Below, piece by piece: positions 1-64,000 of a stretch of DNA of 64,000 bases. Under the pieces are notes generated by a model. The model searched no databases and was not told where the DNA came from. It saw only the letters and a list, made by a program, of their open reading frames with translations. The translations under genes were made by a program, and so were the position numbers. The stretch is taken from NCBI GenBank assembly GCA_030524675.1, contig JAUNGE010000004.1, positions 29,369-93,368 on the forward strand. Reading direction: 5' to 3'. Source of the stretch: a bacterium (GTDB lineage Bacteria; Bacillota; Clostridia; Lachnospirales; Lachnospiraceae). Position 1 is the first letter of the stretch, and each line of letters opens with the position of its first letter.

Positions 1-397
1 TTGGCATCTTCGGATAGTTTGCCAAAAGCGGCTCCTTGATAATGTCAAGGACTGTCATACGTGGGTCGAGGGAGGAATACGGGTCCTGGAAAATCATCTG
101 GATTTCTTTTCTGACCTTCTTCATCTCTGCCTTGTCAAGAGCGATAAAATCCACTTCTCTGCCATCTGCTGTCTGGTAGATTACCTGACCTTCGCTCGCC
201 TGGTGCGCACGCACGATACATCTTCCCAAAGTCGTCTTACCGCAGCCGGACTCACCTACGATACCGATGGTCTCGCCCTTCATAATGTCAAAGCTGACAT
301 CTGTCACAGCGCGGACACAGACACCTTTGGAGGTAAAACGCTTTGAAACGTTTTTTATCTGAAGGATTGGTTTTTCATTTTTATTCTTGTTTTCCAT
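1..397 (-). CDS. Opp/Dpp-type ABC transporter ATP-binding protein (OppF-like); 3' end outside window
   Basis: Minus-strand translation from ATG 397-395 reads MENKNKNEKPILQIKNVSKRF...GIVGESGCGKTTLGR (Walker A). ATGA start/stop overlap with the upstream ATPase gene. The frame is open to position 1. Confidence 0.85.
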   Translation of the reverse strand, partial: MENKNKNEKPILQIKNVSKRFTSKGVCVRAVTDVSFDIMKGETIGIVGESGCGKTTLGRCIVRAHQASEGQVIYQTADGREVDFIALDKAEMKKVRKEIQMIFQDPYSSLDPRMTVLDIIKEPLLANYPKMP

Positions 398-1419
398 CAC
401 GCCTTCCCTCCTGTCTCTTTGTCATACAGATGACATGCAATCTTGTGCGTCTTGTCTAAATTTGCAAGACCTGGCTCTGTCTGATTGCAGACACCGTCAA
501 TATGGCAGGTACATCTGTCGTAGAAACCACACCCCGGCGGCAGATTGAGTGCCAGCGGCACGGTACCTTCGATGGAGAACAGCCTCTCATTCTTTGGTCC
601 GCCGATTTTATGTACAGAACCAATCAAACCTCTCGTGTATGGGTGTTTCGGGTTTGCGAAAATCTCATCTACTGGAGCCTGCTCCACTACTTTTCCAAGG
701 TACATAACCGCTACCTCATCACACATCTTTGCCACCGTACCGAGGTCATGTGTGATGAACAGAATGGACATACCCATCTCTTTCTGGAGTTCCTTCATCA
801 GTTCCAGAATCTGTGCCTGAATGGTAACATCAAGAGCAGTTGTCGGCTCGTCGGCAATCAGAAGGTCCGGCTTACATACGAGCGCCATGGCAATCAGGGC
901 TCTCTGCAGCATACCGCCGGAGAACTCGTGCGGATACTGATTGTAGCGTTTCTCCGCATTTGCGATTCCGACCTTTTTCATCATTTCCAGAGTAATCTTT
1001 TTGGATTCCTCTTTGTCTTTTGTGATATGCAGTCTGGTACATTCATTGATCTGGTTTCCGATTGTATACATCGGAGAGAACGCCACCATCGGCTCCTGGA
1101 AAATCATAGAAATCTGCTTTCCGCGGATAGCGCGGATTTCTTTTCCAGTCGGTTTTAAAGCAAGCAAATCTGTCGGCTCCTCGCCATGCTGGCTGTACCA
1201 GATATGGCCGCCCACTTGACATTTCTTATCATTGATTCCAAGAATAGACTTACTGGTCAGGGATTTACCGCAGCCGGACTCACCTACAAGCCCCAAGGTC
1301 TTTCCACGCTCAATCGTGAAATTTACGCCTCGCACAGCTGTCAGAGTACCCTCATCCATCTTAATATTGACAGTCAGGTCTTCTACATGAATAATCGTAT
1401 CGTTCTTTTTCTTTTCCAT
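397..1419 (-). CDS. Opp/Dpp-type ABC transporter ATP-binding protein (OppD-like)
   Basis: 340-aa ORF with Walker A GESGCGKS, signature FSGGMLQR, Walker B LLIADEPTTALD and a Cys-containing C-terminal extension typical of oligopeptide ATPases. Confidence 0.9.
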   Translation of the reverse strand: MEKKKNDTIIHVEDLTVNIKMDEGTLTAVRGVNFTIERGKTLGLVGESGCGKSLTSKSILGINDKKCQVGGHIWYSQHGEEPTDLLALKPTGKEIRAIRGKQISMIFQEPMVAFSPMYTIGNQINECTRLHITKDKEESKKITLEMMKKVGIANAEKRYNQYPHEFSGGMLQRALIAMALVCKPDLLIADEPTTALDVTIQAQILELMKELQKEMGMSILFITHDLGTVAKMCDEVAVMYLGKVVEQAPVDEIFANPKHPYTRGLIGSVHKIGGPKNERLFSIEGTVPLALNLPPGCGFYDRCTCHIDGVCNQTEPGLANLDKTHKIACHLYDKETGGKA

Positions 1420-1432
1420 CTATGTCCGCCTC

Positions 1433-2563
<1,131 letters not shown>

Positions 2564-3559
2564 CTAGCTCCTTTCCGCGAAACGAATTCTCGGGTCCATC
2601 CATGCCAGCACAATATCAGAAATCAGTGTGCCGACTACAACCAGAATACCCTGAATCAGAAGAATCGTACCTGCCAGATACATATCCTGGTATTTCAGCG
2701 CTTCATACAGGACAGGTCCCTGAATTGCGAGGTTCATAACGATAGCTGAAATCGTGGAACCCGAAAAAATACTGGATAAGGAGTGTGCAAGGCCGCTGAC
2801 TACCGGATTCAGCGCGGCGCGCAGACAGTATTTGTAAGTAATAACCCACTCAGAAACGCCCTTGGCTCTCGCTGTCAGCGCATACTGTTTTGCCTTCTCA
2901 TCGAGCATCTGTGCACGCACAGTACGGATAACGCCGCAGGTGCCGGCCGTACCGATAACGATAGTCGGAATAATCATACGCTTCATAAAATCTCCGAAAT
3001 TCGAGAGTGTCAGACCATTTTGAAGCATATCGTTTGAGAACAGGCCCAAAAGGGAATTTCCTGTCCATTTAAAGGACAGATACATCAAAATAATCGCCAA
3101 CAGGAAGTTTGGCGTCGCCATGCCCAGAAAACCGATGCTTGTGAAGATATAATCTCCCACGGAATACTGGTGGTTTGCACTGTAAATTCCAATCGGAATT
3201 GATACCAGATAAGTAAACAGCATAATAATCAGGGACACTGTAATCGTCAGATACAGACGGTCCATGATAACGCTCCACACTGGTCTGGAATAGGTAAAGG
3301 AGTATCCAAAATCACCTTTTGTAATGATATTTGTCATCCAGAGTACATACTGTAAATACCACGGCTTATCAAGCCCATACTGCGCGCGCAGTGCCTCTAT
3401 ATCCGCTGCGGTAAACACTTCACCTTCCGCCTGCATACGGGAAATATAACTTGTGACATAATCTCCCGGAGGAAGCTGGATGATAAAGAAAATCACGAAG
3501 GATATCAGCAAAACTGTAGGAATAAACAATAAAATACGTTTTCCAATATATTTTAACAT
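2564..3559 (-). CDS. Opp/Dpp-type ABC transporter permease (OppB-like)
   Basis: 331-aa polytopic membrane ORF with EAA-like region ARAKGVSEWVITYKYCLRAALNP. First permease gene after the binding-protein gene. Confidence 0.85.
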   Translation of the reverse strand: MLKYIGKRILLFIPTVLLISFVIFFIIQLPPGDYVTSYISRMQAEGEVFTAADIEALRAQYGLDKPWYLQYVLWMTNIITKGDFGYSFTYSRPVWSVIMDRLYLTITVSLIIMLFTYLVSIPIGIYSANHQYSVGDYIFTSIGFLGMATPNFLLAIILMYLSFKWTGNSLLGLFSNDMLQNGLTLSNFGDFMKRMIIPTIVIGTAGTCGVIRTVRAQMLDEKAKQYALTARAKGVSEWVITYKYCLRAALNPVVSGLAHSLSSIFSGSTISAIVMNLAIQGPVLYEALKYQDMYLAGTILLIQGILVVVGTLISDIVLAWMDPRIRFAERS

Positions 3560-3640
3560 GCCCTCTCTCCATCCTTTCTTCTTGTTTTCACAAAATTTTC
3601 GCTTTCATAAAACTTTTACTGCCCCTATAGTAAACCCCCA

Positions 3641-3658
3641 TGCCTGCTGGTGCAGGCA
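3641..3658 (-). repeat. GC-rich 18-bp palindrome/hairpin TGCCTGC-N4-GCAGGCA, copy 1 of 3
   Basis: TGCCTGCTGGTGCAGGCA lies 82 nt upstream of the oppB-like start. Near-identical copies are at 47535-47552 and 51895-51912. Confidence 0.5.
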
Positions 3659-3749
3659 CCGCCATGACATGCAAAGTGGAGGCTACTGACTGCGAACAGG
3701 TCAATAACCCCCACCCCATACACCTATCAGTTACTTACTTTTGTATCAA

Positions 3750-4010
3750 GATGTTGGGGTCAAAAGGTATTTTGACCCCTTTGATACCGGATTGCTCCGC
3801 ACTGTGTGCTCCCGCAAGGTCTACGCTCCGCTCCGGTCGGCGCCAAGCAGGCGTCACTGGCGCCTGGCGCCCTAAAAACATTCATAATTCGCTCATTTTT
3901 CTTTGAAAAATGGCTACTTATTCATGTTTTTGGCGGGTCCCAAAGTCAGAAATCCTCTTGAAAGCAAGCTTTCATCAGATTTCTGACCTTTTGACCCTGG
4001 TATCATATCA
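3750..4010. repeat. MITE-like structured intergenic repeat, copy A (261 bp, carries a 55-nt GC-rich insert at 3818-3872)
   Basis: Aligns end to end with 6543-6751. Left end GATGTTGGGGTCAAAAGGTATTTTGACCCC; right end CTGACCTTTTGACCCTGGTATCATATCA. Confidence 0.85.
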
Positions 4011-4011
4011 A

Positions 4012-6039
4012 TTAGTCAGCAAAATAGCAGCACTCAATATGCGCAATACCAAGACCACGGAACTCATCACAGTATACAGAAGTCTCTGGGAAGTTCTTAA
4101 AGTTGTCTTTCACTGCAATCAGAGTCGTCGGAGCTGCCATGTAGCCCAGCACCCAGGTATTCTCTTTGTGCAGGTCTAACATCTGCTGTGCAATTTCCAT
4201 CTGTTTGTCAGAGTCAACCTCAACCTTTAACTGGTCGTACAGGTTGCACAGTTCCAGAAGTCCTCCCTCCGGAGCAACACCTTCAGCGCCGCGGGATGCA
4301 TACCAGTTGCCAACTTGGCTGTACCATGCAGCGTAGTTTCTAACTGGAACCAATGTATCTGGTCTCAAAATGATGCTGATAGTCTCTGCCGGAACAACCG
4401 GTCCGATAACTGCATCAAAATCGTTGCTCGTTGTCATGTTGTCCATAAGCTCACGGCTGACTGGCTTGTATGTACACTTAATGCCGATTGCATCGTAGTA
4501 CTTCATCAGAAGCTCTGCGGACTCGTCAGAACCGGACTCTGTGTTTGTGGAAAGATTCAGAACAAAATCTTTGCCGTTTGCAAAATCCCAGTAGCCATCA
4601 CTGCCTTTTACCATGCCGCAGCCCTCAATCAGAGTCTGTGCAGCTGCCGGATCATACTCGGTCCACTTTGCAGCCCATTCTGCGTCGTATCCCATCGTTC
4701 CCTCAGCTGGAGCTGCCTGTGCGCCATCCTGCCATCCGTCGGATAACAGAGATGCATATTCTTTTCTGTCAACAGCGATGGAAAGTGCCTGACGGAAATC
4801 GATATTGTTGAACAGTGCTCTGTAATCCTCATCTTTGTCTGTCAGGTTCAGATGTACCTGGCTTCTGATATCGGCCCACTGGCCGTTGGACCACTGAATC
4901 AGATGATAGCCGCCTTTTTCTGCGTTCTCCTGCAAAGTTGCGATATCTGCCCAGTTTGCACCGTCGTTGATGGTAACGGAACCTTCCAGAGTCTTTAACA
5001 GAGTCTGGGAAGCGTCAGAAATTCTAGTGATTTCCAGTTTATCAATATACGGAAGCTGTCTTCCCTCAGAGTCTACTTTCCAGTAGTACGGATTTCTCAC
5101 ATACTCGTAATAATCGCCGTCTACGTCGTTCTTTCCGGATTCTGTGGAGAGAACCCAAGGATTTAAGGTCGGGATACCAGATACGTTCCAGAAATAATAA
5201 CCCGTTTCCTTGCCCATAGCTGCCGCATCAGAGAATCCCATCTCTGTAGCTTTCTGCTTTGCTGCTTCCTCGCCGATAAACTCTGCCAAAATCTGCTCAT
5301 GATAATGCTTCGGTGCGAAACACCATTTTGCATTGATTGCCAGATTCTCGATGAAGGATGGTTTGGAATACTGGAATTTTACCTTAAATGTGGTGTCATC
5401 CACTTTCTCAAACTCAGCCTCTGTCACTTCGTCCGGATTCTCCGGATTTGCTACCTTAAAGCAATCCCATAAGGATTTACCAAATGTAGCCGGTTTACAC
5501 ATATGGTCATAGAAGAATACGCAATCCTCTGCGGTAAACGGAACCCCGTCAGACCATTTCATGCCTTTTCTCAGATAAATTGTGTACTCTGTAGCATCCT
5601 CATTTACATCATAGCCTTTTGCCACGTTTGGCTCTACTGTACCGTCTTCTTTGAAGCGGAACAGTCCCTGCTCGATTGGCTTACCGGTACTCCAGCCTGC
5701 TTTCTGGAATGCGAACTGGATGGAACCGCCGTACTGTCCAAGGCTCTCCATCTCCTCCACCATCGCATCTCCGTCTGTCGGAATACGCTCTTCCAGCGCC
5801 GGAAGGGTTCCTGCTGCTACCTGCTCGGCAAGCATCGGTGCTTCCTTCTGGCTGGTATCCACAGCTGTGTTCTCAGCTGCCGCTGTCGTTGTCTCTGCAG
5901 CTGCTGTGGAGCCTGCCTCTGTCTGTGCCGCTGTCGTAGCCGAAGCTGCTGTCGTGGCAGTGCTTCCACCGCCGCCGCACCCAACCAGGGACATCGCCAT
6001 AACGGCTGCACATGCGAGTGCTAATCCTCTTTTTCTCAT
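4012..6039 (-). CDS. ABC transporter substrate-binding lipoprotein, peptide/nickel (family 5) type
   Basis: 675-aa ORF with lipoprotein signal MRKRGLALACAAVMAMSLVGC, an Ala/Thr-rich linker and a large SBP body. Heads the opp-like operon. Confidence 0.85.
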   Translation of the reverse strand: MRKRGLALACAAVMAMSLVGCGGGGSTATTAASATTAAQTEAGSTAAAETTTAAAENTAVDTSQKEAPMLAEQVAAGTLPALEERIPTDGDAMVEEMESLGQYGGSIQFAFQKAGWSTGKPIEQGLFRFKEDGTVEPNVAKGYDVNEDATEYTIYLRKGMKWSDGVPFTAEDCVFFYDHMCKPATFGKSLWDCFKVANPENPDEVTEAEFEKVDDTTFKVKFQYSKPSFIENLAINAKWCFAPKHYHEQILAEFIGEEAAKQKATEMGFSDAAAMGKETGYYFWNVSGIPTLNPWVLSTESGKNDVDGDYYEYVRNPYYWKVDSEGRQLPYIDKLEITRISDASQTLLKTLEGSVTINDGANWADIATLQENAEKGGYHLIQWSNGQWADIRSQVHLNLTDKDEDYRALFNNIDFRQALSIAVDRKEYASLLSDGWQDGAQAAPAEGTMGYDAEWAAKWTEYDPAAAQTLIEGCGMVKGSDGYWDFANGKDFVLNLSTNTESGSDESAELLMKYYDAIGIKCTYKPVSRELMDNMTTSNDFDAVIGPVVPAETISIILRPDTLVPVRNYAAWYSQVGNWYASRGAEGVAPEGGLLELCNLYDQLKVEVDSDKQMEIAQQMLDLHKENTWVLGYMAAPTTLIAVKDNFKNFPETSVYCDEFRGLGIAHIECCYFAD

Positions 6040-6490
6040 AGTAATTCTCCTCCCTTATTTCTTCTCAGTGACCGAAAAAATTTTGTCTTACTATTCAGCC
6101 AAATGCCCTCCCAAACGCCACTTTCCTGCGCACCTGTTTTTGGGCATTTTACCGAAATATAAAGTTTTTTTTCGCATCACTTTTATGAATATTATCATAT
6201 CAAATTTTCCCAATTTCATCTACGCAAACCTTGTCAAATTTGTGTAAATTCCTTGCATTTTTTGCGTTATATTCCATTTTTTCTTCCCTTTTTCGGATCT
6301 TCTCCATCTTTATTCCAGAACATACCCATCTCTTTCTCTTTTCTCAATCATTTTTTGACATTTTCTTGGTGATGTTCTATATATGCGGCGCAAAATATGC
6401 GCATTTAATTTTTGTGCAGTTTTCCCTATACTTTCTGCCGCTGGCTTCTTTTTCCCTGATACTGAATACATTCTCTTTTCAGGCACACAG

Positions 6491-6530
6491 AAAAAAACAA
6501 GGCTGGACAAGCAGAAAACTGCTCCCAGCC
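6491..6530 (-). terminator. rho-independent terminator downstream of the GH42 gene and repeat copy B
   Basis: In the minus sense: GGCTGGGAGCAG-TTTT-CTGCTTGTCCAGCC followed by TTGTTTTTTT. Confidence 0.7.
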
Positions 6531-6542
6531 TCCCAATATTAT

Positions 6543-6751
6543 GATGTTGGGGTCAAAAGGTATTTTGACCCCTTTGATACCAGATTGCTCCGCACTGCGT
6601 GCTCTCACAATCTCAAAAACATTCATAATCCGCTCATTTTTCTTTGAAAAATGGCTACTTATTCATGTTTTTGGCGGGTCCCAAAGTCAAAAATCCTCTT
6701 GCAAGCAAGCTTGCATCGGATTTCTGACCTTTTGACCCTGGTATCATATCA
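6543..6751. repeat. MITE-like structured intergenic repeat, copy B (209 bp, reference copy)
   Basis: Imperfect terminal inverted repeats and four internal hairpins. Its right end overlaps the TGA stop of the GH42 gene (6749-6751). Confidence 0.85.
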
Positions 6752-8764
6752 TGAATTGTATCCCGATAAGATCAATTCTGCATCATACCCTTTTAGCATA
6801 AGCTCTTTCTCATAATAGTTCTCAGACAGTACGCCTTTTCCAGATTTTTCCAATGGAACACAGATGGCATGGGAAGTAGTATTTACATAAAAATACTGAT
6901 TTTGTGCAATCCGCCTCGCCTGAATTCCTTCAGGCAATACAAATTCCCTTTTAATCCCCAATTCATCCTCCACACGCGCTATCAGCCATGCCAGCATCGT
7001 TTGGTTCGTTTCGAGAGCAGTATAATAAGCGGTACCTTTTCCATACTGATTTCTGGAAACCGCACACATATCCTTATCCTTAAAAACAGCAAACTTCTCC
7101 GCTGTCGTAAGCACAATCTGCTCATAATACTCTACATCCACCAGAAACTCTTCGCCATCCTTGCCCACAGACAGCAGCTCGTGACAGTTTCCTCCCGTGT
7201 CAGACAGAATGGCAGTATCCGAATAAAATCCTTTCATATCTGTCCAATAAAAACCTGCCACACGAATTCCAAACACATCAGACAGGCCTCCAGGTTTCGG
7301 TGTCGAAAATACTTTTCCTGTTTCATCTGCTGTGCCGGAATAGCCTGTCATAATCACGGTTCCACCCTGTTCCACATAGCTGCGAATCGTTGCCGCAACT
7401 GCAGGCTCAATCATAATATGACCTGGAACGATTAATAAGCGATACTCTTTCTTTAAATGCCGCAAATCAACCATATTATATTCCTGATTGCTTTCATAAA
7501 ATACCTGGTGGACCTGTGATATTGCATCCGCATAGCGCTGCCGGAATTGAATCTTATGATATTGCGATACCCAGCCGCTTTCCTGATTGAATGCAACGGC
7601 AATTTCTGGAGTCGGAAGGTATGGAAAGGCATACTTCTGCAGCTTTTTAAAGTCTGCGGCGACCTGTACAAACGCACTGTAATTTGGAGTGGGAATCCCA
7701 TCGTGTCCAAGCATACCATGATAGTACTGCTCTTCTCCTCCCAGCATACTTCTCCATGTCCAGCCCAAAATCATCTGTCCTCTGTTTATGAGACTTAATA
7801 ATGCCTGCATACGGATAAATCCCTGAGGTGGACAGAATACACCGGCCCCTCCTGTCTGGAATTCCAAAAACCACATTGGTTTTCCCGTTTCTGCCAGCCG
7901 TTCCTGATTCACGATTTTACAATAGTGAAACTTTTCGTCCAATTCATATCCTGGATAAAAGCCAACTCCCGGATAGTCCACAAATTCATCGCATATTTTC
8001 AAATAATCAAACCCTAAGTTGTCTCTCCCTGAATAATGATTGGAAGAATGTGGAACCTTTGGCGCATTCTTACTGACAACCTCCTTCAACCGAATCAAGA
8101 AACGGCCAATCCCGTCTGAAAAAAAGCGCCGCATATCCAGCCAGGCTTCCGGTGCTCCAACTGCAACTTCATTTTCCTGAAGAACCACATCGTCAAAGGA
8201 GGTAAGTTGTCTGCTCCATCGCCTCGTTGCCCATGCCTCATTCAATGCCTCAATCGTGCCATACTTCTTTTTGAGCCAGTTTGCAAACCGATTTCTGGCA
8301 TACTCAGAATAAGACATCACTCCTGCACCCATCTCATTGCACAGTCCAAAAGCGAACAGCGCCGGATGATTCTTGTAGCGATTCACCAGTATCTCAGCAA
8401 ACCGCAGCGCATACTGCTGATATGCAGGGTCATCAACGTCCTCCATATATCGCCTTAGACTTGGCTGACTGTTTCCACTTTTTCCATGAATGTTACACCC
8501 AGGACATAATTTATGTACCCAGACCGGTGCCGGACGCATCGAGATATCCAGCACAACGCCAATGCCCGCCTCATAAAACAAATCCATAACCTCATCAAAC
8601 CATTCAAATGTATACACGCCCTCTTCCGGTTCGTAGCTATCCCAACACAGATGCCCCAACCGTACAGTTGTAAATCCTGCTTCTTTCATCAGTTCAATAT
8701 CTATTTTCCACCGCTTTGGTGTCCAATCATGGGGATGGTAATTTGTTCCTACATATAGTGCCAT
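6749..8764 (-). CDS. beta-galactosidase, glycoside hydrolase family 42
   Basis: 671 aa. N-terminal TIM-barrel pattern GTNYHPHDW...GFTTVRLG, acid/base region FGLCNEMG and nucleophile region WFLEFQTGG. Confidence 0.85.
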   Translation of the reverse strand: MALYVGTNYHPHDWTPKRWKIDIELMKEAGFTTVRLGHLCWDSYEPEEGVYTFEWFDEVMDLFYEAGIGVVLDISMRPAPVWVHKLCPGCNIHGKSGNSQPSLRRYMEDVDDPAYQQYALRFAEILVNRYKNHPALFAFGLCNEMGAGVMSYSEYARNRFANWLKKKYGTIEALNEAWATRRWSRQLTSFDDVVLQENEVAVGAPEAWLDMRRFFSDGIGRFLIRLKEVVSKNAPKVPHSSNHYSGRDNLGFDYLKICDEFVDYPGVGFYPGYELDEKFHYCKIVNQERLAETGKPMWFLEFQTGGAGVFCPPQGFIRMQALLSLINRGQMILGWTWRSMLGGEEQYYHGMLGHDGIPTPNYSAFVQVAADFKKLQKYAFPYLPTPEIAVAFNQESGWVSQYHKIQFRQRYADAISQVHQVFYESNQEYNMVDLRHLKKEYRLLIVPGHIMIEPAVAATIRSYVEQGGTVIMTGYSGTADETGKVFSTPKPGGLSDVFGIRVAGFYWTDMKGFYSDTAILSDTGGNCHELLSVGKDGEEFLVDVEYYEQIVLTTAEKFAVFKDKDMCAVSRNQYGKGTAYYTALETNQTMLAWLIARVEDELGIKREFVLPEGIQARRIAQNQYFYVNTTSHAICVPLEKSGKGVLSENYYEKELMLKGYDAELILSGYNS

Positions 8765-8785
8765 TGTCTTTGCCTATCAACCTTC

Positions 8786-10777
8786 CTATTTCTCAAGTAT
8801 TCTTTTCTCTTTTTTCAGCTGCACCTCATATCCCGCCAGCTGGATTCCACATATCGTTCTTTGTTCCACGGAAAAATTCATATAAAATACATAGCGGCTC
8901 TCCTCATCCGCTCTCTCTTTCACCATAACACTGTCCACATAAGGCGAATCAATTATTCTTCTGATACCTGTCTCGTCTATCAGTGTATGGTAAAAGTCAT
9001 ACAAAAAATCCTTCTCACTTCTGCAGGCTATGTAATACGCCATTCCCTGTTTGTAGTTATTCTTTGTAAGCACAGGTCTTCCAGCATAGAAATCACATTC
9101 ATATTTGGAAAGGACCTCTGCCCCGCATACATTCAGCAAATCACAGTAAAATTTAGCTTTATATACCTTTCCGTTATAAGTGAATTGGTTATACTCATCA
9201 TCACAAAGGCTGTCAATCTCTTCCGATTTCACTCCAAATACATCATTTAAACCATATGGCGACCAGCACTCAAAGCAGAGATCATTCTCATTTACGATAC
9301 CGCTATAATAGGTCATGACGAAATTTCCGCCCTGCTCAACATAATTTTTTATCTTTTCCTGGGTACCCGTTTTAAACATATAGAGCATTGGCGCTATAAT
9401 CAGTTTATATTTTGAAAAATCAGCTGACTGGTCAATTATATCTACTGAAACATAATTTTTAAGAATCGCCTCATAATGCTCGTACATAATCACATCATAT
9501 TCCTGATTATGATTCCTTAAATTTTTTTGCTCGTACAGTGCGCGCATATTTTCCCAGTCATAAATAATGGCAACATCGCTCCATGTCTTCGTATTTTTTA
9601 TAAAAAACAACGACCGTACCTTTTCTCCCACTTCCACAACATCGTGAAAAACTCTGGTATCTTCACTGCCATTATGAGAAACTACTGCGCTGTGGAATTT
9701 CTCATAAGCGCCAAGGCTCTGCCTCCACTGAAAATACATAACGGAATCGGAACCGCAGGCAACGGCCTGCATAGAACTGAGCATATGCATTCCAGGCCGT
9801 TTCAGCTTGCTGATTTCAAAGTGGTTATTTGTGCTGGTTGTACTTTCCATCAGTACAAATGGGGCATGTTTCAAAGAGCGGCAGAAATCAAAATGAAATG
9901 CCGCCTCCACTGCCTTCTTCCATTCACTTTTCTTATCTGTTCCACAATGCCATAATGGATAACTGTCCCATGAGGTCACATCCAATATATCTGCAAGACG
10001 GTTATAGTTCACTTCGCAGTTTACATCGTACATATTTGTAGTCACAGGAATATCTGGATTATATTTTTTAACGATATCCAGCTCCATTTTGACAAAACGA
10101 ATCAGCATATCTGAAGAAAACCTTTTATAATCCAACATCAGACCATGGACTGCCGATTCTCCATGAGGCGCTGGCGATTCGATTTCCGACCAGTCATTGT
10201 ATGTATGACTCCAAAATTTACTGCAGTATTGTTTATTCAGATTGTCAATCGTACCATACTTATTCTTCAGCCATTTTCTGAAATTTTCCTGGCAGTCAGA
10301 ACAATGACATTCCCCTGAAACCTCATTGGAAATATGCCACATGAGCAAAGCAGGATGATGTGCATACCGTGCAGCCAGTTTTTCATCTATGATTCTCACT
10401 TTTTCCTGATACACCTTGCTGCTGTTGCACTGTGTCTTTCTTCTCCCATATAAATGACGCACTCTTGCCCTATCCGTCTGCATAATCTCTGGATATTTTT
10501 TTGCCATCCACGGTGGTTTTCCTGCACTTGGTGTCGCCAATATTACATAGATGCCATTTTCATACATGGAATCCATAATTTGATCCAGCCATTCAAAGGT
10601 AAACACACCCTCTTCCGGCTCCAGGCTGGCCCAGGAAAATATCCCAAGAGTAACAACATTGACACCTGCCTTTTTCATAAGCTGGATATCTTCCTTCAAA
10701 ATTTCTGGTCTGTCAAGCCACTGGTCTGCATTGTAATCCCCACCATGCAGCAGGCCATTCACTTCACTAAATTCCAT
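8786..10777 (-). CDS. beta-galactosidase, glycoside hydrolase family 42 (second paralog)
   Basis: 663 aa with GGDYNADQW...GVNVVTLGIFSW, WHISNEVSG and FVLMESTTS regions. Overlaps the stop of the upstream gene by 11 nt. Confidence 0.85.
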   Translation of the reverse strand: MEFSEVNGLLHGGDYNADQWLDRPEILKEDIQLMKKAGVNVVTLGIFSWASLEPEEGVFTFEWLDQIMDSMYENGIYVILATPSAGKPPWMAKKYPEIMQTDRARVRHLYGRRKTQCNSSKVYQEKVRIIDEKLAARYAHHPALLMWHISNEVSGECHCSDCQENFRKWLKNKYGTIDNLNKQYCSKFWSHTYNDWSEIESPAPHGESAVHGLMLDYKRFSSDMLIRFVKMELDIVKKYNPDIPVTTNMYDVNCEVNYNRLADILDVTSWDSYPLWHCGTDKKSEWKKAVEAAFHFDFCRSLKHAPFVLMESTTSTNNHFEISKLKRPGMHMLSSMQAVACGSDSVMYFQWRQSLGAYEKFHSAVVSHNGSEDTRVFHDVVEVGEKVRSLFFIKNTKTWSDVAIIYDWENMRALYEQKNLRNHNQEYDVIMYEHYEAILKNYVSVDIIDQSADFSKYKLIIAPMLYMFKTGTQEKIKNYVEQGGNFVMTYYSGIVNENDLCFECWSPYGLNDVFGVKSEEIDSLCDDEYNQFTYNGKVYKAKFYCDLLNVCGAEVLSKYECDFYAGRPVLTKNNYKQGMAYYIACRSEKDFLYDFYHTLIDETGIRRIIDSPYVDSVMVKERADEESRYVFYMNFSVEQRTICGIQLAGYEVQLKKEKRILEK

Positions 10778-13346
10778 TTTCTCTTACCTCCATACCTAAT
10801 TCTTCTTCCGTCAAAAGCTGCTTTAAATAAGGGAAGGCTAAAAACAGGTTCATATAGACCGCTCCTGACGCAGAATCACAGCCCTCTAACTCCATAACTG
10901 GCGCCGGTATCTGCAAAGAATCCACTTTTTTTGCTGTGACTGGCTTTAGCAGCTCTTTCACAGCAATCTGCCATGTTCTTTTTGCCAACTCCTTATCTCC
11001 TGTCTGAAAGGCAGCAAAAGCACTGAGCGGTACAACCATACCAGGCATTCCCCACAACTCTGCCGAAACTGACGGATTCAAGCGTTTTTTCTCTTCCAAT
11101 GGCAGTATATAGTAGGCGCCGTACTCTTCAAGTAATTTGTCAAATTCCTCATTCTGCAGCATATAGGATAATTCCAGCCACACCTGAATGGCGCCAAAAC
11201 AGTTACACATATGATACGATTGATTATTATCTCCCAGATGGATCAGAGAACCTGTTTTCGGATCATATCCGAACATAGGCCCACTGTTTAAACCGGAAGG
11301 AAGCTGCAGCAAGCTGTCGATTCCTGCGAGAATCTTATCTCTGTATCTGGTATCCTGGTATCTCTCCCATTTCGTCATCCAGTTTGCACAATAGGAAGAC
11401 CAATCTGGCGCACTTCTGGCATGAGTCGGACAGCCATCCGGCGTCACAATCGTTCTGAGAGGATCTAAATTTATGGTTGTATAATCCGCATCTGCCACTT
11501 CATCCAGGATTTCTCCCATTCGTTCGTCTCCTGTCAGGTAATACAGGAAACGGTTCAACCCTGCCATACTTATCCTAGGTTCTTTACAGCCACATCCCCA
11601 ATGCACCACATTGTGACGGCTGCCCAGACCTTTATATTCACCAAAATGATACTGGTCAACCTCGCTCCCATGTCTCGTGTAGGCCTCCGCCAATCGAAAT
11701 GCCTCACTGCTCCCGCTGTGGAGGAAAGTATACCACATCCACATATCAGGAATCAGCTCGCTGTTATTCCAGGCACAGCCGCCCAAATCAAATTTCCAGC
11801 AGTGTCTGACTGGATCATAAAATCTCATAATATCGCCATAATTCCAAAAGCCATACCACTCATGCGTCTCTATCTGCTCTTGGAACGCCTGCTGCATCGC
11901 GTTCGCTCTCGTCTCAAACCATGCTCCAAACGCTGTGGACGTATCCTCTGGCTGCCAAGTGCCGAACGCCCTGGCGCTGCTGTAGTATGCCGGTGTACAT
12001 ACTAAAATATCGGGTTTCTGGAGTTTTTGCTCCATTCGCTTCAGTGAGCTGTGAGATGGCGTTGCGTCGCACACAATGAGCGCAAGCTCGGTTGTATTGG
12101 CAATCCCATAAGGGGTACTTCTCATCTCATCAAAGCCTTCATAGCTCGATGCCATATGCGTATCCGTATCGTAATGTCTCAAATCCATGCTCTCGCCATA
12201 TGGAGACCAGAACCAAAGTGTTACTTGCGCCTCTTTTTCCGCCACATGGTACAAATCAACTGCAGCAGGATATTTCTGCCAGAAATTCCTGATTCCAGAA
12301 AAAATTCCTCCGTTTGCCCCTCCCAGATACACACTTCCGTTTGATCGTCTTCCATGTTTGACACTGACCCAGGAACACTGCTTTTTTGTACGTTTCTTAA
12401 TTTGATAATGGCTGGCACTGTCCTGATGGATCCGGTAATCATTCCATACTGCAGAATCCTCCAGCATTTCTGCAAATGTTTGATCGTCCTGGGTAAATTG
12501 AACGTGTTTTCCTTCCATCTGTTCTCTTAACAGCGTCTCATACCGTTCCCTTACCCGAGCAGTTACCAGCATTTTGGGGGATTCTGTCAAAAAGCCAGTA
12601 TCTCCAGAAATACGAACATGCCGGTTGTACAGCTCCCCTTCCATTGCCTGGCAATATCGGAGTCCGATTCCTTTTATGATATCTTTATTTGGATTTCCAT
12701 CATAGAAAAATGTATGGACAATCCGAATTTCAGGACTGTTGCGGTAAAACGTGAGCCTCAGCAAAAAAGGCAGCCATTCCTTCGTCCTTCCACGATATTT
12801 TCCCGTGACTTTCACTACTGTCTTGACTGCGTGATTCTTCTCCAGCACAGCTGAAATCACTTTACTTTCAAACGGTTCATACTGTACCTGTTCTGTGTCT
12901 TTGAAAGTACTTCGGTATTCTTTCACGCTCACTAACATAGCGCTTTGACAAATGAGCCGTTCTCCGATATATAGTTCCTGAAAAATGTCTTTTCCTGCAC
13001 AGGGAATCTTGACACGCATGATTCCATTGCAAATCTGAATAAAATCCTTATATGCCACGCCCATTCCAGCCTCTTTATCGGCTGCCCAAGCTGGTGCGTC
13101 ACAGGGAGCGCTCACCTCATAATATTCTGCCGGACTGGCCTCTGAAATTCCATGGTTTGTCCACTTTATACTTCCATCATCCCAATAAGCCAATACACTG
13201 CTCTGCGTTTCAATCCTGCGCCCCGCAGGATCTTGCATAATCAGCGACTTTTCATTATATAAAATCCCACGATCCCATGGAATGCTGAATGTGCAGGAGG
13301 TTTGCCCTTCTGCCTTCTCTTCCAGCCACTTCAATCTGATTTTCAT
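10767..13346 (-). CDS. large uncharacterised cytoplasmic protein, probable glycan-active enzyme (resembles Bacillus YetA-type proteins from memory; unverified)
   Basis: 859-aa ORF with no signal peptide. ATGA overlap with the regulator gene upstream and overlap with the GH42 gene downstream. The C-terminal half contains WNNSE...HFGEYKGLGSRHNVVHWGCGCKE. Confidence 0.6.
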   Translation of the reverse strand: MKIRLKWLEEKAEGQTSCTFSIPWDRGILYNEKSLIMQDPAGRRIETQSSVLAYWDDGSIKWTNHGISEASPAEYYEVSAPCDAPAWAADKEAGMGVAYKDFIQICNGIMRVKIPCAGKDIFQELYIGERLICQSAMLVSVKEYRSTFKDTEQVQYEPFESKVISAVLEKNHAVKTVVKVTGKYRGRTKEWLPFLLRLTFYRNSPEIRIVHTFFYDGNPNKDIIKGIGLRYCQAMEGELYNRHVRISGDTGFLTESPKMLVTARVRERYETLLREQMEGKHVQFTQDDQTFAEMLEDSAVWNDYRIHQDSASHYQIKKRTKKQCSWVSVKHGRRSNGSVYLGGANGGIFSGIRNFWQKYPAAVDLYHVAEKEAQVTLWFWSPYGESMDLRHYDTDTHMASSYEGFDEMRSTPYGIANTTELALIVCDATPSHSSLKRMEQKLQKPDILVCTPAYYSSARAFGTWQPEDTSTAFGAWFETRANAMQQAFQEQIETHEWYGFWNYGDIMRFYDPVRHCWKFDLGGCAWNNSELIPDMWMWYTFLHSGSSEAFRLAEAYTRHGSEVDQYHFGEYKGLGSRHNVVHWGCGCKEPRISMAGLNRFLYYLTGDERMGEILDEVADADYTTINLDPLRTIVTPDGCPTHARSAPDWSSYCANWMTKWERYQDTRYRDKILAGIDSLLQLPSGLNSGPMFGYDPKTGSLIHLGDNNQSYHMCNCFGAIQVWLELSYMLQNEEFDKLLEEYGAYYILPLEEKKRLNPSVSAELWGMPGMVVPLSAFAAFQTGDKELAKRTWQIAVKELLKPVTAKKVDSLQIPAPVMELEGCDSASGAVYMNLFLAFPYLKQLLTEEELGMEVRENGI

Positions 13347-14668
13347 TCCAGTTCTCCTTTATTTTTTATCCCAAAAGACTTTCTGTACTGCCCTGGTGTT
13401 ACATGCTCCTGTTTATTGAAAAAACGTATAAAATTTTGGGTATTTGTATAATTCAGCTTTTTTGCGATATCCGCGATAGAAAGCTCTGTCTCCAATAAGA
13501 GTTCTTTTGCATACTCCAGCTTCTTGGCTGCAACATAAGCGGTAAAGGATGTATTATTTTCACAGCGCAAAACTCTGCCTATATAGTTCGGATGATAATT
13601 CAATTTTTCTGCACATTCTACCAATGTGATATCTCCTCTTGATTTCTTTATCAGAGCATATACCTTATCCTCAATACTTTGTACATTTTTACTTCTAAAA
13701 ATGATAAGCTGCTCGATGATAGGTGAAATCACATGACCACATACATATTCCTTTATTTTCTGGACATCATAGAGCTGCCAAAAACCCACAAATAAATCCT
13801 GATTATCAAGATTTTCAATTTCTACAATTCCAATTCCGGCATCACTGGCCACTGTGAGAATCGACAGCAACAAGCGCTGCAGGTAATATCTGCGTTCTTC
13901 AGCCGGAATCTTTTTTTCATATAGATTATCTATAAAAATATTCACTGCATCACAGGCTTCTTTTGTCTTGCATAAATCAACAAGCTCTTTAATCTCAGAC
14001 TCCCTGTCTATTGGATAGGCATAGGTATTCTCTGTATTTTCCACAAACTCTGCATACATCATGATTGTAGAATACTTTGTTTGATTGCTGGACTCGCCTG
14101 CCGTATCACTTATTATTTTGGCCGCCTCCACACATTCATGAAGTGCCCTGAAGGTATCTTTAAGAGAGGAAAACTGTCTGCTTACGCCAAACTGCAAGGA
14201 TACTATTTCCTTCTGCTCGAGCAATCTATCCAGTTGAACTTTTATCTCTGAGATTTTCCCGTCCATCTCATAGCTGCTGTCGTCACCAATCAGAAAAACA
14301 ATCATTCGTTCCCACACCATGGGCACTAAGAAAATCTTTTGGTATACTTCCTTCTTAATAAATTCCCTGATTGTAGCCATGAGAATGTTCTTATCAGGCT
14401 CCTGATTCCACTGTGCCTCTGCGACAAACGAAAGAGCCATCATAGAGTAACACGGAAAATATGGTTTTCCAATTTTTTCTAAATAACTGCTGATTTCTTC
14501 CCCGCTTATCGTTCCGCTTAACAATCTGGATACCAAAACCTCTTCCAGCATTTCTTTTTGATAATTGATTGTCTCCTTCATAAAATCAATGTTTTGGGCA
14601 AGGTTTATAACCCCGTCTTCTATATATTGAAAATCATCCGTATCGGTTTGCTGTTCCTGCATGAGCAA
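13343..14668 (-). CDS. AraC-family HTH regulator; apparently the C-terminal part of a frameshifted cache-sensor/AraC one-component regulator
   Basis: C-terminal double HTH (ECAEKLNYHPNYIGRVL...IADIAKKLNYTNTQNFIRFFNKQEHVTPGQYRKSF). The frame stays open upstream of the called TTG start to 14710 and reads IYRPISQLVNKISGLL. Confidence 0.75.
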   Translation of the reverse strand: MLMQEQQTDTDDFQYIEDGVINLAQNIDFMKETINYQKEMLEEVLVSRLLSGTISGEEISSYLEKIGKPYFPCYSMMALSFVAEAQWNQEPDKNILMATIREFIKKEVYQKIFLVPMVWERMIVFLIGDDSSYEMDGKISEIKVQLDRLLEQKEIVSLQFGVSRQFSSLKDTFRALHECVEAAKIISDTAGESSNQTKYSTIMMYAEFVENTENTYAYPIDRESEIKELVDLCKTKEACDAVNIFIDNLYEKKIPAEERRYYLQRLLLSILTVASDAGIGIVEIENLDNQDLFVGFWQLYDVQKIKEYVCGHVISPIIEQLIIFRSKNVQSIEDKVYALIKKSRGDITLVECAEKLNYHPNYIGRVLRCENNTSFTAYVAAKKLEYAKELLLETELSIADIAKKLNYTNTQNFIRFFNKQEHVTPGQYRKSFGIKNKGELE

Positions 14669-14678
14669 GCCAGAAATT

Positions 14679-15596
14679 TTATTTACTAATTGTGATATGG
14701 GACGGTATATTCAAACTTACCAAATACGTAATGCCTGCCCCAAGCAGCATTACCATAATAAGTACAATGGAAAGATTGGCAATCTTTTTTCCTGCCTGCC
14801 AAAGGACCCTGTTTTCATAACTAATCATATAAGTAAACCCATTGACATCTGAGGTTAATTGATTTGTCCGGATTCCATCCATCTGTTTATTTGTTGAAAA
14901 TACAAGCTTTCCTTCTGCATCCAGCACAGTTACTCCATAGCCATCATGATTCTCTGCCAAGTCACGCAAAGATTTCTCTGATATATTGACTATTACCAGA
15001 CATTTAGGTGTATCAGAGGGAACCGGCAACTCAAATGCCATAAAGATTCCCTCTGTATTGATTGTGGTACGCTCCAGACTTTTATCCTCGTTCTGCCTTA
15101 TGTTGTTTACCAGATAAGCAGTCTGCGTCTTATCTTTTTTTACCAGTTCCATGATTTCTTCCTGATTATCCGCTTCTGAAAAACGATACATGCCGCGGTT
15201 ACTTAAAACCCAGTCTGTATCAAAATTCACAAAAGTAAAACCGCTGATATTTCCTTCCAAATAAGAAGGGCCTTTCAGCTGATGGATAGCCTCAACCTGC
15301 ATACTGTAGTCAGAATAATTCATATCTCTTGTCATAATTGCAGTGATTGGCCGAGATACAAATGTCTCCATATAACTGTACTTTATATTTTCCAGAACCT
15401 TCTCTACCTGCCCCTGCACTTCTCGTGCTTTTGCCAAAGCCATGAAATCCATTTGTTCTCTCATTTCTCCAATCGTTACATAGTACGAAAACATACTGAG
15501 TAAAATAATTGGAAAAGCCGCTGCCAGGAACATACCAATTAGCAATTTTGATTTAAAAGGTATATTTGACCACCTGTCTTTTATCGGTAATTTCAT
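14679..15596 (-). CDS. membrane sensor fragment (TM - extracytoplasmic cache-like domain - TM); N-terminal part of the split regulator
   Basis: 305 aa. TM1 is LLIGMFLAAAFPIILLSMFSYYV and TM2 is LSIVLIMVMLLGAGITYLVSL. The ORF stops 10 codons after TM2, 10 nt before the AraC ORF begins. Confidence 0.7.
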   Translation of the reverse strand: MKLPIKDRWSNIPFKSKLLIGMFLAAAFPIILLSMFSYYVTIGEMREQMDFMALAKAREVQGQVEKVLENIKYSYMETFVSRPITAIMTRDMNYSDYSMQVEAIHQLKGPSYLEGNISGFTFVNFDTDWVLSNRGMYRFSEADNQEEIMELVKKDKTQTAYLVNNIRQNEDKSLERTTINTEGIFMAFELPVPSDTPKCLVIVNISEKSLRDLAENHDGYGVTVLDAEGKLVFSTNKQMDGIRTNQLTSDVNGFTYMISYENRVLWQAGKKIANLSIVLIMVMLLGAGITYLVSLNIPSHITISK

Positions 15597-15697
15597 GTCT
15601 TCTTCCCCCTGTCACACCCACGAATCAAGCAATCCATTTCAGACAGGGAATGTTATTCAGCCACGCTGCATCCCCTGCCTGTCCTGTTTTTCTCTAT

Positions 15698-17275
15698 TTA
15701 TTCAGCCTTCTGCTGATCTGCCTGGTACTGCTCATTTATTTCTTCTATCATCTTGCTTCCCCCTTGAGCTGCCCAGTTATCCCATGCATCCTGCAAACCT
15801 TTTTCATCAATTTGGCCTACAATATATTTTGTTCTCGCCTCCTGTAAAATACTCTCAAGTGAAGCGCCATTCATACTAAAGGTTTCTGAATTGTTCAGAT
15901 ATCCAATGGCAGGATTAAATTTGACAATTTTTTCTGCATCTGCTTCTAATTGTTCAAAAATCTTTCTCCGCTCATCTTTCTGAAGAGGTGGATCCGTTTC
16001 AATCACATTCGGAAGAATGGAACCCAGCTGGTTCAAACCGGTATACGCCTTGCTCGCTGCCTTGTCATCCACATCAAGGTCAACCAAATATCCGTCTTTC
16101 TCCTCCCAATGAATACCCTCTAGCCCATAATTTATCAGCATAACCATCTCATCATCATTCATTTTGTCAAGGAACTGCAGACATTTCATGACATCCTCTT
16201 CCGTTTTAACCGCCTTTGTTATGGTGAAAATTCCACCATATCCAGCTAATGCCAGGCTGCTTGGCTCGCTGTTCTCATCTTTTGCAAGCCCATTCATCAA
16301 CTTCATGGATGCCAAACCATCACCTGTGACTGCTGGTATTTCGTTTGTCACAAAATAATCCCAGACCTTTCTGGCATTACCAATCGTATCCACCAGAACA
16401 CCACACTGGCCATTATACATACCATCAATCCAAGTATTTGTATCCCGCACTGCGAAATCTGAATATATCAGCCCATCCTCATACATCTTACGGAACCATC
16501 TCAGAGCATCCATATATTCTTCTGTCTGATGAACAGGAATCATTTCTCCCTCTTCTTCGACCCAGCCGTTCCCACAGCCAAACCATGTCTGCATAATATC
16601 AAATGGCCCCATATATTTGCACAGACAAATTCCATATGTGTCATCTTTCCCATTTCCATCTGGGTCTCCATATGTGAATTGATAGCACATATTGTAGAGA
16701 TCTTCCACAGTTTTTGGCTCCTCCAAGCCAAGTTTATCTGCCCAGTCCTGGCGATAGCCCCAGCCATATCTTCCCACTGGCTTAGATGTATAAACCCCAA
16801 GAAGCTTGCCATCGACGGTGATGGCTTTATTTACATTCGGGTTTGCTTTCGATAAGTTCGGTAATTTTTCGGCATCTGTTATTAAGTCTGCCACATCCCA
16901 AAAGGCGCCGGCTTTTGCTGCTGAAATGACACCAGAATTCAGCTTAACATACATAATCATCGGCATATCGTCTCCCTGCGCCAATGTAATTCCCATCTTA
17001 TCCTCATAAGTATCAGAAGGAACCCACTGAATTTCCAGGTCGCAGTTAGTGTACTCCTCGATTCTGTTCATCACTTCGTCTGCGTATTCTCCTGAGTTAG
17101 GAGACCCCTCAAAATCCTGAATCATAACGCTGACTTTGAATTTTTCATCTCCCCCGTTCGCATCCTTGCCGCCTGCAGCAGTATTGTTTGACGCTGTCTC
17201 ACCGCCGCATCCTGCAAGTGCAGTTACAGACAACACCATTGCGAGACCTGCCGCCAATATTCTTTTCGATTTCAT
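15698..17275 (-). CDS. sugar ABC transporter substrate-binding lipoprotein (LplA-like, family 1)
   Basis: Start moved to MKSKRILAAGLAMVLSVTALAGCGG (lipobox), preceded by AAAGGAAATAGGTAT. The 24-codon upstream extension of the ORF runs through a repeat relic. Confidence 0.85.
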   Translation of the reverse strand: MKSKRILAAGLAMVLSVTALAGCGGETASNNTAAGGKDANGGDEKFKVSVMIQDFEGSPNSGEYADEVMNRIEEYTNCDLEIQWVPSDTYEDKMGITLAQGDDMPMIMYVKLNSGVISAAKAGAFWDVADLITDAEKLPNLSKANPNVNKAITVDGKLLGVYTSKPVGRYGWGYRQDWADKLGLEEPKTVEDLYNMCYQFTYGDPDGNGKDDTYGICLCKYMGPFDIMQTWFGCGNGWVEEEGEMIPVHQTEEYMDALRWFRKMYEDGLIYSDFAVRDTNTWIDGMYNGQCGVLVDTIGNARKVWDYFVTNEIPAVTGDGLASMKLMNGLAKDENSEPSSLALAGYGGIFTITKAVKTEEDVMKCLQFLDKMNDDEMVMLINYGLEGIHWEEKDGYLVDLDVDDKAASKAYTGLNQLGSILPNVIETDPPLQKDERRKIFEQLEADAEKIVKFNPAIGYLNNSETFSMNGASLESILQEARTKYIVGQIDEKGLQDAWDNWAAQGGSKMIEEINEQYQADQQKAE

Positions 17276-17294
17276 ATACCTATTTCCTTTCTTA

Positions 17295-17321
17295 GATGTT
17301 GGGTCAAACCGTATTTTTCCC
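17295..17321 (+). repeat. relic of the MITE left-end motif
   Basis: GATGTTGGGTCAAACCGTATTTTTCCC compared with the consensus GATGTTGGGGTCAAAAGGTATTTTGACCCC. Intergenic, between the permease and SBP genes. Confidence 0.5.
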
Positions 17322-17349
17322 TTTTTGTTTATAGTTTTTTCGGGCACAC

Positions 17350-18255
17350 TCAGCCCTTTACAGCTCCTATCATTGCACCTTTTGTAAAATATTTCTGTAT
17401 AAATGGATATACCAGCAGAATCGGTACCGTTGCCACTACTGTCACCGCCATTTTTACAGCTTTATCCGGAGGTGCTCCCAGTGTTCCATAATCCAGCATA
17501 CTGCCATCCGTCGCAACACCATTAGCCAACAAAACAACTCTTCTCAAAACAATCTGAATCACTTCCATTTTCGGATTTGAGATATACATCATAGGCGCAA
17601 AATAGTCGTTCCAATGACCTACTGCATAAAACAGAGAAATGGAAGCTAACACCGGTTTTGACAGTGGAAGAATGATTTTCGCAAATATCCAAAAATCATT
17701 GCAGCCATCCATAATTGCTGCCTCTTCCAATTCCTTCGGAATCCCTTCAAAAAAGTTCTTCACAATAACCAAATTAAAAGCACTGATTGCCCCAGGCAGA
17801 AACAATGCCCAATATGTATTTAACAAATGCATATTTTTAATTACAAGGAAGCTTGGTATCATGCCTCCTGAAAACACCATTGTCACGATAACAAGATTCA
17901 GGATAATGTTTCTTCCTTTAAAATCCTTTTTTGACAAAGGATACGCAAACGTTGTAGTAAAAAGCATGTTGATTGCTGTTCCTACCAGAGTCACAAAAAT
18001 GGAATTCCTAAGCCCTCGGAATGTTTCTCCGGTTTCCATGATAAATTTATATGCATTGAATGATATTACCCGCGGTATGATAAAAAATGGCCTCTCAACA
18101 ATTTCTTTTTCCGTCGCAAAGGATCCCGCCACAATATATAAAAAGGGGAGTACTGTTGAAATTGCAAAACCTGTCAGTACAACATAAATGATAACCTGAA
18201 CCACCTGGTCTCCAAAACTTCTCTTGATTTTTGTATGTTTCTTTCCCATATTCAA
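17350..18255 (-). CDS. carbohydrate ABC transporter permease (LplC/YtcP-like)
   Basis: About 300-aa polytopic ORF. Start is TTG at 18255 or ATG at 18249, both downstream of AGGAGGTG. Confidence 0.85.
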   Translation of the reverse strand: MNMGKKHTKIKRSFGDQVVQVIIYVVLTGFAISTVLPFLYIVAGSFATEKEIVERPFFIIPRVISFNAYKFIMETGETFRGLRNSIFVTLVGTAINMLFTTTFAYPLSKKDFKGRNIILNLVIVTMVFSGGMIPSFLVIKNMHLLNTYWALFLPGAISAFNLVIVKNFFEGIPKELEEAAIMDGCNDFWIFAKIILPLSKPVLASISLFYAVGHWNDYFAPMMYISNPKMEVIQIVLRRVVLLANGVATDGSMLDYGTLGAPPDKAVKMAVTVVATVPILLVYPFIQKYFTKGAMIGAVKG

Positions 18256-18273
18256 ATCTCACCTCCTGCTGAC

Positions 18274-19209
18274 TTAATATATTCCTGACTCACCGCACAT
18301 TTTTGCGACTTTGTTCGCTCCCAAAACCATAATCATACTGATTACAGATTTAAAAAGACCCACTGCCGTACTATAGGAATATTGGCCTTGTATAATTCCT
18401 TTTGTGTAAACATAAGTATCAAATACTTCGGCCACGCTTCTGTTCAGGTCATTGCTCATGAGGTAAATCTGTTCATATCCTGTATTGAGGATGGAACCAA
18501 CACGCAGAATCAGCATAATAACAATAGTTCCTCGTATAGCTGGCAATGTAATATGCCACATCAAGCGCCATCTTCCTGCTCCGTCCACTTTTGCAGCCTC
18601 GTACAATTCCATATCAACGCCAGACAATGCAGCCAGGAATATAATGGTTCCATATCCGGTTTCCTTCCACATGCTCTGCCCTATAATCATACCTCTGAAA
18701 TACTCCGGAGATGCGAGTATATCAATGCTTTTGCCCGTAATATTCAGCAACAGCTCATGAAGAATGCCATTGTTAATATTGAAAAGCGTATAGGTCAAAC
18801 TTGCTACAATGACAAAAGAAACAAAATGCGGAATATAAACAAGTGTTTGAATGACTCTCTTATACCCCAGACTCTTTATTTCATTTAATAAGAGCGACAC
18901 AATAATTGGAAGTGGGAAATAAAAAATCAAGTTGAGCAGGGAAATTGCCAATGTGTTTTTTAACAGCATCCAAAAATCAGGGCCAATAAAAAAATTTTTA
19001 AAATGGGTGAGACCTACAAATGGACTTCCCAAAAATCCCTGGAATGGATTGTAATTTTGAAAAGCAATGACTACTCCCAGCATTGGTACATACTTAAATA
19101 TAATAAAAAACAATGCTCCTGGCAGAAACAGCAAGTATAGCCATATATGCGTTTTCACATAACGCACAAACCCACACCCTTTTGAGTTAGACTTTGCTAC
19201 GGATTCCAT
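18274..19209 (-). CDS. carbohydrate ABC transporter permease (LplB/YteP-like)
   Basis: Start moved to MESVAKSNSKG (ATG 19209), preceded by AAAGGAGGTTTTC. Polytopic, with the EAA-like region YEAAKVDGAGRWRLMWHITLP. Confidence 0.85.
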   Translation of the reverse strand: MESVAKSNSKGCGFVRYVKTHIWLYLLFLPGALFFIIFKYVPMLGVVIAFQNYNPFQGFLGSPFVGLTHFKNFFIGPDFWMLLKNTLAISLLNLIFYFPLPIIVSLLLNEIKSLGYKRVIQTLVYIPHFVSFVIVASLTYTLFNINNGILHELLLNITGKSIDILASPEYFRGMIIGQSMWKETGYGTIIFLAALSGVDMELYEAAKVDGAGRWRLMWHITLPAIRGTIVIMLILRVGSILNTGYEQIYLMSNDLNRSVAEVFDTYVYTKGIIQGQYSYSTAVGLFKSVISMIMVLGANKVAKMCGESGIY

Positions 19210-19445
19210 GAAAACCTCCTTTTTGTTATTTCTTTTCATTTTCCAAACCGAATTCGTTTTGTTTTGTGCAATCAGCATATCATATACCCAATTATCATCG
19301 CAATAATCATAATAAAACCTATTAATTTCTGCCTTATAGAGCATGATTTTGTACGATTCTCACAGTTTTTGCAAAAAATTGTTTCCTTTTTGTCTAAATA
19401 TTTCAAATTGGAATGGGCAACTATATGTTCCTATTTTTCATGACA

Positions 19446-19511
19446 ACAGGGAAGTTTTCTTTGTATCCCACATGAAATTCTTCACATGCATACAAAAGAA
19501 AACTTCCCTGT
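19446..19511. other. long hairpin (about 21-bp stem) downstream of the helicase gene; possible terminator without a clear U-tract
   Basis: ACAGGGAAGTTTTCTTTGTAT...ATACAAAAGAAAACTTCCCTGT. Shares sequence blocks with the hairpin at 24924-24982. Confidence 0.5.
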
Positions 19512-19542
19512 ACTTTATTTACTCTTATGTCTTTTTATCCTG

Positions 19543-22500
19543 TCACTGGATACGTTCTTTTCTTTTCAGATAAATAGTGGGCAGCAGCACCGCTGTCTCA
19601 TGTTGGTCTTTTTCCCCCTTCCACGCGACAACAAAGCGGACTTCTGCGGCATATGGTTCATATCCGTTTTTCTCAAGCCTCTCCAGATTCGCATTGCAGG
19701 CCCTGGATAACTTTGCTGCCGGCTGCACACGCCCTGGCTGTAGGTTTTCTGGCTGCCGCCTTTCCGACTGCGGAGTGGTTTCTGCCATCAGATACCCGTT
19801 TTTCAAAGACAGCGGATGACCGCTGTGCAATTTGAAAATCAGCTCTTTCTTCCCTTTAAAAAAGTCCAGCACCACATCCCTGTGCGTCAGCTGCAGCGCA
19901 ATCTCTTCCGGCGGTGCATAGGAGCACGTATCTTCCACTTTCTCCACACCAGGAACCTTTAGAAAATCAAACAAAGTTCCATTATAATGAATATACAGTG
20001 CATGTTTTGCTCTTGTCATGCCCACATACAGTTTCCTCCTGTCCTCATCCCGCTGCACCGATACCTGATTCAGCATCATATACACGGTGTCAAACTCACG
20101 CCCTTTTGCCTTGTGGATGGTCGAGACATACATACAGTCCTTTCTGTCCGAATAAAAGTCTTCAAATTTCGACTCTCTGATAAACTCCTCCAGGTCACTC
20201 CTATATTTTGCCGGATAAATCTTCTCAAAATCAGTCAGCATGTTCATGCAGTTTTCGAGGCAGGTGCTGTCGGCATACACTGTGCTCAACCGGTTCTTTG
20301 CGGTCTGCCACAGCAAATTCGAAATCACAGGGGAAGTCAGCCTTTTGTCAATGATGGTGAGAAAGAACCGGATTTCCACCAAATTATAAAGTGAGAATCC
20401 ATCCATGGACTGAATCAGCTTTGCCCGAATTCCCTTCTGAAGCAGACCACCCAGAATGCAGAGCGCCTCATCGTTCGTGTTTGTCAAAATACAGGCTTTT
20501 CCGCCCTCATAGGTGCGCACCACCTGCGCAATCACTGGTTCTTCCAGATGCATCCCACTGTGATGGACCAGCTGCACGATGCCGTCTTCTTTCTGCACCG
20601 CTATAGCCTGGTTTGTCTTCATGCGGTTTCTGAGAGTCTTTGCAAACACATTGGAGAACGCGATGATATTGGCCTTACTTCTGTAATTTTCGTTCATCTC
20701 ATAGAGGGTGGCGCCGTACTCTGTCACAAACGACTTCAAATATCTGGAGTCTGAGCCGCGGAATTCATAGATATTCTGGTCATCATCCCCGACCGCAATC
20801 ACTCGCATCTCCTCATTTCGCTGCATCAGGGCCTCAATCAGTGCAAACTCGTTCTCATCCATGTCCTGCGCTTCGTCAATCACCAGAACACTCTTGGAAA
20901 TCCTGCCTGGCTCCACCTCGCCGTTTCGAATCAGCTCGGTCGCGTTTTTGACGACATCCTCTACACCCTCCAGGCTTCCGATTTTTCCCAGAAGGTCAAA
21001 ACAGTAGGAATGAAATGTCTTGATATCCACAAATCCGGCGGCATTTCCAATCAGAGCGAGCAGGCGCTTTTTGAACTCCGTCGCAGCCGCGCGCGAAAAT
21101 GTGACCATCAGAAGTTGGTCGTGCTTCACATCCTCGAGCAGAAGCAGGGATGCCAGTTTATGGACAAGCACGCGGGTTTTTCCGCTCCCTGGCCCTGCTG
21201 CCACCACAATATATTTTGACTGTGCATCATGGATGATACCAGACTGCACCTCGGACAACTCACAGAACAGCTTTTTATATTTTTCCGGTGTGATATTCCG
21301 GTCAATCTCCTTCGCGCGCTCTCCCTTAAAATACCTGGAAATAAATTTTTTAAAATCCATCTGAAAATAGTCCTGCACAAACTGCAGAGCCGCATCGTAG
21401 TCGCGCACCATCAAGTTCGCATACTCTCCCACAATGTGAATCTGGCGAATTTTCTGCCTGTAAAACTCATCCAGCATCCGGTAATCATCCACCTTGTAGC
21501 GGATTTTGTTGTCAAACACTTTTCGTTTGATTTCCATTGCATTGTACAGAACCAGAAAACCGCCCTCCAACCGCATGGCACCGATTTTGGAGAGATACAG
21601 CAGTGCGTCCTCCATGTCGGCCAGAGTCACTGGTGCCGTCCCTACATCCAGCCTCGGGGTATCTCTGTACTCCTGATACAGTCCCAACAGGGAAAACTGC
21701 ACCAGAACTTCTTCCGTATCGCCCGTGCGGGGTATGGTGCGTCTCGCTTTCTCAAAGAGATTTTCCACAATAAAATGACAGATATCGATTCTCCGGTAAA
21801 ATTTCTCCAGCATTTTTTCAGGCTCTAAGGCAGGCGATGTCTGTATGTACTGCTGGGCGCTGTTCTCCTGCTTAAAAATATAATTCTTTATTGTCAGATA
21901 ATACAGAATCGTGCGGATATTTTTCACGCTCGAGGATGATACGCCCGCCTGAATCGCCTCCCCGTTCAGCTCCTTTAAGTGCAGCTCGCAGCCTTCCTTT
22001 CCAATCCGCGAGAAAACAAACTGCTCCAAGTGAGCGAACTTGTCCAGAACCTGTGCTGTTTTATTCTCGGAATCGCTGCGCAGGATATAGGCTGACATAT
22101 CCCTGGAATCCGCCAGCAGACCGTCCTCACGCATCCGGTTCACTGCCTCAATCACTTCCTCCTTCGTCAATCCGAGCGTGTCTGCCAGATAGTCGATGCG
22201 CGACTCTGCTTCCTCATTTCCCGCTTTCGCAATGCTGCGGCTGGAAATCAGCGATTTTATGATGCGTCTGGCATTCTGCCTCTCGCTGTCAGAGGTAAAC
22301 AGCGGCGACATGTCAATGCGACAGCCCGCCTCCTCCATATTTTTCGCGAGAATGCTGGTCGCGTAGACTCTGGGAACATTATTTCCGCGCGTGATGTATC
22401 CTGCTGTCTCCAGCGCCGCGATGGCAGTCTTCACTCTCGTCTCGATATCCACGCCCGTGTCATCCCAGCCAGCCTGTCTGGCAATTTCTAACGGGGAGCA

Positions 22501-24438
22501 GCAGATACGGGGACGTTGTTTTGTCAGGTCTTTTATCGCCTTCCAGACCTGCTGAATTTCACTCATGCTCAGTTTGGTCTGATTCAGCAGAATAAAATGC
22601 TTGTCGAGGTCGCTGTCATTGAACAAAACATAGCAGTCCGCCTGCAGAGACGGATCGCGCCCTGCTCTCCCTGCCTCCTGCACGTAGTTTTCCAGGGAGT
22701 CCGAGATGTCATAGTGAACCACCAGGCGGACGTCCTTCTTGTCAACGCCCATACCAAAGGCGGAAGTTGCCACAATGACCTGTATTTCATTGCGGATAAA
22801 CGCCTCCTGATTGGCAATTTTGTCTTTGGCATCCATCTTTCCATAGAAGGGTTTCGCCGTAAATCCGTCATTTGTCAGCTTCTCCGCGAGTGCTTTCGTG
22901 CGCTTCGTCCTAGAAACGTACACAATCGCAGGGCAGTTTTTCTGCTCAATCAGACTGCGCAGGGCAATGTATTTCTCCTCCTCCGTTTCCTTGTACAGCA
23001 CAGTATAATGCAGGTTTTCTCTCGCTGCCGAGGAAGTAAACAGCTCCAGGTCCAGATCCAGTTTTTTCTTAAAATAGTCACAGATATCGGTGATAACTTT
23101 CTGTTTTGCCGTTGCGGTAAAGCAGGAGACAGAAACCGGTGTTTCGTCCTGCTTTTTTTCCTGGAGTTTCCGTATAAAATCTCCGATATACAGGTAGTCC
23201 ACGCGAAAATCCTGTCCCCAGGCCGAAAAGCAGTGTGCCTCATCGATGACAAAACGCACAATATTCCGAGACAGCAGCATTTTTTCGACCGTTTTTGAGC
23301 GCAGCTGTTCCGGCGAAATATACAGAAGACTGGCAGAGCCATTCTCCACACGCCGATAGGCATCGGCGCGCTCAATCGGACTCAAAAGCCCATTCACAGT
23401 CACAGCATCCACAATGCCGATTCGATTCAGATTGTCCACCTGGTCTTTCATTAACGACTGCAGCGGCGAAATCACGACTGTCAGGCCATGGCAGGCATGT
23501 CCCGCCATCAGAGCGGGCAGCTGAAATGTGATGGATTTGCCGCCTCCTGTCGGAAACACCGCGAGAAGTGACTTTCCATCCACGGCGGCCTGCGCTGCCT
23601 GTTCCTGCAGCGGTTCTCCCTGATAGGTGCGGAAATTGTCATAGCCAAAATACTGTTTCAGGCCCTTATGGACATCGAGCTGACTGTCACAGTAGGGACA
23701 GCCCTCTTTGCAGGGAGTATTGCGCAGCACCTTCATCACATTTTCAATCCTTGGATAATTCTTCAGAAGCCATGGCGGTGTGATGGAGTGAGCATCTCCG
23801 GTTCCGATGAGTGACAGCGTGTAGGCGAGCTCGACCGGATACTGCTTTATCAGCGCGCCAATGTCGGCATTCGTACACAGCATCCCATCGTACTCTTTCA
23901 GAATGAGCGACAGCGTGTCAAAGACATAGGGCCGAAAATCCACGTAGGCAAAAAAGTCTCTGAACTCCTCATGTGCATGCAGAAGACTGTAAAAAATCTG
24001 CTGTATTTTAAATGGCAGCGCGCTGAACACATTCACTTCATCATAGAACAAATCCTCCGCCTTCTTTGCATCGTTGACCGGATTATTCAACTCCTCCACC
24101 TGCAGCTTGTCGTCTTTCAAAAGTGCGTGATAGGGCTTTCTCGGAAATAAAAGAGGCGACCAGTACAAAGTGTCAATCACCCGCATGCGGTCTGCTTTGC
24201 TTGTATCTAAGTGCATATCAAAGTTTCTATCAAAACTCATATGAGGCATCAGATATTTCAAGTCATGGTGAATCACGTTATGTCCGCACAAGAACTGCGA
24301 TCCGGCAAGGAAAGCAGAAAAGTCGGATACTTTTGGAGAGTGAAATACTACACCGTCACTTCTGACTGCCCCTATGTCATATATTTTCTTGTCCTCCGCA
24401 CCAATCTCACTGTCAATAAAGATAATCGTTTTCCTCAT
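19543..24438 (-). CDS. three-domain fusion protein: DEDD-type 3'-5' exonuclease + RecQ-family helicase + UvrD/PcrA-type helicase (1631 aa)
   Basis: Start moved to MRKTIIFIDSE (ATG 24438) after AAGGAGGGG. Exonuclease motifs: IIFIDSEI, GHNVIHHDLKYL. RecQ motifs: FPTGGGKS, FVIDEAHCFSAWGQDFRVDY, QEAGRAGRD. UvrD motifs: AAGPGSGKT, VLVIDEAQDMD, VGDDDQNIYEFRGS, TIHKAKGREFD, LYVGMTRAKHAL. Confidence 0.85.
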   Translation of the reverse strand: MRKTIIFIDSEIGAEDKKIYDIGAVRSDGVVFHSPKVSDFSAFLAGSQFLCGHNVIHHDLKYLMPHMSFDRNFDMHLDTSKADRMRVIDTLYWSPLLFPRKPYHALLKDDKLQVEELNNPVNDAKKAEDLFYDEVNVFSALPFKIQQIFYSLLHAHEEFRDFFAYVDFRPYVFDTLSLILKEYDGMLCTNADIGALIKQYPVELAYTLSLIGTGDAHSITPPWLLKNYPRIENVMKVLRNTPCKEGCPYCDSQLDVHKGLKQYFGYDNFRTYQGEPLQEQAAQAAVDGKSLLAVFPTGGGKSITFQLPALMAGHACHGLTVVISPLQSLMKDQVDNLNRIGIVDAVTVNGLLSPIERADAYRRVENGSASLLYISPEQLRSKTVEKMLLSRNIVRFVIDEAHCFSAWGQDFRVDYLYIGDFIRKLQEKKQDETPVSVSCFTATAKQKVITDICDYFKKKLDLDLELFTSSAARENLHYTVLYKETEEEKYIALRSLIEQKNCPAIVYVSRTKRTKALAEKLTNDGFTAKPFYGKMDAKDKIANQEAFIRNEIQVIVATSAFGMGVDKKDVRLVVHYDISDSLENYVQEAGRAGRDPSLQADCYVLFNDSDLDKHFILLNQTKLSMSEIQQVWKAIKDLTKQRPRICCSPLEIARQAGWDDTGVDIETRVKTAIAALETAGYITRGNNVPRVYATSILAKNMEEAGCRIDMSPLFTSDSERQNARRIIKSLISSRSIAKAGNEEAESRIDYLADTLGLTKEEVIEAVNRMREDGLLADSRDMSAYILRSDSENKTAQVLDKFAHLEQFVFSRIGKEGCELHLKELNGEAIQAGVSSSSVKNIRTILYYLTIKNYIFKQENSAQQYIQTSPALEPEKMLEKFYRRIDICHFIVENLFEKARRTIPRTGDTEEVLVQFSLLGLYQEYRDTPRLDVGTAPVTLADMEDALLYLSKIGAMRLEGGFLVLYNAMEIKRKVFDNKIRYKVDDYRMLDEFYRQKIRQIHIVGEYANLMVRDYDAALQFVQDYFQMDFKKFISRYFKGERAKEIDRNITPEKYKKLFCELSEVQSGIIHDAQSKYIVVAAGPGSGKTRVLVHKLASLLLLEDVKHDQLLMVTFSRAAATEFKKRLLALIGNAAGFVDIKTFHSYCFDLLGKIGSLEGVEDVVKNATELIRNGEVEPGRISKSVLVIDEAQDMDENEFALIEALMQRNEEMRVIAVGDDDQNIYEFRGSDSRYLKSFVTEYGATLYEMNENYRSKANIIAFSNVFAKTLRNRMKTNQAIAVQKEDGIVQLVHHSGMHLEEPVIAQVVRTYEGGKACILTNTNDEALCILGGLLQKGIRAKLIQSMDGFSLYNLVEIRFFLTIIDKRLTSPVISNLLWQTAKNRLSTVYADSTCLENCMNMLTDFEKIYPAKYRSDLEEFIRESKFEDFYSDRKDCMYVSTIHKAKGREFDTVYMMLNQVSVQRDEDRRKLYVGMTRAKHALYIHYNGTLFDFLKVPGVEKVEDTCSYAPPEEIALQLTHRDVVLDFFKGKKELIFKLHSGHPLSLKNGYLMAETTPQSERRQPENLQPGRVQPAAKLSRACNANLERLEKNGYEPYAAEVRFVVAWKGEKDQHETAVLLPTIYLKRKERIQ

Positions 24439-24499
24439 CCGAATCCCCTCCTTATTTCTTCTTATGGTATTTTGCTGCTTTTGAATATGGAATATCTCC

Positions 24500-24528
24500 A
24501 TTGTATGGGAACCTTTTAGAACAATCAA
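24500..24528 (-). promoter_or_regulatory. candidate sigma-A promoter of the helicase gene
   Basis: In the minus sense: TTGATT, 17 nt, TACAAT, about 60 nt upstream of the ATG. Confidence 0.4.
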
Positions 24529-24590
24529 TGAAAATCGTGTGAATTTATGTCAATTTTTTCTCTTTTTTGTTTTTTTGCTCTTTTTGTCCC

Positions 24591-24788
24591 AAAATCATTC
24601 ATAATCCGCTCGCTTCGCCCATTCCATGTTCCAACGTCACCGCGCTCTCGCTCAATGAAGAACACAGCAGACACTAGGCTCGAAAATACCCACTCTGTGA
24701 ACTTTTTCACTAAGCTCGTAGAAAACCTCGCTAAGTGTTCAATGCTTCGCCAAGCGCTGGTGTTCTTCAATGGAATTCCATTTGGAGG
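24591..24788. repeat. mosaic repeat: a 21-nt core shared with the MITE (24591-24611) joined to a copy of the long-hairpin element (24629-24788)
   Basis: AAAATCATTCATAATCCGCTC matches the MITE interior AAAAACATTCATAATCCGCTC. The remainder aligns with the reverse complement of 29366-29527 apart from a 38-nt internal duplication. Confidence 0.7.
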
Positions 24789-24914
24789 TTTCTACCATTC
24801 GCTGCAAATTATATCAGATGTAAGACTGCATTTTCCCATACTATGAATTTGTCGTTCACCATTTAACATTCCACATCTGTGATATATAATTATATCCGTG
24901 ATACATGATACTTG

Positions 24915-24995
24915 TAAAAAAATATACAGGGCAGTTTTCCAAGTCATGCATAAAAGAATGCACATGAAACACTGCCCTGTATGTTCTATTTTTTG
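24915..24995. terminator. bidirectional rho-independent terminator (serves the ABC-F gene on the minus strand)
   Basis: ATACAGGGCAGT...ACTGCCCTGTAT stem, with an A-run on one side and a T-run on the other. Confidence 0.7.
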
Positions 24996-25048
24996 TGTTG
25001 TATAACGAACTCTTTTTTAATATTTCTAATACCCGTTTCCGATATTCT

Positions 25049-26686
25049 TTAGTTATCTTTTTCCTCAGACTCTGCCATCGTAAAAGTAAATCTCTTACGC
25101 GCCATCTCGTCGCTGTCCAGATACTCATCGTAAGTTGTAATCTTGTCTACCAGCTTGCCGTTGATAATCTCCATGATACGGTTTGCTGTAGTCTGTACAA
25201 TCTGGTGGTCACGAGAGGAGAACAGAATAACGCCTGGGAACTTCATCATACCATTGTTCAATGCTGTGATAGCTTCCATGTCCAGATGGTCGGTCGGCTC
25301 ATCCAAAATCAGCACGTTGGAACCAGAAATCATCATCTTGGAGAGCATGCAGCGCACTTTCTCACCACCAGAAAGAACTTTCACGCGCTTCATGCCGTCC
25401 TCACCTGCAAACAGCATACGTCCCAGGAAACCGCGCACATAGGTCGCATCCTTAATCTCAGAATACTGCGTCAGCCAGTCCACAATCGTGTCATCGTTGT
25501 TAAACTCTGCACTGTTGTCCTTCGGGAAATATGCCTGTGTGGTCGTGACGCCCCACTTATAATGCCCCTCATCCGGCTCCATCTCGCCAGCTAGAATCTT
25601 AAACAGTGTTGTCTTTGCCAGCTCATTCGGGCCAACAAAAGCCACCTTGTCCTCTCTTCCAAGAATAAAGGAGATGTGGTCTAACACCTTCACACCGTTG
25701 ATGGTCTTTGTCAGATTCTCTACTGTCAAAACTTCGTTTCCGATTTCTCTGTTCGGGCGGAAATCAATGTATGGATACTTACGGCTGGACGGTTTGATTT
25801 CATCCAACTCAATCTTCTCCAGAGCGCGCTTTCTGGAAGTCGCCTGCTTGGACTTTGACGCATTGGCGGAGAATCTTTGGATAAATTCCTGCAATTCCTT
25901 GATTTTTTCCTCTTTCTTGCGGTTTGCTTCCTTCATCTGACGAATCATCAGCTGGCTGGACTCATACCAGAAATCATAGTTTCCAGCATAGAGCTGAATC
26001 TTTCCGTAGTCGATGTCCGCTGTGTGCGTACAAACTTTATTCAAAAAATAGCGGTCATGGGATACTACGATAACGGTATTCTCAAAGTTAATCAAAAACT
26101 CCTCAAGCCATGCAATCGCATCCAAATCCAGATGGTTGGTCGGCTCGTCGAGGAGCAGGATATCCGGATTTCCAAACAATGCTTGCGCCAGCAGCACTTT
26201 CACCTTCTGCGGACCTGTCAGGTCCTTCACCTGTACATAGTGAAATTCCGGCTCGATTCCCAAACCATTCAGCATATTCTCTGCGTCGGACTCTGCCTCC
26301 CACCCGTTCATAGTGGCAAACTCGCCCTCCAGCTCTGCCGCCTTGATACCATCCTCATCTGTGAAATCTTCCTTCATATAGATAGCATCTTTTTCCTTCA
26401 TAATCTCGTACAGTCTCGCATTTCCCATAATGACCGTATCCAGCACAGAATACTCATCATATTTGAAATGGTCCTGCTGCAAGAAAGAAAGTCTCTGTCC
26501 AGGTGTGATGACAATATCTCCGCTGGTCGGCTCCAACTGGCCGGACAGAATCTTCAAAAAGGTGGATTTTCCGGCGCCGTTGGCGCCAATCAATCCATAA
26601 CAGTTTCCCTCCGTAAATTTGATGTTTACATCTTCAAATAATGCTTTCTTGCCGATACGCAGAGTCACGTTATTTGCACTAATCAT
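25049..26686 (-). CDS. ABC-F family ATPase (two ABC cassettes, no membrane domain)
   Basis: 545 aa. Walker A GANGAGKST and GPNELAKTT, LLLDEPTNHLD and LILDEPTDHLD, and a Lys/Glu-rich inter-domain linker. Confidence 0.85.
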   Translation of the reverse strand: MISANNVTLRIGKKALFEDVNIKFTEGNCYGLIGANGAGKSTFLKILSGQLEPTSGDIVITPGQRLSFLQQDHFKYDEYSVLDTVIMGNARLYEIMKEKDAIYMKEDFTDEDGIKAAELEGEFATMNGWEAESDAENMLNGLGIEPEFHYVQVKDLTGPQKVKVLLAQALFGNPDILLLDEPTNHLDLDAIAWLEEFLINFENTVIVVSHDRYFLNKVCTHTADIDYGKIQLYAGNYDFWYESSQLMIRQMKEANRKKEEKIKELQEFIQRFSANASKSKQATSRKRALEKIELDEIKPSSRKYPYIDFRPNREIGNEVLTVENLTKTINGVKVLDHISFILGREDKVAFVGPNELAKTTLFKILAGEMEPDEGHYKWGVTTTQAYFPKDNSAEFNNDDTIVDWLTQYSEIKDATYVRGFLGRMLFAGEDGMKRVKVLSGGEKVRCMLSKMMISGSNVLILDEPTDHLDMEAITALNNGMMKFPGVILFSSRDHQIVQTTANRIMEIINGKLVDKITTYDEYLDSDEMARKRFTFTMAESEEKDN

Positions 26687-26748
26687 TTTATTTCTTTCCT
26701 TTCCAGCTCATATGGCTCTTCGCTCTTACTCTACTGCTTCTATCCTAT

Positions 26749-28335
26749 TTACTTTATTTCCTGCTCTGTTTCTGCTTCGCTTTTTTCTGCCTCTTTTGCC
26801 TTTGCTTCCTCAGCTTTTTTTCTCTTTCTCTCATCTGGAAATCTTCCGAAGGTATCTACCAGATAACACAGCATGTCAATCTCACCTTGCTGAATCTGAT
26901 TTGGTTTCATTCTCCATCTCCAGTTTCCTCCGAGAGTGCTCGGCGCATTCATTCTCGCGCTGTTACCCAGTTTCAGCAAATCCTGTACCTGGAAAATCGC
27001 TACGCTCGCGCAGGATGCATACAGGGCGCGGAATACGCGGTACACCACTTCATCTTTGTGCTTTGCTTCCAGATAATCTGCGATAAACTGCAGCTCCCAC
27101 CATTCTCTGTGACTCTCATTGAAGAAGCCCACCAGAGTTTCATTGTCATGCGTGCCGCCGTAAACCACCAGGTTTGGCTCATACATATGCGGCAGATGCT
27201 CATTGAAACGGTCTCCGCCAAAGCCAAACTCCATCACCTTCATTCCTGGATATCCAGTCTCTGCCAGAAGCTCCTTCGCCTCCGGACACTCCACTCCCAA
27301 ATCTTCTGCAATAATCTTTGCATCACCGATTACGGAATTGATGGCGTCTGTCAATTTCTTTCCAGGTCCTTTGTGCCACTTTCCAGTCTTTCCGTCCTTC
27401 GCACCATATGGAATCGCATAATACTGTACCACACCGATAAAGTGGTCGATTCGGATTACATCGTACAGCTTTGCAGATGCTTTCATTCTCTCTTTCCACC
27501 ACGCAAAATCAGTCTTTTCAATATAATCCCAGTCATACAATGGATTTCCCCACAGCTGTCCGTCATCAGAAAACGCATCGGGCGGAACTCCTGCGACATT
27601 CACCGGCGTCAGATTTACCTCATCCAACTGGAACAGTTCTGTATGCGTCCAGACATCTGCGCTGTCCATCGCCAGATAAATCGGAATATCTCCGATGATG
27701 CGAATATCATTCTCATGTGCATACGCGCGCAGTTTTTTCCACTGACTGAAAAACTTAAACTGCATGAACATCCAGTAATCAATATCATCTTTCAGCTGCT
27801 CGCCGTATTTCTTCAATGCTTCCGGTTTGCGCCGGCGGATATCCTCCGGCCAGGACAGCCATGACTGATACTCAAAATGCATTTTGCAGGCCATATACAG
27901 CGCATAATCGTACAGCCATCCCTTCTGTTCTTCACAGAACGCCTTATATTCCTCTGTGTCTTTGTGCGCGCTCTTCTCATACGCCTTTCTCAGGAGCGGA
28001 TAGCGATAATAGTAGATAGCATCATATGATACTTTCGATGCATCCTCTCCCCAGAAACAGGAATTGATTTCTTCCTGTGTCAGGAGATGTTCCTCTTTCA
28101 GCATATCCAGGTCAATAAAATACGGATTACCTGCAAACGCAGAGTAAGACTGATATGGGCTGTCTCCATAACTGGTCGGTCCCATCGGAAGTACCTGCCA
28201 GTACATCTGTCTTCCCTTTTTCAGAGTGTCCACAAAATCATAGGCTGCTTTTCCAAACGTTCCAATTCCATATGGAGACGGAAGGCTGGAAATCGGCATC
28301 AAAAGACCGGCGCCTCTCTCAAGCATTGTTTTCAT
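26749..28335 (-). CDS. malQ: 4-alpha-glucanotransferase (amylomaltase, GH77)
   Basis: 528 aa. RGAGLLMPISSLPSPYGIGTFG, GDSPYQSYSAFAGNPYFID, IIGDIPIY and IRIDHF. Has a Lys/Glu-rich C-terminal tail. Confidence 0.85.
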   Translation of the reverse strand: MKTMLERGAGLLMPISSLPSPYGIGTFGKAAYDFVDTLKKGRQMYWQVLPMGPTSYGDSPYQSYSAFAGNPYFIDLDMLKEEHLLTQEEINSCFWGEDASKVSYDAIYYYRYPLLRKAYEKSAHKDTEEYKAFCEEQKGWLYDYALYMACKMHFEYQSWLSWPEDIRRRKPEALKKYGEQLKDDIDYWMFMQFKFFSQWKKLRAYAHENDIRIIGDIPIYLAMDSADVWTHTELFQLDEVNLTPVNVAGVPPDAFSDDGQLWGNPLYDWDYIEKTDFAWWKERMKASAKLYDVIRIDHFIGVVQYYAIPYGAKDGKTGKWHKGPGKKLTDAINSVIGDAKIIAEDLGVECPEAKELLAETGYPGMKVMEFGFGGDRFNEHLPHMYEPNLVVYGGTHDNETLVGFFNESHREWWELQFIADYLEAKHKDEVVYRVFRALYASCASVAIFQVQDLLKLGNSARMNAPSTLGGNWRWRMKPNQIQQGEIDMLCYLVDTFGRFPDERKRKKAEEAKAKEAEKSEAETEQEIK

Positions 28336-28365
28336 ACGTTTCTCTTCCCTTCATTTTCCTCTTTT

Positions 28366-29061
28366 CTATTCCAGCAGCGCACACAATTCTCTCAAATCCT
28401 GAATCTCGTATGTCACTGGTATCGTCTCATCCCGTAAAATTCCTGTCGGATTGTACCAGCAGGTATCAATCCCTGCGTTTCGCCCGCCTGCCATATCCGA
28501 TGATAAGGAATCCCCTATCAGAAGAATCTCCTCCCGCTTCATATCTGGCAGCTGGCGCAGACATTCCTCAAAAAACCTCTTGTCCGGCTTTGTGTAACCG
28601 ATTTCCTCCGACAAAAAAATCTGCCGGAAATACTTTTGGAAACCACAAATGCCCAATCTTCCATACTGCACCTGCGTGTTTCCGTTGCTGACTACATAGA
28701 GTGGATATCGACTTCCAAGTTCCTGCAGCACGGCCTGGGCGCCTGCAATCGGAATCGCAGCCTGCGAGAGATAGTTCCGGTATATCCGATTTTCCTCTCC
28801 ATCTGCTTTTTCTTTCAATCCCACTGCATCAAAAAACTGCACAAAACGCTCGCTCTGCAGTTTTTCGCGCGTAATCTCCCCGCGCTCGAGCATTTTCCAC
28901 ATGGACGCATTGATATGGTGATAACACTGGATGTACTCTTCCCGAATTTCTATGCCCCTGTCCCTCAAAAGCAGCCCCAAAGCTTCTCTCTCGGCAGCAT
29001 CAAAATCCAGAAGCGTACCATCCACATCAAAAAATAAAGCGTTATATTGTTTCTGCTGCAT
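28366..29061 (-). CDS. HAD-superfamily hydrolase (YjjG-like nucleotidase subfamily)
   Basis: Start moved to MQQKQYNALFFDVDGTLLDF (ATG 29061) after GGAGGAAAAA. Motif I is DVDGT; the late motif is GDSLSSDMAGG. Confidence 0.8.
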   Translation of the reverse strand: MQQKQYNALFFDVDGTLLDFDAAEREALGLLLRDRGIEIREEYIQCYHHINASMWKMLERGEITREKLQSERFVQFFDAVGLKEKADGEENRIYRNYLSQAAIPIAGAQAVLQELGSRYPLYVVSNGNTQVQYGRLGICGFQKYFRQIFLSEEIGYTKPDKRFFEECLRQLPDMKREEILLIGDSLSSDMAGGRNAGIDTCWYNPTGILRDETIPVTYEIQDLRELCALLE

Positions 29062-29134
29062 TTTTTCCTCCGACACACCTCTCTATCATACTACGCCAAG
29101 CTGGTTTTTGTCTATCTTTTCTTTCTATACAGAT

Positions 29135-29343
29135 GATGTTGAGGTCAAATATAAAATTTGACCTTTGATATCACGAATTGCTCCGTGCTTCGCACTCACG
29201 CAATTCTAAAACACGCCAAATCCGCTCATTTTTCTACGAAAAATGGCTACTTTTTGGTGTTTTGGCGGGTCAACTGGACAAAAATCCTCCTGCAAGCAAG
29301 CTTGCATCGGATTTTATGTCTATTTGACCCTGATATCTATACA
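29135..29343. repeat. MITE-like structured intergenic repeat, copy C (divergent, about 209 bp)
   Basis: Collinear with copy B, with many substitutions that preserve the hairpins (for example GAATTGC...GCAATTC and GTGC-TTC-GCAC). Confidence 0.8.
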
Positions 29344-29365
29344 ACATTCTGTGCACAAACCGGTT

Positions 29366-29527
29366 GGGCCGCACAAGCCAGATGCAGTTCCAAACGGCAG
29401 CCCATTGGAAAACGCCAGCGCTTAGTGAGAAGCCTCACGAAGTGAGGGTTCGAGCTTAGCGTCTGCTGCGTTTTTCATTGGAGCGAGAGCGTGGTGCCGT
29501 TGGAATCCTGCTCTGGCAAAGCGGCCC
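29366..29527. repeat. long-hairpin element (about 160-bp imperfect palindrome)
   Basis: GGGCCGC...GCCAGATGCAG-TTCCAAACGGCA...CCATTGGAAAACGC pairs with GCGTTTTTCATTGG...TGCCGTTGGAA-TCCTGCTCTGGC...GCGGCCC. Homologous copy at 24629-24788. Confidence 0.75.
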
Positions 29528-29610
29528 ATAAATACACCAGCCCGCAAGCACACTAAGCTGTAGCACACTGGCCTTCAGACACATCGGCCTGTAGCATACC
29601 AGCCTGCGTT

Positions 29611-30939
29611 CTACGCCTGATACACAATCTTTCCCTCGCAGATGGTATACCGCACTTTTCCGTACAATTCTTCTCCGGTAAATGGAGAGTTGGTCGCCTT
29701 AGATGCATAGCCTCCAACCACCCATGTCTCCTCGGGTGCAAAAATCACAAGATCGGCGGCTGCGCCCTCGCGAATACCCTCATAGACAGTATGGTACAAT
29801 TCTGCCGGTTTTTTGCTCATTTTTTCCATCAGTTGCATCATACTCAGTTTTCCCGTGCGCACCAGGTGCGTCACGCACAGAGACAGCGCTGTCTCAAGCC
29901 CTGTGATACCGCTCGGCGCTGCAGGATATTCCGGTGTTCCTGTCAGACCTCTCTCTTTCTCCTCTTTGCTATGCGGCGCATGGTCCGTCGCCACCATATC
30001 AATCGTGCCGTCTGCCAGCGCAGCAATCAATGCCTCTCTGTCCTGCTCTGTCCGCAGCGGCGGATTCATCTTTGCCAAAGTTCCATGTTTCAGCACAGCA
30101 TCCTCTGTCAGCGTCAGATGATGCGGCGTCACTTCCGCCCAGACATCGGCGCCGAGAGATTTCGCCAGGCGCACCAGCTCCAGAGAAACAGCAGAGCTGA
30201 TATGCTGTACATTGACTCTCGCCCCAGTCCGCAGAGCGATCATACAATCTCTCGCCACTATGGATTCCTCCGCGATGGACGGAGACCCGACAATGCCAAG
30301 TTTCGCTGCCGCCTCTCCCTGGTTGATGCCATTATTGGTAATCAGGCGCGCATCTTCCTCATGCAGACTGATGGGCATATTCAGACGTTTCACCTGTTCC
30401 ATCGCCGCAAACAGAATCTTTGCATCCAGAATTGGGATGCCGTCATCCGTAAATCCAGCTGCTCCAGCTGCTTTCAAAGCGTCCATATCGGTCAGTTCCC
30501 GACCTGCCAAGCCTTTTGTCACGGCAGCTGCCTGCATCACATGAATCCCTGTCGTCTTTCCCTTTTCCAAAGCATACCGAAGCGTCTCCACATTGTCGAT
30601 GACAGGGGACGTGTTTGCCATACATACCACTCTCGTGAAACCACCCCTGGCAGCTGCCGCCGCACCGGTCAGAATGTCCTCCTTGTAGGTCAGTCCAGGG
30701 TCTCGGAAATGCACATGCACATCCATCAGACCTGGTGCCACCACCATACCAGCAGCATCAATCACCTGGACATTCGCCGCTTCTTGTGCATCTGCCGGAC
30801 TTTCCGCCTCAGACAACAGTTCTGTCCCACTTTCTCTTTTTATCACCTTTTTGATGGTTCCATCCTCCACCCAGACATCCGCCATTCCCTCGAATCCGCT
30901 CGCTGGGTCTGTCACCATACCATTTTTAATAATCAGCAT
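29611..30939 (-). CDS. pyrC: dihydroorotase (class I cyclic amidohydrolase)
   Basis: 442 aa with LMDVHVHFRDPG, NPPLR and ATDHAPH. No other pyr genes are adjacent. Confidence 0.8.
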   Translation of the reverse strand: MLIIKNGMVTDPASGFEGMADVWVEDGTIKKVIKRESGTELLSEAESPADAQEAANVQVIDAAGMVVAPGLMDVHVHFRDPGLTYKEDILTGAAAAARGGFTRVVCMANTSPVIDNVETLRYALEKGKTTGIHVMQAAAVTKGLAGRELTDMDALKAAGAAGFTDDGIPILDAKILFAAMEQVKRLNMPISLHEEDARLITNNGINQGEAAAKLGIVGSPSIAEESIVARDCMIALRTGARVNVQHISSAVSLELVRLAKSLGADVWAEVTPHHLTLTEDAVLKHGTLAKMNPPLRTEQDREALIAALADGTIDMVATDHAPHSKEEKERGLTGTPEYPAAPSGITGLETALSLCVTHLVRTGKLSMMQLMEKMSKKPAELYHTVYEGIREGAAADLVIFAPEETWVVGGYASKATNSPFTGEELYGKVRYTICEGKIVYQA

Positions 30940-30959
30940 AAAGCTTCCTCCAACTGCGC

Positions 30960-30995
30960 TCTCTCCCTGGCTTCGTCCGCCTAGCCAGGGAGAGA
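30960..30995. other. 13-bp perfect-stem intergenic hairpin without a U-tract
   Basis: TCTCTCCCTGGCT-N10-AGCCAGGGAGAGA, between the aldo/keto reductase stop and the pyrC ribosome-binding site. Confidence 0.6.
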
Positions 30996-31008
30996 AACTC
31001 GCCTTTCT

Positions 31009-32136
31009 TTATCGCAGTGCTTCCATGTCTGCCGTCACACGCTTCAAATCCTCGCGGATGGACAGATGCTGCGGACATGCCGCCTCACATTTTCCACACC
31101 GCACACAGTTCTTCGCCCACGCGCTCTCCTCGAAGTTATTAAAATAGTTCTTTCTTGCTCTCTCCTTATTCTGGTATACATGATATTCATTCCAGATTTT
31201 AAAGTTCTGCGGAATGTTCACCCCAGCCGGACATGGCATACAGTAACGACATGCAGTACAGCCATTCTGCACACGCGCGCGCAGATTCTCTGCTGTCTTT
31301 GCAATCAGCTTCTGCTCTTTCTCGCTCAACGGCTCAAATTCACCAAACGTTTTCAGGTTGTCTTTTACCTGATTCATGTCGGACATACCACTTAAAATCA
31401 CCTTTACATTTGAGAATGTGCCGACAAATCGCATTGCCCAGGAAGCGATGCTCGCATCCGGCCGCTCTGCCTTCAGAGCACCAGCAATCTCCTCCGGAAG
31501 CGCCGCCAGCATGCCGCCCTTCACCGGCTCCATAATCACCATCGGAATTCCCAGCTCTTCAGCCAGATGGTATCCTCGAAGTCCTGCCTGCTCTTCCGTA
31601 TCCATGTAGTTGAACTGAATCTGACAGAAATCCCAGTCATACGCATGAATCATCTCGTCAAACACTTCATATTTATCATGGAAGGAAAAGCCCAGATAGC
31701 GGATTTTTCCTTGTCTCTTCATTTCCTCCAGATATGGAATCACATTCAGCTTCTTCACCAGTTCCCAGCGCTCACGGCTCATGGCATGCAGAAGGTAAAA
31801 ATCCACATAATCCTTGTGCAGGCGCTCCAACTGCTCCGCAAAGATGGTCTTCGCATCCTCCAGTGTCTGCAGTTTCCATATTGGAAGCTTAGTTGCCAGA
31901 TAGTAGGAATTTCTGTCATACTTGTCCAGCACGCGGCCCACAAACGGCTCACTGTCGCCATTGTGATAAGGATATGCAGTATCAATGTAATTTACTCCGG
32001 ACTTTATCGCCAGATCAATCATCTCCTCTGCCTGCGCCTCATCGATTTTTCCCTCCGCTGTCAACGGAAAACGCATACATCCAAATCCCAGCAGCGAAGT
32101 CTCTACATTCAGTTTTTCAAATTTTCTCTTTTCCAT
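31009..32136 (-). CDS. aldo/keto reductase with a C-terminal 4Fe-4S ferredoxin-like domain
   Basis: 375 aa. AKR N-terminus (LGFGCMRFP...IDTAYPYHNGDSE) plus Cys clusters CTACRYCMPCP and CVRCGKCEAACP. Confidence 0.8.
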   Translation of the reverse strand: MEKRKFEKLNVETSLLGFGCMRFPLTAEGKIDEAQAEEMIDLAIKSGVNYIDTAYPYHNGDSEPFVGRVLDKYDRNSYYLATKLPIWKLQTLEDAKTIFAEQLERLHKDYVDFYLLHAMSRERWELVKKLNVIPYLEEMKRQGKIRYLGFSFHDKYEVFDEMIHAYDWDFCQIQFNYMDTEEQAGLRGYHLAEELGIPMVIMEPVKGGMLAALPEEIAGALKAERPDASIASWAMRFVGTFSNVKVILSGMSDMNQVKDNLKTFGEFEPLSEKEQKLIAKTAENLRARVQNGCTACRYCMPCPAGVNIPQNFKIWNEYHVYQNKERARKNYFNNFEESAWAKNCVRCGKCEAACPQHLSIREDLKRVTADMEALR

Positions 32137-32230
32137 CTGTCAAAACTCCTTTCTTCCATTCACCTTGACACACATTTTTATATACCTCTTGATACATCTC
32201 TTTCTATACATCCTGGCATATGTTTTTTGC

Positions 32231-33181
32231 TCATGCCCGTGCTTTTGTATCCGGTGTGGGCCGATTTACAATGCAGATTCCCGCACACACGAGAAACAGC
32301 GCCGTAATACCCCGAATACCAAACGCCTCGCTGCTCTCCCCCAAAAGCCAGGCGGAAAACAGCACGCCAAACATAGGATTCATAAATCCAAACATGGCTA
32401 CTTTGGAAACCGGATTGTATTTCAGCAAAATTCCCCACAGGGAATAAGCAACCGCAGATAAAAATGCCAAGTATAAAAGCACTCCGAAGGCGGGCAAGCT
32501 GTCCAAAACCAAACGCCCGCCCATACACCAGCCGCACAGAATCATCACCAGGCCGCCCACAAAAAACTGCCATCCAGATAAAGTCACAGGATTCTCCTGC
32601 TGAGAGAAACTTTTAATCATGGAGGAAGAGACCGCATAGGAAACCGCAGAGAGCACAAGAGCTCCTTCTCCGCTCATAGACATGCTCATATCAATTCCGC
32701 CGCCGTTTAAATTAATCAGAACAACACCGGCAAATCCCACTGCGCAGCCGAACAGCTTTCTTGCATTTAAAGTCTCCTGCTTAAAAATCAAACTGGAAAT
32801 CAAAATCGCAAAAAACACATTGGATGCACCGATGATGGACCCCTTCACGCCCGCTGTGTGCGCCACGCCAATATAGAAAAATAAGTACTGAATAATGGTC
32901 TGAAACAGGGAGAGTTTCAAGACCATGGGAAAAGTCTGCCTGCTTGGAAGCAGAATCTTTCTGTTTAACAGGCTTCCGATGAGAATTGTCAAAAGTCCCG
33001 CCATCGCAAACCGGCATCCGGCAAACAAAATCTGTGACGCCGTGTCCGCCGTATCCACCGAAACCAGCCGATATCCGATTTTAATCATCGGAAACGCACT
33101 GCCCCAGAGTGCGCAGCATATCATCGCGAGAAACCATACTACGATTGTTTTTGTGAGAACTATCTCCTTTTGTGTGTTCAT
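32231..33181 (-). CDS. EamA/DMT-family transporter
   Basis: 316 aa, about 10 predicted TM helices in two repeated halves. Confidence 0.75.
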   Translation of the reverse strand: MNTQKEIVLTKTIVVWFLAMICCALWGSAFPMIKIGYRLVSVDTADTASQILFAGCRFAMAGLLTILIGSLLNRKILLPSRQTFPMVLKLSLFQTIIQYLFFYIGVAHTAGVKGSIIGASNVFFAILISSLIFKQETLNARKLFGCAVGFAGVVLINLNGGGIDMSMSMSGEGALVLSAVSYAVSSSMIKSFSQQENPVTLSGWQFFVGGLVMILCGWCMGGRLVLDSLPAFGVLLYLAFLSAVAYSLWGILLKYNPVSKVAMFGFMNPMFGVLFSAWLLGESSEAFGIRGITALFLVCAGICIVNRPTPDTKARA

Positions 33182-33383
33182 GTCCGCTGAACCTGTCCTC
33201 CATTCCTATCATCTTTTGTATCTTAGTTTAGTATAAAAAAGATGCCGCAAAAAGTCAAACCCTCTGAAGCATTTGTTTATGGTCGATCGAACATACTTCC
33301 TGTGCCAGCAAAGTATTTCTGATCCTCATCGATACTAACACAGATTCTGTTTCTTGTAAAGATATGCAAACTGTACGCGATTC

Positions 33384-33433
33384 AGACAAAAATGCTGCAG
33401 AAAAGCGAATTTCTTCCACTCTTCTGCAGCATT
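33384..33433 (-). terminator. rho-independent terminator at the end of the PTS operon
   Basis: In the minus sense: AATGCTGCAGAA-loop-TTCTGCAGCATT followed by TTTTGT. Confidence 0.65.
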
Positions 33434-33475
33434 CCTACTGTCTGCCCCACGTATCGCACGTATCAGCACGGCTTT

Positions 33476-33979
33476 TTATGATTTTTTGCTATTTTTTGAG
33501 ACGACCTCCTGTACCGCATAGCACAGCTTTTTGAGAGCATCATTCAGGCCGGCTTCTCCTTTTTTCGGTGTTGTGATAATAGTAATTTTTTTATCGTACT
33601 TCTCTATGATATCTTTATTCTCTGCCGCCATGGCCGCCAGCGCAGGAACCCCTGTTTTCTGCCAAATCTCGTCCGCCACCTCTGCGCACATTTTGCTGTA
33701 CTCTGAATAGTTAAAAGAAGGACCGCAGATAACGGCGTCTGCGCCAACTTTCTGCACCATCGCACACAGTTTTCGTCTCACCTCATCCGGCTCCAGCGCA
33801 TAGGTGCCGGTTCCGCAGCTCAGACACGCAATCACCTTTGCATCAATCTCTTTTAAATACGGCTTCATCATCAGCGCAGGTCCAATCACTTCTCTGCTCG
33901 CCCCAAGCGGCACCATTCTGTCGTCTTTCGTTCCAAGCCCTGCCTGCACCTGGTCATAAATCATAATCAGTTTTATCAT
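33476..33979 (-). CDS. small protein resembling the N-terminal domain of glycine/betaine/sarcosine reductase component B (GrdB)
   Basis: 167 aa. The pattern IMIYDQVQAGLGTKDD...GPALMM...CGTG...DAVICGPSFNYSEYSKMCAEVA...TGVPALAAMAAEN...ITIITTPKKGEAGLNDALKKL matches my recollection of the GrdB N-terminus. TAA stop, no in-frame TGA. Confidence 0.55.
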   Translation of the reverse strand: MIKLIMIYDQVQAGLGTKDDRMVPLGASREVIGPALMMKPYLKEIDAKVIACLSCGTGTYALEPDEVRRKLCAMVQKVGADAVICGPSFNYSEYSKMCAEVADEIWQKTGVPALAAMAAENKDIIEKYDKKITIITTPKKGEAGLNDALKKLCYAVQEVVSKNSKKS

Positions 33980-34323
33980 GCCTGCTCCTTTCCGCTTTCT
34001 ATCTTCCTCTCCAGCGCATCCATCTGACGGTAGACTTCAATCAGCTCTGTCGCAATAATCTGAAATCCTTCCGCGCTCATCAGCTGGTCCTCGGCGTGGA
34101 CCAGAATCAAGGAACCACCCACCTGCTCCCCTTTTGCTTCTTTCTGGAGCAGTTCAAAGTGCGCCTCATGTCCGGCCAGAAACTGTTTTTTTCCGGCCTC
34201 CATACATTCTCTCGCGCCGTCATAATCGCCCTGCTTCGCTGCATGCACTGCCTCCACATAGCTGGAGCGCGCCAACCCTACATTCGATATAATCTGAAAA
34301 CAAATTCGTTCTAATTCTCCCAT
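33976..34323 (-). CDS. PTS lactose/cellobiose-family EIIA component
   Basis: 115 aa, helical, with ARSSYVEAVHAAKQGDYDGA and LILVHAEDQLM. Four-nt overlap with the downstream gene. Confidence 0.85.
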   Translation of the reverse strand: MGELERICFQIISNVGLARSSYVEAVHAAKQGDYDGARECMEAGKKQFLAGHEAHFELLQKEAKGEQVGGSLILVHAEDQLMSAEGFQIIATELIEVYRQMDALERKIESGKEQA

Positions 34324-34393
34324 TTTTTCTCCATTCTTCTTGTACTGGCCTGTTCTGCTGCACCTGTTAAAACCATGTTTGTCCTATCCAGCA

Positions 34394-35719
34394 TTATAGA
34401 TCGTCAAAGGACAAATCATCCAGCGAGATGTCATCCTCGTCGCTTCCTAAGGATTCGCCTTCTTTCAGGTACTGTTTATCTATCATCTTCACAAATGGCA
34501 GATAGATAAACACACCGATGACAAGAAGAATCAGCTGGAGCAGTGCGCCGCGCCATCCGGTTGTCAGGAATCCTGAAATCACGACTGGAGTGGTCCACGG
34601 CATCTGCACGCCGCTGCAAAACGGCACCAGCCCGCTCTTCATGGAGAAATAGCTGATTACAATATTGACAAGCGGCGTCAGAATAAACGGAACCAGAATC
34701 GTCGGGTTCAACACAATCGGAAGGCCGAATACAATCGGTTCATTGATGCCGAAAAACGCCGGCACAAACGAAATCTTGCTCAAATCTTTGATACGTTTTG
34801 ACTTACATACCAGAATCATAGCAATCAACATGGACAGTGTGGAACCGCAGCCGCCAAATGTGGTAAACAAATCATAAAACTGCTGGTTGACTACGTTCGG
34901 AAGTGGAAGCCCTGCCTGCAGTGCATTCAGATTCTCGATAGACAGAGGTGTCAAAATCGGCTGCATGATGCTTCCCACAATGGAGCCGCCGTTGATTCCG
35001 AAGAACCAGAACAAATGCTGAAACGTCATGGCTATGAGGACTGCTCCAAGGGTATTTCCCAGAGAGAGCAGCGGCCTCTGTAAGAAACGGAACACAAAAT
35101 CAAATGCATTGCCATATGGAGTCAGCGCAAACAGCACATTTATCAGGAAAAATACCAGAAGGACAATTCCAGAAGGAATCAGTGCTGCAAAGGATTTTGT
35201 GACAGTCGGCGGCACGCCTGCCGGCATTTTGATAACCCAGCCTTTTTTCGTCACCCATGCATAGATATGAATAGCCAAAAATGTACAGATAATACCTACG
35301 AAGATACCTCTGGAGCCAACCCATCCCAGCGGGATACCCGTCACAACCACATCTCCCTGTGTAATCTGATATGGCATCAAAATAAACCAGGATACCAGAC
35401 CGACGGCTGCTGCCGCCAGACGGTCCACCTTCAGCTGGTCGGCAAAGGAATATCCAATGCCGATAACCGCCAGAATTGCCATGATATCAAACGTCGCACT
35501 GGTCGGTTTGGACATGTAGGAAGTCCAGTTCTCCCCAAAAAATCTCGCCCAGAACTCTGTCCAGTTCGGAATCGGGAAATTCGCAATCAACAGGAAGAAC
35601 GAACCGATAATCAGAAGCGGCGTTGACAGCAGAAAGCCGTCACGAATCGCAATCAGATATTTATTCTTTCCTATTTTTTCTGCCAGAGGCATAAAAAAGG
35701 ATTCCATTTTACTTAACAT
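34394..35719 (-). CDS. PTS cellobiose/lichenan-family EIIC permease
   Basis: 441-aa polytopic ORF with FFGINGGSIV and FFGINEPIVFGLPIVLNP motifs and an acidic C-terminal tail. Confidence 0.85.
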   Translation of the reverse strand: MLSKMESFFMPLAEKIGKNKYLIAIRDGFLLSTPLLIIGSFFLLIANFPIPNWTEFWARFFGENWTSYMSKPTSATFDIMAILAVIGIGYSFADQLKVDRLAAAAVGLVSWFILMPYQITQGDVVVTGIPLGWVGSRGIFVGIICTFLAIHIYAWVTKKGWVIKMPAGVPPTVTKSFAALIPSGIVLLVFFLINVLFALTPYGNAFDFVFRFLQRPLLSLGNTLGAVLIAMTFQHLFWFFGINGGSIVGSIMQPILTPLSIENLNALQAGLPLPNVVNQQFYDLFTTFGGCGSTLSMLIAMILVCKSKRIKDLSKISFVPAFFGINEPIVFGLPIVLNPTILVPFILTPLVNIVISYFSMKSGLVPFCSGVQMPWTTPVVISGFLTTGWRGALLQLILLVIGVFIYLPFVKMIDKQYLKEGESLGSDEDDISLDDLSFDDL

Positions 35720-35733
35720 ATACCATCCTCCGT

Positions 35734-36051
35734 CTATTTTGCTTTTATCATCTTAATTGCTGTCTTCAACACTTTTTCCCCGTTCATCATTCCATAATCT
35801 CCCGCATCAATCACCGCAATCGGGATTCCTGTATTTGCGTATTCCTTTGCAATATCATTGTAGCGGAACTTAATCTGTGGTCCCAGAAGAATCACATCCG
35901 GATGATACTCTGCCACAATCTCCCCAATCTTTCCATCCGGAAACGCCTGGACCTCGATTGGCAGATTATACTTATTTGCTGCATCCTGCATACTGCTCGC
36001 CAACATACTGGTTGACATTCCAGCACTGCAAAATAAATACACTCGTTTCAT
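35734..36051 (-). CDS. PTS lactose/cellobiose-family EIIB component
   Basis: Start moved to MKRVYLFCSAGMSTSML (active-site Cys) after GAGGAGGAAAG. Confidence 0.85.
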   Translation of the reverse strand: MKRVYLFCSAGMSTSMLASSMQDAANKYNLPIEVQAFPDGKIGEIVAEYHPDVILLGPQIKFRYNDIAKEYANTGIPIAVIDAGDYGMMNGEKVLKTAIKMIKAK

Positions 36052-36083
36052 AAAAACTTTCCTCCTCATCTATTGATATTGTC

Positions 36084-36129
36084 ATTATAAACTGAACTTT
36101 CATGCAATCACAGTAAACCGATTTCCTAG
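36084..36129 (-). promoter_or_regulatory. conserved 29-nt motif (36101-36129) plus TATAAT (36084-36089): candidate activator-dependent promoter of the PTS operon
   Basis: In the minus sense: CTAGGAAATCGGTTTACTGTGATTGCATG, 12 nt, TATAAT. 21/29 identical to the motif at 39529-39557, with the same geometry. Confidence 0.45.
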
Positions 36130-36192
36130 CCCTCCGGAAACATCAAAGGTACTGAAAGTCCCATCAACTTTCATTTATAACGCGATTCCCTG

Positions 36193-38136
36193 TCAATCCA
36201 TAATCCGGTCCATAAACTGTTCATAGCTGCACGGCACACAGAGCTTTGCCAGCGCGTCTGTGTGGCTCACCAAATCCGACACCCAGTCAAAAAAGATTTT
36301 AATCATTCCCTGGTCCTCCTCGTTGACTGCAAACAGCATCACCAACTTCACATCAAATCTGCCCCACTTCACAGGATGTTTCAGCTGTGCCACCGCGATA
36401 GTGGATATCTTTGCCAGCGTCCCCAGCGCATGTGGAATCGCAAAGGTATCTACGAAGGATGTCGGCGACATCTCCTCCCGTTTTAGCACCACATCACAGA
36501 ACGATTCCTCCACAATGCCCCGCTCCTGCAGCCCTCGACACAGAAAACGGATGATTTCCTCCGGAGAATCGCACTCCAGATTTTCATAATAGTGCTCTTT
36601 TCGGATTAAATTTCCAATATTTGCCGTAAATTCCAGATGGAAGCGCTTTTTATCCAATCGGTTTAATGCTTTTAAAATGTTTGCCTCTGTGTCAAAATCC
36701 ACAAACAGATTGATTGCCACGGTCGGAATCGCCAGAGAATGTGTTACCGGAAATGTCGTCAAAATCAGGTCCGGCTCCATCTCGCATATCGCCTTCTCCT
36801 CAAAATAATGCATGGTTGCTACCAGTTCCATTCTCTCCCGAAACATCTCTGAGATTTTCGCCGCGCAGACCTGAGAGAAAGACTGATTGTAAGGAAGAAT
36901 CATCACTGCTCTGTATCGCCGCTTTCCGTTCATCCTCTCGCTCGCCGCTCCCAGATGCAGTGCAATAAATCCACTCTCCGTGTCCGAAATATCTGCCCCG
37001 AGCCGTTTCCCCAAAAACTCGGTAATATAGATTCCCATCTCGAACACCATTGGATACTTGCGCTTGATTTCTTCCAAGAATACATCATCCAGCCTCAGAT
37101 GTTTTTTCTCCCGCTCAATCAAGGCATGAAAATGCATCTTCAGCCCTGCAATCAAATCCACATCGTCGCGAAAATCAATGCCAAACACCCCATAAATCTC
37201 ATCCAGAACTTCTCCTGCCAGCTTTCGCGTGTTCATCCACGTCCCATAATAATTGACAAAATCCCCTGTATAATTGGAAGCACGCCGCCCCATAATCACC
37301 ATGGCAAACAGCGCAATCTCACTCTGCACGGCCTTGATATGCAGCCGCTCTGATATACGCTTGAAAAAATCAGAAGAAATCTGGTACTCAATCGTCTCCT
37401 CCAGATTGTCCCCCTGCTCTGTCACACTGATATAATTAGAATGCATCATCCGCTCAATGCTCGTTCCAGCATGAAGAATCAGCATCGGGAGCATGGACTC
37501 GTGGATGGAATACTCGTACTCTTTCAGCACGGACAGAAAAATATTTTTCACTTCCAGCAGGTCAAATGCTGGGTACAGAGCTGCCAACTCATTCAGATTC
37601 AGAAAATTTTTCTGGATTTCCGCCACCAGAAGATCCTTATAAAATTTCCGCTTGCTCAACTCATCCCCCTGTAAGGAGATGCACTCATGACTGCGCACCA
37701 GCTTCAGGGTAGGATACGGCTCCAGCATCTTTCGGATGCGTTTCAAATCATGGTCGATTGAAAAGCCGCTGACATAAATCTGGCTCTGCAGCATTACAAG
37801 ATTCAGCTCTTTGACCTCAAACATCAGCTTCTGGATAATATACACACATCTCGCTTCTGCCGTCTGCGGAATCTTTGTCTCCCGTTTTTCTATTTTTATC
37901 TTCTCTGCCTTCTCGGACACGACCTTGCCCTTTCCAGGAATCAGGCGGTATCCGCTCTGTACATTGGACTCAATAATCGGTTCCCCGTATCGTCCATTGA
38001 GCGCACGAATGTCGGAACGGATTGTCCTGTCTGACACCTGGAAAAATGCCGCCAGCTGTCTGCTTGTCATCCACTCTCCCCGCTCTGCCAGAAGCGAAAG
38101 AATCCGCCTCTGACGTCTATTCTCCGTAGCAGTCAT
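36193..38136 (-). CDS. PRD-domain transcriptional regulator (LicR/MtlR-type: HTH - PRD - PRD - EIIB-like - EIIA-like)
   Basis: 647 aa. N-terminal HTH RRILSLLAERGEWMTSRQLAAFFQVSDRTIRSDIRALN and a C-terminal EIIA-like domain with FAIPHA. Confidence 0.8.
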   Translation of the reverse strand: MTATENRRQRRILSLLAERGEWMTSRQLAAFFQVSDRTIRSDIRALNGRYGEPIIESNVQSGYRLIPGKGKVVSEKAEKIKIEKRETKIPQTAEARCVYIIQKLMFEVKELNLVMLQSQIYVSGFSIDHDLKRIRKMLEPYPTLKLVRSHECISLQGDELSKRKFYKDLLVAEIQKNFLNLNELAALYPAFDLLEVKNIFLSVLKEYEYSIHESMLPMLILHAGTSIERMMHSNYISVTEQGDNLEETIEYQISSDFFKRISERLHIKAVQSEIALFAMVIMGRRASNYTGDFVNYYGTWMNTRKLAGEVLDEIYGVFGIDFRDDVDLIAGLKMHFHALIEREKKHLRLDDVFLEEIKRKYPMVFEMGIYITEFLGKRLGADISDTESGFIALHLGAASERMNGKRRYRAVMILPYNQSFSQVCAAKISEMFRERMELVATMHYFEEKAICEMEPDLILTTFPVTHSLAIPTVAINLFVDFDTEANILKALNRLDKKRFHLEFTANIGNLIRKEHYYENLECDSPEEIIRFLCRGLQERGIVEESFCDVVLKREEMSPTSFVDTFAIPHALGTLAKISTIAVAQLKHPVKWGRFDVKLVMLFAVNEEDQGMIKIFFDWVSDLVSHTDALAKLCVPCSYEQFMDRIMD

Positions 38137-38246
38137 ATCTTCTTACTCCTTAGTATGTCCGTTTTTATGTCTGTCCATCTATTTTTACCCCAACATTCCC
38201 GACGGTCTGCCTGTTTCTGAACCCATTCTTGGACCTATTCTTGCAT

Positions 38247-39335
38247 CTATTCTTGAAAACCAAATATTCTCCTTGGTTCCATATACTCCAGAAGAAACAT
38301 CTCCTGTGCCGGAATATGCCCGATTACATTCTTCCGCCCGTCATTTTCCATCGGTTTTAAGGCAATCTGAAGCTCTCCTTTATATCTGGAATATCTGTCG
38401 TTGACGATTGCCACATCTCCTGGTTTCAGATCATGCGTGTTTGCCGGCGGAATGGAAACCTCCGAGAATGTACTTCTTGGGGATGTGGAGCGCGCCATAT
38501 AGTCGCTCACATCGGCACGGTTTGCATGCTTTTTGTCATAATACAGAATCGCCCTCTCCACCTTGGTCAGCTCTTTCTCCAACTCAATTCCAAATGTCAG
38601 GACTGCCGGATTCAGCTTCGTGCAGGCGCGCAGTTCTTCCTCGGACGCGAAAGCATTGGCAATCAGCACATCGTCAATCATTCCTGTGGCAAGCAGATGG
38701 CGTACCTGCAGCTCCAGCGGAAGCCCCCTGTGCATCTCCAATGTGCAAAGTCCCTCATTGACCGGCCACGGGCCAAAAGTCTTTCCGTTATTGCTGGAGA
38801 CAAATGCCGCGGTGCGCAGATGATATTTTTTCATTGCTCTGTTGCAGGCGTTAAAATGTTCCAGACTGAGTCCTGTGTATTTCTGTGGATAGAAATTGTG
38901 GCAGGTGATAAGATTCTGTGTATTTGGAAAATTTGCCATGACATTGTCCAGATAGGTTCCGCCGTCGCTCGCATTCAGTTCAATTTTCAGGCCGCCATTG
39001 TGCGTCATCAGACTTTCCTTCATGCCGTCAAATCCCTCGTCGAGGCGGATTCCATCTGCATGAATCTCATGAAACCAAGATAAATCCTCATATGATATAT
39101 GAAGGCGGGAAAATACGGCTGGATTGACATCCAGAATCACTTCCATACCCTCTTTGTGAGCCGCGTCAATCAGAGTCCCAAACTCCTCAATCAGCTCCTT
39201 TTTTGACTTTGTCCCAACACTCAAAAGGCAGGTGAAGATACGGCGAAATCCATATTTTCCTGCCAACTTGATATATTCCAGGTCTTTTTCCCTGGTAGAG
39301 TGTTCTGGATAGACTGAAATACCAAAAACCGCCAT
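38247..39335 (-). CDS. DUF871 (MupG-like 6-phospho-glycosidase family) protein
   Basis: 362 aa. FGISVYPEH...GFRRIFTCL...DGIRLDEGF...KIELNAS...CHNFYPQKYTGLS is the DUF871 pattern as I recall it. Confidence 0.7.
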   Translation of the reverse strand: MAVFGISVYPEHSTREKDLEYIKLAGKYGFRRIFTCLLSVGTKSKKELIEEFGTLIDAAHKEGMEVILDVNPAVFSRLHISYEDLSWFHEIHADGIRLDEGFDGMKESLMTHNGGLKIELNASDGGTYLDNVMANFPNTQNLITCHNFYPQKYTGLSLEHFNACNRAMKKYHLRTAAFVSSNNGKTFGPWPVNEGLCTLEMHRGLPLELQVRHLLATGMIDDVLIANAFASEEELRACTKLNPAVLTFGIELEKELTKVERAILYYDKKHANRADVSDYMARSTSPRSTFSEVSIPPANTHDLKPGDVAIVNDRYSRYKGELQIALKPMENDGRKNVIGHIPAQEMFLLEYMEPRRIFGFQE

Positions 39336-39511
39336 TACAAATTCCTCCTTTTGTGATTTTTATGCAGCAGCCAGGATATCTGAAATTCAGATATTCCATC
39401 AACTCCAAACACTGCAGCCTTTTCCTATACAGCTTACTGTTCCCGCTTTGACCGGCAATATACTCCTTGTCAGGTATCGGGCCGAAACATCTGCTGTTTT
39501 CTTTCACATTT

Positions 39512-39557
39512 ATTATCTCGGAATTTTACTTGTAATGGCGGTAATCCTGTTTCCTAG
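39512..39557 (-). promoter_or_regulatory. conserved 29-nt motif (39529-39557) plus GATAAT (39512-39517): candidate activator-dependent promoter of the DUF871 gene
   Basis: In the minus sense: CTAGGAAACAGGATTACCGCCATTACAAG, 12 nt, GATAAT. An adjacent imperfect palindrome reads TTCCTA-N5-TAGGAA. Confidence 0.45.
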
Positions 39558-39593
39558 CAGTTAGGAAAATTCATTTTCTTATCATGATACTTT

Positions 39594-39851
39594 TTATAAA
39601 ATTTCTCTCACCAGCGCTTCCAGATAGGAAGCGGCCTGCTCCTCGTCCTCCCCCTCTACTACAAAAGTAACGGTATCATCCTCTTTAATCGCAAGGCGCA
39701 TAATATCCAGTACATTTTTTCCATCCGCAATCCCTGCTTTATGCTGAATGTGGATGCTGCTCTGATACTCTCCTGCCTGTCTGGCAAACGCCACGGCGTT
39801 TCTCGCATGAAATCCCTGACGCTCTAGCACTCTATATGTAAATTGCTTCAT
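39594..39851 (-). CDS. HPr-family phosphocarrier protein (paralog lacking the regulatory Ser46)
   Basis: 85 aa. Active-site region GFHARNAV (His15). The Ser46 region reads GKNVLDIMRL instead of GKSxNxKSIMGVMSLG. Confidence 0.8.
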   Translation of the reverse strand: MKQFTYRVLERQGFHARNAVAFARQAGEYQSSIHIQHKAGIADGKNVLDIMRLAIKEDDTVTFVVEGEDEEQAASYLEALVREIL

Positions 39852-40079
39852 CCTTTGTCCCTCCGCTCTGTAAATTTGAATCTATTTTAGCAAACTTTAC
39901 ATTCCAATACAATACGCAATCTCCAGCTTGTTGCCAGTTCGATTCCATTAGAATACCAAAAAACAAAACGGACAGCATGGCCTTTCCGCATGGCGAATTC
40001 TCTAAAAATCGCTCACCTTTCTGGCCTTTTGCTGTCCGCTCTCTAAATCATCATGATAGTATTCGCTGTCTTTTGCCTG

Positions 40080-41531
40080 TCACATGCTGTCTCCGACTAC
40101 GGTCGGCACTGCGTCGTCCGGAACCGGACAAAAATATCCGCCCGCTGTCTTCTCCTCAAACTCGGCTTTCGCTGCGCCTAGAACTTCCGGATGCTCAAAC
40201 AGCTCCATTGCTGCAGCCGCCAGCACCTTTCCGGCGGTCAGAAGTCCCTTGTGCCCGATGGATGTACATCCGCAGGATACATTCTGCCAGCTGTGCCCTG
40301 GTGCTTTGGACGGGAAACATACCGTGTTAATCTGTGCTGTCGGCACCAGCCAGCTCACATCGCCCACATCTGTGGAACCTGCGCCCTGTTTTTCACTGTA
40401 AAAATATGGAATCAGGAAATCATTCAACGGCTTTTTCGCGTGATTGGATGCCTCATCCACAAACTTCTTCAGCTCATGGCTCTCATAGGTCATGCTTCCT
40501 GGCAGCTTGTCTGTCGGCATCTCGTAGGAATCCACCAGCCCCTGCGCGTACTGCAGTTCTTCCTCCGTATAACTCGGAACACCCACTTCTGCGAATTTCT
40601 TCCAGAGCAGCGTCTCCAGCACTTTATTGGGAACCGTATTCGAGCATCCATCAATGAAGCGCTTCTTCACTGTGGTCTCTGTCATCAGGGCAGCGCCCTC
40701 GGCAATCTTGTCCACGCGCGCCTGCAGCTCCAACGCCTCTTTTGCGAGCATGGAGCGCACCATATAGAGAACCTGCGCATGCGGCTGCACCACGTTCGGG
40801 GAATTGCCGCCTGCATCGGTAATCGCATAGTGGATTCTCGCTGCCTCCGGCATATGTTCTCTCAAAAACTGCACGCCGATATTCATCAGCTCCACTGCAT
40901 CCAGTGCAGAGCGTCCCAGCTCTGGCGCACCTGCTGCGTGGGAAGCCACGCCAGTGAATTTATACTCGGTCTGAATACAACTGTTGCAGGTACCTGTAGC
41001 CACCTGATTGACATCATCCGGATGCCACGTGAGAGCTGCATCCAGTTCCTTAAACACACGGTCACGCGCCATAAATGCCTTCGCCGCTCCGCCTTCCTCA
41101 CCTGGACAGCCGTAGAAAATCACCGTTCCGTTTCCTTCCCCCTTCTCTTCCAGGTATTTCTTGATGGCAAATGCAGCTGCCATAGAGCCTGCTCCGAGCA
41201 TATTGTGGCCGCAGCCATGTCCGCTGCCGCCTGCCACCAGCTCTTTTCTCTTTGTGCTTCCCGCTTCCTGGGACAACCCACTCAGCGCATCGTACTCTGC
41301 CAGAATCCCGATGACCGGCTTTCCGGAGCCGTACACTGCCTTAAACGCAGTTTCAATACCGCAGACCGGAGTCTCCACACGAAATCCCTCTTTTTTCAAC
41401 ACTTCACAGTACAGTTTTGCAGACTTATATTCCATCAGAGACAGCTCTGCATATCCCCAGATTTTATCGGAAACATCTGTAATCACATCTGCTTTTTCAT
41501 CAATGTAGTTCAAATATTTGCTGTTTTCCAT
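40080..41531 (-). CDS. M20D-family amidohydrolase (AbgB-like)
   Basis: 483 aa with AEYDALSGL, GSGHGCGHNMLGAG and GCPGEEGGAAK. Confidence 0.8.
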   Translation of the reverse strand: MENSKYLNYIDEKADVITDVSDKIWGYAELSLMEYKSAKLYCEVLKKEGFRVETPVCGIETAFKAVYGSGKPVIGILAEYDALSGLSQEAGSTKRKELVAGGSGHGCGHNMLGAGSMAAAFAIKKYLEEKGEGNGTVIFYGCPGEEGGAAKAFMARDRVFKELDAALTWHPDDVNQVATGTCNSCIQTEYKFTGVASHAAGAPELGRSALDAVELMNIGVQFLREHMPEAARIHYAITDAGGNSPNVVQPHAQVLYMVRSMLAKEALELQARVDKIAEGAALMTETTVKKRFIDGCSNTVPNKVLETLLWKKFAEVGVPSYTEEELQYAQGLVDSYEMPTDKLPGSMTYESHELKKFVDEASNHAKKPLNDFLIPYFYSEKQGAGSTDVGDVSWLVPTAQINTVCFPSKAPGHSWQNVSCGCTSIGHKGLLTAGKVLAAAAMELFEHPEVLGAAKAEFEEKTAGGYFCPVPDDAVPTVVGDSM

Positions 41532-41542
41532 CTTCTTCTCCC

Positions 41543-42283
41543 TTAGTACAGAACCTTGCCCAAGAACTCTTTCGTTCTCGGATTCTGCGGATGTCCGAAA
41601 ATATCCTCTGGACTTCCCTTCTCTGCGATGATACCGCCATCCATAAAGAACACTCTGTCGGATACCTCGCGGGCAAATCCCATCTCATGTGTCACAATGA
41701 CTGTCGTCATTCCCTCTTTTACCAGGTTTTTGATAACATTCAGCACCTCGCCTACCATCTCAGGGTCCAGAGCGGAGGTCGGCTCGTCAAACAGCATGAC
41801 TTCTGGTTCCATTGCCAGCGCACGCACAATCGCGAGACGCTGTTTCTGACCGCCCGAAAGGCGCTTTGGATACTCATCAATTTTGTCCAACAGTCCGACG
41901 CGGTTCAGCAGCTCTCTCGCCATTTTTTCTGCCTCTTCCTTCGACTTCTTTCCGAGAAGCACCGGCGCCATCGTGATGTTCTCGCCGACTGTCATATGCG
42001 GGAACACATTAAAATGCTGGAACACCATGCCCATTTTCTGGCGGTGGACGTTGATATCCACACTCTTGTCTGTGATATCAATTCCCTCAAAATAAATTTT
42101 TCCCTCATCCGGAACTTCCAGAAGATTCAGACAGCGCAGAAACGTACTCTTTCCGCCGCCGCTCGGCCCGATGATAGAGACTACCTCACCTTTTGTGATA
42201 TGTTCGCTGACCCCTTTCAGCACATGAAGGGAACCAAATTTTTTGTGCAGATTTTCCACCCGCAAAACTTCATTGCTACTCAC
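41543..42283 (-). CDS. polar amino-acid ABC transporter ATP-binding protein (GlnQ-like)
   Basis: 246 aa with [24 protein letters not shown] and [11 protein letters not shown]. Confidence 0.9.
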
Positions 42284-42956
42284 CGGCGCTCATCCTCCTT
42301 TCCAGAAGCAGTACACATTTTGACAGTGTAAAGGTCACAATTAAATAAATAATACCTACAATAATAAGCGGCTCGATTACCAGGTACAGCGCACCGGAAA
42401 TCGTCTTGTACTGTGTCATCAGCTCTCCGACAAAGAATGTAGATGCCAGAGAAGTCTCCTTAATCATGGTGACAAACTCATTGCAGAGCGCCGGAAGGAT
42501 GTTTCGCACAGCCTGCGGCAAAACCACATGAATCATGGTCTGACGGCTGTTTAAACCAAGGCAGCGCGCCGCCTCTGTCTGACCCTTGTCCACCGCCTGA
42601 ATTCCCGCACGGATTACCTCAGATACATACGCCGCAGAGTTCAGACAGAGCGCCACAGCGATACAGGTGTATTTGCTCAGTTCCATGAACGGCAGCAAAT
42701 CCGGCAGCAGAAAATAAAAGAAATACAACTGAAGCAAAATCGGAGTACCGCGGATGATCTCAACATAAATAGCCGCAATCACATTAAGTGGCTTTACATT
42801 TCCGATTTTAAATTTACTCATTCTGAGAAGGGATATAAAAAATCCTAAAATACATCCCATCAGAACCGTAATCAAACTCAGCAGCAAGGTATGGCCCAAA
42901 CCTACCAGAAACAGATTCCAGTATTTTTCCCATACACGAATCATATTTTCAATCAT
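42276..42956 (-). CDS. polar amino-acid ABC transporter permease
   Basis: 226-aa polytopic ORF with [22 protein letters not shown]. Overlaps the ATPase gene start. Confidence 0.9.
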
Positions 42957-42982
42957 CTACGGTTCCCCCTTTATTTTCCTGT

Positions 42983-43816
42983 TTATTCTACATCCAGTCC
43001 CAGCGCTCTCGCCTGCTCTGCAGCTTCGTCATACCATTTTTTGTAAAGGCCCTGCTCCATACAGGAATCTACTGCCTTATTTACCTCTGCCAACAGTGCA
43101 TCCTGTCCTTTTGTGACAGCAACCACGTTTCCGTCATCCAGAATCTCAAAATACCAGTCGCTCATCACAATATCCGGATAGTTTGCCATATAGGACTCAC
43201 CGACTGTCGTTGCAATCGCTACTGCATCTACCTTGCCGGACTGCAGCATCAAAATCGCGTCATTTATGTTGGAGATGCTCTCAAGCTGTGCATCTGGAAG
43301 CTGTGCTGTCACCAGACTCTGCTGCAGCGCGCCGTTCTGTGCTGCGATTTTCTTTCCGCTGAAACTCTCTGCTGTCGTGTAATTTGCAGCCTGGTCTTTC
43401 AGCACCAGAATACCCTGGCTCTTTCCGTCATCGTCCTCTGCCTTGTAGAAATTAGAAAGTCCCATGCTCTCCTCACGCTCCGGAGTCTTGGAGAAACCAG
43501 AAATTGCAATATCCACAGAACCTGTGGTGACAGCCGCCTGCACTGCAGAGAAATCCATGGCCTGAATCTCCAGCTCCACGCCAAGCTGCTCGGCAATATA
43601 TTTTCCAAGCTCAATATCGGAACCAGCATACACTTTCTCGCCGGAGCTGATATCTTCAAACTCATATGGTGCAAAGTCTGGGCTGGTTGCCATCACCAAT
43701 TTTCCCTCTTTTTTAATCTTTTCCAGTTTGTCTTCTTCCTTCTTTCCGCATCCCATCATGGATGTAGCTGCCATTGCAGCCAACAGTGTCACTGCCAGTA
43801 CCTTTTTCAATTTCAT
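42983..43816 (-). CDS. polar amino-acid ABC transporter substrate-binding lipoprotein
   Basis: 277 aa with lipoprotein signal [23 protein letters not shown] and a family-3 SBP body. Confidence 0.85.
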
Positions 43817-43922
43817 CGTTCATTCCTCCCATGTTTTCCTGAAAGCTCTGGGCCATCTCTCCTTGTGTGTGCCCATTTTCGCTGTACATTGCTCTTTTTG
43901 AATTCTTTTGATAGAGAATTCA

Positions 43923-43958
43923 GATGTCAGGGGTAACATATCTTCTAGCCCCAACATC
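43923..43958. repeat. back-to-back pair of MITE-terminus-like motifs (36-bp inverted repeat)
   Basis: GATGTCAGGGG-N15-CCCCAACATC in the 5' leader of the amino-acid ABC operon. Compare the MITE end GATGTTGGGG. Confidence 0.5.
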
Positions 43959-43976
43959 ATTTATATACGATTATTC

Positions 43977-44005
43977 ATTATACTGAATAAATATGACTTT
44001 GTAAA
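43977..44005 (-). promoter_or_regulatory. candidate sigma-A promoter of the amino-acid ABC operon
   Basis: In the minus sense: TTTACA, 17 nt, TATAAT, about 160 nt upstream of the SBP start. Confidence 0.5.
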
Positions 44006-44198
44006 GTGTTAATAATCCATAAAACTTTTCGATTTTTGTTGAAATATGTTGTTATTATGCACAGTTATCGTTTTTTACCTTCCTACACTGTTTAATTTTT
44101 ATGCATTATTTATGCATATATTCATTTTTTATTCATTCTCTGCCATCTTTCTTCCTTCTTCGCTGCACATGCCATCAGAGTTGGATACAAGGCAAGCA

Positions 44199-44266
44199 AA
44201 GAACCCCAATACTTTGTTGAATTGTTTCAAACAATTTACAAAATATTGGGGTTCTTCTATTTTTTC
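44199..44266. terminator. bidirectional rho-independent terminator after the mannitol-dehydrogenase-family gene
   Basis: AGAACCCCAATAC...ATATTGGGGTTCT stem with T-runs on both strands and a nested AATTGTTT-CAA-ACAATT hairpin. Confidence 0.7.
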
Positions 44267-44340
44267 CCTTTTCAGAGCCGTTCACATTGTGGAAACTTTT
44301 GTGGATAACTCAGCGCACCGAAAGCGTACCAGAACTCTGT

Positions 44341-45957
44341 TTATCCCACATATTTTGCCAGAGTTGCTCTCACAGCGCCTTTTCCTGCCAGCATGTCCTT
44401 AAACATGCCCTCTACCTTCTCACCCAGACCAATCTCATACAGGTCCACTGTGAATAATACTGGATTGGAAAGAATTGGCTTTAATGCATCGCCGCAGCTC
44501 TCCGGATTTCCAACTGTCACACCCTCGAGTGCCTTCTTTAACTCCGGCATCATTGGGTCGCTGCTGACTTCCATCGGCTCGCAGTTGTCATCAACGCCCA
44601 AAAGATAACGGCACCATCCTGCGATTGCTAGCGGGATATACGTCAATGTGGTAACATCCAGGTCTTCTCTTGCGATATAGGACTTGATGGTCTCACCAAA
44701 ACGAACCGGAACTTTCTGGCTGGTATCGGTAGCGATTCTCTGCGGTGCATCCGGAATAAATGGGTTTGGAAGTCTCATGTCGATAACTTCATGGATGAAG
44801 TCCATCGGGTCCAGAATTCCTGGATTTACAACAACTGGCATTCCCTCATCATAGCCGATCTTCTCAATCAGTTTCACCAGATGTTCATCTTTCATCTCGG
44901 CTGCGATGCTGGTGTAGCCGAGCAGGCATCCGTATACAGCCAGTGCGGTGTGCAGCGGATTCAGACAGGTAGTTACTTTCATCTTCTCTGTCTTGTTTAC
45001 GGTATCGCGATCTGTCAGGTATACGCCTGCATCCTCCAGTTTCGGACGTCCGTTCGGGAAACGGTCCTCCACTACCAGATACTGCGGAATCTCCGCATTG
45101 ACAAACGGTGCAATAAAGGTATTTCTGCTGGTAACAATCGGCGCCATATCAGAAATGCCAGCCTTTGTCAGAACATCCTCCACCTCTTTTGCCGGTCTTG
45201 GAGTAATCTTGTCGATCATGCTCCATGGGAAGGAAACTTTGCTCTCATCCTCCACATATGCCAGGAATCCCTCTTCCATCATGCCGGACTCCACCCATGC
45301 TTTTGCAATGGTGACAACGGCATTTCTCAGCTTCTCACCGTTGTGGCTGCAGTTGTCCATACTTACCATGGCAATCGGTGCCGCACCGTTTTTGTAGCGC
45401 TCATACAAAAGTCCCGTCACTACACTCATCGCGTGTTTTGCCTGGTCCGGACCATTCTTGATATCCGCCTGCACCAAGCCTGACAGATTGCCGCTCATAT
45501 CGTTCAATGCATATCCCTTTTCTGTGATGGTAAAGCTCACCATCTGCAGGCCAGGATTTCTAAAAATCTCTTTCAGTCTCGCAACCTGCTGCGGATCGCT
45601 GGTATCTGCCTTTACGCCCTCTGCGATGCTGGCAATCACTTCGTTTTCCATGCTTCCGTCCGGCTTCAGACCTACCAGGATACTCAGATTGTCGTGAGGA
45701 GTATAAATTTTATCAATGATATCAAAGTCAAATGTCTCCCCCGCAATAATTCCTTTTGTAGTCTCGCCCTTTTCCAGAAGCTGCTGCTGCAGTTTTGCGA
45801 TAAATCCTCTGAAAATATTTCCGGAACCAAAGTGCAGCCAGATTGGGTCTGCCTTTGTATCCTCAATCATTTTTTGAATGTCAAAGCCAGGAACTTTCAC
45901 TCCAGCCTTCTCCCATTCTGCACGATTTTTGATTTCCTGCAAATTCAATGTCAGCAT
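44341..45957 (-). CDS. mannitol dehydrogenase family oxidoreductase (fructuronate/mannonate reductase-like)
   Basis: 538 aa with N-terminal Rossmann region IWLHFGSGNIFRGFIA and the long-chain mannitol-DH architecture. Confidence 0.7.
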   Translation of the reverse strand: MLTLNLQEIKNRAEWEKAGVKVPGFDIQKMIEDTKADPIWLHFGSGNIFRGFIAKLQQQLLEKGETTKGIIAGETFDFDIIDKIYTPHDNLSILVGLKPDGSMENEVIASIAEGVKADTSDPQQVARLKEIFRNPGLQMVSFTITEKGYALNDMSGNLSGLVQADIKNGPDQAKHAMSVVTGLLYERYKNGAAPIAMVSMDNCSHNGEKLRNAVVTIAKAWVESGMMEEGFLAYVEDESKVSFPWSMIDKITPRPAKEVEDVLTKAGISDMAPIVTSRNTFIAPFVNAEIPQYLVVEDRFPNGRPKLEDAGVYLTDRDTVNKTEKMKVTTCLNPLHTALAVYGCLLGYTSIAAEMKDEHLVKLIEKIGYDEGMPVVVNPGILDPMDFIHEVIDMRLPNPFIPDAPQRIATDTSQKVPVRFGETIKSYIAREDLDVTTLTYIPLAIAGWCRYLLGVDDNCEPMEVSSDPMMPELKKALEGVTVGNPESCGDALKPILSNPVLFTVDLYEIGLGEKVEGMFKDMLAGKGAVRATLAKYVG

Positions 45958-46113
45958 GATACTTTTGCCCTCCTTAATGTCTTTTTATGTCCTTTTCTTT
46001 TTTCATTTTTTTCTGCGCCCAGACATCTGCCGCAAAGGCAGAAACCAATGTACACAGGTATACTATCTGCCAATCATTATAACATATATTTTTATCGAAA
46101 GACAGGTATTTTT

Positions 46114-47508
46114 TTATCGAATCATAGCACCATTTTCTCCCAGAAAATGCCCGTCCGGAGTCCATGTTCCGGAGATTCTCACACCTGTCGCATCCATATA
46201 GTACATGTCATTTCCGACTTTCTGCCAGCCTGTCATCATCACGCCGCCCTCATTGAAATAATACCATTTCTCATTGATATTTTGAAAGCCCGTCAGGCGC
46301 TCGCCATTCGAGTTCAGAAAATACCATTTTCCATCCTGCTGCATCCAGCCGGTTTCGCGCTCACCGCTATCTTTCAGGAAATACCATTTTCCGCCTATCT
46401 GTCTCCAGCCCGTCTGCATGGCGCCTGTCTCATCCATATAATACCATTTTTCATTGATATTCTGCCAGCCCGTCGCCAGCTGTCCCTGCGGCAGTACATA
46501 ATACCAGGTACTTCCAAGCTTCTGCCACCCCGTCATCAGGTATCCGTTCTCATCAAAATGATAATTGCGCCCGTCAATCTGCCGCCAGCCGTTTACCGGA
46601 TAAGAACCGTCCGCATAGCGGTACCACCAGCCTTTGTCGCTGTGTATCCAGCCCTCCGTCACCCGCGTGCTGCCTGCATCATTCGGATTCCCCTGTGTTC
46701 CTGTAGCCGTTCCCTGATTTTTGCCGCCGTTTAGGCCGCCTGCTGGGCCGTCTCCATTCATACTGCTGTCATCCCCATCACCTGCAGGACCATTTCCGGA
46801 GAAAGAGCTCGACGAAAACGGGTCTCTTCGATTGTCCGCCGCCTCGTCCGCATCCAGGTAATAAATATCAGAAAATTCCGACCAGTCGCCGGTCTCATCA
46901 TCCACAATCACGCGCACACGAAACTTATAGTTCCCCTTCTGTGTCATTTTATCCGAAAAATCATAGCTGTTGTCCTCTGTCTTTACTTTGTTTTTTACCT
47001 CATTGTTCCGGTACAGCCAGATTTCATACCGGTCGGCCTGGTTGTCCTCGTCCCAGACAGCCGTGTAGTCCTCCCAACATGGCCCCGTCACCTGGTTTTT
47101 GCTCCCCTCCAGGCGGCTTAAAGTCAGCTCCAGAATCATTCGGTCGCCGCCGTCATATATAGACGCTTTCTTGAAATTCGCATCCTGCCCGTCGATTGAA
47201 AAATGGCTGGATGTCTTATAGACAAAGGTATAGCCATCCTCTGCCGTCAAATCCACCTGAATCCGCGGCGTGTCTCCGGCTTTCCATCTGTCATTGTCAT
47301 TGACAAACTGCGCGCCGTTCACCACAAACTCATCGCTGTCCGTGTCAGCCAGAACCTCTCCAATCTCTTCCCCCACATCAACATCGCCTTCCCAGTCAAG
47401 CGAAATCTGTACCTGCTCAATCCGGCTCGCGGCAAACGCAGGAGATACCACAAGAACAGACGCCAGGAGCGCTGAAGCTGCCGCCGTTTTCCATATTTTT
47501 TTGTGCAT
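46114..47508 (-). CDS. secreted protein with C-terminal cell-wall-binding (choline-binding-type) repeats
   Basis: Start moved to MHKKIWKTAAASALLASVLVVSPAFA (signal peptide). About 9 C-terminal repeats of the GW..x..KWYY...G.m.TGW type. Confidence 0.8.
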   Translation of the reverse strand: MHKKIWKTAAASALLASVLVVSPAFAASRIEQVQISLDWEGDVDVGEEIGEVLADTDSDEFVVNGAQFVNDNDRWKAGDTPRIQVDLTAEDGYTFVYKTSSHFSIDGQDANFKKASIYDGGDRMILELTLSRLEGSKNQVTGPCWEDYTAVWDEDNQADRYEIWLYRNNEVKNKVKTEDNSYDFSDKMTQKGNYKFRVRVIVDDETGDWSEFSDIYYLDADEAADNRRDPFSSSSFSGNGPAGDGDDSSMNGDGPAGGLNGGKNQGTATGTQGNPNDAGSTRVTEGWIHSDKGWWYRYADGSYPVNGWRQIDGRNYHFDENGYLMTGWQKLGSTWYYVLPQGQLATGWQNINEKWYYMDETGAMQTGWRQIGGKWYFLKDSGERETGWMQQDGKWYFLNSNGERLTGFQNINEKWYYFNEGGVMMTGWQKVGNDMYYMDATGVRISGTWTPDGHFLGENGAMIR

Positions 47509-47534
47509 ACGATTTCCCCTTTTTTGTATACTCG

Positions 47535-47552
47535 TACCTGCGCCAGCAGGTA
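47535..47552 (-). repeat. GC-rich 18-bp palindrome/hairpin, copy 2 of 3
   Basis: TACCTGCGCCAGCAGGTA lies 27 nt upstream of the start codon and downstream of the predicted -10. Confidence 0.5.
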
Positions 47553-47573
47553 TGTCCATTACTGTCTGTTTTC

Positions 47574-47602
47574 AGTATACTCCCGCATCAAAGCACAGTC
47601 AA
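47574..47602 (-). promoter_or_regulatory. candidate sigma-A promoter of the cell-wall-binding protein gene
   Basis: In the minus sense: TTGACT, 17 nt, TATACT. Confidence 0.55.
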
Positions 47603-47674
47603 ATACTGTTTTTCTTACAACATCGGTTTCTCAAAAAATATCTGTTTCTCAAAAAGCATCTGTTTTTCAAAAAG
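47603..47674. repeat. four tandem 18-bp direct repeats abutting the -35 element
   Basis: Plus-strand units: ATACTGTTTTTCTTACAA, CATCGGTTTCTCAAAAAA, TATCTGTTTCTCAAAAAG, CATCTGTTTTTCAAAAAG. Confidence 0.7.
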
Positions 47675-47723
47675 AGCTGGTGCAAAATGCAGCAAAACCT
47701 ACATTTTACACCAGCCCTTTTTT
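47668..47723. terminator. bidirectional rho-independent terminator after the Cof-type HAD gene
   Basis: GAGCTGGTGCAAAATG-loop-CATTTTACACCAGCCC, flanked by A-run and T-run. Confidence 0.75.
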
Positions 47724-47775
47724 CATATATCTCTCACCCGAAATATCTTATCTAAAATTTCCTATCTAAAATCTC

Positions 47776-48570
47776 TCACCCGAGGATTCCCAGCTGTTCC
47801 ATTGCATAGGCAATGCCGTCTTCCTCCACTGTCTTTGTGACAAAAGAAGCATATGGCTCCAGTTCTTTGTCGTGTTTTCCCATCAGCACCGCGTTCGGCA
47901 CTGCCTGAAACATCGCCAGATCGTTTGTGCTGTCGCCGAACACATACGCATCTTCCAGGCGGATATCGTACAGTTGCAGAATCTTTGTGATGGCTGTCGC
48001 CTTGGAATGGCCGAGCGGCACGCACTCGTACATGCCCTGTCCACGGTCAATCACCGTGAACTCCTTGCTGACGGCACGGATAAAACCTGCTATATCGCTC
48101 TCCTCGTCCGACCAGAAACAAAACTTGTCAAAGATAACCTCTCCGTCCGCTGTCTCTCTCACGCCTGCTGGATGTCCTGCTTTTAGAGATGCAAACACTT
48201 TATCAAGAGCCTTCGTCGGATAAGGCGGCTCTGGAAAATAACAGAATTCCTGTGCTTCCAGCACGATTCCCACCCGAAACAAATTTCCCTGCTCCAGCAG
48301 AAACCGTCCCAGCTCTCTCGGAAGGCGATGCTCATATACCGTCTCTCCATGTACAATCAGCTGCGTGCCGCAGCCGCACAGGTACCCGTCCACATTGACC
48401 AGCTTTCGTATCTCCTCCAGCAGGCAGTCCTCGCGCCCTGAGTTGATAAATGTCATATGTCCCAGTGCTTTTGCCTTCTCTATTGCACGCACTGCGCTCT
48501 CTGGAACCAGATGCGTCTCCTCACTGAGCAGCGTGCCATCCACATCAAAAAACAATGCTTTTTTTCTCAT
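47776..48570 (-). CDS. Cof-type HAD-IIB phosphatase
   Basis: 264 aa with motif I FFDVDGTLL and the late motif FGDSTNDLAMF. Confidence 0.85.
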   Translation of the reverse strand: MRKKALFFDVDGTLLSEETHLVPESAVRAIEKAKALGHMTFINSGREDCLLEEIRKLVNVDGYLCGCGTQLIVHGETVYEHRLPRELGRFLLEQGNLFRVGIVLEAQEFCYFPEPPYPTKALDKVFASLKAGHPAGVRETADGEVIFDKFCFWSDEESDIAGFIRAVSKEFTVIDRGQGMYECVPLGHSKATAITKILQLYDIRLEDAYVFGDSTNDLAMFQAVPNAVLMGKHDKELEPYASFVTKTVEEDGIAYAMEQLGILG

Positions 48571-48578
48571 GCTTCTTT

Positions 48579-49166
48579 TTACTCCTGATCTCCGCGAAAT
48601 ACAATCTCTCCGGTCTCCTCATTCATGCTGTCCACAATCGCCAGCGATTCCAGACGGATTCCCTGGCTGCGCAGCATATCGCCGCCCTGCTGGAATCCCT
48701 TTTCAATCACAATTCCCGCGCCTACAAGTTCGGCGCCGGAATCCTTTACCAAGCGTGCAAGACCCTCCAGAGCCATTCCGTTTGCCAGGAAATCGTCAAT
48801 CAAAAGGACTTTGTCGCCTTTTCCGAGAAATTCTTTTGACACAATGATATCATACACTCTTCCGTGGGTGAAGGACTCTACTTTTGTCGTGTAGACATCT
48901 CCGGCAATGTTTTTCGTCTGATTTTTCTTGGCAAACACCACTGGCACGTCGAAATACTGCGCCACGATGCAGGCAATTCCGATACCAGACGCCTCAATCG
49001 TCAGAATCTTATTGATTTCCACATCTGCAAAACGCTTTCTGAATTCTTTTCCAATCTCAGTGAACAGCTTGATATCCATCTGATGATTCAGGAAACGGTC
49101 TACTTTCAGTACATTGCCTGCTCTTACCTTGCCGTCCTTACGGATGCGCTCTTTTAATAACTCCAT
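48579..49166 (-). CDS. xpt: xanthine phosphoribosyltransferase
   Basis: Start moved to [31 protein letters not shown] after AAAGGAGGAA. PRPP site is [11 protein letters not shown]. Confidence 0.85.
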
Positions 49167-49275
49167 GGTTCCGAATTCCTCCTTTGCACACTCATAGATA
49201 GCATACAGAAAACACTTGTACACATTATCGCTTTTTCACACTTTAAAAACCGGCATTTCCATCAGCCCTGCCATC

Positions 49276-50373
49276 TTACTGCTTCGGCTGAATATTCGCA
49301 TTGTCAATCAAAATCTGCTGTACTTTCTCCATCTGGATTGCTTCTTTCAGATTATCCTCCGAGAACAAGGATTTCATCTGCTCTGCGCTCTCATATCCGT
49401 TGTTCTGTGCCAGCGTCTCATAATCTGCATCGACCAGCTCTACATTCTCTTTTTCTGAAATTTCCTTCACAATCAGATTCCACTTCAGAGTCTGCTCCGC
49501 ACTCTCCGTGACAATCGCATCAATTTCCTCTGTCGTCTTTCCGGTCATCTGCTCCACAGTCGCGCCGTACATGCTCGCCATCATCTGATAATAGCTGTTA
49601 ATCTCATACTTTTGCGCTTCCATATCTGCATCACTCAGCTCAAATGTGCTGTTTTCGCTGATGGTTCCCAGCATATCATAAAACATATCCTCTGCCGCCA
49701 CCTGCTCCTTGTTTTCCAGCATGGTATCCTGGATGTACTGGCGGTATGCATCGACTGTGGTATACTCACCATCTGAAACTCTTGTGACAAATGCATCATC
49801 CAGAACCGCATCCTTCTGCTCTGTGATGCCGTTGATTGTGACATCAAACACTGCCGGCTGTCCTGCCAGGCTTGTCTCAAAATAATCTTCTGGGAATGTC
49901 AGATTCAGTGTGATAGTACTTCCAATCTCTGCACCAATCATGCCATCCTCAAACCCGTCGATAAAGCTTCCGGAACCAATCACCAGATCATCCACATTGT
50001 TGCTGTCAAACTCCGTTCCATCCTCTCTCTTTCCCACATAGTCGAAGTTCACCACATCGCCTTCCTGAATCGGACGGTCCGTGATCTCGGTCTTTTCCGG
50101 ATTATTTTTCACGATGTCATTCAGCTGCTCCTGCACTTCGTCATCTGTCACAGTGGTATCCGCTTTTTCTACCTGCAGTCCTTTGTAGTCTGCCAGAGTC
50201 ACAATTTTGGACAATCCGTCTGCCACTGGTGCCTCTGCGTCAGCTTCTGCAGTTGCCGCTGCAGTCGTCTCTGCAGATGCGGCTGCTGTTGTCTCCTCTT
50301 TTTTGCTTCCGCATCCGGAAAGCAGCAGAACCGCTGCCAGACCACAGGCACAAAATCTCATCCATTTTTTCAT
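49276..50373 (-). CDS. lipoprotein with trigger-factor-like FKBP PPIase and C-terminal domains
   Basis: Start moved to MKKWMRFCACGLAAVLLLSGCGS (lipobox). PPIase region is EGDVVNFDYVGK...GSGSFIDGFEDGMIG...FPEDY...AGQPAVFDV. Confidence 0.75.
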   Translation of the reverse strand: MKKWMRFCACGLAAVLLLSGCGSKKEETTAAASAETTAAATAEADAEAPVADGLSKIVTLADYKGLQVEKADTTVTDDEVQEQLNDIVKNNPEKTEITDRPIQEGDVVNFDYVGKREDGTEFDSNNVDDLVIGSGSFIDGFEDGMIGAEIGSTITLNLTFPEDYFETSLAGQPAVFDVTINGITEQKDAVLDDAFVTRVSDGEYTTVDAYRQYIQDTMLENKEQVAAEDMFYDMLGTISENSTFELSDADMEAQKYEINSYYQMMASMYGATVEQMTGKTTEEIDAIVTESAEQTLKWNLIVKEISEKENVELVDADYETLAQNNGYESAEQMKSLFSEDNLKEAIQMEKVQQILIDNANIQPKQ

Positions 50374-50462
50374 AATTTTTTTCTCCCTCAATCTCTCTTT
50401 CCTATTTCTTTCTTATATCATACCAGGTTCACGCAGTGCAAAGCAATCCAGTATCATCACAA

Positions 50463-51863
50463 TCATCTGATAAATGCAGCGAATGCCTTGTATGTATTAT
50501 AGATATCCAGCTTTGAGGCCAGCTCAAACGGTGCATGCATGGATAAAATCGGCACGCCCAGGTCCACGACATCAATATTCAGCTCTGCCACGAATTTTGC
50601 CACAGTACCGCCGCCGCCGACATCAACTGCGCCCAGCTCACCAATCTGCCAGTATACGCCCGCATCGTCCATAATCTGGATGACTTTTGCCATCAACTCT
50701 GCGCCCGCATCGTTTGTACCGCTCTTTCCTCTTGCACCTGTGTACTTTGTCAGAACGCATCCCTTATTCAGATAGCAGGAATTCTGTGGCTCATATACCT
50801 GCGGGAACGTCGGGTCATATGCCGCATTGACATCTGCAGACAAGCAGATAGAATTTGCCAGCACGTCTTTATAGTTCACGCCTGCCATCTCTGCCAGATA
50901 TTCGATGAAATATCCCACAAAATTAGAATTCAGACCAGTATTTCCACTGGAGCCAATCTCTTCCTTGTCTGCCAGAACAGTCATAGTCGTCCAAGTCGGC
51001 GCCTTCTCCTCCACCTCAGCTCTCAGAGCCGTGTATGCGCACACCTTATCATCCTGTCCATACGCGCCCACCAGGCTTCTGTCAATACCGATATCGCTTG
51101 CCTTGTATGCCGGAACGAACTCAATCTCCGCGCGCAGGAAATCTTTCTCTGTGATGCCAAGGCACTCATGCAGAAGCTTCATTGCCATCAGCTTCACTGG
51201 AGTTTTCACCTGGTCATCCACATATGGGATGGAACCAACCACGATGTTCAGCTCCTCGCCCTTGATGCCGTCCTTTAAGGAACGCTCGCTCTGCTGTCCT
51301 GCCAGATGCGGAAGCAGATCGGTGATGCAGAATAACGGGTCGCCCTCCTTCTCACCAATGCAGACGTTCACCACTTCGCCGTTGGCTTTCACAATCGCGC
51401 CATGCATTGCTAACGGAACGGTTGTCCACTGGTATTTGCGGATGCCGCCGTAGTAGTGTGTCTTAAACAGTGCAATGCCATCCTTCTCGTACAGTGGGTT
51501 CGGCTTTAAATCCAGTCTCGGGGAATCAATGTGCGCGATGTTCAAACGAATTCCCTCGTTTAACGGCTTCTGTCCGATGGTAGTCGCAATCAGGGCCTTG
51601 CCGCGGTTGTTGCTGTATACTTTATCACCTGGCTGATAGGACTTTCCTGTTTCAAATGGAACATATCCGTTCTCTTCCAGCAGGGAAACAGCCGTGGATA
51701 CAAATTCTCTCTCTGTCTTTCCTGCATCCAAAAATTTCTTGTAGCCCTCGCAGAACTCTGCTGCTTTTTCAATCTGCTCTGGCGCTTTCTCAGCTATATT
51801 CGGAATCTCATAGAACAATTCCTCTGCCAATACCTGTCCTTCTGTCTTTTCTTTGCTGCTCAT
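50463..51863 (-). CDS. M18-family aminopeptidase
   Basis: Start moved to MSSKEKTEGQ after AAAGGAGA. Contains NIAHIDSPRLDLKPNP, HYYGGIRKYQW and LADKEEIGS. Confidence 0.8.
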   Translation of the reverse strand: MSSKEKTEGQVLAEELFYEIPNIAEKAPEQIEKAAEFCEGYKKFLDAGKTEREFVSTAVSLLEENGYVPFETGKSYQPGDKVYSNNRGKALIATTIGQKPLNEGIRLNIAHIDSPRLDLKPNPLYEKDGIALFKTHYYGGIRKYQWTTVPLAMHGAIVKANGEVVNVCIGEKEGDPLFCITDLLPHLAGQQSERSLKDGIKGEELNIVVGSIPYVDDQVKTPVKLMAMKLLHECLGITEKDFLRAEIEFVPAYKASDIGIDRSLVGAYGQDDKVCAYTALRAEVEEKAPTWTTMTVLADKEEIGSSGNTGLNSNFVGYFIEYLAEMAGVNYKDVLANSICLSADVNAAYDPTFPQVYEPQNSCYLNKGCVLTKYTGARGKSGTNDAGAELMAKVIQIMDDAGVYWQIGELGAVDVGGGGTVAKFVAELNIDVVDLGVPILSMHAPFELASKLDIYNTYKAFAAFIR

Positions 51864-51894
51864 CCTTCTGTCTCCTTTTTCTTTCATATAGTAT

Positions 51895-51912
51895 TGCCTG
51901 CGTCAGCAGGCA
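51895..51912 (-). repeat. GC-rich 18-bp palindrome/hairpin, copy 3 of 3
   Basis: TGCCTGCGTCAGCAGGCA lies 32 nt upstream of the aminopeptidase start. Confidence 0.5.
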
Positions 51913-51985
51913 TATACGTTTGCTTCTTTCACTTCTTTTGCTCTGCAATCCATATGCTATATACATGTATATACATGTTTTGCTC

Positions 51986-52432
51986 TTACATGGTATCACT
52001 ATCCAGCAGAATTGTAAATGGACCATCATTCAAAAGTTCCACTTTCATATCTGCACCAAATTCTCCATGCTCTGTGTGGATGCCCTTTTCCTGAAACAGC
52101 TCCACTACATATTCATATAACTCTTCTGCCAAAGCCGGCGCGCCGGCGTTTGTGAAGCTCGGGCGGTTCCCCTTTCTGCAGTCTGCATACAGAGTAAACT
52201 GGCTCACCACCAGAATCTCTCCGCCCACATCTGCCAGGGCCAAATTGGTCTTTCCATTTTCATCCTCGAAAATACGCAGCTTGGCAATTTTATTCACCAT
52301 CTTCTCAGCGGTTTCCCTCGTGTCTGTGGCAGAAACACCCAGCAGCACCAGAAAACCTTTCTGAATCGCACCGATAGTCTCACCCTCCACCTTCACACTG
52401 GCATGTGCAACGCGCTGCAGCACAATCCTCAT
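51986..52432 (-). CDS. dtd: D-aminoacyl-tRNA deacylase
   Basis: Start moved to [18 protein letters not shown] after ACGGAGGAAA. Contains [17 protein letters not shown]. 148 aa. Confidence 0.9.
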
Positions 52433-52631
52433 GTCTGTTTCCTCCGTTTTTCCCTTTTCTCCATCCGCTTCCAGCCCGCCTGTTCCACTCACTGGTTTCG
52501 TTCGCTCATATGCAGAAGTATCAAACATCTGCCAAATATTCATCCAATATACGTACAACTATCTGCCGGACATCCATCCAATTTTTCGTTTTCATGTATC
52601 TGGCATATTCATGACCAGTATTTCCAGTGGT

Positions 52632-53579
52632 TTAACGCTTCCAGTTTTTAAACAAATCTCCCAGGCTGGTGGTCGCCTCACCGCTCTCATGATAGTCAAA
52701 GGTATCGTCTTCCTCCTGCGCCTGCTCCATCTCCTTCATGCTCAGGCTGATTTTGTTGTTATCTGTGGAGAGAATTCTCACGCGGACATCCTGTCCCACC
52801 TTCAGAACTTCCTTCGGATGGCGCAGTCTCTTCTCAGAAATCTGAGAGATGTGAAGCAGTCCTGTCAAACCATTCTCCAGTTCCACAAACGCGCCGTATG
52901 TCTGCAGAGACTCCACTTTTCCGTTCATCACAGCACCGACCTGGCATTTGGCAATTTTTTTCTTTTTTGCCTCTTCTTTCTTCTCTCTGGCGGCCTCTCG
53001 CCCTGACAGCACCAATCTCTTCTCCTCAGGGTTCGCTGTGATAACTGTGACATCCACAGTCTTTCCTTCCCATTCCTGCAGATTTTCCACATAGTCAGCG
53101 TCCAGCCTGGATGCAGGAATAAAGCCGCGAATTCCTTCCAGATATGCCACCACGCCGCCATTTACCACCTGCTGCACCTTCACTGGCACAATCGTTCTCT
53201 CCTGCATCAGAGTTTCCAGCTTGTCCCATGCCAGAATGTTGTTTGCCTCCTTGCGGGAGAGCAGCAGATTTCCCTGTCCATCATCTCTCTTCACTACCGT
53301 CGCAGAAATCTCATCTCCCACATGAACCGATTCCTTCATATTAAAATCGGGATCATCGCTCATATTTTCCTTCGGAATCACACCTTCTGCATAGGATTTT
53401 AGGTCCAGAACAACCTGCTCGTCTGTCACATCAATCACAGTTCCTGTCAGCATATCGCCCACATAAATCCTCTGAAACGACGCCTCCAGTTCCTCCTTAT
53501 AATCATCCATGGACTCCATCGGCTCTGCAGCCGTCTCCTCCACCTCATTCAACCCCTCTTTTTTTGTTTCATCCAACAT
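52632..53579 (-). CDS. S1 RNA-binding domain protein (three S1 repeats)
   Basis: 315 aa with three repeats of the G..v.G.V......g..v.l....G.ip type. Confidence 0.75.
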   Translation of the reverse strand: MLDETKKEGLNEVEETAAEPMESMDDYKEELEASFQRIYVGDMLTGTVIDVTDEQVVLDLKSYAEGVIPKENMSDDPDFNMKESVHVGDEISATVVKRDDGQGNLLLSRKEANNILAWDKLETLMQERTIVPVKVQQVVNGGVVAYLEGIRGFIPASRLDADYVENLQEWEGKTVDVTVITANPEEKRLVLSGREAAREKKEEAKKKKIAKCQVGAVMNGKVESLQTYGAFVELENGLTGLLHISQISEKRLRHPKEVLKVGQDVRVRILSTDNNKISLSMKEMEQAQEEDDTFDYHESGEATTSLGDLFKNWKR

Positions 53580-53776
53580 AGCTCAGTACACTCCTTTCCA
53601 CTCATCCATTTTCGCTTTGTGTCTGCCGAAAATTGGGCTGATAACTGTTTTTTTATCATATCATACCCGCGGCAAAAAACACAGACTTTTCACACAAAAT
53701 TCTTAATTTATGCTATACTTGGCTTATATAGCGCAGTTTACACCGAAAAAAAATGGAAAAGGAAGGGACAAACTTC

Positions 53777-54520
53777 ATGAAAGACATTCTTGATCTGCAC
53801 ACGCACACATTGGCCTGCGGCCATGCGTATAACACCTTATTTGAAATGTTCGAGGGCGCCCATCAGCGCGGCCTTGCCCTCTTTGGTTCCAGTGACCACG
53901 CTCCAAATATTCCTGGCGCCTCCTCCTATATGTATTTCAGCAACTTTAAGGTCGTTCCGCGCACCTACAAGGATATGCCGGTGATGCTCGGATGCGAGCT
54001 GGACATCATCGACCACAAAGGTGCGGTTGACCTGCCGACCTACGTTCTGAGAAAACTCGATTACGCGATTGCCAGCATACATGGACAGTGCTACCACAAC
54101 GGCACGGTTGCAGAAAACACGGCTGCCGTCATCGGCGCTCTGCAAAATCCGTTCGTAAAGATTCTGGGACATCCGGACGACAACCGCTATCCTGTGGATT
54201 ATCGGCCCATCGTGGAAGCGGCCAGGGACTGCCACAAACTCATCGAGTTAAATAACAGCTCCCTCATTCCAGGAAACGGCCGCCCAGGCGCACGCGCCAA
54301 TGACCTGAAACTGCTGCCGCTGTGCGCCGAGCTTGGCGTTTCTATCATTGTAAACAGCGACGCTCACGTTGTCACCGATATCGGCAGGCATGAGTACGCC
54401 ATGGCACTTCTGGAAGAAATCCATTTCCCAGAAGAGCTGGTTGTCAACACCTCCCTCGAAAAACTGGCAAGCTTTATTCCGGCTGTTTCCTCCATCTGCG
54501 GCCTAAAAACCAACGAATAA
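53777..54520 (+). CDS. PHP-domain phosphoesterase (YcdX-like)
   Basis: Start at MKDILDLHTHTLACGHA after AAGGAAGGGA. His-rich PHP motifs HTHT, SDHAP, GHPD and SDAH. Confidence 0.8.
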   Translation: MKDILDLHTHTLACGHAYNTLFEMFEGAHQRGLALFGSSDHAPNIPGASSYMYFSNFKVVPRTYKDMPVMLGCELDIIDHKGAVDLPTYVLRKLDYAIASIHGQCYHNGTVAENTAAVIGALQNPFVKILGHPDDNRYPVDYRPIVEAARDCHKLIELNNSSLIPGNGRPGARANDLKLLPLCAELGVSIIVNSDAHVVTDIGRHEYAMALLEEIHFPEELVVNTSLEKLASFIPAVSSICGLKTNE

Positions 54521-54595
54521 AAGCAGAAAAACTATCATACAGAACGGATGCTGCGATGCATTGACTGACTACTGACTATTTATCTGGAGGATACT

Positions 54596-55555
54596 ATGCT
54601 GAATTTTCTGAATCTGGAATATTTTCTGGTCGCCGCCGAGGAACTGAGTTTTACCAAAGCGGCAAAACGCCTGTTTATATCCCAGCAATCTTTAAGCAGC
54701 CACATTGCCAGCCTGGAAAAAGAGCTGGATGTGGCACTGTTTGATAGGACGTCCCCCCTGACTCTGACATACGCTGGGCATGTGTTTGCCAGCCGTGCCC
54801 GCGCGCTGCTGGACCTGCGCGCAGAAACACTCAGAGAAATCACAGATATCAAGGATTTCACCACCGGACAGCTCACCATCGGCGTCTCCCACACCCGCGG
54901 GCGTGTGATTCTTCCGGAAATCCTGCCGCTCTACCGCCGCCTGTTCCCTGGTATTGAGTTTTCTCTGCTGGAGGGCAATTCCAAAGAGCTGGACCATGCC
55001 CTGTCGCACGGTGAGGTCGATTTAATCATCGGCATGAAACCATTCTCTGTGGAACATGTCGAGACCATCCCCATCTGCAGCGAGGATATCCTGCTCGCCG
55101 TATCGGATTCTCTGCTGACACAGTATTTTCCTAACCGCAAACAGCAGATTATGGGACTGCTGTCTGGCGGCGTGGACCTGAAACTGCTCGCCAGCTGCCC
55201 TGTCCTGACCGTCAAAAAAGGAAATCGGGTGCGCACGATTATGGATGAAATGTATGAAGACGCCCAGGTCTCCCCTTCCATCATCTTGGAGGCAGAAAAT
55301 ATCGAGACCCTTCTCTCCCTTGCGGCCAAAGGAATGGGCATTACGTTCTACCCGCAGGCATTTATCCACCCATCCCGCCAGGATTTACACTTTTATCCGC
55401 TAAATTACGGCAAAGCGCATGGCGTCCTGGCCATAGGCTACTATAAAAACCGCTATCTGCCGCGAGCTGCCAAAGAGTTTATCCGTGTGGCCCTGAAAGT
55501 GCTTCAAGCTCAGAAACATCCCGCAGAGTACCAACCTCCATCCGATGTGATGTAA
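54596..55555 (+). CDS. LysR-family transcriptional regulator
   Basis: 319 aa with N-terminal HTH LEYFLVAAEELSFTKAAKRLFISQQSLSSHIASLE. Confidence 0.85.
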   Translation: MLNFLNLEYFLVAAEELSFTKAAKRLFISQQSLSSHIASLEKELDVALFDRTSPLTLTYAGHVFASRARALLDLRAETLREITDIKDFTTGQLTIGVSHTRGRVILPEILPLYRRLFPGIEFSLLEGNSKELDHALSHGEVDLIIGMKPFSVEHVETIPICSEDILLAVSDSLLTQYFPNRKQQIMGLLSGGVDLKLLASCPVLTVKKGNRVRTIMDEMYEDAQVSPSIILEAENIETLLSLAAKGMGITFYPQAFIHPSRQDLHFYPLNYGKAHGVLAIGYYKNRYLPRAAKEFIRVALKVLQAQKHPAEYQPPSDVM

Positions 55556-55630
55556 AGTAAAACGAATAATAGCTTTTTTGCTGCTTTTTGTTGTTTCCAA
55601 TCTTTTCCAGTGCTTCCTCTTACTTTTTCA

Positions 55631-55680
55631 TTGACAAAGTGATTTTTATACCCTATAATAATAATCGTTACTATTATTAA
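55631..55680 (+). promoter_or_regulatory. candidate promoter (TTGACA, 17 nt, TATAAT) with an overlapping AT-rich inverted repeat TAATAAT-N7-ATTATTA
   Basis: Perfect consensus hexamers at 55631-55636 and 55654-55659. The inverted repeat at 55659-55679 lies between the -10 and the Fur/PerR-family gene. Confidence 0.55.
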
Positions 55681-55694
55681 AAGGGGCGAGGCAT

Positions 55695-56153
55695 ATGAAA
55701 ACACGAAAATACAGCAGGCAGAGAGAATCCATCAAAAGATGCCTGATGCAGCGGACAGATCATCCGACGGCGGATATGATTTATTCCGAAATTCAAAAAG
55801 AGTATCCGAACATCAGCCTAGGCACAGTATATCGAAATCTGAACCTCCTGGTAGAGCTGGGAGAAGCTTCCAAGCTCGTCTGCGGAGACGGATACGACCG
55901 TTTTGACCCAGATACCAAGCCGCATTACCACTTTGTATGCCGCAAATGCGGCGCTGTCTCTGATTTGAAGATGACACTGCTAAAAGATCTGGAACATCTT
56001 GCCTCTGTTTACACGAATGGCACGATTGAAGGTCACTTTATGCTGTTCTATGGCACCTGCGAGCATTGTAAAAGCACTGCGAACACTATGCCGCAAAAAA
56101 AGGCGCGAAAGATACAGGAATCCATAAAGGAGTTCGCAGGAGAATCAAACTAA
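55695..56153 (+). CDS. perR: Fur-family repressor, probably PerR
   Basis: 152 aa with HPTADMIYSEI...ISLGTVYRNL and CxxC pairs (CRKCG, CEHC). Adjacent to rubrerythrin. Confidence 0.7.
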   Translation: MKTRKYSRQRESIKRCLMQRTDHPTADMIYSEIQKEYPNISLGTVYRNLNLLVELGEASKLVCGDGYDRFDPDTKPHYHFVCRKCGAVSDLKMTLLKDLEHLASVYTNGTIEGHFMLFYGTCEHCKSTANTMPQKKARKIQESIKEFAGESN

Positions 56154-56182
56154 TAAAATCTCTCATTTTTTCAGAAATTCAC

Positions 56183-56244
56183 TTGACAGCACATAGAAAC
56201 TGTGCTAGTATAATTACAAGAATCATTCCTATTTTTGAATGATA
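56183..56244 (+). promoter_or_regulatory. candidate rubrerythrin promoter and downstream inverted repeat
   Basis: TTGACA (56183-56188), 17 nt, TAGTAT (overlapping TATAAT), then GAATCATTC-N8-GAATGAT at 56220-56244. Confidence 0.45.
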
Positions 56245-56274
56245 AAATTAAAAAGTAAAAGGAGCGTATTTAAT

Positions 56275-56817
56275 ATGAAAAAATTTGTTTGTAGCGTATG
56301 TGGTTATGTATATGAGGGCGAGGCAGCTCCAGCAGTATGTCCAATCTGCAAGGCACCAGCTGAGAAATTCATCGAGCAGGGCGGCGAGATGACATGGGCA
56401 GCAGAGCACATCGTAGGTGTAGCTCAGGGTGTCAGCGAAGATATCATCAAAGACTTAAGAGCAAACTTCGAGGGCGAGTGCACTGAGGTTGGTATGTACC
56501 TGGCTATGGCTAGAGTAGCTCACAGAGAAGGATATCCGGAAATTGGTCTGTACTACGAGAAGGCAGCTTGGGAAGAGGCTGAACATGCATCCAAATTTGC
56601 TGAGTTATTAGGCGAAGTTGTGACTGACAGCACAAAGAAGAACCTGCAGCTGCGTGTAGAGGCTGAGAACGGCGCTACCGCTGGTAAAGTTGACCTGGCT
56701 AAGAGAGCAAAAGCTGCTAACCTGGATGCAATCCATGACACAGTTCATGAGATGGCTAGAGACGAAGCTCGTCACGGCAAAGCATTCAAGGGCTTACTGG
56801 AGAGATACTTTGGTTAA
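56275..56817 (+). CDS. rbr: reverse rubrerythrin (N-terminal rubredoxin-like Cys4 domain + ferritin-like di-iron domain)
   Basis: Start at [15 protein letters not shown]...CPICKAP after AAAAGGAG. Di-iron ligand regions are [13 protein letters not shown] and EEAEHASKF...EARHGKAF. Confidence 0.85.
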
Positions 56818-56879
56818 TTTCTAATCCTTGTCTGTACAGGGAATGGAACCAATTATAAAAGAATAGAAACCTAAAAAAG

Positions 56880-56918
56880 GAGAGGGAATGAATCAGCCAT
56901 GATTGATTCCCTCTTTTG
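56880..56918. terminator. bidirectional rho-independent terminator between the convergent rbr and epimerase genes
   Basis: GAGGGAATGAATCA-GCCA-TGATTGATTCCCTC (14-bp stem, 1 mismatch), flanked by AAAAAA and TTTT. Confidence 0.8.
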
Positions 56919-56998
56919 CTGTAAAGGGGCAAACCTGCCAGTGCCGCCACCAACAGATATGCCCCTCTTCAAACTCCCTATTTCATAAATCTTCTCTT

Positions 56999-57910
56999 TT
57001 ACTTCACAAAACTAAACTTCAGTTTTCCACTCTTCTTTCCATTCGGTTCCACGAAAAGCAGTCCAGACTCCTTCTGATATCCCTTTTGATACAGGTTAAA
57101 ACAGTCTGTAGAACAAGTCTGGTTTTCCACGCAGAAGAAATGATTTTTCGGAGTGAACACAACCACATGCGTGAAGTCCTTTGTCGCGTCAATCTCCACC
57201 GTAAACGCATCATAATACAGGCGAATGGGTTCCTTCTCATGATAATCTGTATAAACATGGTCCAAATCGAGAGATTCCACGGAAACCGGTTTTCTCAACT
57301 CCACACCCGTCTCCTCCATCGGAATCAGTTTTCCGGTAGGAATCTTTTCCTCCGTCATCTCCATGTAGGAATCCACCGGAACAGAAATCTTTACATCCTG
57401 TCCATTTTTTGTGAAAAACGGATGAATGGCAATGCCATACGGAAGTTCTTTTTCACTCTCCTTATTTTCCACCTCATATTCCCAGTTTAACACATTTTTG
57501 CGGATGGAAACGCGGATGCGTAAAACACTGTGAAATGGAAACATGAAAAATTCTTCCTGGCTCTCATCCCAGCGCAGGCTGCCCTCCAAAACCGCCTCAT
57601 TTTCCAGACAGAGCTCCTTCGTCACAGCAAACGGCAGGCGGCGCACCACGCCGTGCATTCTAGCGTCATATGCATCCTCGCCGATGTGGATTTTCAGACC
57701 ATCGCTGCGGTTCGGAGTTGGATAGAGAACCGGAACCCCATATGTTACTCCATTCTCAAATCGCGTATCGTCCCAAGCGATAATCTGCTGCCCCTCAAAC
57801 GCAATGCCATATACATTCATGCCATCCTCCGGACACACCCACGCCTCCATCTGCTCTCCAATCAATTTATAAATCTCTTTTCCCTTAAACTCACTTTTCT
57901 CGATTTTCAT
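56999..57910 (-). CDS. aldose 1-epimerase family protein
   Basis: Start moved to MKIEKSEFKGKEIYKL (ATG 57910) after AAAGGAGA. The upstream part of the 408-aa ORF runs through a repeat and the neighbouring gene. Confidence 0.75.
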   Translation of the reverse strand: MKIEKSEFKGKEIYKLIGEQMEAWVCPEDGMNVYGIAFEGQQIIAWDDTRFENGVTYGVPVLYPTPNRSDGLKIHIGEDAYDARMHGVVRRLPFAVTKELCLENEAVLEGSLRWDESQEEFFMFPFHSVLRIRVSIRKNVLNWEYEVENKESEKELPYGIAIHPFFTKNGQDVKISVPVDSYMEMTEEKIPTGKLIPMEETGVELRKPVSVESLDLDHVYTDYHEKEPIRLYYDAFTVEIDATKDFTHVVVFTPKNHFFCVENQTCSTDCFNLYQKGYQKESGLLFVEPNGKKSGKLKFSFVK

Positions 57911-59148
57911 GTATATTGTCTCCTTTGCAGTTTCCTTTCTTTCCATGATGTTGGGGTCAAAAATCCTCTTGCAAGCAAGCTTGCATCGGATTTCTGACCT
58001 TTTGACCCTGGTATCACCATATATTTCAGAATCGTCGCAAATGCCACCCGATACCCCATCTTCAGAGAATCTTTCCACACATACTCCTCTCGCGTGTGCG
58101 CACCATCTCCATAATATGTCCCATAGCATACGCTTGGGATACCAAGGGAAAGCGGGATATTGCAGTCTGTGGAACCAGAGTGGGCTCCCATCTGCTTTCC
58201 CGTGACTGCTTCCAAAAGCTGACATGCCTGCACGCTCAATGCCTCCTGTTTCTCTTCATCCACGCCGTTTCCGCAGGGACGCTCTCCCACCAGGATGACT
58301 TCAAGCTCCTCTCCCGCCGCTCTGTGAGCCTCAAAAATTCGCTCGAACTCCTCTTCCATCGCCTGCATGCCGCGGATATCGTCGGACCGATATTCACACA
58401 GCATATGTGCTTCCTGCGCGATTGTGTTGACCGAAGTTCCGCCCGCAATCGTTCCGACATTGTAGGTGGTCTTTCCATACGGCGGAACCGTGATTTTATA
58501 AATATCCGAAATCACGCCAGCCAGCAATGCAATCGCGTTGGTATTTCCAAAACGTGCATAGGAATGGCCGCCCTGCGCCCTCATCACAACCTCAAACCGT
58601 CTGGAACCGACTGCCCGATTTACGATTCCATTCATCGTTCCGTCCAGGCTGATGAACTGTTTGATTCTGCCCTTATAGTCCTCACAGATTTTCCTGGAAC
58701 CTTTCAGGTTTCCGAGTCCTTCCTCGCAGGAATTGCACACCAGCAAAAGTCCCCAGTCCTGTGACACCAGATGATTCTTCGCAATATATTTCGCACACAG
58801 CAAAAGCGCTGTCAGATTTGCCGTATCATCCCCAACGCCTGGGCAGTAAAGCTTTCCATCTTCCTCTTTCATCGGAAGCTCTGCCATATCCGGAAATACC
58901 ACATCCATATGTGCCATCACAACGGCAATCGGCTTCTCTTTCGTCACTCCGACCGGATACACCACATTTAAGACACTGTCTGTGTAGACGCCTTCTGCAC
59001 CGCACTGTACCAGAAAATCCCTGCAAAATTCCATGCGCTTTTCCTCTTTGCCCGACGGCGCCGGTATCTTTGCCAATGTCTTTAAGAGTTCATATGCCTC
59101 CTCCTCATGCTCTCTGATATATTGTTCCACCTGCTGTTCCAGTATCAT
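57907..59148 (-). CDS. M20-family metallopeptidase (ArgE/DapE/PepT-like) with a repeat-encoded C-terminal tail
   Basis: 413 aa with VMAHMDVV, PGVGDDTANL and CEEGLGNL. The last 36 codons (after ...ATILKYM) are read from repeat copy D and the former spacer. The stop overlaps the next gene's ATG (ATGA). Confidence 0.8.
   Translation of the reverse strand: MILEQQVEQYIREHEEEAYELLKTLAKIPAPSGKEEKRMEFCRDFLVQCGAEGVYTDSVLNVVYPVGVTKEKPIAVVMAHMDVVFPDMAELPMKEEDGKLYCPGVGDDTANLTALLLCAKYIAKNHLVSQDWGLLLVCNSCEEGLGNLKGSRKICEDYKGRIKQFISLDGTMNGIVNRAVGSRRFEVVMRAQGGHSYARFGNTNAIALLAGVISDIYKITVPPYGKTTYNVGTIAGGTSVNTIAQEAHMLCEYRSDDIRGMQAMEEEFERIFEAHRAAGEELEVILVGERPCGNGVDEEKQEALSVQACQLLEAVTGKQMGAHSGSTDCNIPLSLGIPSVCYGTYYGDGAHTREEYVWKDSLKMGYRVAFATILKYMVIPGSKGQKSDASLLARGFLTPTSWKERKLQRRQYT
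57947..58016. repeat. MITE-like repeat, copy D (70 bp, internal deletion keeping both ends)
   Basis: GATGTTGGGGTCAAAA is joined directly to ATCCTCTTGCAAGCAAGCTTGCATCGGATTTCTGACCTTTTGACCCTGGTATCA. The junction falls in the direct repeat GTCAAAA present at both sites of the full element. Confidence 0.8.
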
Positions 59149-59231
59149 CGCTTGTCTGTTCCCTCCTGTTTCTGCCTGTCTTTATGCTATTTGGATTTTG
59201 TTTCTATTTGGCTTTATTCTATTGATTTCTT

Positions 59232-60737
59232 TTATTCTTCCTCATCCTTTGCCCAGTTGAGAGAATAGCTCACTGCCTTTTTCCAGCCTTTTAGCAGTTT
59301 CTTTCTCTTTGCGTCCTCCATCTCTGGATAGAATGTCCTCGCAAGCTGCCAGTTCTCTCTGACATCCTCTCTGCTGTCCCAGTATCCAACTGCCATTCCG
59401 GCCAGGTACGCAGCCCCAAGTGCCGTCGTCTCAATGCAGACTGGCCTGTCCACCTTGGCATGCAAAATATCCGACTGGAACTGCATCAAAAAATCATTCG
59501 CGCTCGCTCCGCCGTCCACTTTCAATGTCTTCATGGCAATGCCCGAATCCTGTTCCATCGCTTCCACAATATCCGAGACCTGATATGCCAGAGATTCCAC
59601 CGTCGCACGAATCAGATGGTTTCTTCCAGCGCCTCTCGTAAGGCCCACAATCGTTCCTCTCGCGTACTGGTCCCACCAAGGCGCTCCAAGTCCGGTAAAT
59701 GCTGGAACGACATACACACCTGCTGTATCTTCCACTGCGCGGCACGCCTTTTCTGACTCCGCCGCCGTCTCCAAAAGGTGCATCTCATCTCTGAGCCACT
59801 GAATTGCCGCTCCCGCTACAAACACACTTCCCTCCAGCGCATACTCCACATGCCCAAATGGAGACGCCGCAATCGTGGTAATCAGCCCATGTTTCGAGTG
59901 AATCGCTTCGCGCCCCGTATTCATCAGCAAAAAGCATCCCGTTCCATATGTATTTTTCATCTCTCCAGGCTCAAAACAGCACTGTCCGAACAATGCCGCC
60001 TGCTGGTCCCCCGCCGCACCGGCAATCGGAATACCGCCGCCCAGCACTTCGGGCGCCGTATCTCCATACACCCAGCTGCTCGGCTTTACCTCCGGCAGTA
60101 TGCAGCGCGGAATATCAAAATAATCCAGAATCTCCTGGTCCCAGCATAATTTATGGATGTCAAACAACATCGTTCTTGACGCATTGGTGTAATCTGTCAC
60201 ATGGACGCGCCCCTTTGTGAGATTCCAGATCAGCCAGGTATCCACCGTCCCAAACAGCAATTCTCCGTTTTTGGCACGCTCCCGCGCGCCCTCCACATGG
60301 TCGAGAATCCACTTGATTTTTGTCGCAGAAAAATACGCATCCGGAATCAATCCTGTTTTTTGCTGTACCCTCTCGCTCAGGCCATCTTCTATCAGCTTGT
60401 CAATCATGTCCGATGTTCTGCGGCACTGCCAGACAATCGCATTGTAGATAGGTTCCCCCGTCTCCTTGTCCCAGATAATCGTAGTCTCTCTCTGGTTTGT
60501 GATGCCGATTGCCGCAATATCGCTTCCTGAGACCCCAATCTGCCCCATCGCCTCCGCCATCACAGCAAGCTGCGAGGACCAGATATGTCTCGGATTGTGC
60601 TCCACCCAGCCTGGTTTCGGATAAATCTGTTCAAATTCTTTCTGTGCCACACTGCAAATATTTCCTTTTCTGTCAAACAGAATACAGCGCGAGCTTGTCG
60701 TCCCCTGATCCAATGCAATGACATAGTTCTGACTCAT
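59232..60737 (-). CDS. glpK: glycerol kinase
   Basis: 501 aa with [22 protein letters not shown] and the FGGY-kinase C-terminal region. Confidence 0.95.
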
Positions 60738-61111
60738 AAAACACCTTCCCTCTTCTCCACTGTTTTTGTGGCAATGATATCCACCCCTGTCTCTGCCACA
60801 TTCTCAAGAATCACATCCCCACAGTGCACTGGCACCGGTACACTGACTCCTCGCAGCGCTCTCATGCACGCTTGAATCTGGCTCTTCGGGACGTCCTCTC
60901 TTGTCTTGACAGACACCATCGCCAGTTCTCCTCCTGTCACCTTCACTGTACTTGTCACAATTCTGGTCGGATTCACGCACTCTTTTCTGGCATAGGTATC
61001 GCCGCGCTTACATGTATTTCCTGAGACAGATATCACCTCACCCTGATTCATCTGCACCGTGAGAGCACATCCTAAAGGGCATCCAATGCAAATCAATTCT
61101 CTTTGTTCCAT
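60734..61111 (-). CDS. DUF1667 domain protein (small Cys-rich partner of clostridial glycerol-3-phosphate dehydrogenases)
   Basis: 125 aa with [14 protein letters not shown]...GNTCKRG. Overlaps the glpK start by 4 nt. Confidence 0.75.
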
Positions 61112-61142
61112 TCCGCATCTCCTCTATCTTATTCCTTTTCTC

Positions 61143-61200
61143 GCTTTTCCTTCACGTTTTTACTTTTCCTTCACATTTTTGCTTTTTCTTTACGTTTTCG
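61143..61200. repeat. three tandem 19-20-nt repeats in an intra-operon spacer (purine-rich in the mRNA sense)
   Basis: Plus-strand units: GCTTTTCCTTCACGTTTTTA, CTTTTCCTTCACATTTTTG, CTTTTTCTTTACGTTTTCG. The mRNA sense repeats AAAAAYGTGAAGGAAAAG. Confidence 0.7.
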
Positions 61201-61227
61201 CGTCTTCTTCCATTTTCTTTTCCGTTT

Positions 61228-62532
61228 TTAATCCCCGATAGAAAAAGTAATGTTCTTCACATCCTCCGCCTGCATCAAATCCTTTTTCAGCAAAACCACA
61301 GACTCCATCTCGCCAGGCGCCATGACCCGCTTCGGAATCCGCCTGACCAGTCTATCATCATAATATACATGAATGGCCTTGTCCTTATACACATCTGCCA
61401 CACGGAAACGCACTGTCAGCTTATCCCCCATCTGCACCAGATGAATTCGCTTCGGAACCGTGTAGCGCACCCCATCTGTGGCATGCAGCAGGATACTTTC
61501 TGCATTTTCCATTTCTGTATTTTCTTTTTCCAGAGTCTCTTTTGCGGTATCTTGCGCGCACATCTTCCGCACATAGGCCGCGGCGCGGCTTCCCGCCAAT
61601 GCCGCCTCCTCGCTCACATAATCCACCAGGTCATGCACATGCAGCACATTTCCACACGCAAACACCCCCGCAAGGTTCGTGGACAGGCTCTCATCCACCT
61701 GCGGCCCCTGTGTTGCCGCCTCCATCCAAATCCCCGCCTGCACAGAAAGCTCATTCTCTGGAATCAGACCTACCGATAAGAGCAGCGTATCACAGGAAAT
61801 AAATTCTTCTGTACCTGGAATGGGCCTTCTTCTCTCATCCACCTGCGCCAGCGTGACTCCCGTCACTCGCTCTTTTCCGTGAATCTCAATCACTGTGTGG
61901 GACAATTTTAATGGAATTCCATAGTCATCCAGACACTGCACAATGTTTCGCTTCAGACCGCCGGAGTATGGCATCAGCTCTGCCACAACTTTGACGTTTG
62001 CCCCTTCCAGAGTCATACGTCTAGCCATAATCAGCCCGATATCACCGGACCCTAAAATCACGACTTCTTTTCCTGGCATAAATCCTTCCATATTGACAAG
62101 GCGCTGCGCCGTTCCTGCAGAATAGATGCCCGCTGGACGGGTTCCTGGAATATTTAGCGCCCCTCTCGGTCTCTCCCTGCATCCCATCGCCAAAATCACG
62201 GCATCCGCCTGTATCACAAACACACCTTTTTCCCGATTCATCGCCGTAATCTGCCTGTCCGGCGACAGAGAAAGTACCATCGTATTCAGCCACGCTTCCA
62301 CATCATATGCCTTTGCTTCCTGAATAAAGCGCTCCGCATATTCCGGCCCTGTGAGCTCCTCGTGAAACGTGTGCAGGCCAAATCCATTGTGAATACACTG
62401 GTTTAAAATTCCGCCGAGTCTGACGTCCCGTTCCAAAATCAAAACATCGTCCACTCCGGCCTTTTTCGCCGCAATCGCTGCCGCAAGTCCCGCCGGCCCG
62501 CCTCCAATAATCACAATTTTTCTATTTTCCAT
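61228..62532 (-). CDS. NAD(P)/FAD-dependent pyridine-nucleotide-disulfide-type oxidoreductase (second subunit of the glycerol-3-phosphate dehydrogenase module)
   Basis: 434 aa with dinucleotide folds IVIIGGGPAGLAAA and VVILGSGDIGL. Confidence 0.75.
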   Translation of the reverse strand: MENRKIVIIGGGPAGLAAAIAAKKAGVDDVLILERDVRLGGILNQCIHNGFGLHTFHEELTGPEYAERFIQEAKAYDVEAWLNTMVLSLSPDRQITAMNREKGVFVIQADAVILAMGCRERPRGALNIPGTRPAGIYSAGTAQRLVNMEGFMPGKEVVILGSGDIGLIMARRMTLEGANVKVVAELMPYSGGLKRNIVQCLDDYGIPLKLSHTVIEIHGKERVTGVTLAQVDERRRPIPGTEEFISCDTLLLSVGLIPENELSVQAGIWMEAATQGPQVDESLSTNLAGVFACGNVLHVHDLVDYVSEEAALAGSRAAAYVRKMCAQDTAKETLEKENTEMENAESILLHATDGVRYTVPKRIHLVQMGDKLTVRFRVADVYKDKAIHVYYDDRLVRRIPKRVMAPGEMESVVLLKKDLMQAEDVKNITFSIGD

Positions 62533-62586
62533 ATATGTATGTCTCCATTCTCATTCCCGAATCTTCCATTCCTGAACTTGTGATTC

Positions 62587-64000
62587 TCAACTTTCCTTCG
62601 GATAACCTACCAGAAGTTCTGACCCTTCGTGATTTTTGCAGATGTTCAGTGCCTGCATGGAGAGCTCTCTTTCCAGAATTTCCATCGTCCGCGGTGTGCA
62701 AAATCCCGCCTGGCAGCGGCCCATTCCAGCTCTCGTTCTGCGTTTCACGCCATCCAGAGTCTTGGCGCCCACTGGCCTGTGAACAGCGTCCACAATCTCG
62801 CCCTCTGTGATGGTCTCACAGCGGCAGACAACATTGCCATATGCCGGATTTTTCTGTATCAGCTGATTCTGTTCCTCCATGGACAGTTCTGCGAGGCGCA
62901 CAATGCCGCGGCGCCTGCCGCAAAAATCTGTTTTTTTCTCCGCTTCCAGCTTACTGCCAATCTGCTCTGCCAGCCATTTTCCAATCGCCGACGCACTGGT
63001 TAATCCAGGGGACTCGATTCCTGCCGCATCAAAAAATCCTGGTGCATCCGCCGCCTCTCCAATGATAAAATCATCACCCTTTTCGTGCGCGCGCAGTCCA
63101 GAGAAAGAAGTAATCACCATATTTCTTGGAATCTGTTTCACACTCAGTCCTGCCTTTGCCGCCACTTCTGCCAGACCATCCGCTGTGGTTGCCGTATCCT
63201 CTTTATCCAAAATATCCTCCGCAGTCGGCCCAATCATCAGGTTTCCATGCACCGTCGGCGTCACCAAAACCCCTTTTCCGAGCGCGGTCGGAAGCTGAAA
63301 TACGGTATGCTTTACCAGATTTCCCGCTTTTTTATCCAGCAGGCAGTACTGTCCACGGCGCGGTGTAATAGAAATTTTTTCTTCGCTCACCATATTGTGG
63401 AATACATCGCTGTAGATACCCGCTGCATTGACTACGATTTTCGCCTCAAACGTCCCTTGATTCGTCTCAATGTGGTATCCCTCCTGATTTTCCAGCGGCA
63501 CTATGGATGTCACCTCTGTCTGGAAATGAAACTCTGCGCCGTTTGTCGCAGCATTCTCCGCCATCGCGATTGTAAGGCCAAATGGACACACGATACCTCC
63601 TGTCGGGGCATACAGAAGCGCTGTCACATTGTCCGAAATCTCCGGCTCAATCTCACGCATTTCTTCTCCACGCACAATGCGAAGTCCCTCCACGCCGTTC
63701 TCGATTCCCTTCTGGTACAGTTCCTCCAATTTTCCCAAATCACGCTCATCAAAACACAACACAACCGAACCGTTCTGCTTAAAATCAAAATCCAGCTCTT
63801 CCGCCAACTTCGGCATCATGCGGTTTCCCTCCACATTCAGCTTTGCCTTGACACTGCCTGGCGCCGCATCAAATCCCGCATGGACAATTCCGCTGTTCGC
63901 CTTGGATGTGCCAGAACACACATCCTCTTCCTTCTCCAGCACGCCGATGTCCAGGCGATAGCGCGACAATTCTCTCGCGACCGAACAGCCAATCACACCT
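62587..64000 (-). CDS. FAD-dependent glycerol-3-phosphate dehydrogenase/oxidase-type protein with a BFD-like [2Fe-2S] domain; 5' end outside window
   Basis: The frame is open to the window edge (..VIGCSVARELS..). The C-terminal region CRCETITEGEIVDAV...GMGRCQAGFC is BFD-like. Confidence 0.8.
   Translation of the reverse strand, partial: GVIGCSVARELSRYRLDIGVLEKEEDVCSGTSKANSGIVHAGFDAAPGSVKAKLNVEGNRMMPKLAEELDFDFKQNGSVVLCFDERDLGKLEELYQKGIENGVEGLRIVRGEEMREIEPEISDNVTALLYAPTGGIVCPFGLTIAMAENAATNGAEFHFQTEVTSIVPLENQEGYHIETNQGTFEAKIVVNAAGIYSDVFHNMVSEEKISITPRRGQYCLLDKKAGNLVKHTVFQLPTALGKGVLVTPTVHGNLMIGPTAEDILDKEDTATTADGLAEVAAKAGLSVKQIPRNMVITSFSGLRAHEKGDDFIIGEAADAPGFFDAAGIESPGLTSASAIGKWLAEQIGSKLEAEKKTDFCGRRRGIVRLAELSMEEQNQLIQKNPAYGNVVCRCETITEGEIVDAVHRPVGAKTLDGVKRRTRAGMGRCQAGFCTPRTMEILERELSMQALNICKNHEGSELLVGYPKES

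What the first reader, a model, noticed from the sequence alone, without database searches (positions are those of the whole stretch)
6543..6751. Structured MITE-like repeat family of about 210 bp: four copies, one orientation, compensatory stem changes
Four copies of one element lie at 3750-4010, 6543-6751, 29135-29343 and 57947-58016 (the last internally deleted).

Ends and body:
- The ends are imperfect inverted repeats. The left end is ATGATGTTGGGGTCAAAAGG; the right end, read on the other strand, is TGATATGATACCAGGGTCAAAAGG.
- The body is nearly all hairpins: GGGGTCAAAA-GGTA-TTTTGACCCC at the left end, a two-tier hairpin at 6582-6613, CATTTTT-CTTTG-AAAAATG in the middle, and an imperfect stem of about 20 bp at 6686-6728.

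The copies differ by substitutions that keep pairing:
- Outer stem: AGATTG/CAATCT in copy B, GAATTG/CAATTC in copy C.
- Inner stem: GCAC/GTGC in B, GTGC/GCAC in C.
- Right-end stem: TGCAAGC/GCTTGCA in B, TGAAAGC/GCTTTCA in A; and GTCA/TGAC in B, GACA/TGTC in C.

Location and orientation:
- All copies sit between genes or at gene 3' ends.
- All have the same orientation relative to the flanking minus-strand transcription.
- Copy B lies between a stop codon and the intrinsic terminator at 6491-6530, so it should be transcribed as 3' UTR.

No transposase gene is in the window. Terminal inverted repeats plus subterminal hairpins fit either a non-autonomous transposon or a REP/BIME-like RNA element. 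I do not recognise it as a named family.
Basis: partly seen in the sequence, partly recalled or inferred. Interest (0 to 1): 0.72.

Follow-up and report, generated by a model that had tools for sequence, protein, structure and literature searches.

The report
Mobile mini-transposon encoding Clostridiales-1 RNA
The four repeats are copies of an already catalogued but unexplained gut-bacterial RNA motif (Rfam Clostridiales-1), and they behave as a small non-coding transposon, so an orphan "RNA gene" is really a mobile repeat.

Summary

Three of them match Rfam RF01699, the Clostridiales-1 RNA, on the minus strand at 91-137 bits against a cut-off of 48. Weinberg et al. described this motif in 2010 and no function is known. 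The family is therefore not new.

What I found in no paper of the searchable library is that the motif is the body of a miniature inverted-repeat transposable element (MITE):
- It has 18-nt terminal inverted repeats, GATACCAGGGTCAAAAGG and GATGTTGGGGTCAAAAGG.
- It is flanked by a 7-bp, sometimes 8-bp, AT-rich target duplication with consensus ATWWTAT. Of 53 non-redundant full copies, 20 have a perfect 7/7 match, against 0.9 expected from permuted pairs.
- Tandem copies share one heptamer.
- Copy D has a clean empty site in a 95 %-identical relative. Copy C is absent in 94 % relatives.

The four-stem fold shows strong covariation. An extra 3' hairpin lies outside the Rfam model.

No transposase lies in the window or in about 2 Mb of related loci, so the partner enzyme is unknown. 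What the RNA does is also unknown. Orientation relative to host genes is only weakly biased.

The element is a member of a known family. Interest is moderate.

The parts
6543..6745 (-). Copy B, full element (203 nt), GATACC...AACATC on the minus strand
   Evidence: nhmmer and alignment. Fold -95.2 kcal/mol, z -11.9.
6575..6746 (-). Copy B, part matched by Rfam RF01699 Clostridiales-1 (P1-P4 four-stem core)
   Evidence: cmscan 136.9 bits against a cut-off of 48, E 2.6e-31, model positions 1-166 of 166.
6543..6574 (-). Copy B, 3' terminal hairpin (GGGGUCAAAA-UACC-UUUUGACCCC) plus the 3' TIR. This part lies outside the Rfam model.
   Evidence: Helices 10-11 show changes on both sides across copies.
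6728..6745 (-). Copy B, 5' terminal inverted repeat GATACCAGGGTCAAAAGG
6543..6560 (+). Copy B, 3' terminal inverted repeat, read inward on the + strand as GATGTTGGGGTCAAAAGG. It matches the 5' TIR at 14 of 18 positions.
6746..6752 (-). Copy B, target-site duplication, 5' copy ATGATAT. It contains the TGA stop codon of the GH42 gene (6749-6751).
6536..6542 (-). Copy B, target-site duplication, 3' copy ATAATAT (6 of 7 match)
6491..6530 (-). Intrinsic terminator of the GH42 transcript, downstream of copy B. It is host sequence, not part of the element.
   Evidence: Fold: hairpin followed by UUGUUUUUUU.
3750..4004 (-). Copy A, full element (255 nt) with an extra GC-rich hairpin at about 3815-3868. 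It lies between the SBP_bac_5 gene and the permease gene of an Opp-like operon.
   Evidence: cmscan 90.7 bits at 3782-4005. Sequence and alignment. Flanking genes.
4005..4011 (-). Copy A, TSD 5' copy TTGATAT, immediately after the TAA stop codon of the binding-protein gene (4012-4014)
3743..3749 (-). Copy A, TSD 3' copy TTGATAC (6 of 7 match)
29132..29337 (-). Copy C, full element. It has a 3-nt ATC duplication at its 3' end. It sits in the 534-nt spacer between the dihydroorotase-like gene and the HAD hydrolase gene.
   Evidence: cmscan 111.5 bits at 29166-29338. Sequence. Absent in 94 % relatives.
29338..29344 (-). Copy C, TSD 5' copy (T)TGTATA
29125..29131 (-). Copy C, TSD 3' copy TGTATA(G). 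Homology with the element-free relatives resumes exactly here.
57947..58015 (-). Copy D, 69-nt deletion derivative (5' TIR + P2 hairpin + 3' TIR). It is read through as the C-terminal ~36 codons of the M20 peptidase ORF 57907-59148.
   Evidence: nhmmer E 4.7e-13 on model positions 1-60. Sequence. All 120 best homologues cover only 91 % of the ORF. Empty site in L123.

Best explanation
The repeats are copies of a miniature inverted-repeat transposable element (MITE) whose body is the Rfam motif Clostridiales-1 (RF01699).

Shown:
- Each full copy is about 183-204 nt.
- It begins with GATACCAGGGTCAAAAGG and ends with the inverted CCTTTTGACCCCAACATC.
- It encodes no protein.
- It is flanked by a duplicated 7-bp (sometimes 8-bp) AT-rich target, consensus ATWWTAT. 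The target is often the heptamer that contains or abuts a stop codon.
- Copies are present or absent between closely related strains.
- Its single strand folds into a closing stem plus three hairpins, and in most subfamilies a 3' hairpin that sequesters the 3' repeat. These helices are kept by compensatory substitutions.

Inferred:
- The element is moved in trans by a transposase with a DDE-type active site that recognises the GGGTCAAAAGG-containing ends and makes 7-bp staggered cuts. This enzyme is encoded elsewhere in the genome or was lost.
- The element has no promoter of its own. It is transcribed by read-through from host genes: inside an operon for A, as 3' UTR before the native terminator for B, and fused to a coding 3' end for D.
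- The compact, non-terminating fold is probably what selection preserves. A plausible reason is that it makes insertions in operons and UTRs harmless or mildly useful, for instance by blocking 3' exonucleases, as REP and ERIC elements do. This last step is the least supported.
For: Family identity:
- cmscan gives 136.9, 111.5 and 90.7 bits against a cut-off of 48.

Ends and target duplications:
- Junction alignments define the ends.
- Of 53 non-redundant full copies from genome, metagenome and viral loci, 20 have a perfect 7/7 duplication. Permuted pairing gives a mean of 0.9 and a maximum of 6 in 5000 trials.
- 26 copies match at 6/7 or better, against 4.9 expected. Seven more are perfect at 8/8.
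- Shifting the register abolishes the signal.
- The heptamers differ between copies but match within a copy.
- Tandem copies share a single heptamer, as in L094, L029 and L105.

Presence and absence:
- Locus D: L123 (95 % aa identity) reads GGCTTAG-CTGGAA-GAAAAG with no element. L122 (99 %) and the window are occupied.
- Locus C: relatives at 94 % lack the element, and homology resumes exactly at the TGTATAG heptamer.
- Locus A: relatives whose permease is 97 % identical lack the element.

Multi-copy behaviour:
- Short-read contigs break at the repeat. At least 24 of the 80 listed metagenome contigs end within about 100 nt of a terminal repeat.

Structure:
- The Rfam strand folds more stably than its complement in 53 of 54 copies, by 11.4 kcal/mol on average (for copy B).

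Transcription context:
- No promoter-like site lies upstream of the RNA 5' ends.
- A terminator follows copy B.
- There is no transposase in the window.
Against: - No autonomous partner was found. No inverted pair of terminal repeats encloses a transposase-like ORF in about 2 Mb of related loci, so the DDE mechanism is inferred from TIR plus TSD alone.
- About half of the full copies lack a good duplication. These may be old copies, or my boundaries may be imprecise.
- The short forms have no matching duplications, so there is no evidence that the ends alone suffice for mobility.
- The RNA-level reading is weak. Between co-directional genes the orientation is only 28 sense to 12 antisense (p = 0.017).
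- Stop-codon-proximal insertions occur equally in both orientations, 7 to 6.
- G-U pairs in sense folds (97) are not clearly more numerous than in antisense folds (74).
- Two of the three absence cases (A and C) have extra sequence differences at one junction.
Confidence: 0.8

Rival explanations
1. It is a family of genuine trans-acting small RNA genes, as Rfam types it ('Gene; sRNA'). The many copies arose by duplication, and the inverted ends and flanking repeats are incidental.
For: - The fold is strong and conserved, with covariation.
- The P4 internal loop (GGGAG / CGGAG) and the junction sequences are invariant across all 54 aligned copies.
- The sense strand is more stable in 53 of 54 copies.
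- Weinberg 2010 judged the motif a likely RNA and not cis-regulatory.
Against: - The structure starts at the second base of the element, so no promoter can travel with it. None is seen upstream.
- Copies lie inside an operon, in a 3' UTR and inside an ORF end.
- Matching heptamers flank the copies, the empty site is precise, and tandem copies share one heptamer.
- Duplication of an sRNA gene would not produce variable 7-bp flanking duplications.
Confidence: 0.1
2. It is a REP/BIME-like or IS200/IS605-derived palindromic element, moved as single-stranded DNA by a HUH (RAYT/TnpA-Y1) enzyme that recognises the hairpins.
For: - The element has hairpin-rich anatomy.
- Covariation fits a single-stranded fold and does not clearly favour G-U over A-C.
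- The modest orientation bias could track replication rather than transcription.
Against: - HUH-mobilised elements make no target duplication and have no terminal inverted repeats. Here both are present.
- The size is about 200 nt with four distinct helices, not 20-40-nt palindromes.
- No Y1/RAYT gene was seen in the window.
Confidence: 0.04
3. It is a mobile element whose RNA has been co-opted as a cis-acting mRNA module, acting as a 3'-end stabiliser or intercistronic insulator. Selection on host gene expression then explains the conserved fold and where copies survive.
For: - Copy A sits between the binding-protein gene and the permease gene of an ABC operon. This is the classical REP position in malE-malF (established knowledge).
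- Copy B lies between a stop codon and a terminator.
- 19 of 66 copies lie within 7 nt of an upstream stop codon, against 8.1 % of available target sites.
- None of the sense-strand hairpins of copy B is followed by a U-tract (sequence), so it should not terminate transcription.
Against: - Stop-proximal copies are equally frequent in both orientations, 7 to 6. That points to target choice or tolerance, not an RNA-strand function.
- The overall orientation bias is modest.
- There are no expression data.
Confidence: 0.3

Closest known systems
Rfam RF01699, Clostridiales-1 RNA motif (Weinberg et al. 2010, Genome Biol 11:R31)
   Same: Copies A, B and C match the full covariance model (positions 1-166 of 166) far above the gathering score. 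They share its four-stem architecture, its strand, and its taxonomic range (Lachnospiraceae and other Clostridia, human and animal gut).
   Different: - The Rfam model and the 2010 description cover only the P1-P4 core.
- They omit the 3' hairpin and 3' terminal repeat (about 32 nt).
- They do not mention inverted ends, target duplications or mobility.
- Copy D is too truncated to reach the threshold.
Bacterial MITEs transcribed within host mRNAs: Neisseria Correia elements and enterobacterial ERIC/IRU
   Same: They are small, non-coding and multi-copy. They have terminal inverted repeats and target duplication. They insert in intergenic and 3' regions and fold into stable RNA hairpins when co-transcribed. 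For several of them the autonomous partner is unknown or uncertain (own knowledge).
   Different: - There is no sequence relationship that I know of; I did not test this.
- Correia elements duplicate TA and are essentially one long palindrome.
- This element duplicates 7 bp of ATWWTAT.
- It has a multi-helix junction with local hairpins and invariant internal loops, not a simple left-right palindrome.
REP/BIME elements of Enterobacteria and Pseudomonas (RAYT-mobilised)
   Same: They are repeated, structured and intergenic. They often lie between a binding-protein gene and a permease gene or before terminators. They are thought to stabilise upstream mRNA (own knowledge).
   Different: REPs are 20-40-nt palindromes with a conserved GTAG head, no terminal inverted repeats and no target duplication. 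This element has both and is about 200 nt long.

Membership tests
Rfam RF01699 Clostridiales-1 | Covariance-model score at or above the curated gathering score (48 bits) over the full model | tested here: met
   B 136.9 bits, C 111.5 bits, A 90.7 bits, all over model positions 1-166 of 166 on the minus strand. D gives no hit at the gathering score; it retains only P2 and the ends.
Rfam RF01699 Clostridiales-1 | Four-stem structure (closing stem plus three hairpins) supported by covariation | tested here: met
   The MFE fold equals the Rfam consensus structure. 56 of 72 pairs show changes on both sides, and 85.5 % of cells pair against 72.6 % in shuffles.
Rfam RF01699 Clostridiales-1 | Occurrence in Clostridiales and gut metagenomes | tested here: met
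   The 118 genome loci are almost all Lachnospiraceae or other Clostridia. The 120 metagenome loci are largely from human gut.
MITE (non-autonomous DNA transposon) | Small size and no coding capacity | tested here: met
   Full copies are 182-204 nt, or 244-255 nt with the extra hairpin. Nearly all of the sequence is occupied by helices.
MITE (non-autonomous DNA transposon) | Terminal inverted repeats | tested here: met
   GATACCAGGGTCAAAAGG and GATGTTGGGGTCAAAAGG match at 14 of 18 positions. Subfamilies change both ends together, for example GGGACAAAAGG with GCGACAAAAGG.
MITE (non-autonomous DNA transposon) | Target-site duplication of fixed length that varies in sequence between copies | tested here: met
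   20 of 53 copies are perfect at 7/7, against 0.9 expected. Seven more are perfect at 8/8. The register-shift control is negative.
MITE (non-autonomous DNA transposon) | Insertion polymorphism, with empty sites in relatives | tested here: met
   There is a clean empty site for D in L123. C is absent in L267 and L268 with a precise 3' junction. A is absent in L141-L146, but that spacer has diverged.
MITE (non-autonomous DNA transposon) | Cognate autonomous IS with the same ends | tested here: inconclusive
   None is found in the window (Pfam) or in about 2 Mb of loci. Whole genomes and ISfinder could not be searched.
REP/BIME | Palindromic units of 20-40 nt, no TIR, no TSD, association with a RAYT gene | tested here: not met
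   The unit is about 200 nt with TIRs and a 7-bp TSD. No Y1/RAYT domain is found in the window.
IS200/IS605-derived palindrome-associated elements (PATE) | Subterminal hairpins without TIR or TSD, inserted 3' of a fixed tetra- or pentanucleotide | tested here: not met
   TIR and TSD are present. The flanking heptamers vary between copies.

The most novel reading that the evidence does not exclude
The conserved four-stem RNA is not passive cargo but takes part in the element's own mobility or control. It could be a transposon-borne structured RNA that recruits or regulates a still unknown transposase or host factor through the invariant GGGAG/CGGAG internal loop of P4. That would make it an RNA-dependent variant of cut-and-paste transposition, spread through hundreds of gut Clostridia genomes.
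Probability: 0.07. Interest if true: 0.8.

Novelty: already known. Interest (0 to 1): 0.4.

Why it matters
Clostridiales-1 has sat in Rfam since 2010 as an orphan "sRNA gene" that is very common in human-gut DNA. It is still counted as a regulatory RNA in microbiome studies; a 2026 preprint does so.

Showing that it is the body of a mobile repeat changes how hits should be read:
- Hits mark transposon load and strain-level insertion polymorphism. They do not mark a regulatory gene.
- The repeat explains assembly breaks in Lachnospiraceae MAGs.
- It gives a concrete handle for finding the responsible transposase: 18-nt ends and a 7-bp ATWWTAT target.

It also adds a Firmicute example to the small set of bacterial MITEs whose internal sequence is under structural selection. 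Why that structure is preserved remains open.

Tried and rejected
1. Plasmid search with copy B: no match. The phage collection gave only unannotated faecal contigs carrying copies or fragments.

2. Search for an autonomous partner: all negative.
- Orphan or widely spaced inverted terminal repeats in the loci.
- ORF clustering across loci for a recurrent transposase.
- IMG/VR and metagenome scans with a degenerate TIR pattern.
- The candidate pairs L252, L255, L163, L212 and L189 enclose ordinary host genes or are two separate elements.

3. Idea that the element targets promoter -10 boxes, because the duplication resembles TATAAT: rejected. There is no -35 enrichment at 16-18 nt spacing upstream, compared with other spacings or with the opposite flank.

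4. Idea of an outward hybrid promoter. A weak CTGACC-N17-TAWWAT is conserved on the antisense side of the 5' end. It scores only 9 of 12, which is common by chance, so I did not adopt it.

5. Idea that stop-codon proximity shows a sense-strand 3' UTR function: weakened. The proximity is real (p = 7e-7) but equal in both orientations.

6. G-U versus A-C counts to fix the functional strand: not decisive.

7. Reconstructed empty sites searched against all fetched loci: only self-hits from tandem copies.

8. Naming the organism: the cluster look-up gave no names. The best named relatives are only 64-78 % identical.

9. Walking beyond the window edges: only short contigs were returned, with no transposase.

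Full report
**Observation.**
- The repeat finder recovers the family, and a four-way alignment shows the copies in register.
- Read on the minus strand, the element runs from GATACC... to ...AACATC.
- In + strand coordinates the bodies are A 3750-4004, B 6543-6745, C 29132-29337 and D 57947-58015.
- Copy A carries an extra ~54-nt G+C-rich hairpin at about 3815-3868.
- Copy D is a 69-nt derivative in which the left end is joined to the right-end stem across a short GTCAAAA repeat.

**It is a named family.**
- cmscan against Rfam 15 places B, C and A in RF01699, the Clostridiales-1 RNA. They score 136.9, 111.5 and 90.7 bits against a gathering score of 48. All three lie on the minus strand and cover the whole model.
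- The motif comes from Weinberg et al. 2010. Their table rates it as a likely RNA that is neither cis-regulatory nor a switch.
[quoted passage not shown] It says nothing about inverted ends, flanking duplications or mobility.
- Full-text searches for the name and the accession found no later functional work. They found only catalogue-type mentions, including a 2026 preprint that treats the motif as a regulatory RNA.
- The Rfam match ends at 6575. The element continues for another 32 nt, which hold a hairpin (GGGGUCAAAA-UACC-UUUUGACCCC) and the 3' end.

**Boundaries, inverted repeats and target duplication.**
Nearly all are Lachnospiraceae or other Clostridia.
- A metagenome scan and an IMG/VR scan with the terminal repeat gave 120 and 11 more loci.
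- Aligning the best copies with their flanks shows that similarity stops sharply on both sides.
- The ends are 18-nt inverted repeats, GATACCAGGGTCAAAAGG and GATGTTGGGGTCAAAAGG. They match at 14 of 18 positions, and all four differences are transitions.
- Subfamilies change both ends together. GGGACAAAAGG at the 5' end goes with GCGACAAAAGG at the 3' end.
- Immediately outside the ends lie heptamers that differ between copies but match within a copy. Examples are ATATAAT, ATTATAT, ATGATAT, TGTATAG and TTTGTAT.
- Among 53 non-redundant full-length copies, 20 have a perfect 7/7 match. Re-pairing 5' and 3' flanks at random gives a mean of 0.9 and a maximum of 6 in 5000 trials.
- 26 copies match at 6/7 or better, against 4.9 expected. 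Seven further copies are perfect at 8/8.
- Shifting the register by one to four bases removes the signal.
- The target consensus is A-T-W-W-T-A-T.
- In the window, A has TTGATAT/TTGATAC, B has ATGATAT/ATAATAT and C has TGTATA on both sides.
- In several loci (L094, L029, L105) two elements are separated by exactly one heptamer. This is what a second insertion into the duplicated target would give.

**Presence and absence.**

*Copy D*
- It lies at the end of an M20 peptidase gene.
- All 120 best homologues are 373-407 aa long and cover only 91 % of the 413-aa window ORF. The last ~36 codons are therefore element sequence read through in frame.
- The orthologous contig of a 95 %-identical relative (L123) has the gene's own stop codon followed by GCTGGAAGAAAAG and no element.
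- A 99 %-identical relative (L122) has the native stop codon, then ATTGAAA, then the element.
- The window has lost about 11 nt at that junction, including the stop codon.

*Copy C*
- In 94 %-identical relatives (L267, L268) the spacer is 321 nt instead of 534 nt and has no element.
- Homology to the window resumes exactly at the TGTATAG heptamer on the 3' side.
- The 5' side carries an additional ~65-nt difference.

*Copy A*
- In relatives whose permease is 97 % identical, the binding-protein-to-permease spacer is 173 nt and has no element.
- That spacer has diverged too much to count as a clean empty site.

*Assembly breaks*
- Short-read contigs of the window's own species, from three samples, break at copies A, B and C.
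- At least 24 of the 80 listed metagenome contigs end within about 100 nt of a terminal repeat.

**Structure.**
- Copy B folds at -95.2 kcal/mol (z = -11.9) into the Rfam structure plus the 3' hairpin. Its complement folds at -75.9 kcal/mol.
- I used a MAFFT alignment of 54 distinct copies that was not fitted to any structure, with the structure taken from the cmscan alignment of copy B.
- On it, 85.5 % of cells form standard pairs, against 72.6 % after shuffling partners (0/500 shuffles reach the observed value). Sliding partners by 1-3 columns gives 32-44 %.
- 56 of 72 pairs show changes on both sides. This includes the 3' hairpin, which lies outside the Rfam model.
- The inner stem of P4 alone occurs as CAC/GUG, UGC/GCA, CGC/GCG, UAC/GUA, CCC/GGG and CAU/AUG.
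- The P4 internal loop (GGGAG opposite CGGAG) and parts of the junctions are invariant in all 54 copies.
- The Rfam strand folds more stably than its complement in 53 of 54 copies, by 11.4 kcal/mol on average.
- That gap is not explained by wobble pairs. There are 97 G-U pairs in sense folds and 74 in antisense folds. The functional strand is therefore likely but not proven.

**Context.**
- Copy A lies between the solute-binding-protein gene and the first permease gene of an Opp-like ABC operon. Its duplication starts right after the TAA stop codon.
- Copy B starts 2 nt after the TGA of a GH42 beta-galactosidase gene. The stop codon lies inside the duplicated heptamer. The gene's intrinsic terminator follows 13 nt after the element.
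- No sigma-70-like promoter precedes any RNA 5' end. Because the closing stem starts at the second base of the element, no promoter can be carried along.
- Across loci, 19 of 66 elements with a same-strand upstream ORF have that ORF's stop codon inside or within 7 nt of the duplication. Only 8.1 % of available ATWWTAT sites downstream of ORFs lie that close (p = 7e-7).
- The same proximity is seen when the element is antisense to the gene, 7 to 6 among full copies. I read it as target choice plus tolerance, not as a strand-specific function.
- Taking one element per locus, the orientation between co-directional genes is 28 sense to 12 antisense (p = 0.017). Divergent (27) and convergent (10) spacers carry no orientation information.

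**The missing enzyme.**
- Pfam scans of all window ORFs of 110 aa or more found transporters, glycosidases, regulators and metabolic enzymes but no transposase, integrase or HUH domain. Two ORFs had no hit.
- In about 2 Mb of fetched loci, no inverted pair of terminal repeats encloses a transposase-like ORF, and no protein family recurs next to the element.
- The enzyme is therefore inferred from its footprint. Inverted ends and a fixed-length staggered duplication are the signature of transposases with a DDE-type active site (established knowledge).
- Serine or tyrosine recombinases and HUH enzymes do not produce variable 7-bp duplications.
- From my own knowledge of published IS-family tables, 7-8 bp is unusual. 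That narrows the candidates but does not identify one.

**Most likely mechanism and rivals.**
- I am confident (about 0.8) that this is a non-autonomous DNA transposon whose body is the Clostridiales-1 motif.
- I am much less sure why the fold is conserved.
- My preferred reading is that the element is transcribed passively. A compact fold that does not terminate transcription lets copies persist in operons and UTRs, possibly protecting upstream mRNA as REP and ERIC elements do.
- The rival that it is a true sRNA gene family fails on the missing promoter, the duplications and the empty site.
- The rival that it is REP-like or IS200-like fails on the inverted repeats and duplications.
- A role of the RNA, or of the single-stranded DNA, in transposition itself cannot be excluded and would be the interesting outcome.

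**Verdict.**
- The family has been known since 2010, so it is not a new kind of element.
- The contribution is the reinterpretation of an orphan Rfam motif as a mobile element with defined ends, a defined target and an extended 3' hairpin.
- Interest is moderate, 0.4.

Noticed in passing
window 29344-29610, and window 24629-24715: Next to copy C lies a second, unrelated structured repeat. It is a ~200-nt imperfect palindrome (RNA MFE -122 kcal/mol, z -4.6). An 88-nt piece recurs at 79.5 % identity in inverted orientation at 24629-24715. There is no Rfam hit at the gathering score. The 94 % relatives that lack copy C still have it.
   Followed up: partly
window 3815-3868; L098 5678-5922; L135 158-212: Copy A carries a ~54-nt G+C-rich extra hairpin between P3 and P4. 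Copies in two unrelated loci have a related insert at the same position, so this is a subfamily with a fifth stem, not a one-off insertion.
   Followed up: partly
L139 13586-13613 and L137 8292-8320 (IMG/VR contigs): A solo 5' end of the element (terminal repeat plus the start of P2) stops abruptly 22 nt upstream of a 528-aa large serine recombinase gene. An integrative element or prophage may have inserted into a copy of the repeat.
   Followed up: partly
L189 5937-5965: A 28-nt palindrome made only of two abutted terminal-repeat tips, GATGTCGGGG-TCAAAAG-CCCCCGACATC. It looks like a minimal remnant of the element.
   Followed up: no
window 57907-59148 (-): The M20/M25/M40 peptidase ORF has lost its native stop codon at the junction with copy D. 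It now ends with about 36 element-encoded residues, and its new TGA overlaps the ATG of the downstream aldose epimerase gene (56999-57910).
   Followed up: yes
L144 11001-18860: In one long-read assembly of the 97 % relative, the oppC-like permease gene is split by a ~7-kb insert that carries a 550-aa serine recombinase (Resolvase, Recombinase, Zn_ribbon_recom).
   Followed up: no
window 19543-24528 (-): A 1661-aa ORF fuses a DEAD/Helicase_C module to a UvrD-type helicase module. Two window ORFs have no Pfam hit: 14679-15596 (-), 305 aa, and 41591-42331 (+), 246 aa. The second is probably spurious.
   Followed up: no
L009 and L025 (genome contigs): Two loci carrying the element are labelled Tidjanibacter massiliensis and Odoribacter splanchnicus (Bacteroidota) in 'cleanbin' assemblies. 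Every other host is a Clostridia member, so these look like binning contamination rather than true hosts.
   Followed up: no

Follow-up and report, generated by a model that had tools for sequence, protein, structure and literature searches.

The window analysed here is a stretch of 64,000 nt from a bacterium (GCA_030524675.1, JAUNGE010000004.1:29369-93368). On its minus strand an uninterrupted ORF runs from an ATG at 24438 to a stop codon at 19545-19543 and encodes a protein of 1631 aa (ORF list and translation). In this protein a DnaQ-like, exonuclease-like domain is followed by a helical subdomain with four cysteines, a RecQ-type SF2 core, what look like about four winged helices, a UvrD-like SF1A core and a C-terminal domain of ~140 aa. 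The ORF had been described at 19543-24438, without its strand, in an earlier note made from the sequence alone. It is intact, and all 12 peptide motifs quoted there were found in the translation in the expected order. The exact 1631-aa protein is also present in public assemblies. The features of the gene and its surroundings are as follows:

19543-24438, minus strand: whole coding sequence, 1631 aa plus stop codon at 19543-19545 (ORF list, translation)
24013-24438, minus strand: residues 1-142, DnaQ-like (DEDD-type) 3'-5' exonuclease-like domain (AlphaFold, Foldseek, residue conservation)
23653-24012, minus strand: residues 143-262, helical subdomain (secondary structure of the model, invariant columns)
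22519-23652, minus strand: residues 263-640, RecQ-family SF2 helicase core (Pfam, NCBIfam TIGR00614, motif positions)
21259-22518, minus strand: residues 641-1060, predicted winged-helix (wHTH) domains, about four, and a helical linker (weak Pfam matches, AlphaFold, Foldseek, conservation profile)
19978-21258, minus strand: residues 1061-1487, compact UvrD/PcrA-like SF1A core (Pfam, motif positions, PADLOC)
19546-19977, minus strand: residues 1488-1631 (144 aa), conserved C-terminal domain (family alignment)
24445-24453, minus strand: Shine-Dalgarno sequence AAGGAGGGG, spaced 6 nt from the ATG (direct reading of the sequence)
24500-24528, minus strand: promoter-like TTGATT-17-TACAAT, 9/12 consensus matches (consensus scan)
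24889-24918, minus strand: promoter-like TTTACA-18-TATAAT, 11/12 matches, better than the site at 24500-24528
24576-24790, no strand assigned: pieces of a dispersed intergenic repeat that has related stretches at 29389-29505 and 6600-6635
19447-19511, minus strand: long hairpin with a perfect stem, 32 nt past the stop codon; -35.5 kcal/mol, z-score -7.95 (RNA fold)

The gene has an ABC-F gene on one side and a sugar ABC operon on the other, and its neighbours are ABC-transport, GH77 and HAD genes. The same position was kept in a strain of 95.6% identity. A search for an empty site at this locus found none; no record of the flanking ABC-F protein turned up, and the related strains, which were found via the helicase, keep the same context. 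No PADLOC partner gene was detected among the 47 other genes of the window and no mobility gene adjoins the gene there. We infer that the gene is stable at this locus and transcribed separately, as a singleton.

With regard to transcription, the earlier note had assigned the gene a promoter of its own. The TTGATT-17-TACAAT element is present, but the consensus scan found promoter-like sites here no more often than expected from shuffled sequence, and the better match is the one at 24889-24918. A promoter of the gene's own is thus plausible, as a candidate. At the other end the hairpin lacks a clear T tract and was not flagged by a simple terminator scan; it is the likely, predicted end of the transcript. 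Four sequencing runs contained relatives only, as contigs 88-97% identical. Metatranscriptome contigs of relatives span 20963-24208, which hints at expression of a relative.

That the gene is bordered by repeat material held for the upstream side (24576-24790) but not for the downstream side, where the strong hairpin and no repeat is found. The related repeat stretches at 29389-29505 and 6600-6635 flank copies of the Clostridiales-1 RNA. Assemblies of the source strain and of a close strain break off within the repeat zone, one ending at 24658 and the alignment of the other at 24590. Location of the gene inside a two-ended repeat element was rejected for the window, since the repeat fragments lie on the upstream side only. 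In addition, a match to Rfam n00280 within the gene (19976-20090; E 0.86, far under the gathering score) was treated as chance. For the loci L001 and L002, stretches of 67 nt and 195 nt flanking the gene recur together elsewhere.

Both helicase cores of the protein are complete, as had been proposed. Within the RecQ core Pfam assigned DEAD (276-448) and Helicase_C (489-594), and the NCBIfam model TIGR00614 (recQ_fam) scored 286.4 bits, above its cut-off of 219.8. The core carries motif 0 (FRTYQGEPLQ), Walker A (PTGGGKS), the DEAH box with an aromatic-rich loop (DEAHCFSAWGQDFR), TATA, VATSAFGMGVDK and QEAGRAGRD. The motifs (0, Walker A, DEAH/aromatic loop, III, V and VI) are intact and invariant across the family. 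The core failed the RecQ equivalog test (325 bits versus 640.2 for TIGR01389 and 256 versus 1015 for PRK11057), and RecQ_Zn_bind, RQC and HRDC were not among the Pfam matches at E<=0.01. In PADLOC it matched DpdF best and PsyrT next, at the domain level only.

The UvrD-like core has motifs I, Ia, II (DEAQD), III, IV, V and VI all intact. It matched PF00580 UvrD-helicase (116.6 bits, cut-off 23), PF13361 UvrD_C (78.8 bits, cut-off 25.6) and PF13245 AAA_19 (80 bits, cut-off 25.1), UvrD_C_2 being among the Pfam matches as well. With ~427 aa the module is small when compared to the E. coli UvrD core of ~640 aa. The equivalog cut-offs were missed by far for pcrA (129 versus 911), uvrD (119 versus 1144) and rep (98 versus 951), and the NCBIfam score for HelD was also below its cut-off (48 versus 419). 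PADLOC gave domain-level matches to GajB and RTasHel. At the level of single domains, the nearest profile matches of both motors are helicases of defence systems, DpdF and PsyrT for the RecQ-type motor and GajB for the UvrD-like one. In total 76 PADLOC families were matched, none with a model covering the full-length protein, and the 25 best matches all belonged to DpdF, PsyrT, GajB, RTasHel or a putative alternative Cas3.

Between the two motors the earlier note had recognised no motif over about 330 residues. The region is in fact ~420 aa long (641-1060), and its model (pLDDT 69) repeats helix-helix-helix-hairpin units. Weak Pfam wHTH matches are found at ~750-778, and Foldseek returned weak winged-helix matches only, namely RPC62, PadR, MarR, MecI and ORC. 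Searches against Pfam and PDB with the single sequence or a profile gave nothing significant for this region. From the model it looks like a tandem of about four winged helices; the helical linker behind it (~945-1060) is highly conserved. The C-terminal 144 aa had no Pfam or PDB match, alone or as a profile, and carry a lineage-specific insertion of 13 residues in the protein studied here.

The N-terminal domain was modelled with a pLDDT of 88 as an RNase H-like fold with the strand and helix order of DEDD exonucleases. The top 23 Foldseek matches were all exonuclease domains or exonuclease-containing polymerases, with modest scores (E 5e-3 to 0.2). The best was the S. aureus DinG structure 8zef (E 5e-3, probability 1.0), and further matches included E. 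coli Pol II, PolB, Pol alpha, RNase AS and ExoI. For the 1631-aa protein this domain had no Pfam match even at E<=10 and no PDB sequence match. None of the curated exonuclease models RNase_T, DNA_pol_A_exo1 and DNA_pol_B_exo1 reached its threshold, the last of these matching weakly in 5 of 38 relatives (best E 0.0018). Because neither single-sequence nor profile searches gave anything significant, the assignment rests on the fold.

Exo I is represented by D9/E11, Exo II by N54..H58-D59 and Exo III by N118-N119..D123. D9 and E11 lie inside strand 1 (5-12), and D59 and D123 are close to the beginnings of helices 55-66 and 120-140, respectively; these acidic ligands were located by motif and secondary structure rather than by superposition of coordinates. 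All four are invariant or at least 90% conserved across the family, and the acidic positions agree with those described for ExoDinG (PMC11981726). The fifth catalytic position is different: it is occupied by Asn, neither by the His of DEDDh enzymes (H-x4-D) nor by the Tyr of DEDDy enzymes (Y-x3-D). In the family alignment N118 (N118-x4-D123) is invariant and N119 (N119-x3-D123) at least 90% conserved. The loop which bears this position (99-119) was poorly modelled by AlphaFold; Y103 and H104, in the loop adjoining the Asn position, are invariant. Exonuclease activity is not assured, because the canonical His or Tyr is absent even though the four acidic residues are kept. The exonuclease N-terminus of the earlier note was thus upheld by fold and acidic residues but not by sequence libraries or the fifth position. 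Degeneration of a module, which was named there as speaking against the interpretation, was not seen in the two helicases, whose motifs are all intact; in the exonuclease the fifth catalytic residue alone departs from the canonical set. The helical subdomain which follows contains four invariant cysteines (C188, C243, C247 and C250), a probable metal site as judged from their conservation.

More than 120 full-length homologs were collected, ranging from 1595 to 1764 aa with most at ~1600 aa. Relatives of nearly constant length occur in the genomes of at least 595 species of Clostridia, Bacteroidales and Verrucomicrobiota. A profile of the N-terminal domain retrieved 1722 clusters (50% identity); the 150 best among them were all proteins of ~1600 aa or fragments thereof. 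Identity within the family is 55-70% over 1600 aa with a mean column identity of 73%. Such uniform length and high conservation would be more typical of a gene under housekeeping-type constraint than of an immune gene that evolves fast. A copy from Opitutales, on a contig of 309 kb, shares 86.6% identity with one from Clostridia, those of Subdoligranulum and Christensenellaceae share 96%, and an identical protein was found in two different genomic contexts. As judged from these identities, the family is horizontally spread among gut and rumen bacteria. Full-text literature searches found no published work on the exonuclease-RecQ-UvrD architecture, and the family is so far labelled only 'RecQ family ATP-dependent DNA helicase'.

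The genomic context of the relatives was compared over 81 species-level loci. No neighbour family occurred in more than five of them, which bears out the stand-alone status claimed for the gene, and no conserved small partner ORF (25-90 aa, at most 700 nt from the gene) was found. A syntenic core context, which the earlier note had named as speaking against its interpretation, was not found in these 81 loci, and relatives do occur in defence and mobile regions. The defence island of one relative has a GmrSD gene whose end lies 24 nt upstream, and type III R-M, serine recombinase and integrase genes are near. Another relative is cargo of a 16.6-kb serine-recombinase element splitting cotJC; the element also bears ParB, RepA_N, MobC, an MNT/HEPN-like pair, Fic and AAA_14, and adjoins cas4/1/2. 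An ICE-like region with a relative contains Macro and ADP-ribosylglycohydrolase genes. One plasmid copy adjoins type I R-M and integrase genes, an Aliarcobacter plasmid copy adjoins ParAB, a replication initiator and a T4SS coupling protein, and in a Bacteroides finegoldii record the relative lies amid plasmid-type genes (SSB, ParA/ParG).

Among the immediate neighbours (127 genes at ±1 and 118 at ±2, counted per family and not as per-gene enrichment) PADLOC gave many strong and specific matches, among them REase_I (7e-278), mREase_IV (1e-193) and AbiEii (1e-95), and furthermore IetA, AbiLi, SoFic, PbeA and PDC-S01/S04/S05. As a small control, the window's remaining 47 genes were compared in the same way and yielded nothing but generic ABC-ATPase cross-matches. 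Mobility genes were not adjacent in most of the 81 loci, and the relative P0030 and one context of P0060 are situated in metabolic or housekeeping chromosomal regions. A tRNA-linked island was rejected as a general feature; a tRNA within ~1.5 kb was present only in the P0060 loci and in 3 of 57 other scanned loci. No Cheo/LexA box (GAAC-N4-GTTC) was found within 400 nt upstream in the 81 loci, a result that says little for Bacteroidales as the motif is that of Firmicutes. In annotated phage records no full-length copy was found, and 12 IMG/VR contigs contained full-length relatives. The flank of one of these contigs matched only unannotated faecal 'Bacteriophage sp.' contigs.

Based on this we would tentatively regard the protein as an accessory, horizontally exchanged helicase-nuclease acting on foreign DNA of phages or plasmids, to which we give a probability of roughly 45%. 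This reading is favoured by the lack of a partner gene, by the non-syntenic spread across phyla, with highly similar copies in different lineages, and by the many relatives in defence islands, mobile elements and plasmids. The absence of an upstream Cheo/LexA box and the defence-system helicases as nearest profile matches of both motors speak for it as well. The earlier note had left defence and repair side by side. The three-module architecture and the stand-alone status on which it drew were retained, whereas a defence function, that of a single-gene anti-phage or anti-plasmid enzyme, is something we infer from the context of relatives, and the neighbours in the window are carbohydrate genes.

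If the protein acts on foreign DNA, it would work alone and partner-free on the DNA of the invading phage or plasmid. The winged-helix array and the C-terminal domain may recognise a DNA end, a nick or a replication intermediate. The two motors, from families with characterised 3'->5' members, would then unwind or reel in the DNA with ATP, while trimming or holding of the 3' strand would fall to the N-terminal domain. As a result the replication intermediates of the invader might be degraded or their use blocked. The nuclease step of this mechanism may not exist, since the exonuclease lacks the usual His or Tyr. It also counts against the mechanism that we know of no worked-out precedent for two motors of the same expected polarity. 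In a fuller version, which is put forward as a speculative proposal and may well prove wrong, this family would provide gut and rumen anaerobes with a new, widespread immune system encoded by one gene. After recognition of the invading DNA by the winged-helix array and C-terminal domain, the RecQ and UvrD motors and the Asn-type DEDD exonuclease would, with no partner, unwind and destroy the replication intermediates of phages or plasmids.

Accessory host genome maintenance is a less likely explanation, but one that has to be taken seriously. As a bacterial equivalent of WRN or ExoDinG, the protein would in that case process stalled or reversed forks, R-loops or recombination intermediates, to which the UvrD-like motor would add the stripping of proteins or RecA, and the mobile contexts of relatives would be incidental. 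An exonuclease, a RecQ core and winged helices parallel the layout of WRN, and homologs of RecQ and UvrD are the classical repair and anti-recombination helicases. The strong conservation and uniform length of the family fit as well, as do the non-defence chromosomal contexts of the window, P0030 and one P0060 locus and the stable position between strains. Furthermore, ExoDinG is the best structural match of the N-terminal domain and is implicated in the relief of replication stress (PMC12525004). However, the distribution is patchy and non-syntenic, the 81 loci have no conserved context, and copies occur in the serine-recombinase element, in ICE-like regions and on plasmids. Restriction and Abi genes often adjoin relatives, and no LexA-type box of the Firmicutes motif lies upstream in the 81 loci. 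The scores far under the RecQ, UvrD and PcrA equivalog cut-offs and the missing RQC-Zn and HRDC also speak against a repair function.

A related question is whether the exonuclease fold of the N-terminal domain is catalytically dead and would bind 3' ends or ssDNA only, leaving a nuclease-free dual translocase or remodeller. We consider this unlikely. The invariant N118 and near-invariant N119 in place of the general-base His or Tyr, the exonuclease family models that all stayed below threshold and the poorly modelled loop 99-119 with the general-base position would agree with it. On the other hand, the invariant Y103 and H104 of the neighbouring loop could substitute for the missing residue, and in Klenow-type exonucleases loss of the Tyr reduces activity without abolishing it. 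A review suggests a dead domain for 'pExoDinG' with its degenerate DEDDy core, but pExoDinG lost two of the acidic residues (PMC11981726), whereas D9, E11, D59 and D123 are invariant or nearly so here.

That the enzyme serves its carrier elements instead of the host, in plasmid or ICE establishment (incoming ssDNA, removal of host proteins, anti-restriction) or in the exclusion of competitors, is improbable: the Aliarcobacter plasmid, the B. finegoldii record with SSB and ParA/ParG, the mobilisable serine-recombinase element, the ICE-like region and the 12 IMG/VR contigs speak for it, but most of the 81 loci and the window have no adjacent mobility genes and annotated phage genomes lack a full-length copy. 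Because defence genes are common cargo, the mobile contexts themselves do not separate such a service from defence.

Should the defence reading be true, the family would represent an immune system of unusual mechanism, a single chain in which motors of two helicase superfamilies are combined. The family is common among Bacteroidales and Clostridia, gut phyla which are dominant and have been little explored, and such a role would bear on phage therapy and on the spread of plasmids in the microbiome. Should the protein act in repair, it would be analogous to the WRN exonuclease-helicase, but bacterial and extended by a UvrD motor, and would offer a useful model for the coordination of exonuclease and helicase. 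Whichever reading holds, a family present in at least 595 species merits a family model and a name of its own.

In comparison with known systems, WRN likewise has an N-terminal DnaQ-like 3'-5' exonuclease fold, a RecQ-family core and winged-helix modules in one chain. However, WRN is a DEDDy enzyme with Tyr and carries RQC (Zn and WH) and HRDC, whereas the protein described here has Asn and neither Zn-binding nor HRDC was detected. It adds the Cys4 helical insert, about four predicted winged helices, the UvrD-like motor and the C-terminal domain. Apart from the domains that the two share, nothing points to a common origin. ExoDinG (DinG of S. aureus and B. subtilis, DEDDh plus XPD-like SF2), the source of the best structural match 8zef, similarly fuses an exonuclease and then a helical bundle to an SF2 helicase (PMC11981726). 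It differs in its XPD/DinG-type rather than RecQ-type helicase, in having the catalytic His and in the absence of a second motor, and the sequence identity to the N-terminal domain is only ~14-17%.

Among the defence systems, DpdF of the Dpd 7-deazaguanine DNA modification and restriction cluster is the top PADLOC match of the RecQ core (326 bits, residues 255-640 only), but its NCBIfam score of 217 is under the cut-off of 550 and the other dpd genes are absent. PsyrT/RqlH, the RecQ-like toxin of the PsyrTA/RqlHI pair, matches the same residues 255-640 with 272 bits, and its partner PsyrA/RqlI is absent. GajB of Gabija is matched by the UvrD-like module (up to 156 bits, residues 1060-1490 only), and relatives are found in defence islands; however, GajB acts with the OLD-family nuclease GajA, which has no counterpart here. 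In general, the obligatory partners of Dpd, PsyrTA, Gabija and DRT with helicase are absent from the window and are not conserved neighbours in the 81 loci.

Nhi, Hna, type II Mokosh and DdmD resemble the fusion in being large stand-alone helicase-nuclease proteins in defence islands, but use other helicase families and nucleases. To our knowledge, none of them has two motors from different superfamilies, and the models of Nhi, Hna, Mokosh and DdmD were not among the 25 best PADLOC matches, out of 76 matched families in total. RecBCD, AddAB and AdnAB also unite two helicase motors and a nuclease in one DNA-end-processing machine, and RecBCD destroys phage DNA as well. These are multi-subunit enzymes with PD-(D/E)XK nucleases, and all of their motors are SF1, those of RecBCD having opposite polarities. 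In the protein described here, by contrast, a single chain unites a DEDD-type domain with a RecQ-type (SF2) and a UvrD-type (SF1A) motor, which probably both move 3'->5'.

The features of the helicase gene and its product are listed here by position.

24438 (ATG) to 19545-19543 (stop), minus strand: helicase ORF, 1631 aa, uninterrupted in ORF list and translation
6 nt 5' of the ATG, minus strand: strong Shine-Dalgarno sequence AAGGAGGGG, read from the sequence
24528-24500, minus strand: promoter-like site TTGATT-17-TACAAT
24918-24889, minus strand: better promoter-like match from a consensus scan
24576-24790: dispersed-repeat fragments in the 610-nt spacer upstream of the gene
Beginning 32 nt 3' of the stop: 64-nt hairpin (-35.5 kcal/mol, z-score -7.95)
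Residues 143-262: helical bundle with invariant C188, C243, C247 and C250 (Cys4 subdomain)
Residues 276-448: DEAD domain of the RecQ-type core (Pfam)
Residues 489-594: Helicase_C domain of the RecQ-type core (Pfam)
Residues 1061-1487: compact UvrD-type core of ~427 aa (Pfam)

An exonuclease-like domain, a RecQ-type and a UvrD-type helicase are joined in one protein, and all twelve peptide motifs of the earlier note were found in the ORF in the order described there. A TTG start (1661 aa) was rejected, being without a ribosome-binding site and unsupported by relatives. Since the exact 1631-aa protein is present in public assemblies, a public contig matches window 16543-24658 at 100% identity and gene order is conserved in a strain with 95.6% identity over 15 kb, the ORF is not an assembly artefact.

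Both helicase cores are complete, as had been claimed. The SF2 core was assigned to the RecQ family by the NCBIfam model TIGR00614 (286 bits, cut-off 219.8) and failed the RecQ equivalog test (325 bits, cut-off 640). Motif 0, PTGGGKS, DEAH with the aromatic loop (CFSAWGQDFR), TATA and QEAGRAGRD all occur in the protein and do not vary across the family. In the UvrD-type core, UvrD-helicase, AAA_19, UvrD_C and UvrD_C_2 scored above their Pfam cut-offs and motifs I-VI are intact; the equivalog scores for PcrA, UvrD, Rep and HelD were far under threshold. At the domain level these profiles place the protein among both the RecQ-family and the UvrD-like SF1A helicases; it fails as an ortholog of RecQ, UvrD, PcrA, Rep, HelD and DpdF. 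The nearest profile relatives of both motors are defence-system helicases, namely DpdF and PsyrT for the RecQ part and GajB for the UvrD part. Characterised RecQ-type and UvrD-type helicases translocate 3'->5'.

The region between the motors, previously described as about 330 residues without a motif, spans residues 641-1060 and does carry a weak winged-helix signal. Here, weak wHTH matches were obtained with Pfam, and an AlphaFold model of medium quality (pLDDT 69) contained four helix-helix-helix-hairpin units followed by long helices. The Foldseek likenesses of this model were weak and all of the winged-helix type (RPC62 with four winged helices, PadR, MarR, MecI and ORC). Neither the Zn-binding domain nor HRDC, both canonical in RecQ, was detected in the protein. 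The last 144 residues are conserved (e.g. VVLDFFK, VAWKGE-D-ET) and gave no match in searches. In a loop of this C-terminal domain a 13-residue insertion is located within TTPQSERRQPENLQPGRVQP (window 19729-19767, ~residues 1558-1570). It is absent from the 17 relatives in the alignment of the domain, and P0002, a relative of 87% identity outside this alignment, is likewise longer here.

For the N-terminus (residues 1-262) Pfam gave zero matches even at E 10, and PDB sequence searches with the single sequence and a 38-sequence profile returned nothing significant; DNA_pol_B_exo1 was weakly matched by 5 of 38 relatives. A confident AlphaFold model was obtained from 38 diverse relatives (pLDDT 88, pTM 0.87). 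Its top 23 Foldseek matches were all DnaQ-like 3'-5' exonuclease domains or polymerases containing one, among them S. aureus DinG (8zef, E 5e-3, probability 1.0), E. coli Pol II, archaeal PolB and RNase AS, with ExoI lower in the list. D9 and E11 lie inside strand 1 of the model, D59 and D123 close to where helices 55-66 and 120-140, respectively, begin. Across the family the four acidic residues are either invariant or conserved to at least 90%, and the same acidic arrangement has been described for the ExoDinG exonuclease (PMC11981726). The fifth catalytic position is Asn, neither His nor Tyr: invariant N118 occupies the H-x4-D and N119 the Y-x3-D position, in a poorly modelled loop (99-119) that also holds invariant Y103 and H104. 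Of the proposed DEDD exonuclease, fold and metal ligands therefore stand, but the general-base position is non-canonical. From the model, exonuclease activity is plausible, not assured. The four cysteines of the adjoining helical subdomain are probably a metal site.

More than 120 full-length homologs were found in a whole-protein search (1595-1764 aa, mostly ~1600; 65-96% identity), labelled 'RecQ family ATP-dependent DNA helicase' where named. A scan of one genome per species gave at least 595 genomes with a relative. The best 80 of these relatives were full-length with 54-67% identity and mostly came from gut or rumen samples. Their hosts were Clostridia (Oscillospiraceae, Lachnospiraceae, Ruminococcus, Butyrivibrio), Bacteroidales (Bacteroides, Phocaeicola, Prevotella/Segatella, Muribaculaceae, Alistipes), Opitutales and Kiritimatiellia; the distribution is patchy and non-syntenic. 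An N-domain profile search yielded 1722 clusters at 50% identity, 396 of them at E<=1e-30. Since the best 150 were all ~1600-aa proteins or their fragments, the N-domain appears from these matches to be confined to the exonuclease-RecQ-UvrD architecture. Distant relatives (30-35% identity), covering residues 1 to ~1283 or 1487, are found on plasmids of Aliarcobacter, Allochromatium, Cereibacter, Thiothrix, Croceicoccus and Rhizobium. In the nearest-neighbour analysis an Opitutales copy on a 309-kb contig was 86.6% identical to a Clostridia copy (loci L016 and L010). Subdoligranulum and Christensenellaceae copies shared 96% identity (L011 and L032), and Lachnospiraceae and Prevotella copies 96.5% (L088 and L084); the latter pair, on contigs <10 kb, may be a binning error.

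The promoter site proposed earlier is present, but a better match lies further upstream and such sites are no more numerous there than in shuffled sequence. The hairpin 3' of the gene and that in which the upstream ABC-F gene terminates would fit a putative monocistronic unit, as the earlier note had suggested. No Cheo-type LexA box was found upstream of the helicase gene in any of the loci scanned. Most of the gene is spanned by metatranscriptome contigs from a relative, which weakly suggests expression. An Rfam match to n00280 ('C. difficile sRNA included into helicase gene') at 19976-20090, minus strand, was rejected as most likely chance (25.7 bits, E 0.86; gathering score 65.2; within the coding region of the UvrD-like part).

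The suggested repeat border was seen in the upstream spacer, where the fragments are inverted pieces of the flank (29389-29505) of a Clostridiales-1 copy plus a 36-nt piece like 6600-6635. Two public contigs, from the same strain or a close one, stop inside this repeat (L113 at 24658, the alignment of L114 at 24590). Clostridiales-1 RNA (RF01699) itself is present in three intergenic minus-strand copies, at 6575-6746, 29166-29338 and 3782-4005 (137, 112 and 91 bits; gathering score 48). All three sit inside longer units of a dispersed repeat, and a further, degenerate copy of the repeat lies at 57885-58021.

As described before, the gene is wedged between the ABC-F ATPase gene and a sugar ABC transporter operon. 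Past the ABC-F gene come GH77 amylomaltase and HAD genes, and on the operon's side lie an AraC-type regulator and a PcRGLX-type gene. The other 47 window genes belong to ordinary carbohydrate and amino-acid metabolism and gave only generic ABC-ATPase cross-matches in PADLOC; tRNA genes are absent from the window. A frameshift around residues 297 to 305 splits the AraC-type regulator (HTH_18; 13343-15596, minus strand) into ORFs of 305 and 441 aa. In the related strain L114 the regulator is a single 752-aa gene, so the split may reflect either a pseudogene or an error in sequencing. In four public runs holding helicase and ABC-F relatives at 88-97% identity, contigs over the sugar ABC operon (17000-19340) are lacking. 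Since the contigs of these runs cease aligning at 19557, synteny seems to break directly after the helicase stop in more distant strains; the 95.6% identical strain retains the operon.

Across 81 species-level loci no protein family occurred within five genes of the helicase gene in more than 5 loci, and no conserved small ORF adjoined it. The gene is thus a true singleton with variable surroundings, in line with the claim that it has no partner genes. Its neighbours are often defence or mobility genes, with no core synteny. Among 127 immediate neighbours, Pfam families included AAA_14/DUF4143, ResIII, SLFN_AlbA_2 with HATPase_c_4, Fic, AAA_5 and SWI2_SNF2, and PADLOC matches included REase_I (7e-278), PDC-S01, PDC-S05, SoFic, PbeA, mREase_IV and REase_II. 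The next 118 added mREase_IV (1e-193), AbiEii (1e-95), IetA, AbiLi, HEC-06 and PDC-M10A.

Individual relatives (P-numbers) differ in their surroundings. P0086, in a complete Oscillospiraceae genome, begins 24 nt after a GmrSD gene, and a type III R-M system flanks or follows it, as do a serine recombinase and an integrase. P0048 lies as cargo within a 16.6-kb serine-recombinase element (L115 2354-18979) which interrupts the cotJC (Mn-catalase) gene (fragments 1967-2353 and 18980-19228) and directly adjoins cas4-cas1-cas2. This element carries ParB, RepA_N, MobC/NikA, a MNT/HEPN-like pair, Fic, AAA_14 and DUF6076. P0022 adjoins Macro, ADP-ribosylglycohydrolase, ParA-like, TTRAP and YodL/LPD18 genes. 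The copy on the Allochromatium plasmid has a type I R-M system and an integrase as direct neighbours; next to the Aliarcobacter copy are ParAB, a replication initiator and a coupling protein of a T4SS. P0030, P0077 and one P0060 locus have metabolic or housekeeping surroundings. Identical P0060 proteins (1614 aa) were found in two unrelated contexts sharing only 6.7 kb at 99.8% identity (L001 8480-15206, L002 8481-15205), including a truncated MFS gene and tRNA-Pro 330 nt upstream. The 67-nt and 195-nt stretches on the two sides of this gene are found again, adjacent to each other, at L002 18617-18905; the double context could be a recent transfer or an assembly chimera. Full-length copies were present in none of the annotated phage genomes and in 12 putatively viral IMG/VR contigs. 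Very large ORFs (1438-2029 aa) adjoin or neighbour the helicase relative in several loci (L057 7003-11634, L018 830-6919, L051 2142-6491, L054 1705-6021, L069 3436-7770); that of L057 (1543 aa) begins 100 nt downstream.

We tentatively favour, at a probability of roughly 45%, an accessory helicase-nuclease acting alone on foreign DNA, because of the neighbour contexts, the carriage on elements and plasmids, the missing SOS box and the proximity of both motors to defence-system helicases. To recognise a DNA end, a nick or a branched replication intermediate, the protein would use its winged-helix array and C-terminal domain. Unwinding or reeling in the DNA would fall to the two motors, and degrading or holding the 3' strand to the DEDD-type domain. 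Against this count the ordinary, stable context of the window copy, the high conservation and constant length of the family, the lack of a full-length defence model and the non-canonical exonuclease active site. The best placed alternative, still doubtful, is a WRN- or ExoDinG-like accessory enzyme of repair or fork processing, which would suit such a stable context and would have to accommodate the patchy distribution. That the exonuclease fold is catalytically dead, as the Asn at the fifth position might suggest beside four conserved acidic residues, we regard as somewhat unlikely; it would be compatible with action on foreign DNA, with repair and with service to mobile elements. Such service to the elements that carry the gene, with element- and plasmid-borne copies on one side and the window copy on the other, is quite improbable.

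A full-text literature search gave no description of the exonuclease-RecQ-UvrD architecture, which does not prove its absence from the wider literature. The family is a widespread, generically annotated and uncharacterised form of helicase-nuclease fusion. The partners that define Dpd, PsyrTA and Gabija are absent from the neighbourhoods of the gene in the window and the 81 loci. WRN and ExoDinG likewise join a DEDD fold to an SF2 helicase, and RecBCD, AddAB and AdnAB follow the same dual-motor-plus-nuclease logic. However, the window's protein differs from all of these in its domain families, and the contrast also lies in its being a single chain.

Follow-up and report, generated by a model that had tools for sequence, protein, structure and literature searches.

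The M20 peptidase gene of the window (i.e., the whole 64,000-nucleotide stretch of DNA that was analysed) ends in a predicted C-terminal tail of 36 residues past the native end. This tail most probably arose in two steps, by insertion of a MITE behind the M20 stop codon and by a later deletion that removed this stop. A probability of roughly 0.85 is assigned to this reading, in which the change is judged neutral or mildly harmful, and the tail itself is most likely a recent, strain-level by-product of MITE activity with no apparent function. The locus contains the following features.

59148 to 57907, minus strand: M20 open reading frame, 413 aa, ending in ...VAFATILKYM, then VIPGSKGQKSDASLLARGFLTPTS, then WKERKLQRRQYT and the stop.
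58018 to 59148, minus strand: codons 1-377 (...ATILKYM), the native portion of the M20/M25/M40 metallohydrolase gene, from Pfam, homologue alignment and AlphaFold2.
58015 to 58017, minus strand: junction codon GTG (Val378) across the deletion scar; relatives have GCT (Ala) and then TAA or TAG.
57947 to 58015, plus strand: copy D, a 69-bp internally deleted MITE of the Clostridiales-1 repeat family, GATGTTGGGG...CCCTGGTATC.
57955 to 57999, minus strand: element hairpin from an RNA fold, with a 12-bp lower and a 6-bp upper stem, within the predicted translated tail.
57940 to 57946, minus strand: epimerase-side copy of the 7-bp target duplication, ATGGAAA in gene sense, from comparison with strain ERR11553347.
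57911 to 57939, minus strand: former M20-epimerase spacer, now codons ...ERKLQRRQYT, with the spacers at empty sites L022 and L024 as its counterparts in alignment.
57907 to 57910, minus strand: ATGA, where the M20 stop TGA overlaps the epimerase start ATG (window letters tcat).
56999 to 57910, minus strand: aldose 1-epimerase family gene, 303 aa (Pfam PF01263), with an identical protein in three other samples.

The M20 product matched PF01546 (E 2e-16) and PF07687 (E 1e-9) in Pfam, with the catalytic domain and the dimerisation domain of peptidase family M20/M25/M40 both present, and no NCBIfam equivalog was found at or above its own cut-off. As the first-pass annotation had proposed, the frame was found to run past ...VAFATILKYM into copy D and to end at a TGA that overlaps the epimerase ATG, both of which were confirmed from the window letters. 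Between these points, the frame crosses the mini MITE and a 36-nt spacer, so that about 23 codons come from the element, translated as IPGSKGQKSDASLLARGFLTPTS, and 12 from the duplicated target and spacer. The latter part includes the ribosome-binding site of the epimerase gene (Shine-Dalgarno AGGAG at 57924 to 57920, inside the former spacer) and aligns with the spacers of element-free relatives, in agreement with the origin first suggested for the tail, i.e., repeat plus former spacer. Among the three gene-sense frames through the element, one stops, one gives the 36-residue tail and one would fuse to epimerase. The public annotation of the same genome also has the tailed protein (P0121). 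In an AlphaFold2 model, pLDDT was below 50 for tail residues 379-391, 396-406 and 408-413 and mostly above 90 for the core, and the calculated pI of the tail was 11.05. The predicted product is the usual enzyme with Val in place of Ala378, followed by a basic appendage of 35 residues that is predicted to be disordered. The stop/start overlap is not special, since the epimerase gene starts with ATG AAA in every relative and a TGA in the +1 frame is therefore always present.

That the tail is not native was evident from comparisons with homologues. Thus, all of the 120 M20 homologues among the matches listed were 373-407 aa long and aligned only to about residue 377, with 91% of the query covered, and the closest relatives, one 99% identical (P0001) and the others approximately 95% identical (P0002 and P0123-125), all ended in ...ILKYMA. 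The M20 proteins of two species of the same genus (G001 and G002) ended in ...LRYF. In the empty sites L022 and L024, GCT was followed by TAG or TAA, then by a spacer of 33-35 nt and then by the epimerase ATG. A homologous 36-residue tail, which would have counted against a repeat-derived origin, was seen neither in the 120 listed homologues nor in these two element-free relatives, and no M20 C-terminus with the tail was found among a collection of 5.8 billion protein sequences. The species of the same genus carry a MATE transporter gene between M20 and epimerase. Deletion of such a gene by recombination between two MITE copies was considered and rejected, given that the 95% relatives have M20 beside epimerase and no element.

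The order of events was indicated by ERR11553347, a 99%-identical strain in which the same mini element occupies the same site and GCT TAA is intact (junctions L021, ...ATGGCTTAATTGAAA followed by GATACCAGGG..., and L025, ...CAACATC followed by ATGGAAAGAAAGG...). Insertion alone therefore did not destroy the M20 terminus, contrary to the earlier proposal that the element itself had replaced it, and the stop was lost by a separate deletion. The target duplication of copy D is visible only in ERR11553347, as ATTGAAA/ATGGAAA, and the M20-side copy, ATTGAAA in that strain, is deleted in the present genome. Alignment of the two sequences showed a 10-column gap and a C>T difference at the junction between element and flank, and the native M20 end lost only Ala378 and the stop. 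Both marks of a MITE-derived C-terminal extension were thus seen, namely a stop before the same element in a sister strain and an indel that joins the open reading frame to the element.

In the first step, which is visible in the strain comparison, the 69-bp non-coding mini MITE inserted into the 33-35-nt M20-epimerase spacer, directly behind the M20 stop; the 7-bp target duplication starts with the last A of the M20 TAA. The second step, seen as a sequence difference, was a 10-nt deletion and one substitution, running from the exact element terminus, in the lineage of this genome, with loss of the M20-side duplication copy and of the M20 stop. Because the deleted stretch directly abuts the element end, the mechanism may have been an adjacent deletion linked to the transposase, or misrepair of a nick at the terminus. 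The deletion accounts for the exact junction only together with the substitution (C>T or A>T), so that stop loss was not one clean event. The M20 frame would then enter the open frame of the element, giving 23 element codons and 12 duplication and spacer codons, pass the epimerase ribosome-binding site and end at the first in-frame stop, the TGA within ATG-AAA. Ribosomes on this path would melt the element hairpin and finish M20 translation at the start codon of epimerase, an arrangement that would allow termination-reinitiation coupling. The locus thus provides a natural series, from empty site to element behind an intact stop to stop deleted with the element in the M20 frame.

Loss of the native terminus in one step, by arrival of the element within the coding end, is very unlikely, although the family does insert at or within stops. 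Thus, stops formed by a flanking T and an element GA were noted in 6 cases, and at least two other plausible genes, a 261-aa TatD-like and a 559-aa glycosidase-like open reading frame (labels judged by eye, without a family search), were extended by 4-5 codons by an element end (on C56 and C64, respectively). The two flanks of copy D, TTTCCAT and ACCATAT, do not form a duplication. Moreover, the epimerase-side flank is identical in the intact-stop strain and ATTGAAA matches it at 6 of 7 positions, which indicates that the insertion was common to both strains and that stop loss came afterwards. The identity of this flank in the two strains also led to the rejection of an independent second insertion at ACCATAT. 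Still less probable, and hardly to be credited, is an artefact in which the junction has a true stop or in which M20 and epimerase were misjoined through a collapsed repeat. The genome is a draft of 127 contigs with over 100 copies of the repeat, and a MATE gene separates M20 and epimerase in species of the same genus, all of which would favor such an error. On the other hand, the same junction, between ...AAATATATGG and GATACCAGGG and without an in-frame stop, was identical in Logan assemblies SRR24915828 (L028) and ERR13998926 (L030) from two studies, one of which may be the source of the present assembly. Its recurrence in two independent assemblies makes an assembly artefact unlikely and largely refutes a stop codon missing through assembly error. 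The direct succession of M20 and epimerase in the 95% relatives L022 and L024 indicates that this gene order is native to the clade, and no MATE orthologue was found elsewhere in the genome (best hit 51% identical). The 69-bp element is also shorter than typical short reads. Exact look-up of the 413-, 393- and 392-aa products gave no match, while the 387-aa partial product of L028 was matched; a scan of genome contigs and metagenome contigs for the junction pattern gave no match.

With respect to the consequences of stop loss, a 131-nt stretch that includes the hairpin (57900-58030) folded with a minimum free energy of -31.6 kcal/mol and a z score of -2.83. In bacterial operons, translationally coupled genes classically overlap at an ATGA stop/start. 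Stop loss could be adaptive if translation through the hairpin couples epimerase to M20 and lifts a structural barrier imposed by the MITE. This possibility, which the strong hairpin in gene sense and the ATGA layout would favor, is nevertheless judged distinctly unlikely. A scan of the element for terminators in gene sense found none, and the hairpin, with no U-tract after it in that sense, is not a canonical terminator. The allele is present in at least two samples, but these may be one clone. The spacer just upstream of the ATG differs in length by 1 nt from that of ERR11553347, in which the same deletion would fuse M20 to epimerase; however, the distance between Shine-Dalgarno sequence and ATG varies in all strains, including empty sites (5, 7, 7 and 8 nt). 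Similarly, the M20 gene differed from that of ERR11553347 by 4 nonsynonymous and 0 synonymous substitutions, but four are too few to infer selection. It is improbable to the same degree that a selected stop loss, a 1-nt-shorter spacer that prevents fusion and the four M20 changes would belong to one adaptive episode. These changes may instead point to relaxed or changed selection on M20, as opposed to strict neutrality, when set against the neighbouring glpK segment with its 1 nonsynonymous and 8 synonymous differences (Fisher p about 0.007, hand-computed). Decay of the gene, in which the tail would impair folding or stability and M20 would drift towards a pseudogene, is accordingly a possible if unlikely reading of these counts. 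At three of the four changed positions, the 95% relatives share the residue of the nearest strain, which places the origin of those changes in the lineage of this genome, and one change, A59V, falls in a column with Ala at least 90% conserved. Against decay, the open reading frame is uninterrupted across 377 codons and none of the changes falls in an invariant column. In addition, glpK is an imperfect yardstick: with 0 synonymous differences in M20, epimerase and the DNA downstream, the glpK segment looks like a separate recombination tract. Inflated dN/dS is also common between very close strains.

Copy D belongs to a family that was readily recognized in the window and in the whole genome. 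A repeat search joined positions 57947-58015 to three other segments.

3750 to 4004, plus strand: copy A, a full MITE of 255 bp; a gene enters from the right, and its stop immediately precedes the 7-bp duplication.
6543 to 6745, plus strand: copy B, a full MITE of 203 bp; the TGA of the adjoining gene lies inside the target duplication.
29135 to 29337, plus strand: copy C, a diverged full MITE that matches RF01699.

A 47-nt core of copy D matched 6683-6729 with 3 mismatches, where shuffled sequence would be expected to give 0 matches. Against Rfam RF01699 (gathering score 48), copies A, B and C scored 90.7-136.9 bits, while copy D, being truncated, gave no hit at threshold; it is reduced to the first hairpin and the two inverted ends. 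In the whole genome, 216 MITE termini were found (3 or fewer mismatches); the copies, more than 100, ranged from 36 to 263 bp and were non-coding, with many deletion derivatives. Terminal inverted repeats, GATGTTGGGGTCAAAAGG and GATACCAGGGTCAAAAGG (the second given as the reverse complement of the right terminus), were present in copy D and 42 paired copies, of which 22-23 showed a 7-bp target duplication (1 or no mismatch) with the consensus ATAWNAT. Many copies, small size, lack of coding capacity and empty sites in relatives (L022 and L024) were thus all evident. Copy D reads as GATGTTGGGGTCAAAA joined to ATCCTCTTGC...GGTATC, i.e., the full element without the part between two GTCAAAA stretches. 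This architecture fits the deletion between GTCAAAA repeats first suggested for it, but as a subfamily trait, since a 69-70-bp form of identical build was found in three other genome copies (on C1, C25 and C76). Its presence in these copies and in the intact-stop strain indicates that the internal deletion is unrelated to the M20 change. Inverted termini 0.6-4 kb apart in this genome, inspected for an autonomous partner, enclosed ordinary genes and no transposase; a transposase-bearing parent between them was therefore rejected and the pairs were attributed to chance. Weinberg et al. 2010 (PMC2864571) listed the Clostridiales-1 RNA motif, RF01699, as no more than a candidate RNA from Clostridiales and the human gut, yet the family to which copies A, B and C belong behaves here as a MITE. 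An abundant MITE of gut Clostridia, still catalogued as an orphan RNA motif, can thus reshape the ends of genes and the junctions in operons within one species, and repeat-derived C-terminal tails and repeat-derived stops are to be expected in annotation near this family.

Rickettsia palindromic elements are reportedly short mobile repeats whose translated sequence forms part of host proteins (Ogata et al. 2000, Science 290:347, as cited in PMC5896051). These elements insert into genes in frame and persist across species, in contrast to copy D, which lies between genes and gained coding status only through a secondary deletion, in one strain lineage. The closest precedent, by analogy, comes from Coxiella burnetii Dugway, in which enhC has a QMITE2-derived 3' extension (Wachter et al. 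2018, PMC5896051); a stop precedes the MITE in one strain, and an indel in another links the open reading frame to it and adds about 33 residues. Overlap of the last 1-50 bp with a MITE is listed for many genes in the same paper. In both cases, a MITE lies directly behind a gene and a strain-specific indel joins the open reading frame to the element. The present case differs in phylum and MITE family, and in that read-through from M20 spans the whole element and the ribosome-binding site of the next gene and ends on its start codon. A tail formed by stop loss before a MITE is thus a real but ordinary accident, already described in other bacteria. As in ATGA-coupled operons, the upstream open reading frame terminates on the downstream start codon, but the M20-epimerase overlap is secondary, arising from stop loss 105 nt upstream, and coupling is putative.

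The claim in the first-pass annotation that the element lands exactly at gene 3' ends stood as a roughly five-fold tendency and not as a rule. Thus, 29-32 of the 216 termini (approximately 14%) were located 12 nt or less from the stop of a long open reading frame, compared with approximately 2% of control sites. This bias towards the dozen nucleotides that follow a stop would be a property of the transposase or of selection on insertion survival. Most other open reading frames that run into an element were rejected as spurious shadow frames. The stops next to copies A and B, thought at first to lie at or within the element terminus, are actually in or beside the duplicated target, and in the rebuilt empty site of copy B the length of the open reading frame was unchanged.

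Two overlapping reading frames (ORF reading) define the junction under study:

59148..57907, minus strand, ORF of 413 aa, M20/M25/M40 metallohydrolase (peptidase) gene (M20)
57910..56999, minus strand, aldose-epimerase ORF (epimerase)

The second product matched Pfam Aldose_epim. The first matched Pfam Peptidase_M20 and M20_dimer, with the match reaching residue 374 only, and gave no NCBIfam equivalog at its cut-off. In gene sense, positions 57907-57910 read ATGA, confirming the overlap of M20 stop and epimerase start claimed in the first-pass annotation; ATGA was common to all relatives, given that each has an epimerase starting with ATG AAA.

The same annotation had called the M20 C-terminus foreign, and comparison with homologues bore this out. 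Thus, all 120 listed homologues were 373–407 aa long and covered 91% of the query (i.e., to approximately residue 377), the nearest (P0001 at 99% identity, P0002 and P0123-125 at approximately 95%) ended ...ATILKYMA-stop, and two same-genus species (G001 and G002) ended ...LRYF-stop at the same position. When the last 109 residues of M20 were used as query, no protein covered more than 67% of it, so no ortholog with a homologous 36-residue tail was found. From these lengths and ends and the lack of any protein containing the tail, the 36 residues past Met377 are not ancestral. An AlphaFold2 model made with a 42-sequence alignment had a mean pLDDT of 88.9; most blocks of the core exceeded 90, and residues 379-391, 396-406 and 408-413, all in the tail, scored below 50. 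The tail is basic (calculated pI 11.05) and hydrophilic, and its effect on function is probably neutral or mildly deleterious. The folded gene-sense mRNA contained a stable hairpin at 57955-57999 (z -2.83) with no U-tract after it, and a terminator scan reported none there.

A 47-nt core of the stretch flagged at this junction has a second occurrence at 6683-6729 (zero expected by chance), and a repeat search joined four element copies in the window:

3750-4004, full copy (Rfam RF01699 match)
6543-6745, full copy (Rfam RF01699 match)
29135-29337, full copy (Rfam RF01699 match)
57947-58015, copy D, 69 bp, full element without the stretch between two GTCAAAA

The full copies scored 91-137 bits against RF01699 (Clostridiales-1 RNA), a motif given merely as a candidate RNA in the source paper (PMC2864571). 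Across the genome (127 contigs, 3.82 Mb), BLAST returned well over 100 copies and fragments, and 216 element termini were counted at up to 3 mismatches. The ends are inverted (GATGTTGGGGTCAAAAGG and GATACCAGGGTCAAAAGG), the target duplication is 7 bp (consensus ATAWNAT) and the chief size classes are approximately 204 and 256 bp. These ends, duplications and copy number, together with empty sites, identify the repeat as a MITE. Many internally deleted derivatives (approximately 36-111 bp) were also noted, and since most retain both ends and the flanking duplication, mobility seems to need very little beyond the termini. Examples of approximately 36, 37, 45, 52, 70, 88 and 110 bp lie on contigs C5, C46, C52, C116, C56, C28, C120, C96, C12 and C14. 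Across the whole genome, no element combining these termini with a transposase gene came to light; the mobilising enzyme is thus absent from it or bears different ends. The architecture of copy D agrees with the earlier description of a deletion from GTCAAAA to GTCAAAA, but three other genomic copies have exactly this form, and copy D therefore represents a subfamily rather than an event tied to the M20 locus.

Three states of the locus were distinguished among strains. At the empty site of two relatives (L022 and L024), the ancestral stop is seen as ...AAA TAT ATG GCT TAG/TAA, followed by a 33-35-nt spacer with AAAGGAGA and the epimerase ATG AAA. In a 99%-identical strain (sample ERR11553347), the M20-side contig L021 reads ...ATG GCT TAA TTGAAA|GATACCAGGGTCGAAAGG... 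and ends at the central palindrome of the element, from which the epimerase-side contig L025 continues as ...CAACATC|ATGGAAA GAAAGG... and on into the epimerase, which is identical to the window's. Joined, the two contigs place the mini element of the window at the same position, flanked by the duplication ATTGAAA/ATGGAAA and behind an intact stop. Relative to this strain, the window has a 10-column alignment gap and one substitution where M20 meets the element, i.e., ATGG(C TTAATTGAAA)GATACC became ATGG T GATACC. The initial view that arrival of the element replaced the native terminus is thus contradicted by the ERR11553347 strain, in which the same insertion leaves TAA in place. Instead, the first event was the insertion, which was harmless and kept the M20 stop; one copy of the duplication was lost afterwards, together with the stop, in a deletion that abuts the element terminus. 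The idea that copy D is the scar of a MATE gene deletion between M20 and epimerase was disproved for the present clade by the empty sites. Gene order is different in G001 and G002, where M20 is separated by a MATE efflux gene from the gene that follows (the epimerase in G002) and an extra 257-260-aa gene stands between glpK and M20; no orthologue of either was found in the window's genome.

The stop-less junction (...CTGAAATATATGGTGATACCAGGGTCAAAAGG...) recurs unchanged at contig ends in the Logan assemblies of SRR24915828 and ERR13998926, runs from different studies that both have matching epimerase-side contigs. The window's genome may itself derive from one of the two runs, and they are therefore counted as at least one independent confirmation, which makes an assembly artefact unlikely. 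Contigs of four runs (L021, L025, L026, L027, L028 and L030) all end at the central palindrome GCAAGCTTGC; repeat-bearing junctions are thus systematically split in Logan and require manual rejoining.

Read-through following stop loss is unremarkable because two of the three gene-sense frames of the mini element are open. One frame has a TGA within the element and meets another formed by the flanking T and the element's first GA, the frame in use is open to its end at ATGA, and the remaining frame stays open and runs in phase with the epimerase; by hand arithmetic, approximately one in five random 105-nt frames is open. The epimerase SD-ATG spacer is 8 nt in the ERR11553347 strain versus 7 nt in the window, and the same deletion in the former would have given an M20-epimerase fusion. 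Across strains this spacer measures 5, 7, 7 and 8 nt, and its bases (AGAATGT, AGAAT, GGTATATT and AATATAC; window 57911-57919, L022, L024 and L025) form a small hypervariable patch, no two of the strains seen having the same sequence and length there.

The proposal that the element lands exactly at gene 3' ends held as a tendency of approximately five-fold but not as a rule. An ORF of at least 150 aa reads into 32 of the 216 termini and stops no more than 12 nt short of the terminus or 3 nt into the element; a greedy gene set lowers this number to 29 (13.4%), compared with 2.1% of all intergenic 7-mers and 1.3% of intergenic sites that fit the target consensus. For 20 clean copies, each conditioned on its own rebuilt intergenic gap, 4 were observed versus 1.1 expected. 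The stop lay mostly inside the duplicated target, with T|GA (a flanking T completed by the first two bases of the element) in six cases, and at the copy at 6543-6745 ORF length was unchanged in the rebuilt empty site. Besides M20, only two genes judged plausible by eye take codons from an element end (4-5 apiece), and the 36-residue M20 tail is thus the extreme case in this genome. On the minus strand of contig C64, a 559-aa glycosidase-like ORF gains 4 codons (MILG) at an element terminus (b=11201), and another copy, translated LMIPGSKGQKSDASLLARGFL, lies in frame ahead of it.

The closest precedent is QMITE2-enhC of Coxiella burnetii. In that species many genes share their last 1-50 bp with a QMITE copy, and strain Dugway has an indel that joins enhC to a QMITE2 copy, adding 33 residues, while strain RSA 493 retains a stop ahead of the same element (PMC5896051). 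The M20 case, in a different phylum and with a Clostridiales-1 element, is a fresh example of this known phenomenon, well documented through its allelic series. A more remote parallel is offered by the Rickettsia palindromic elements.

Compared with the ERR11553347 strain, M20 (58018-59148) contained 4 nonsynonymous (V59/A, A89/T, K159/E and R190/K) and 0 synonymous changes, whereas the adjacent glpK segment contained 1 and 8, respectively, and the epimerase plus 287 nt downstream contained none. At three of these four M20 sites the nearest strain and the 95% relatives carry the same residue, which places the three changes, by sequence comparison, in the window's lineage; one, A59V, falls in a column at least 90% conserved for Ala. 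The distribution of the differences over the three genes points to a recombination boundary separating glpK from M20 and, perhaps, to altered selection on the latter. Very close strains usually show excess amino-acid polymorphism, and the M20 excess could reflect this ordinary surplus, relaxed constraint after the tail arose or adaptation, four changes being too few to choose among them. The public annotation, P0121 (window 57907-58965), retains the repeat-derived tail; at 352 aa (MVYPVG...) it starts 61 codons late, unlike the full-length M20 start, which is conserved in all relatives.
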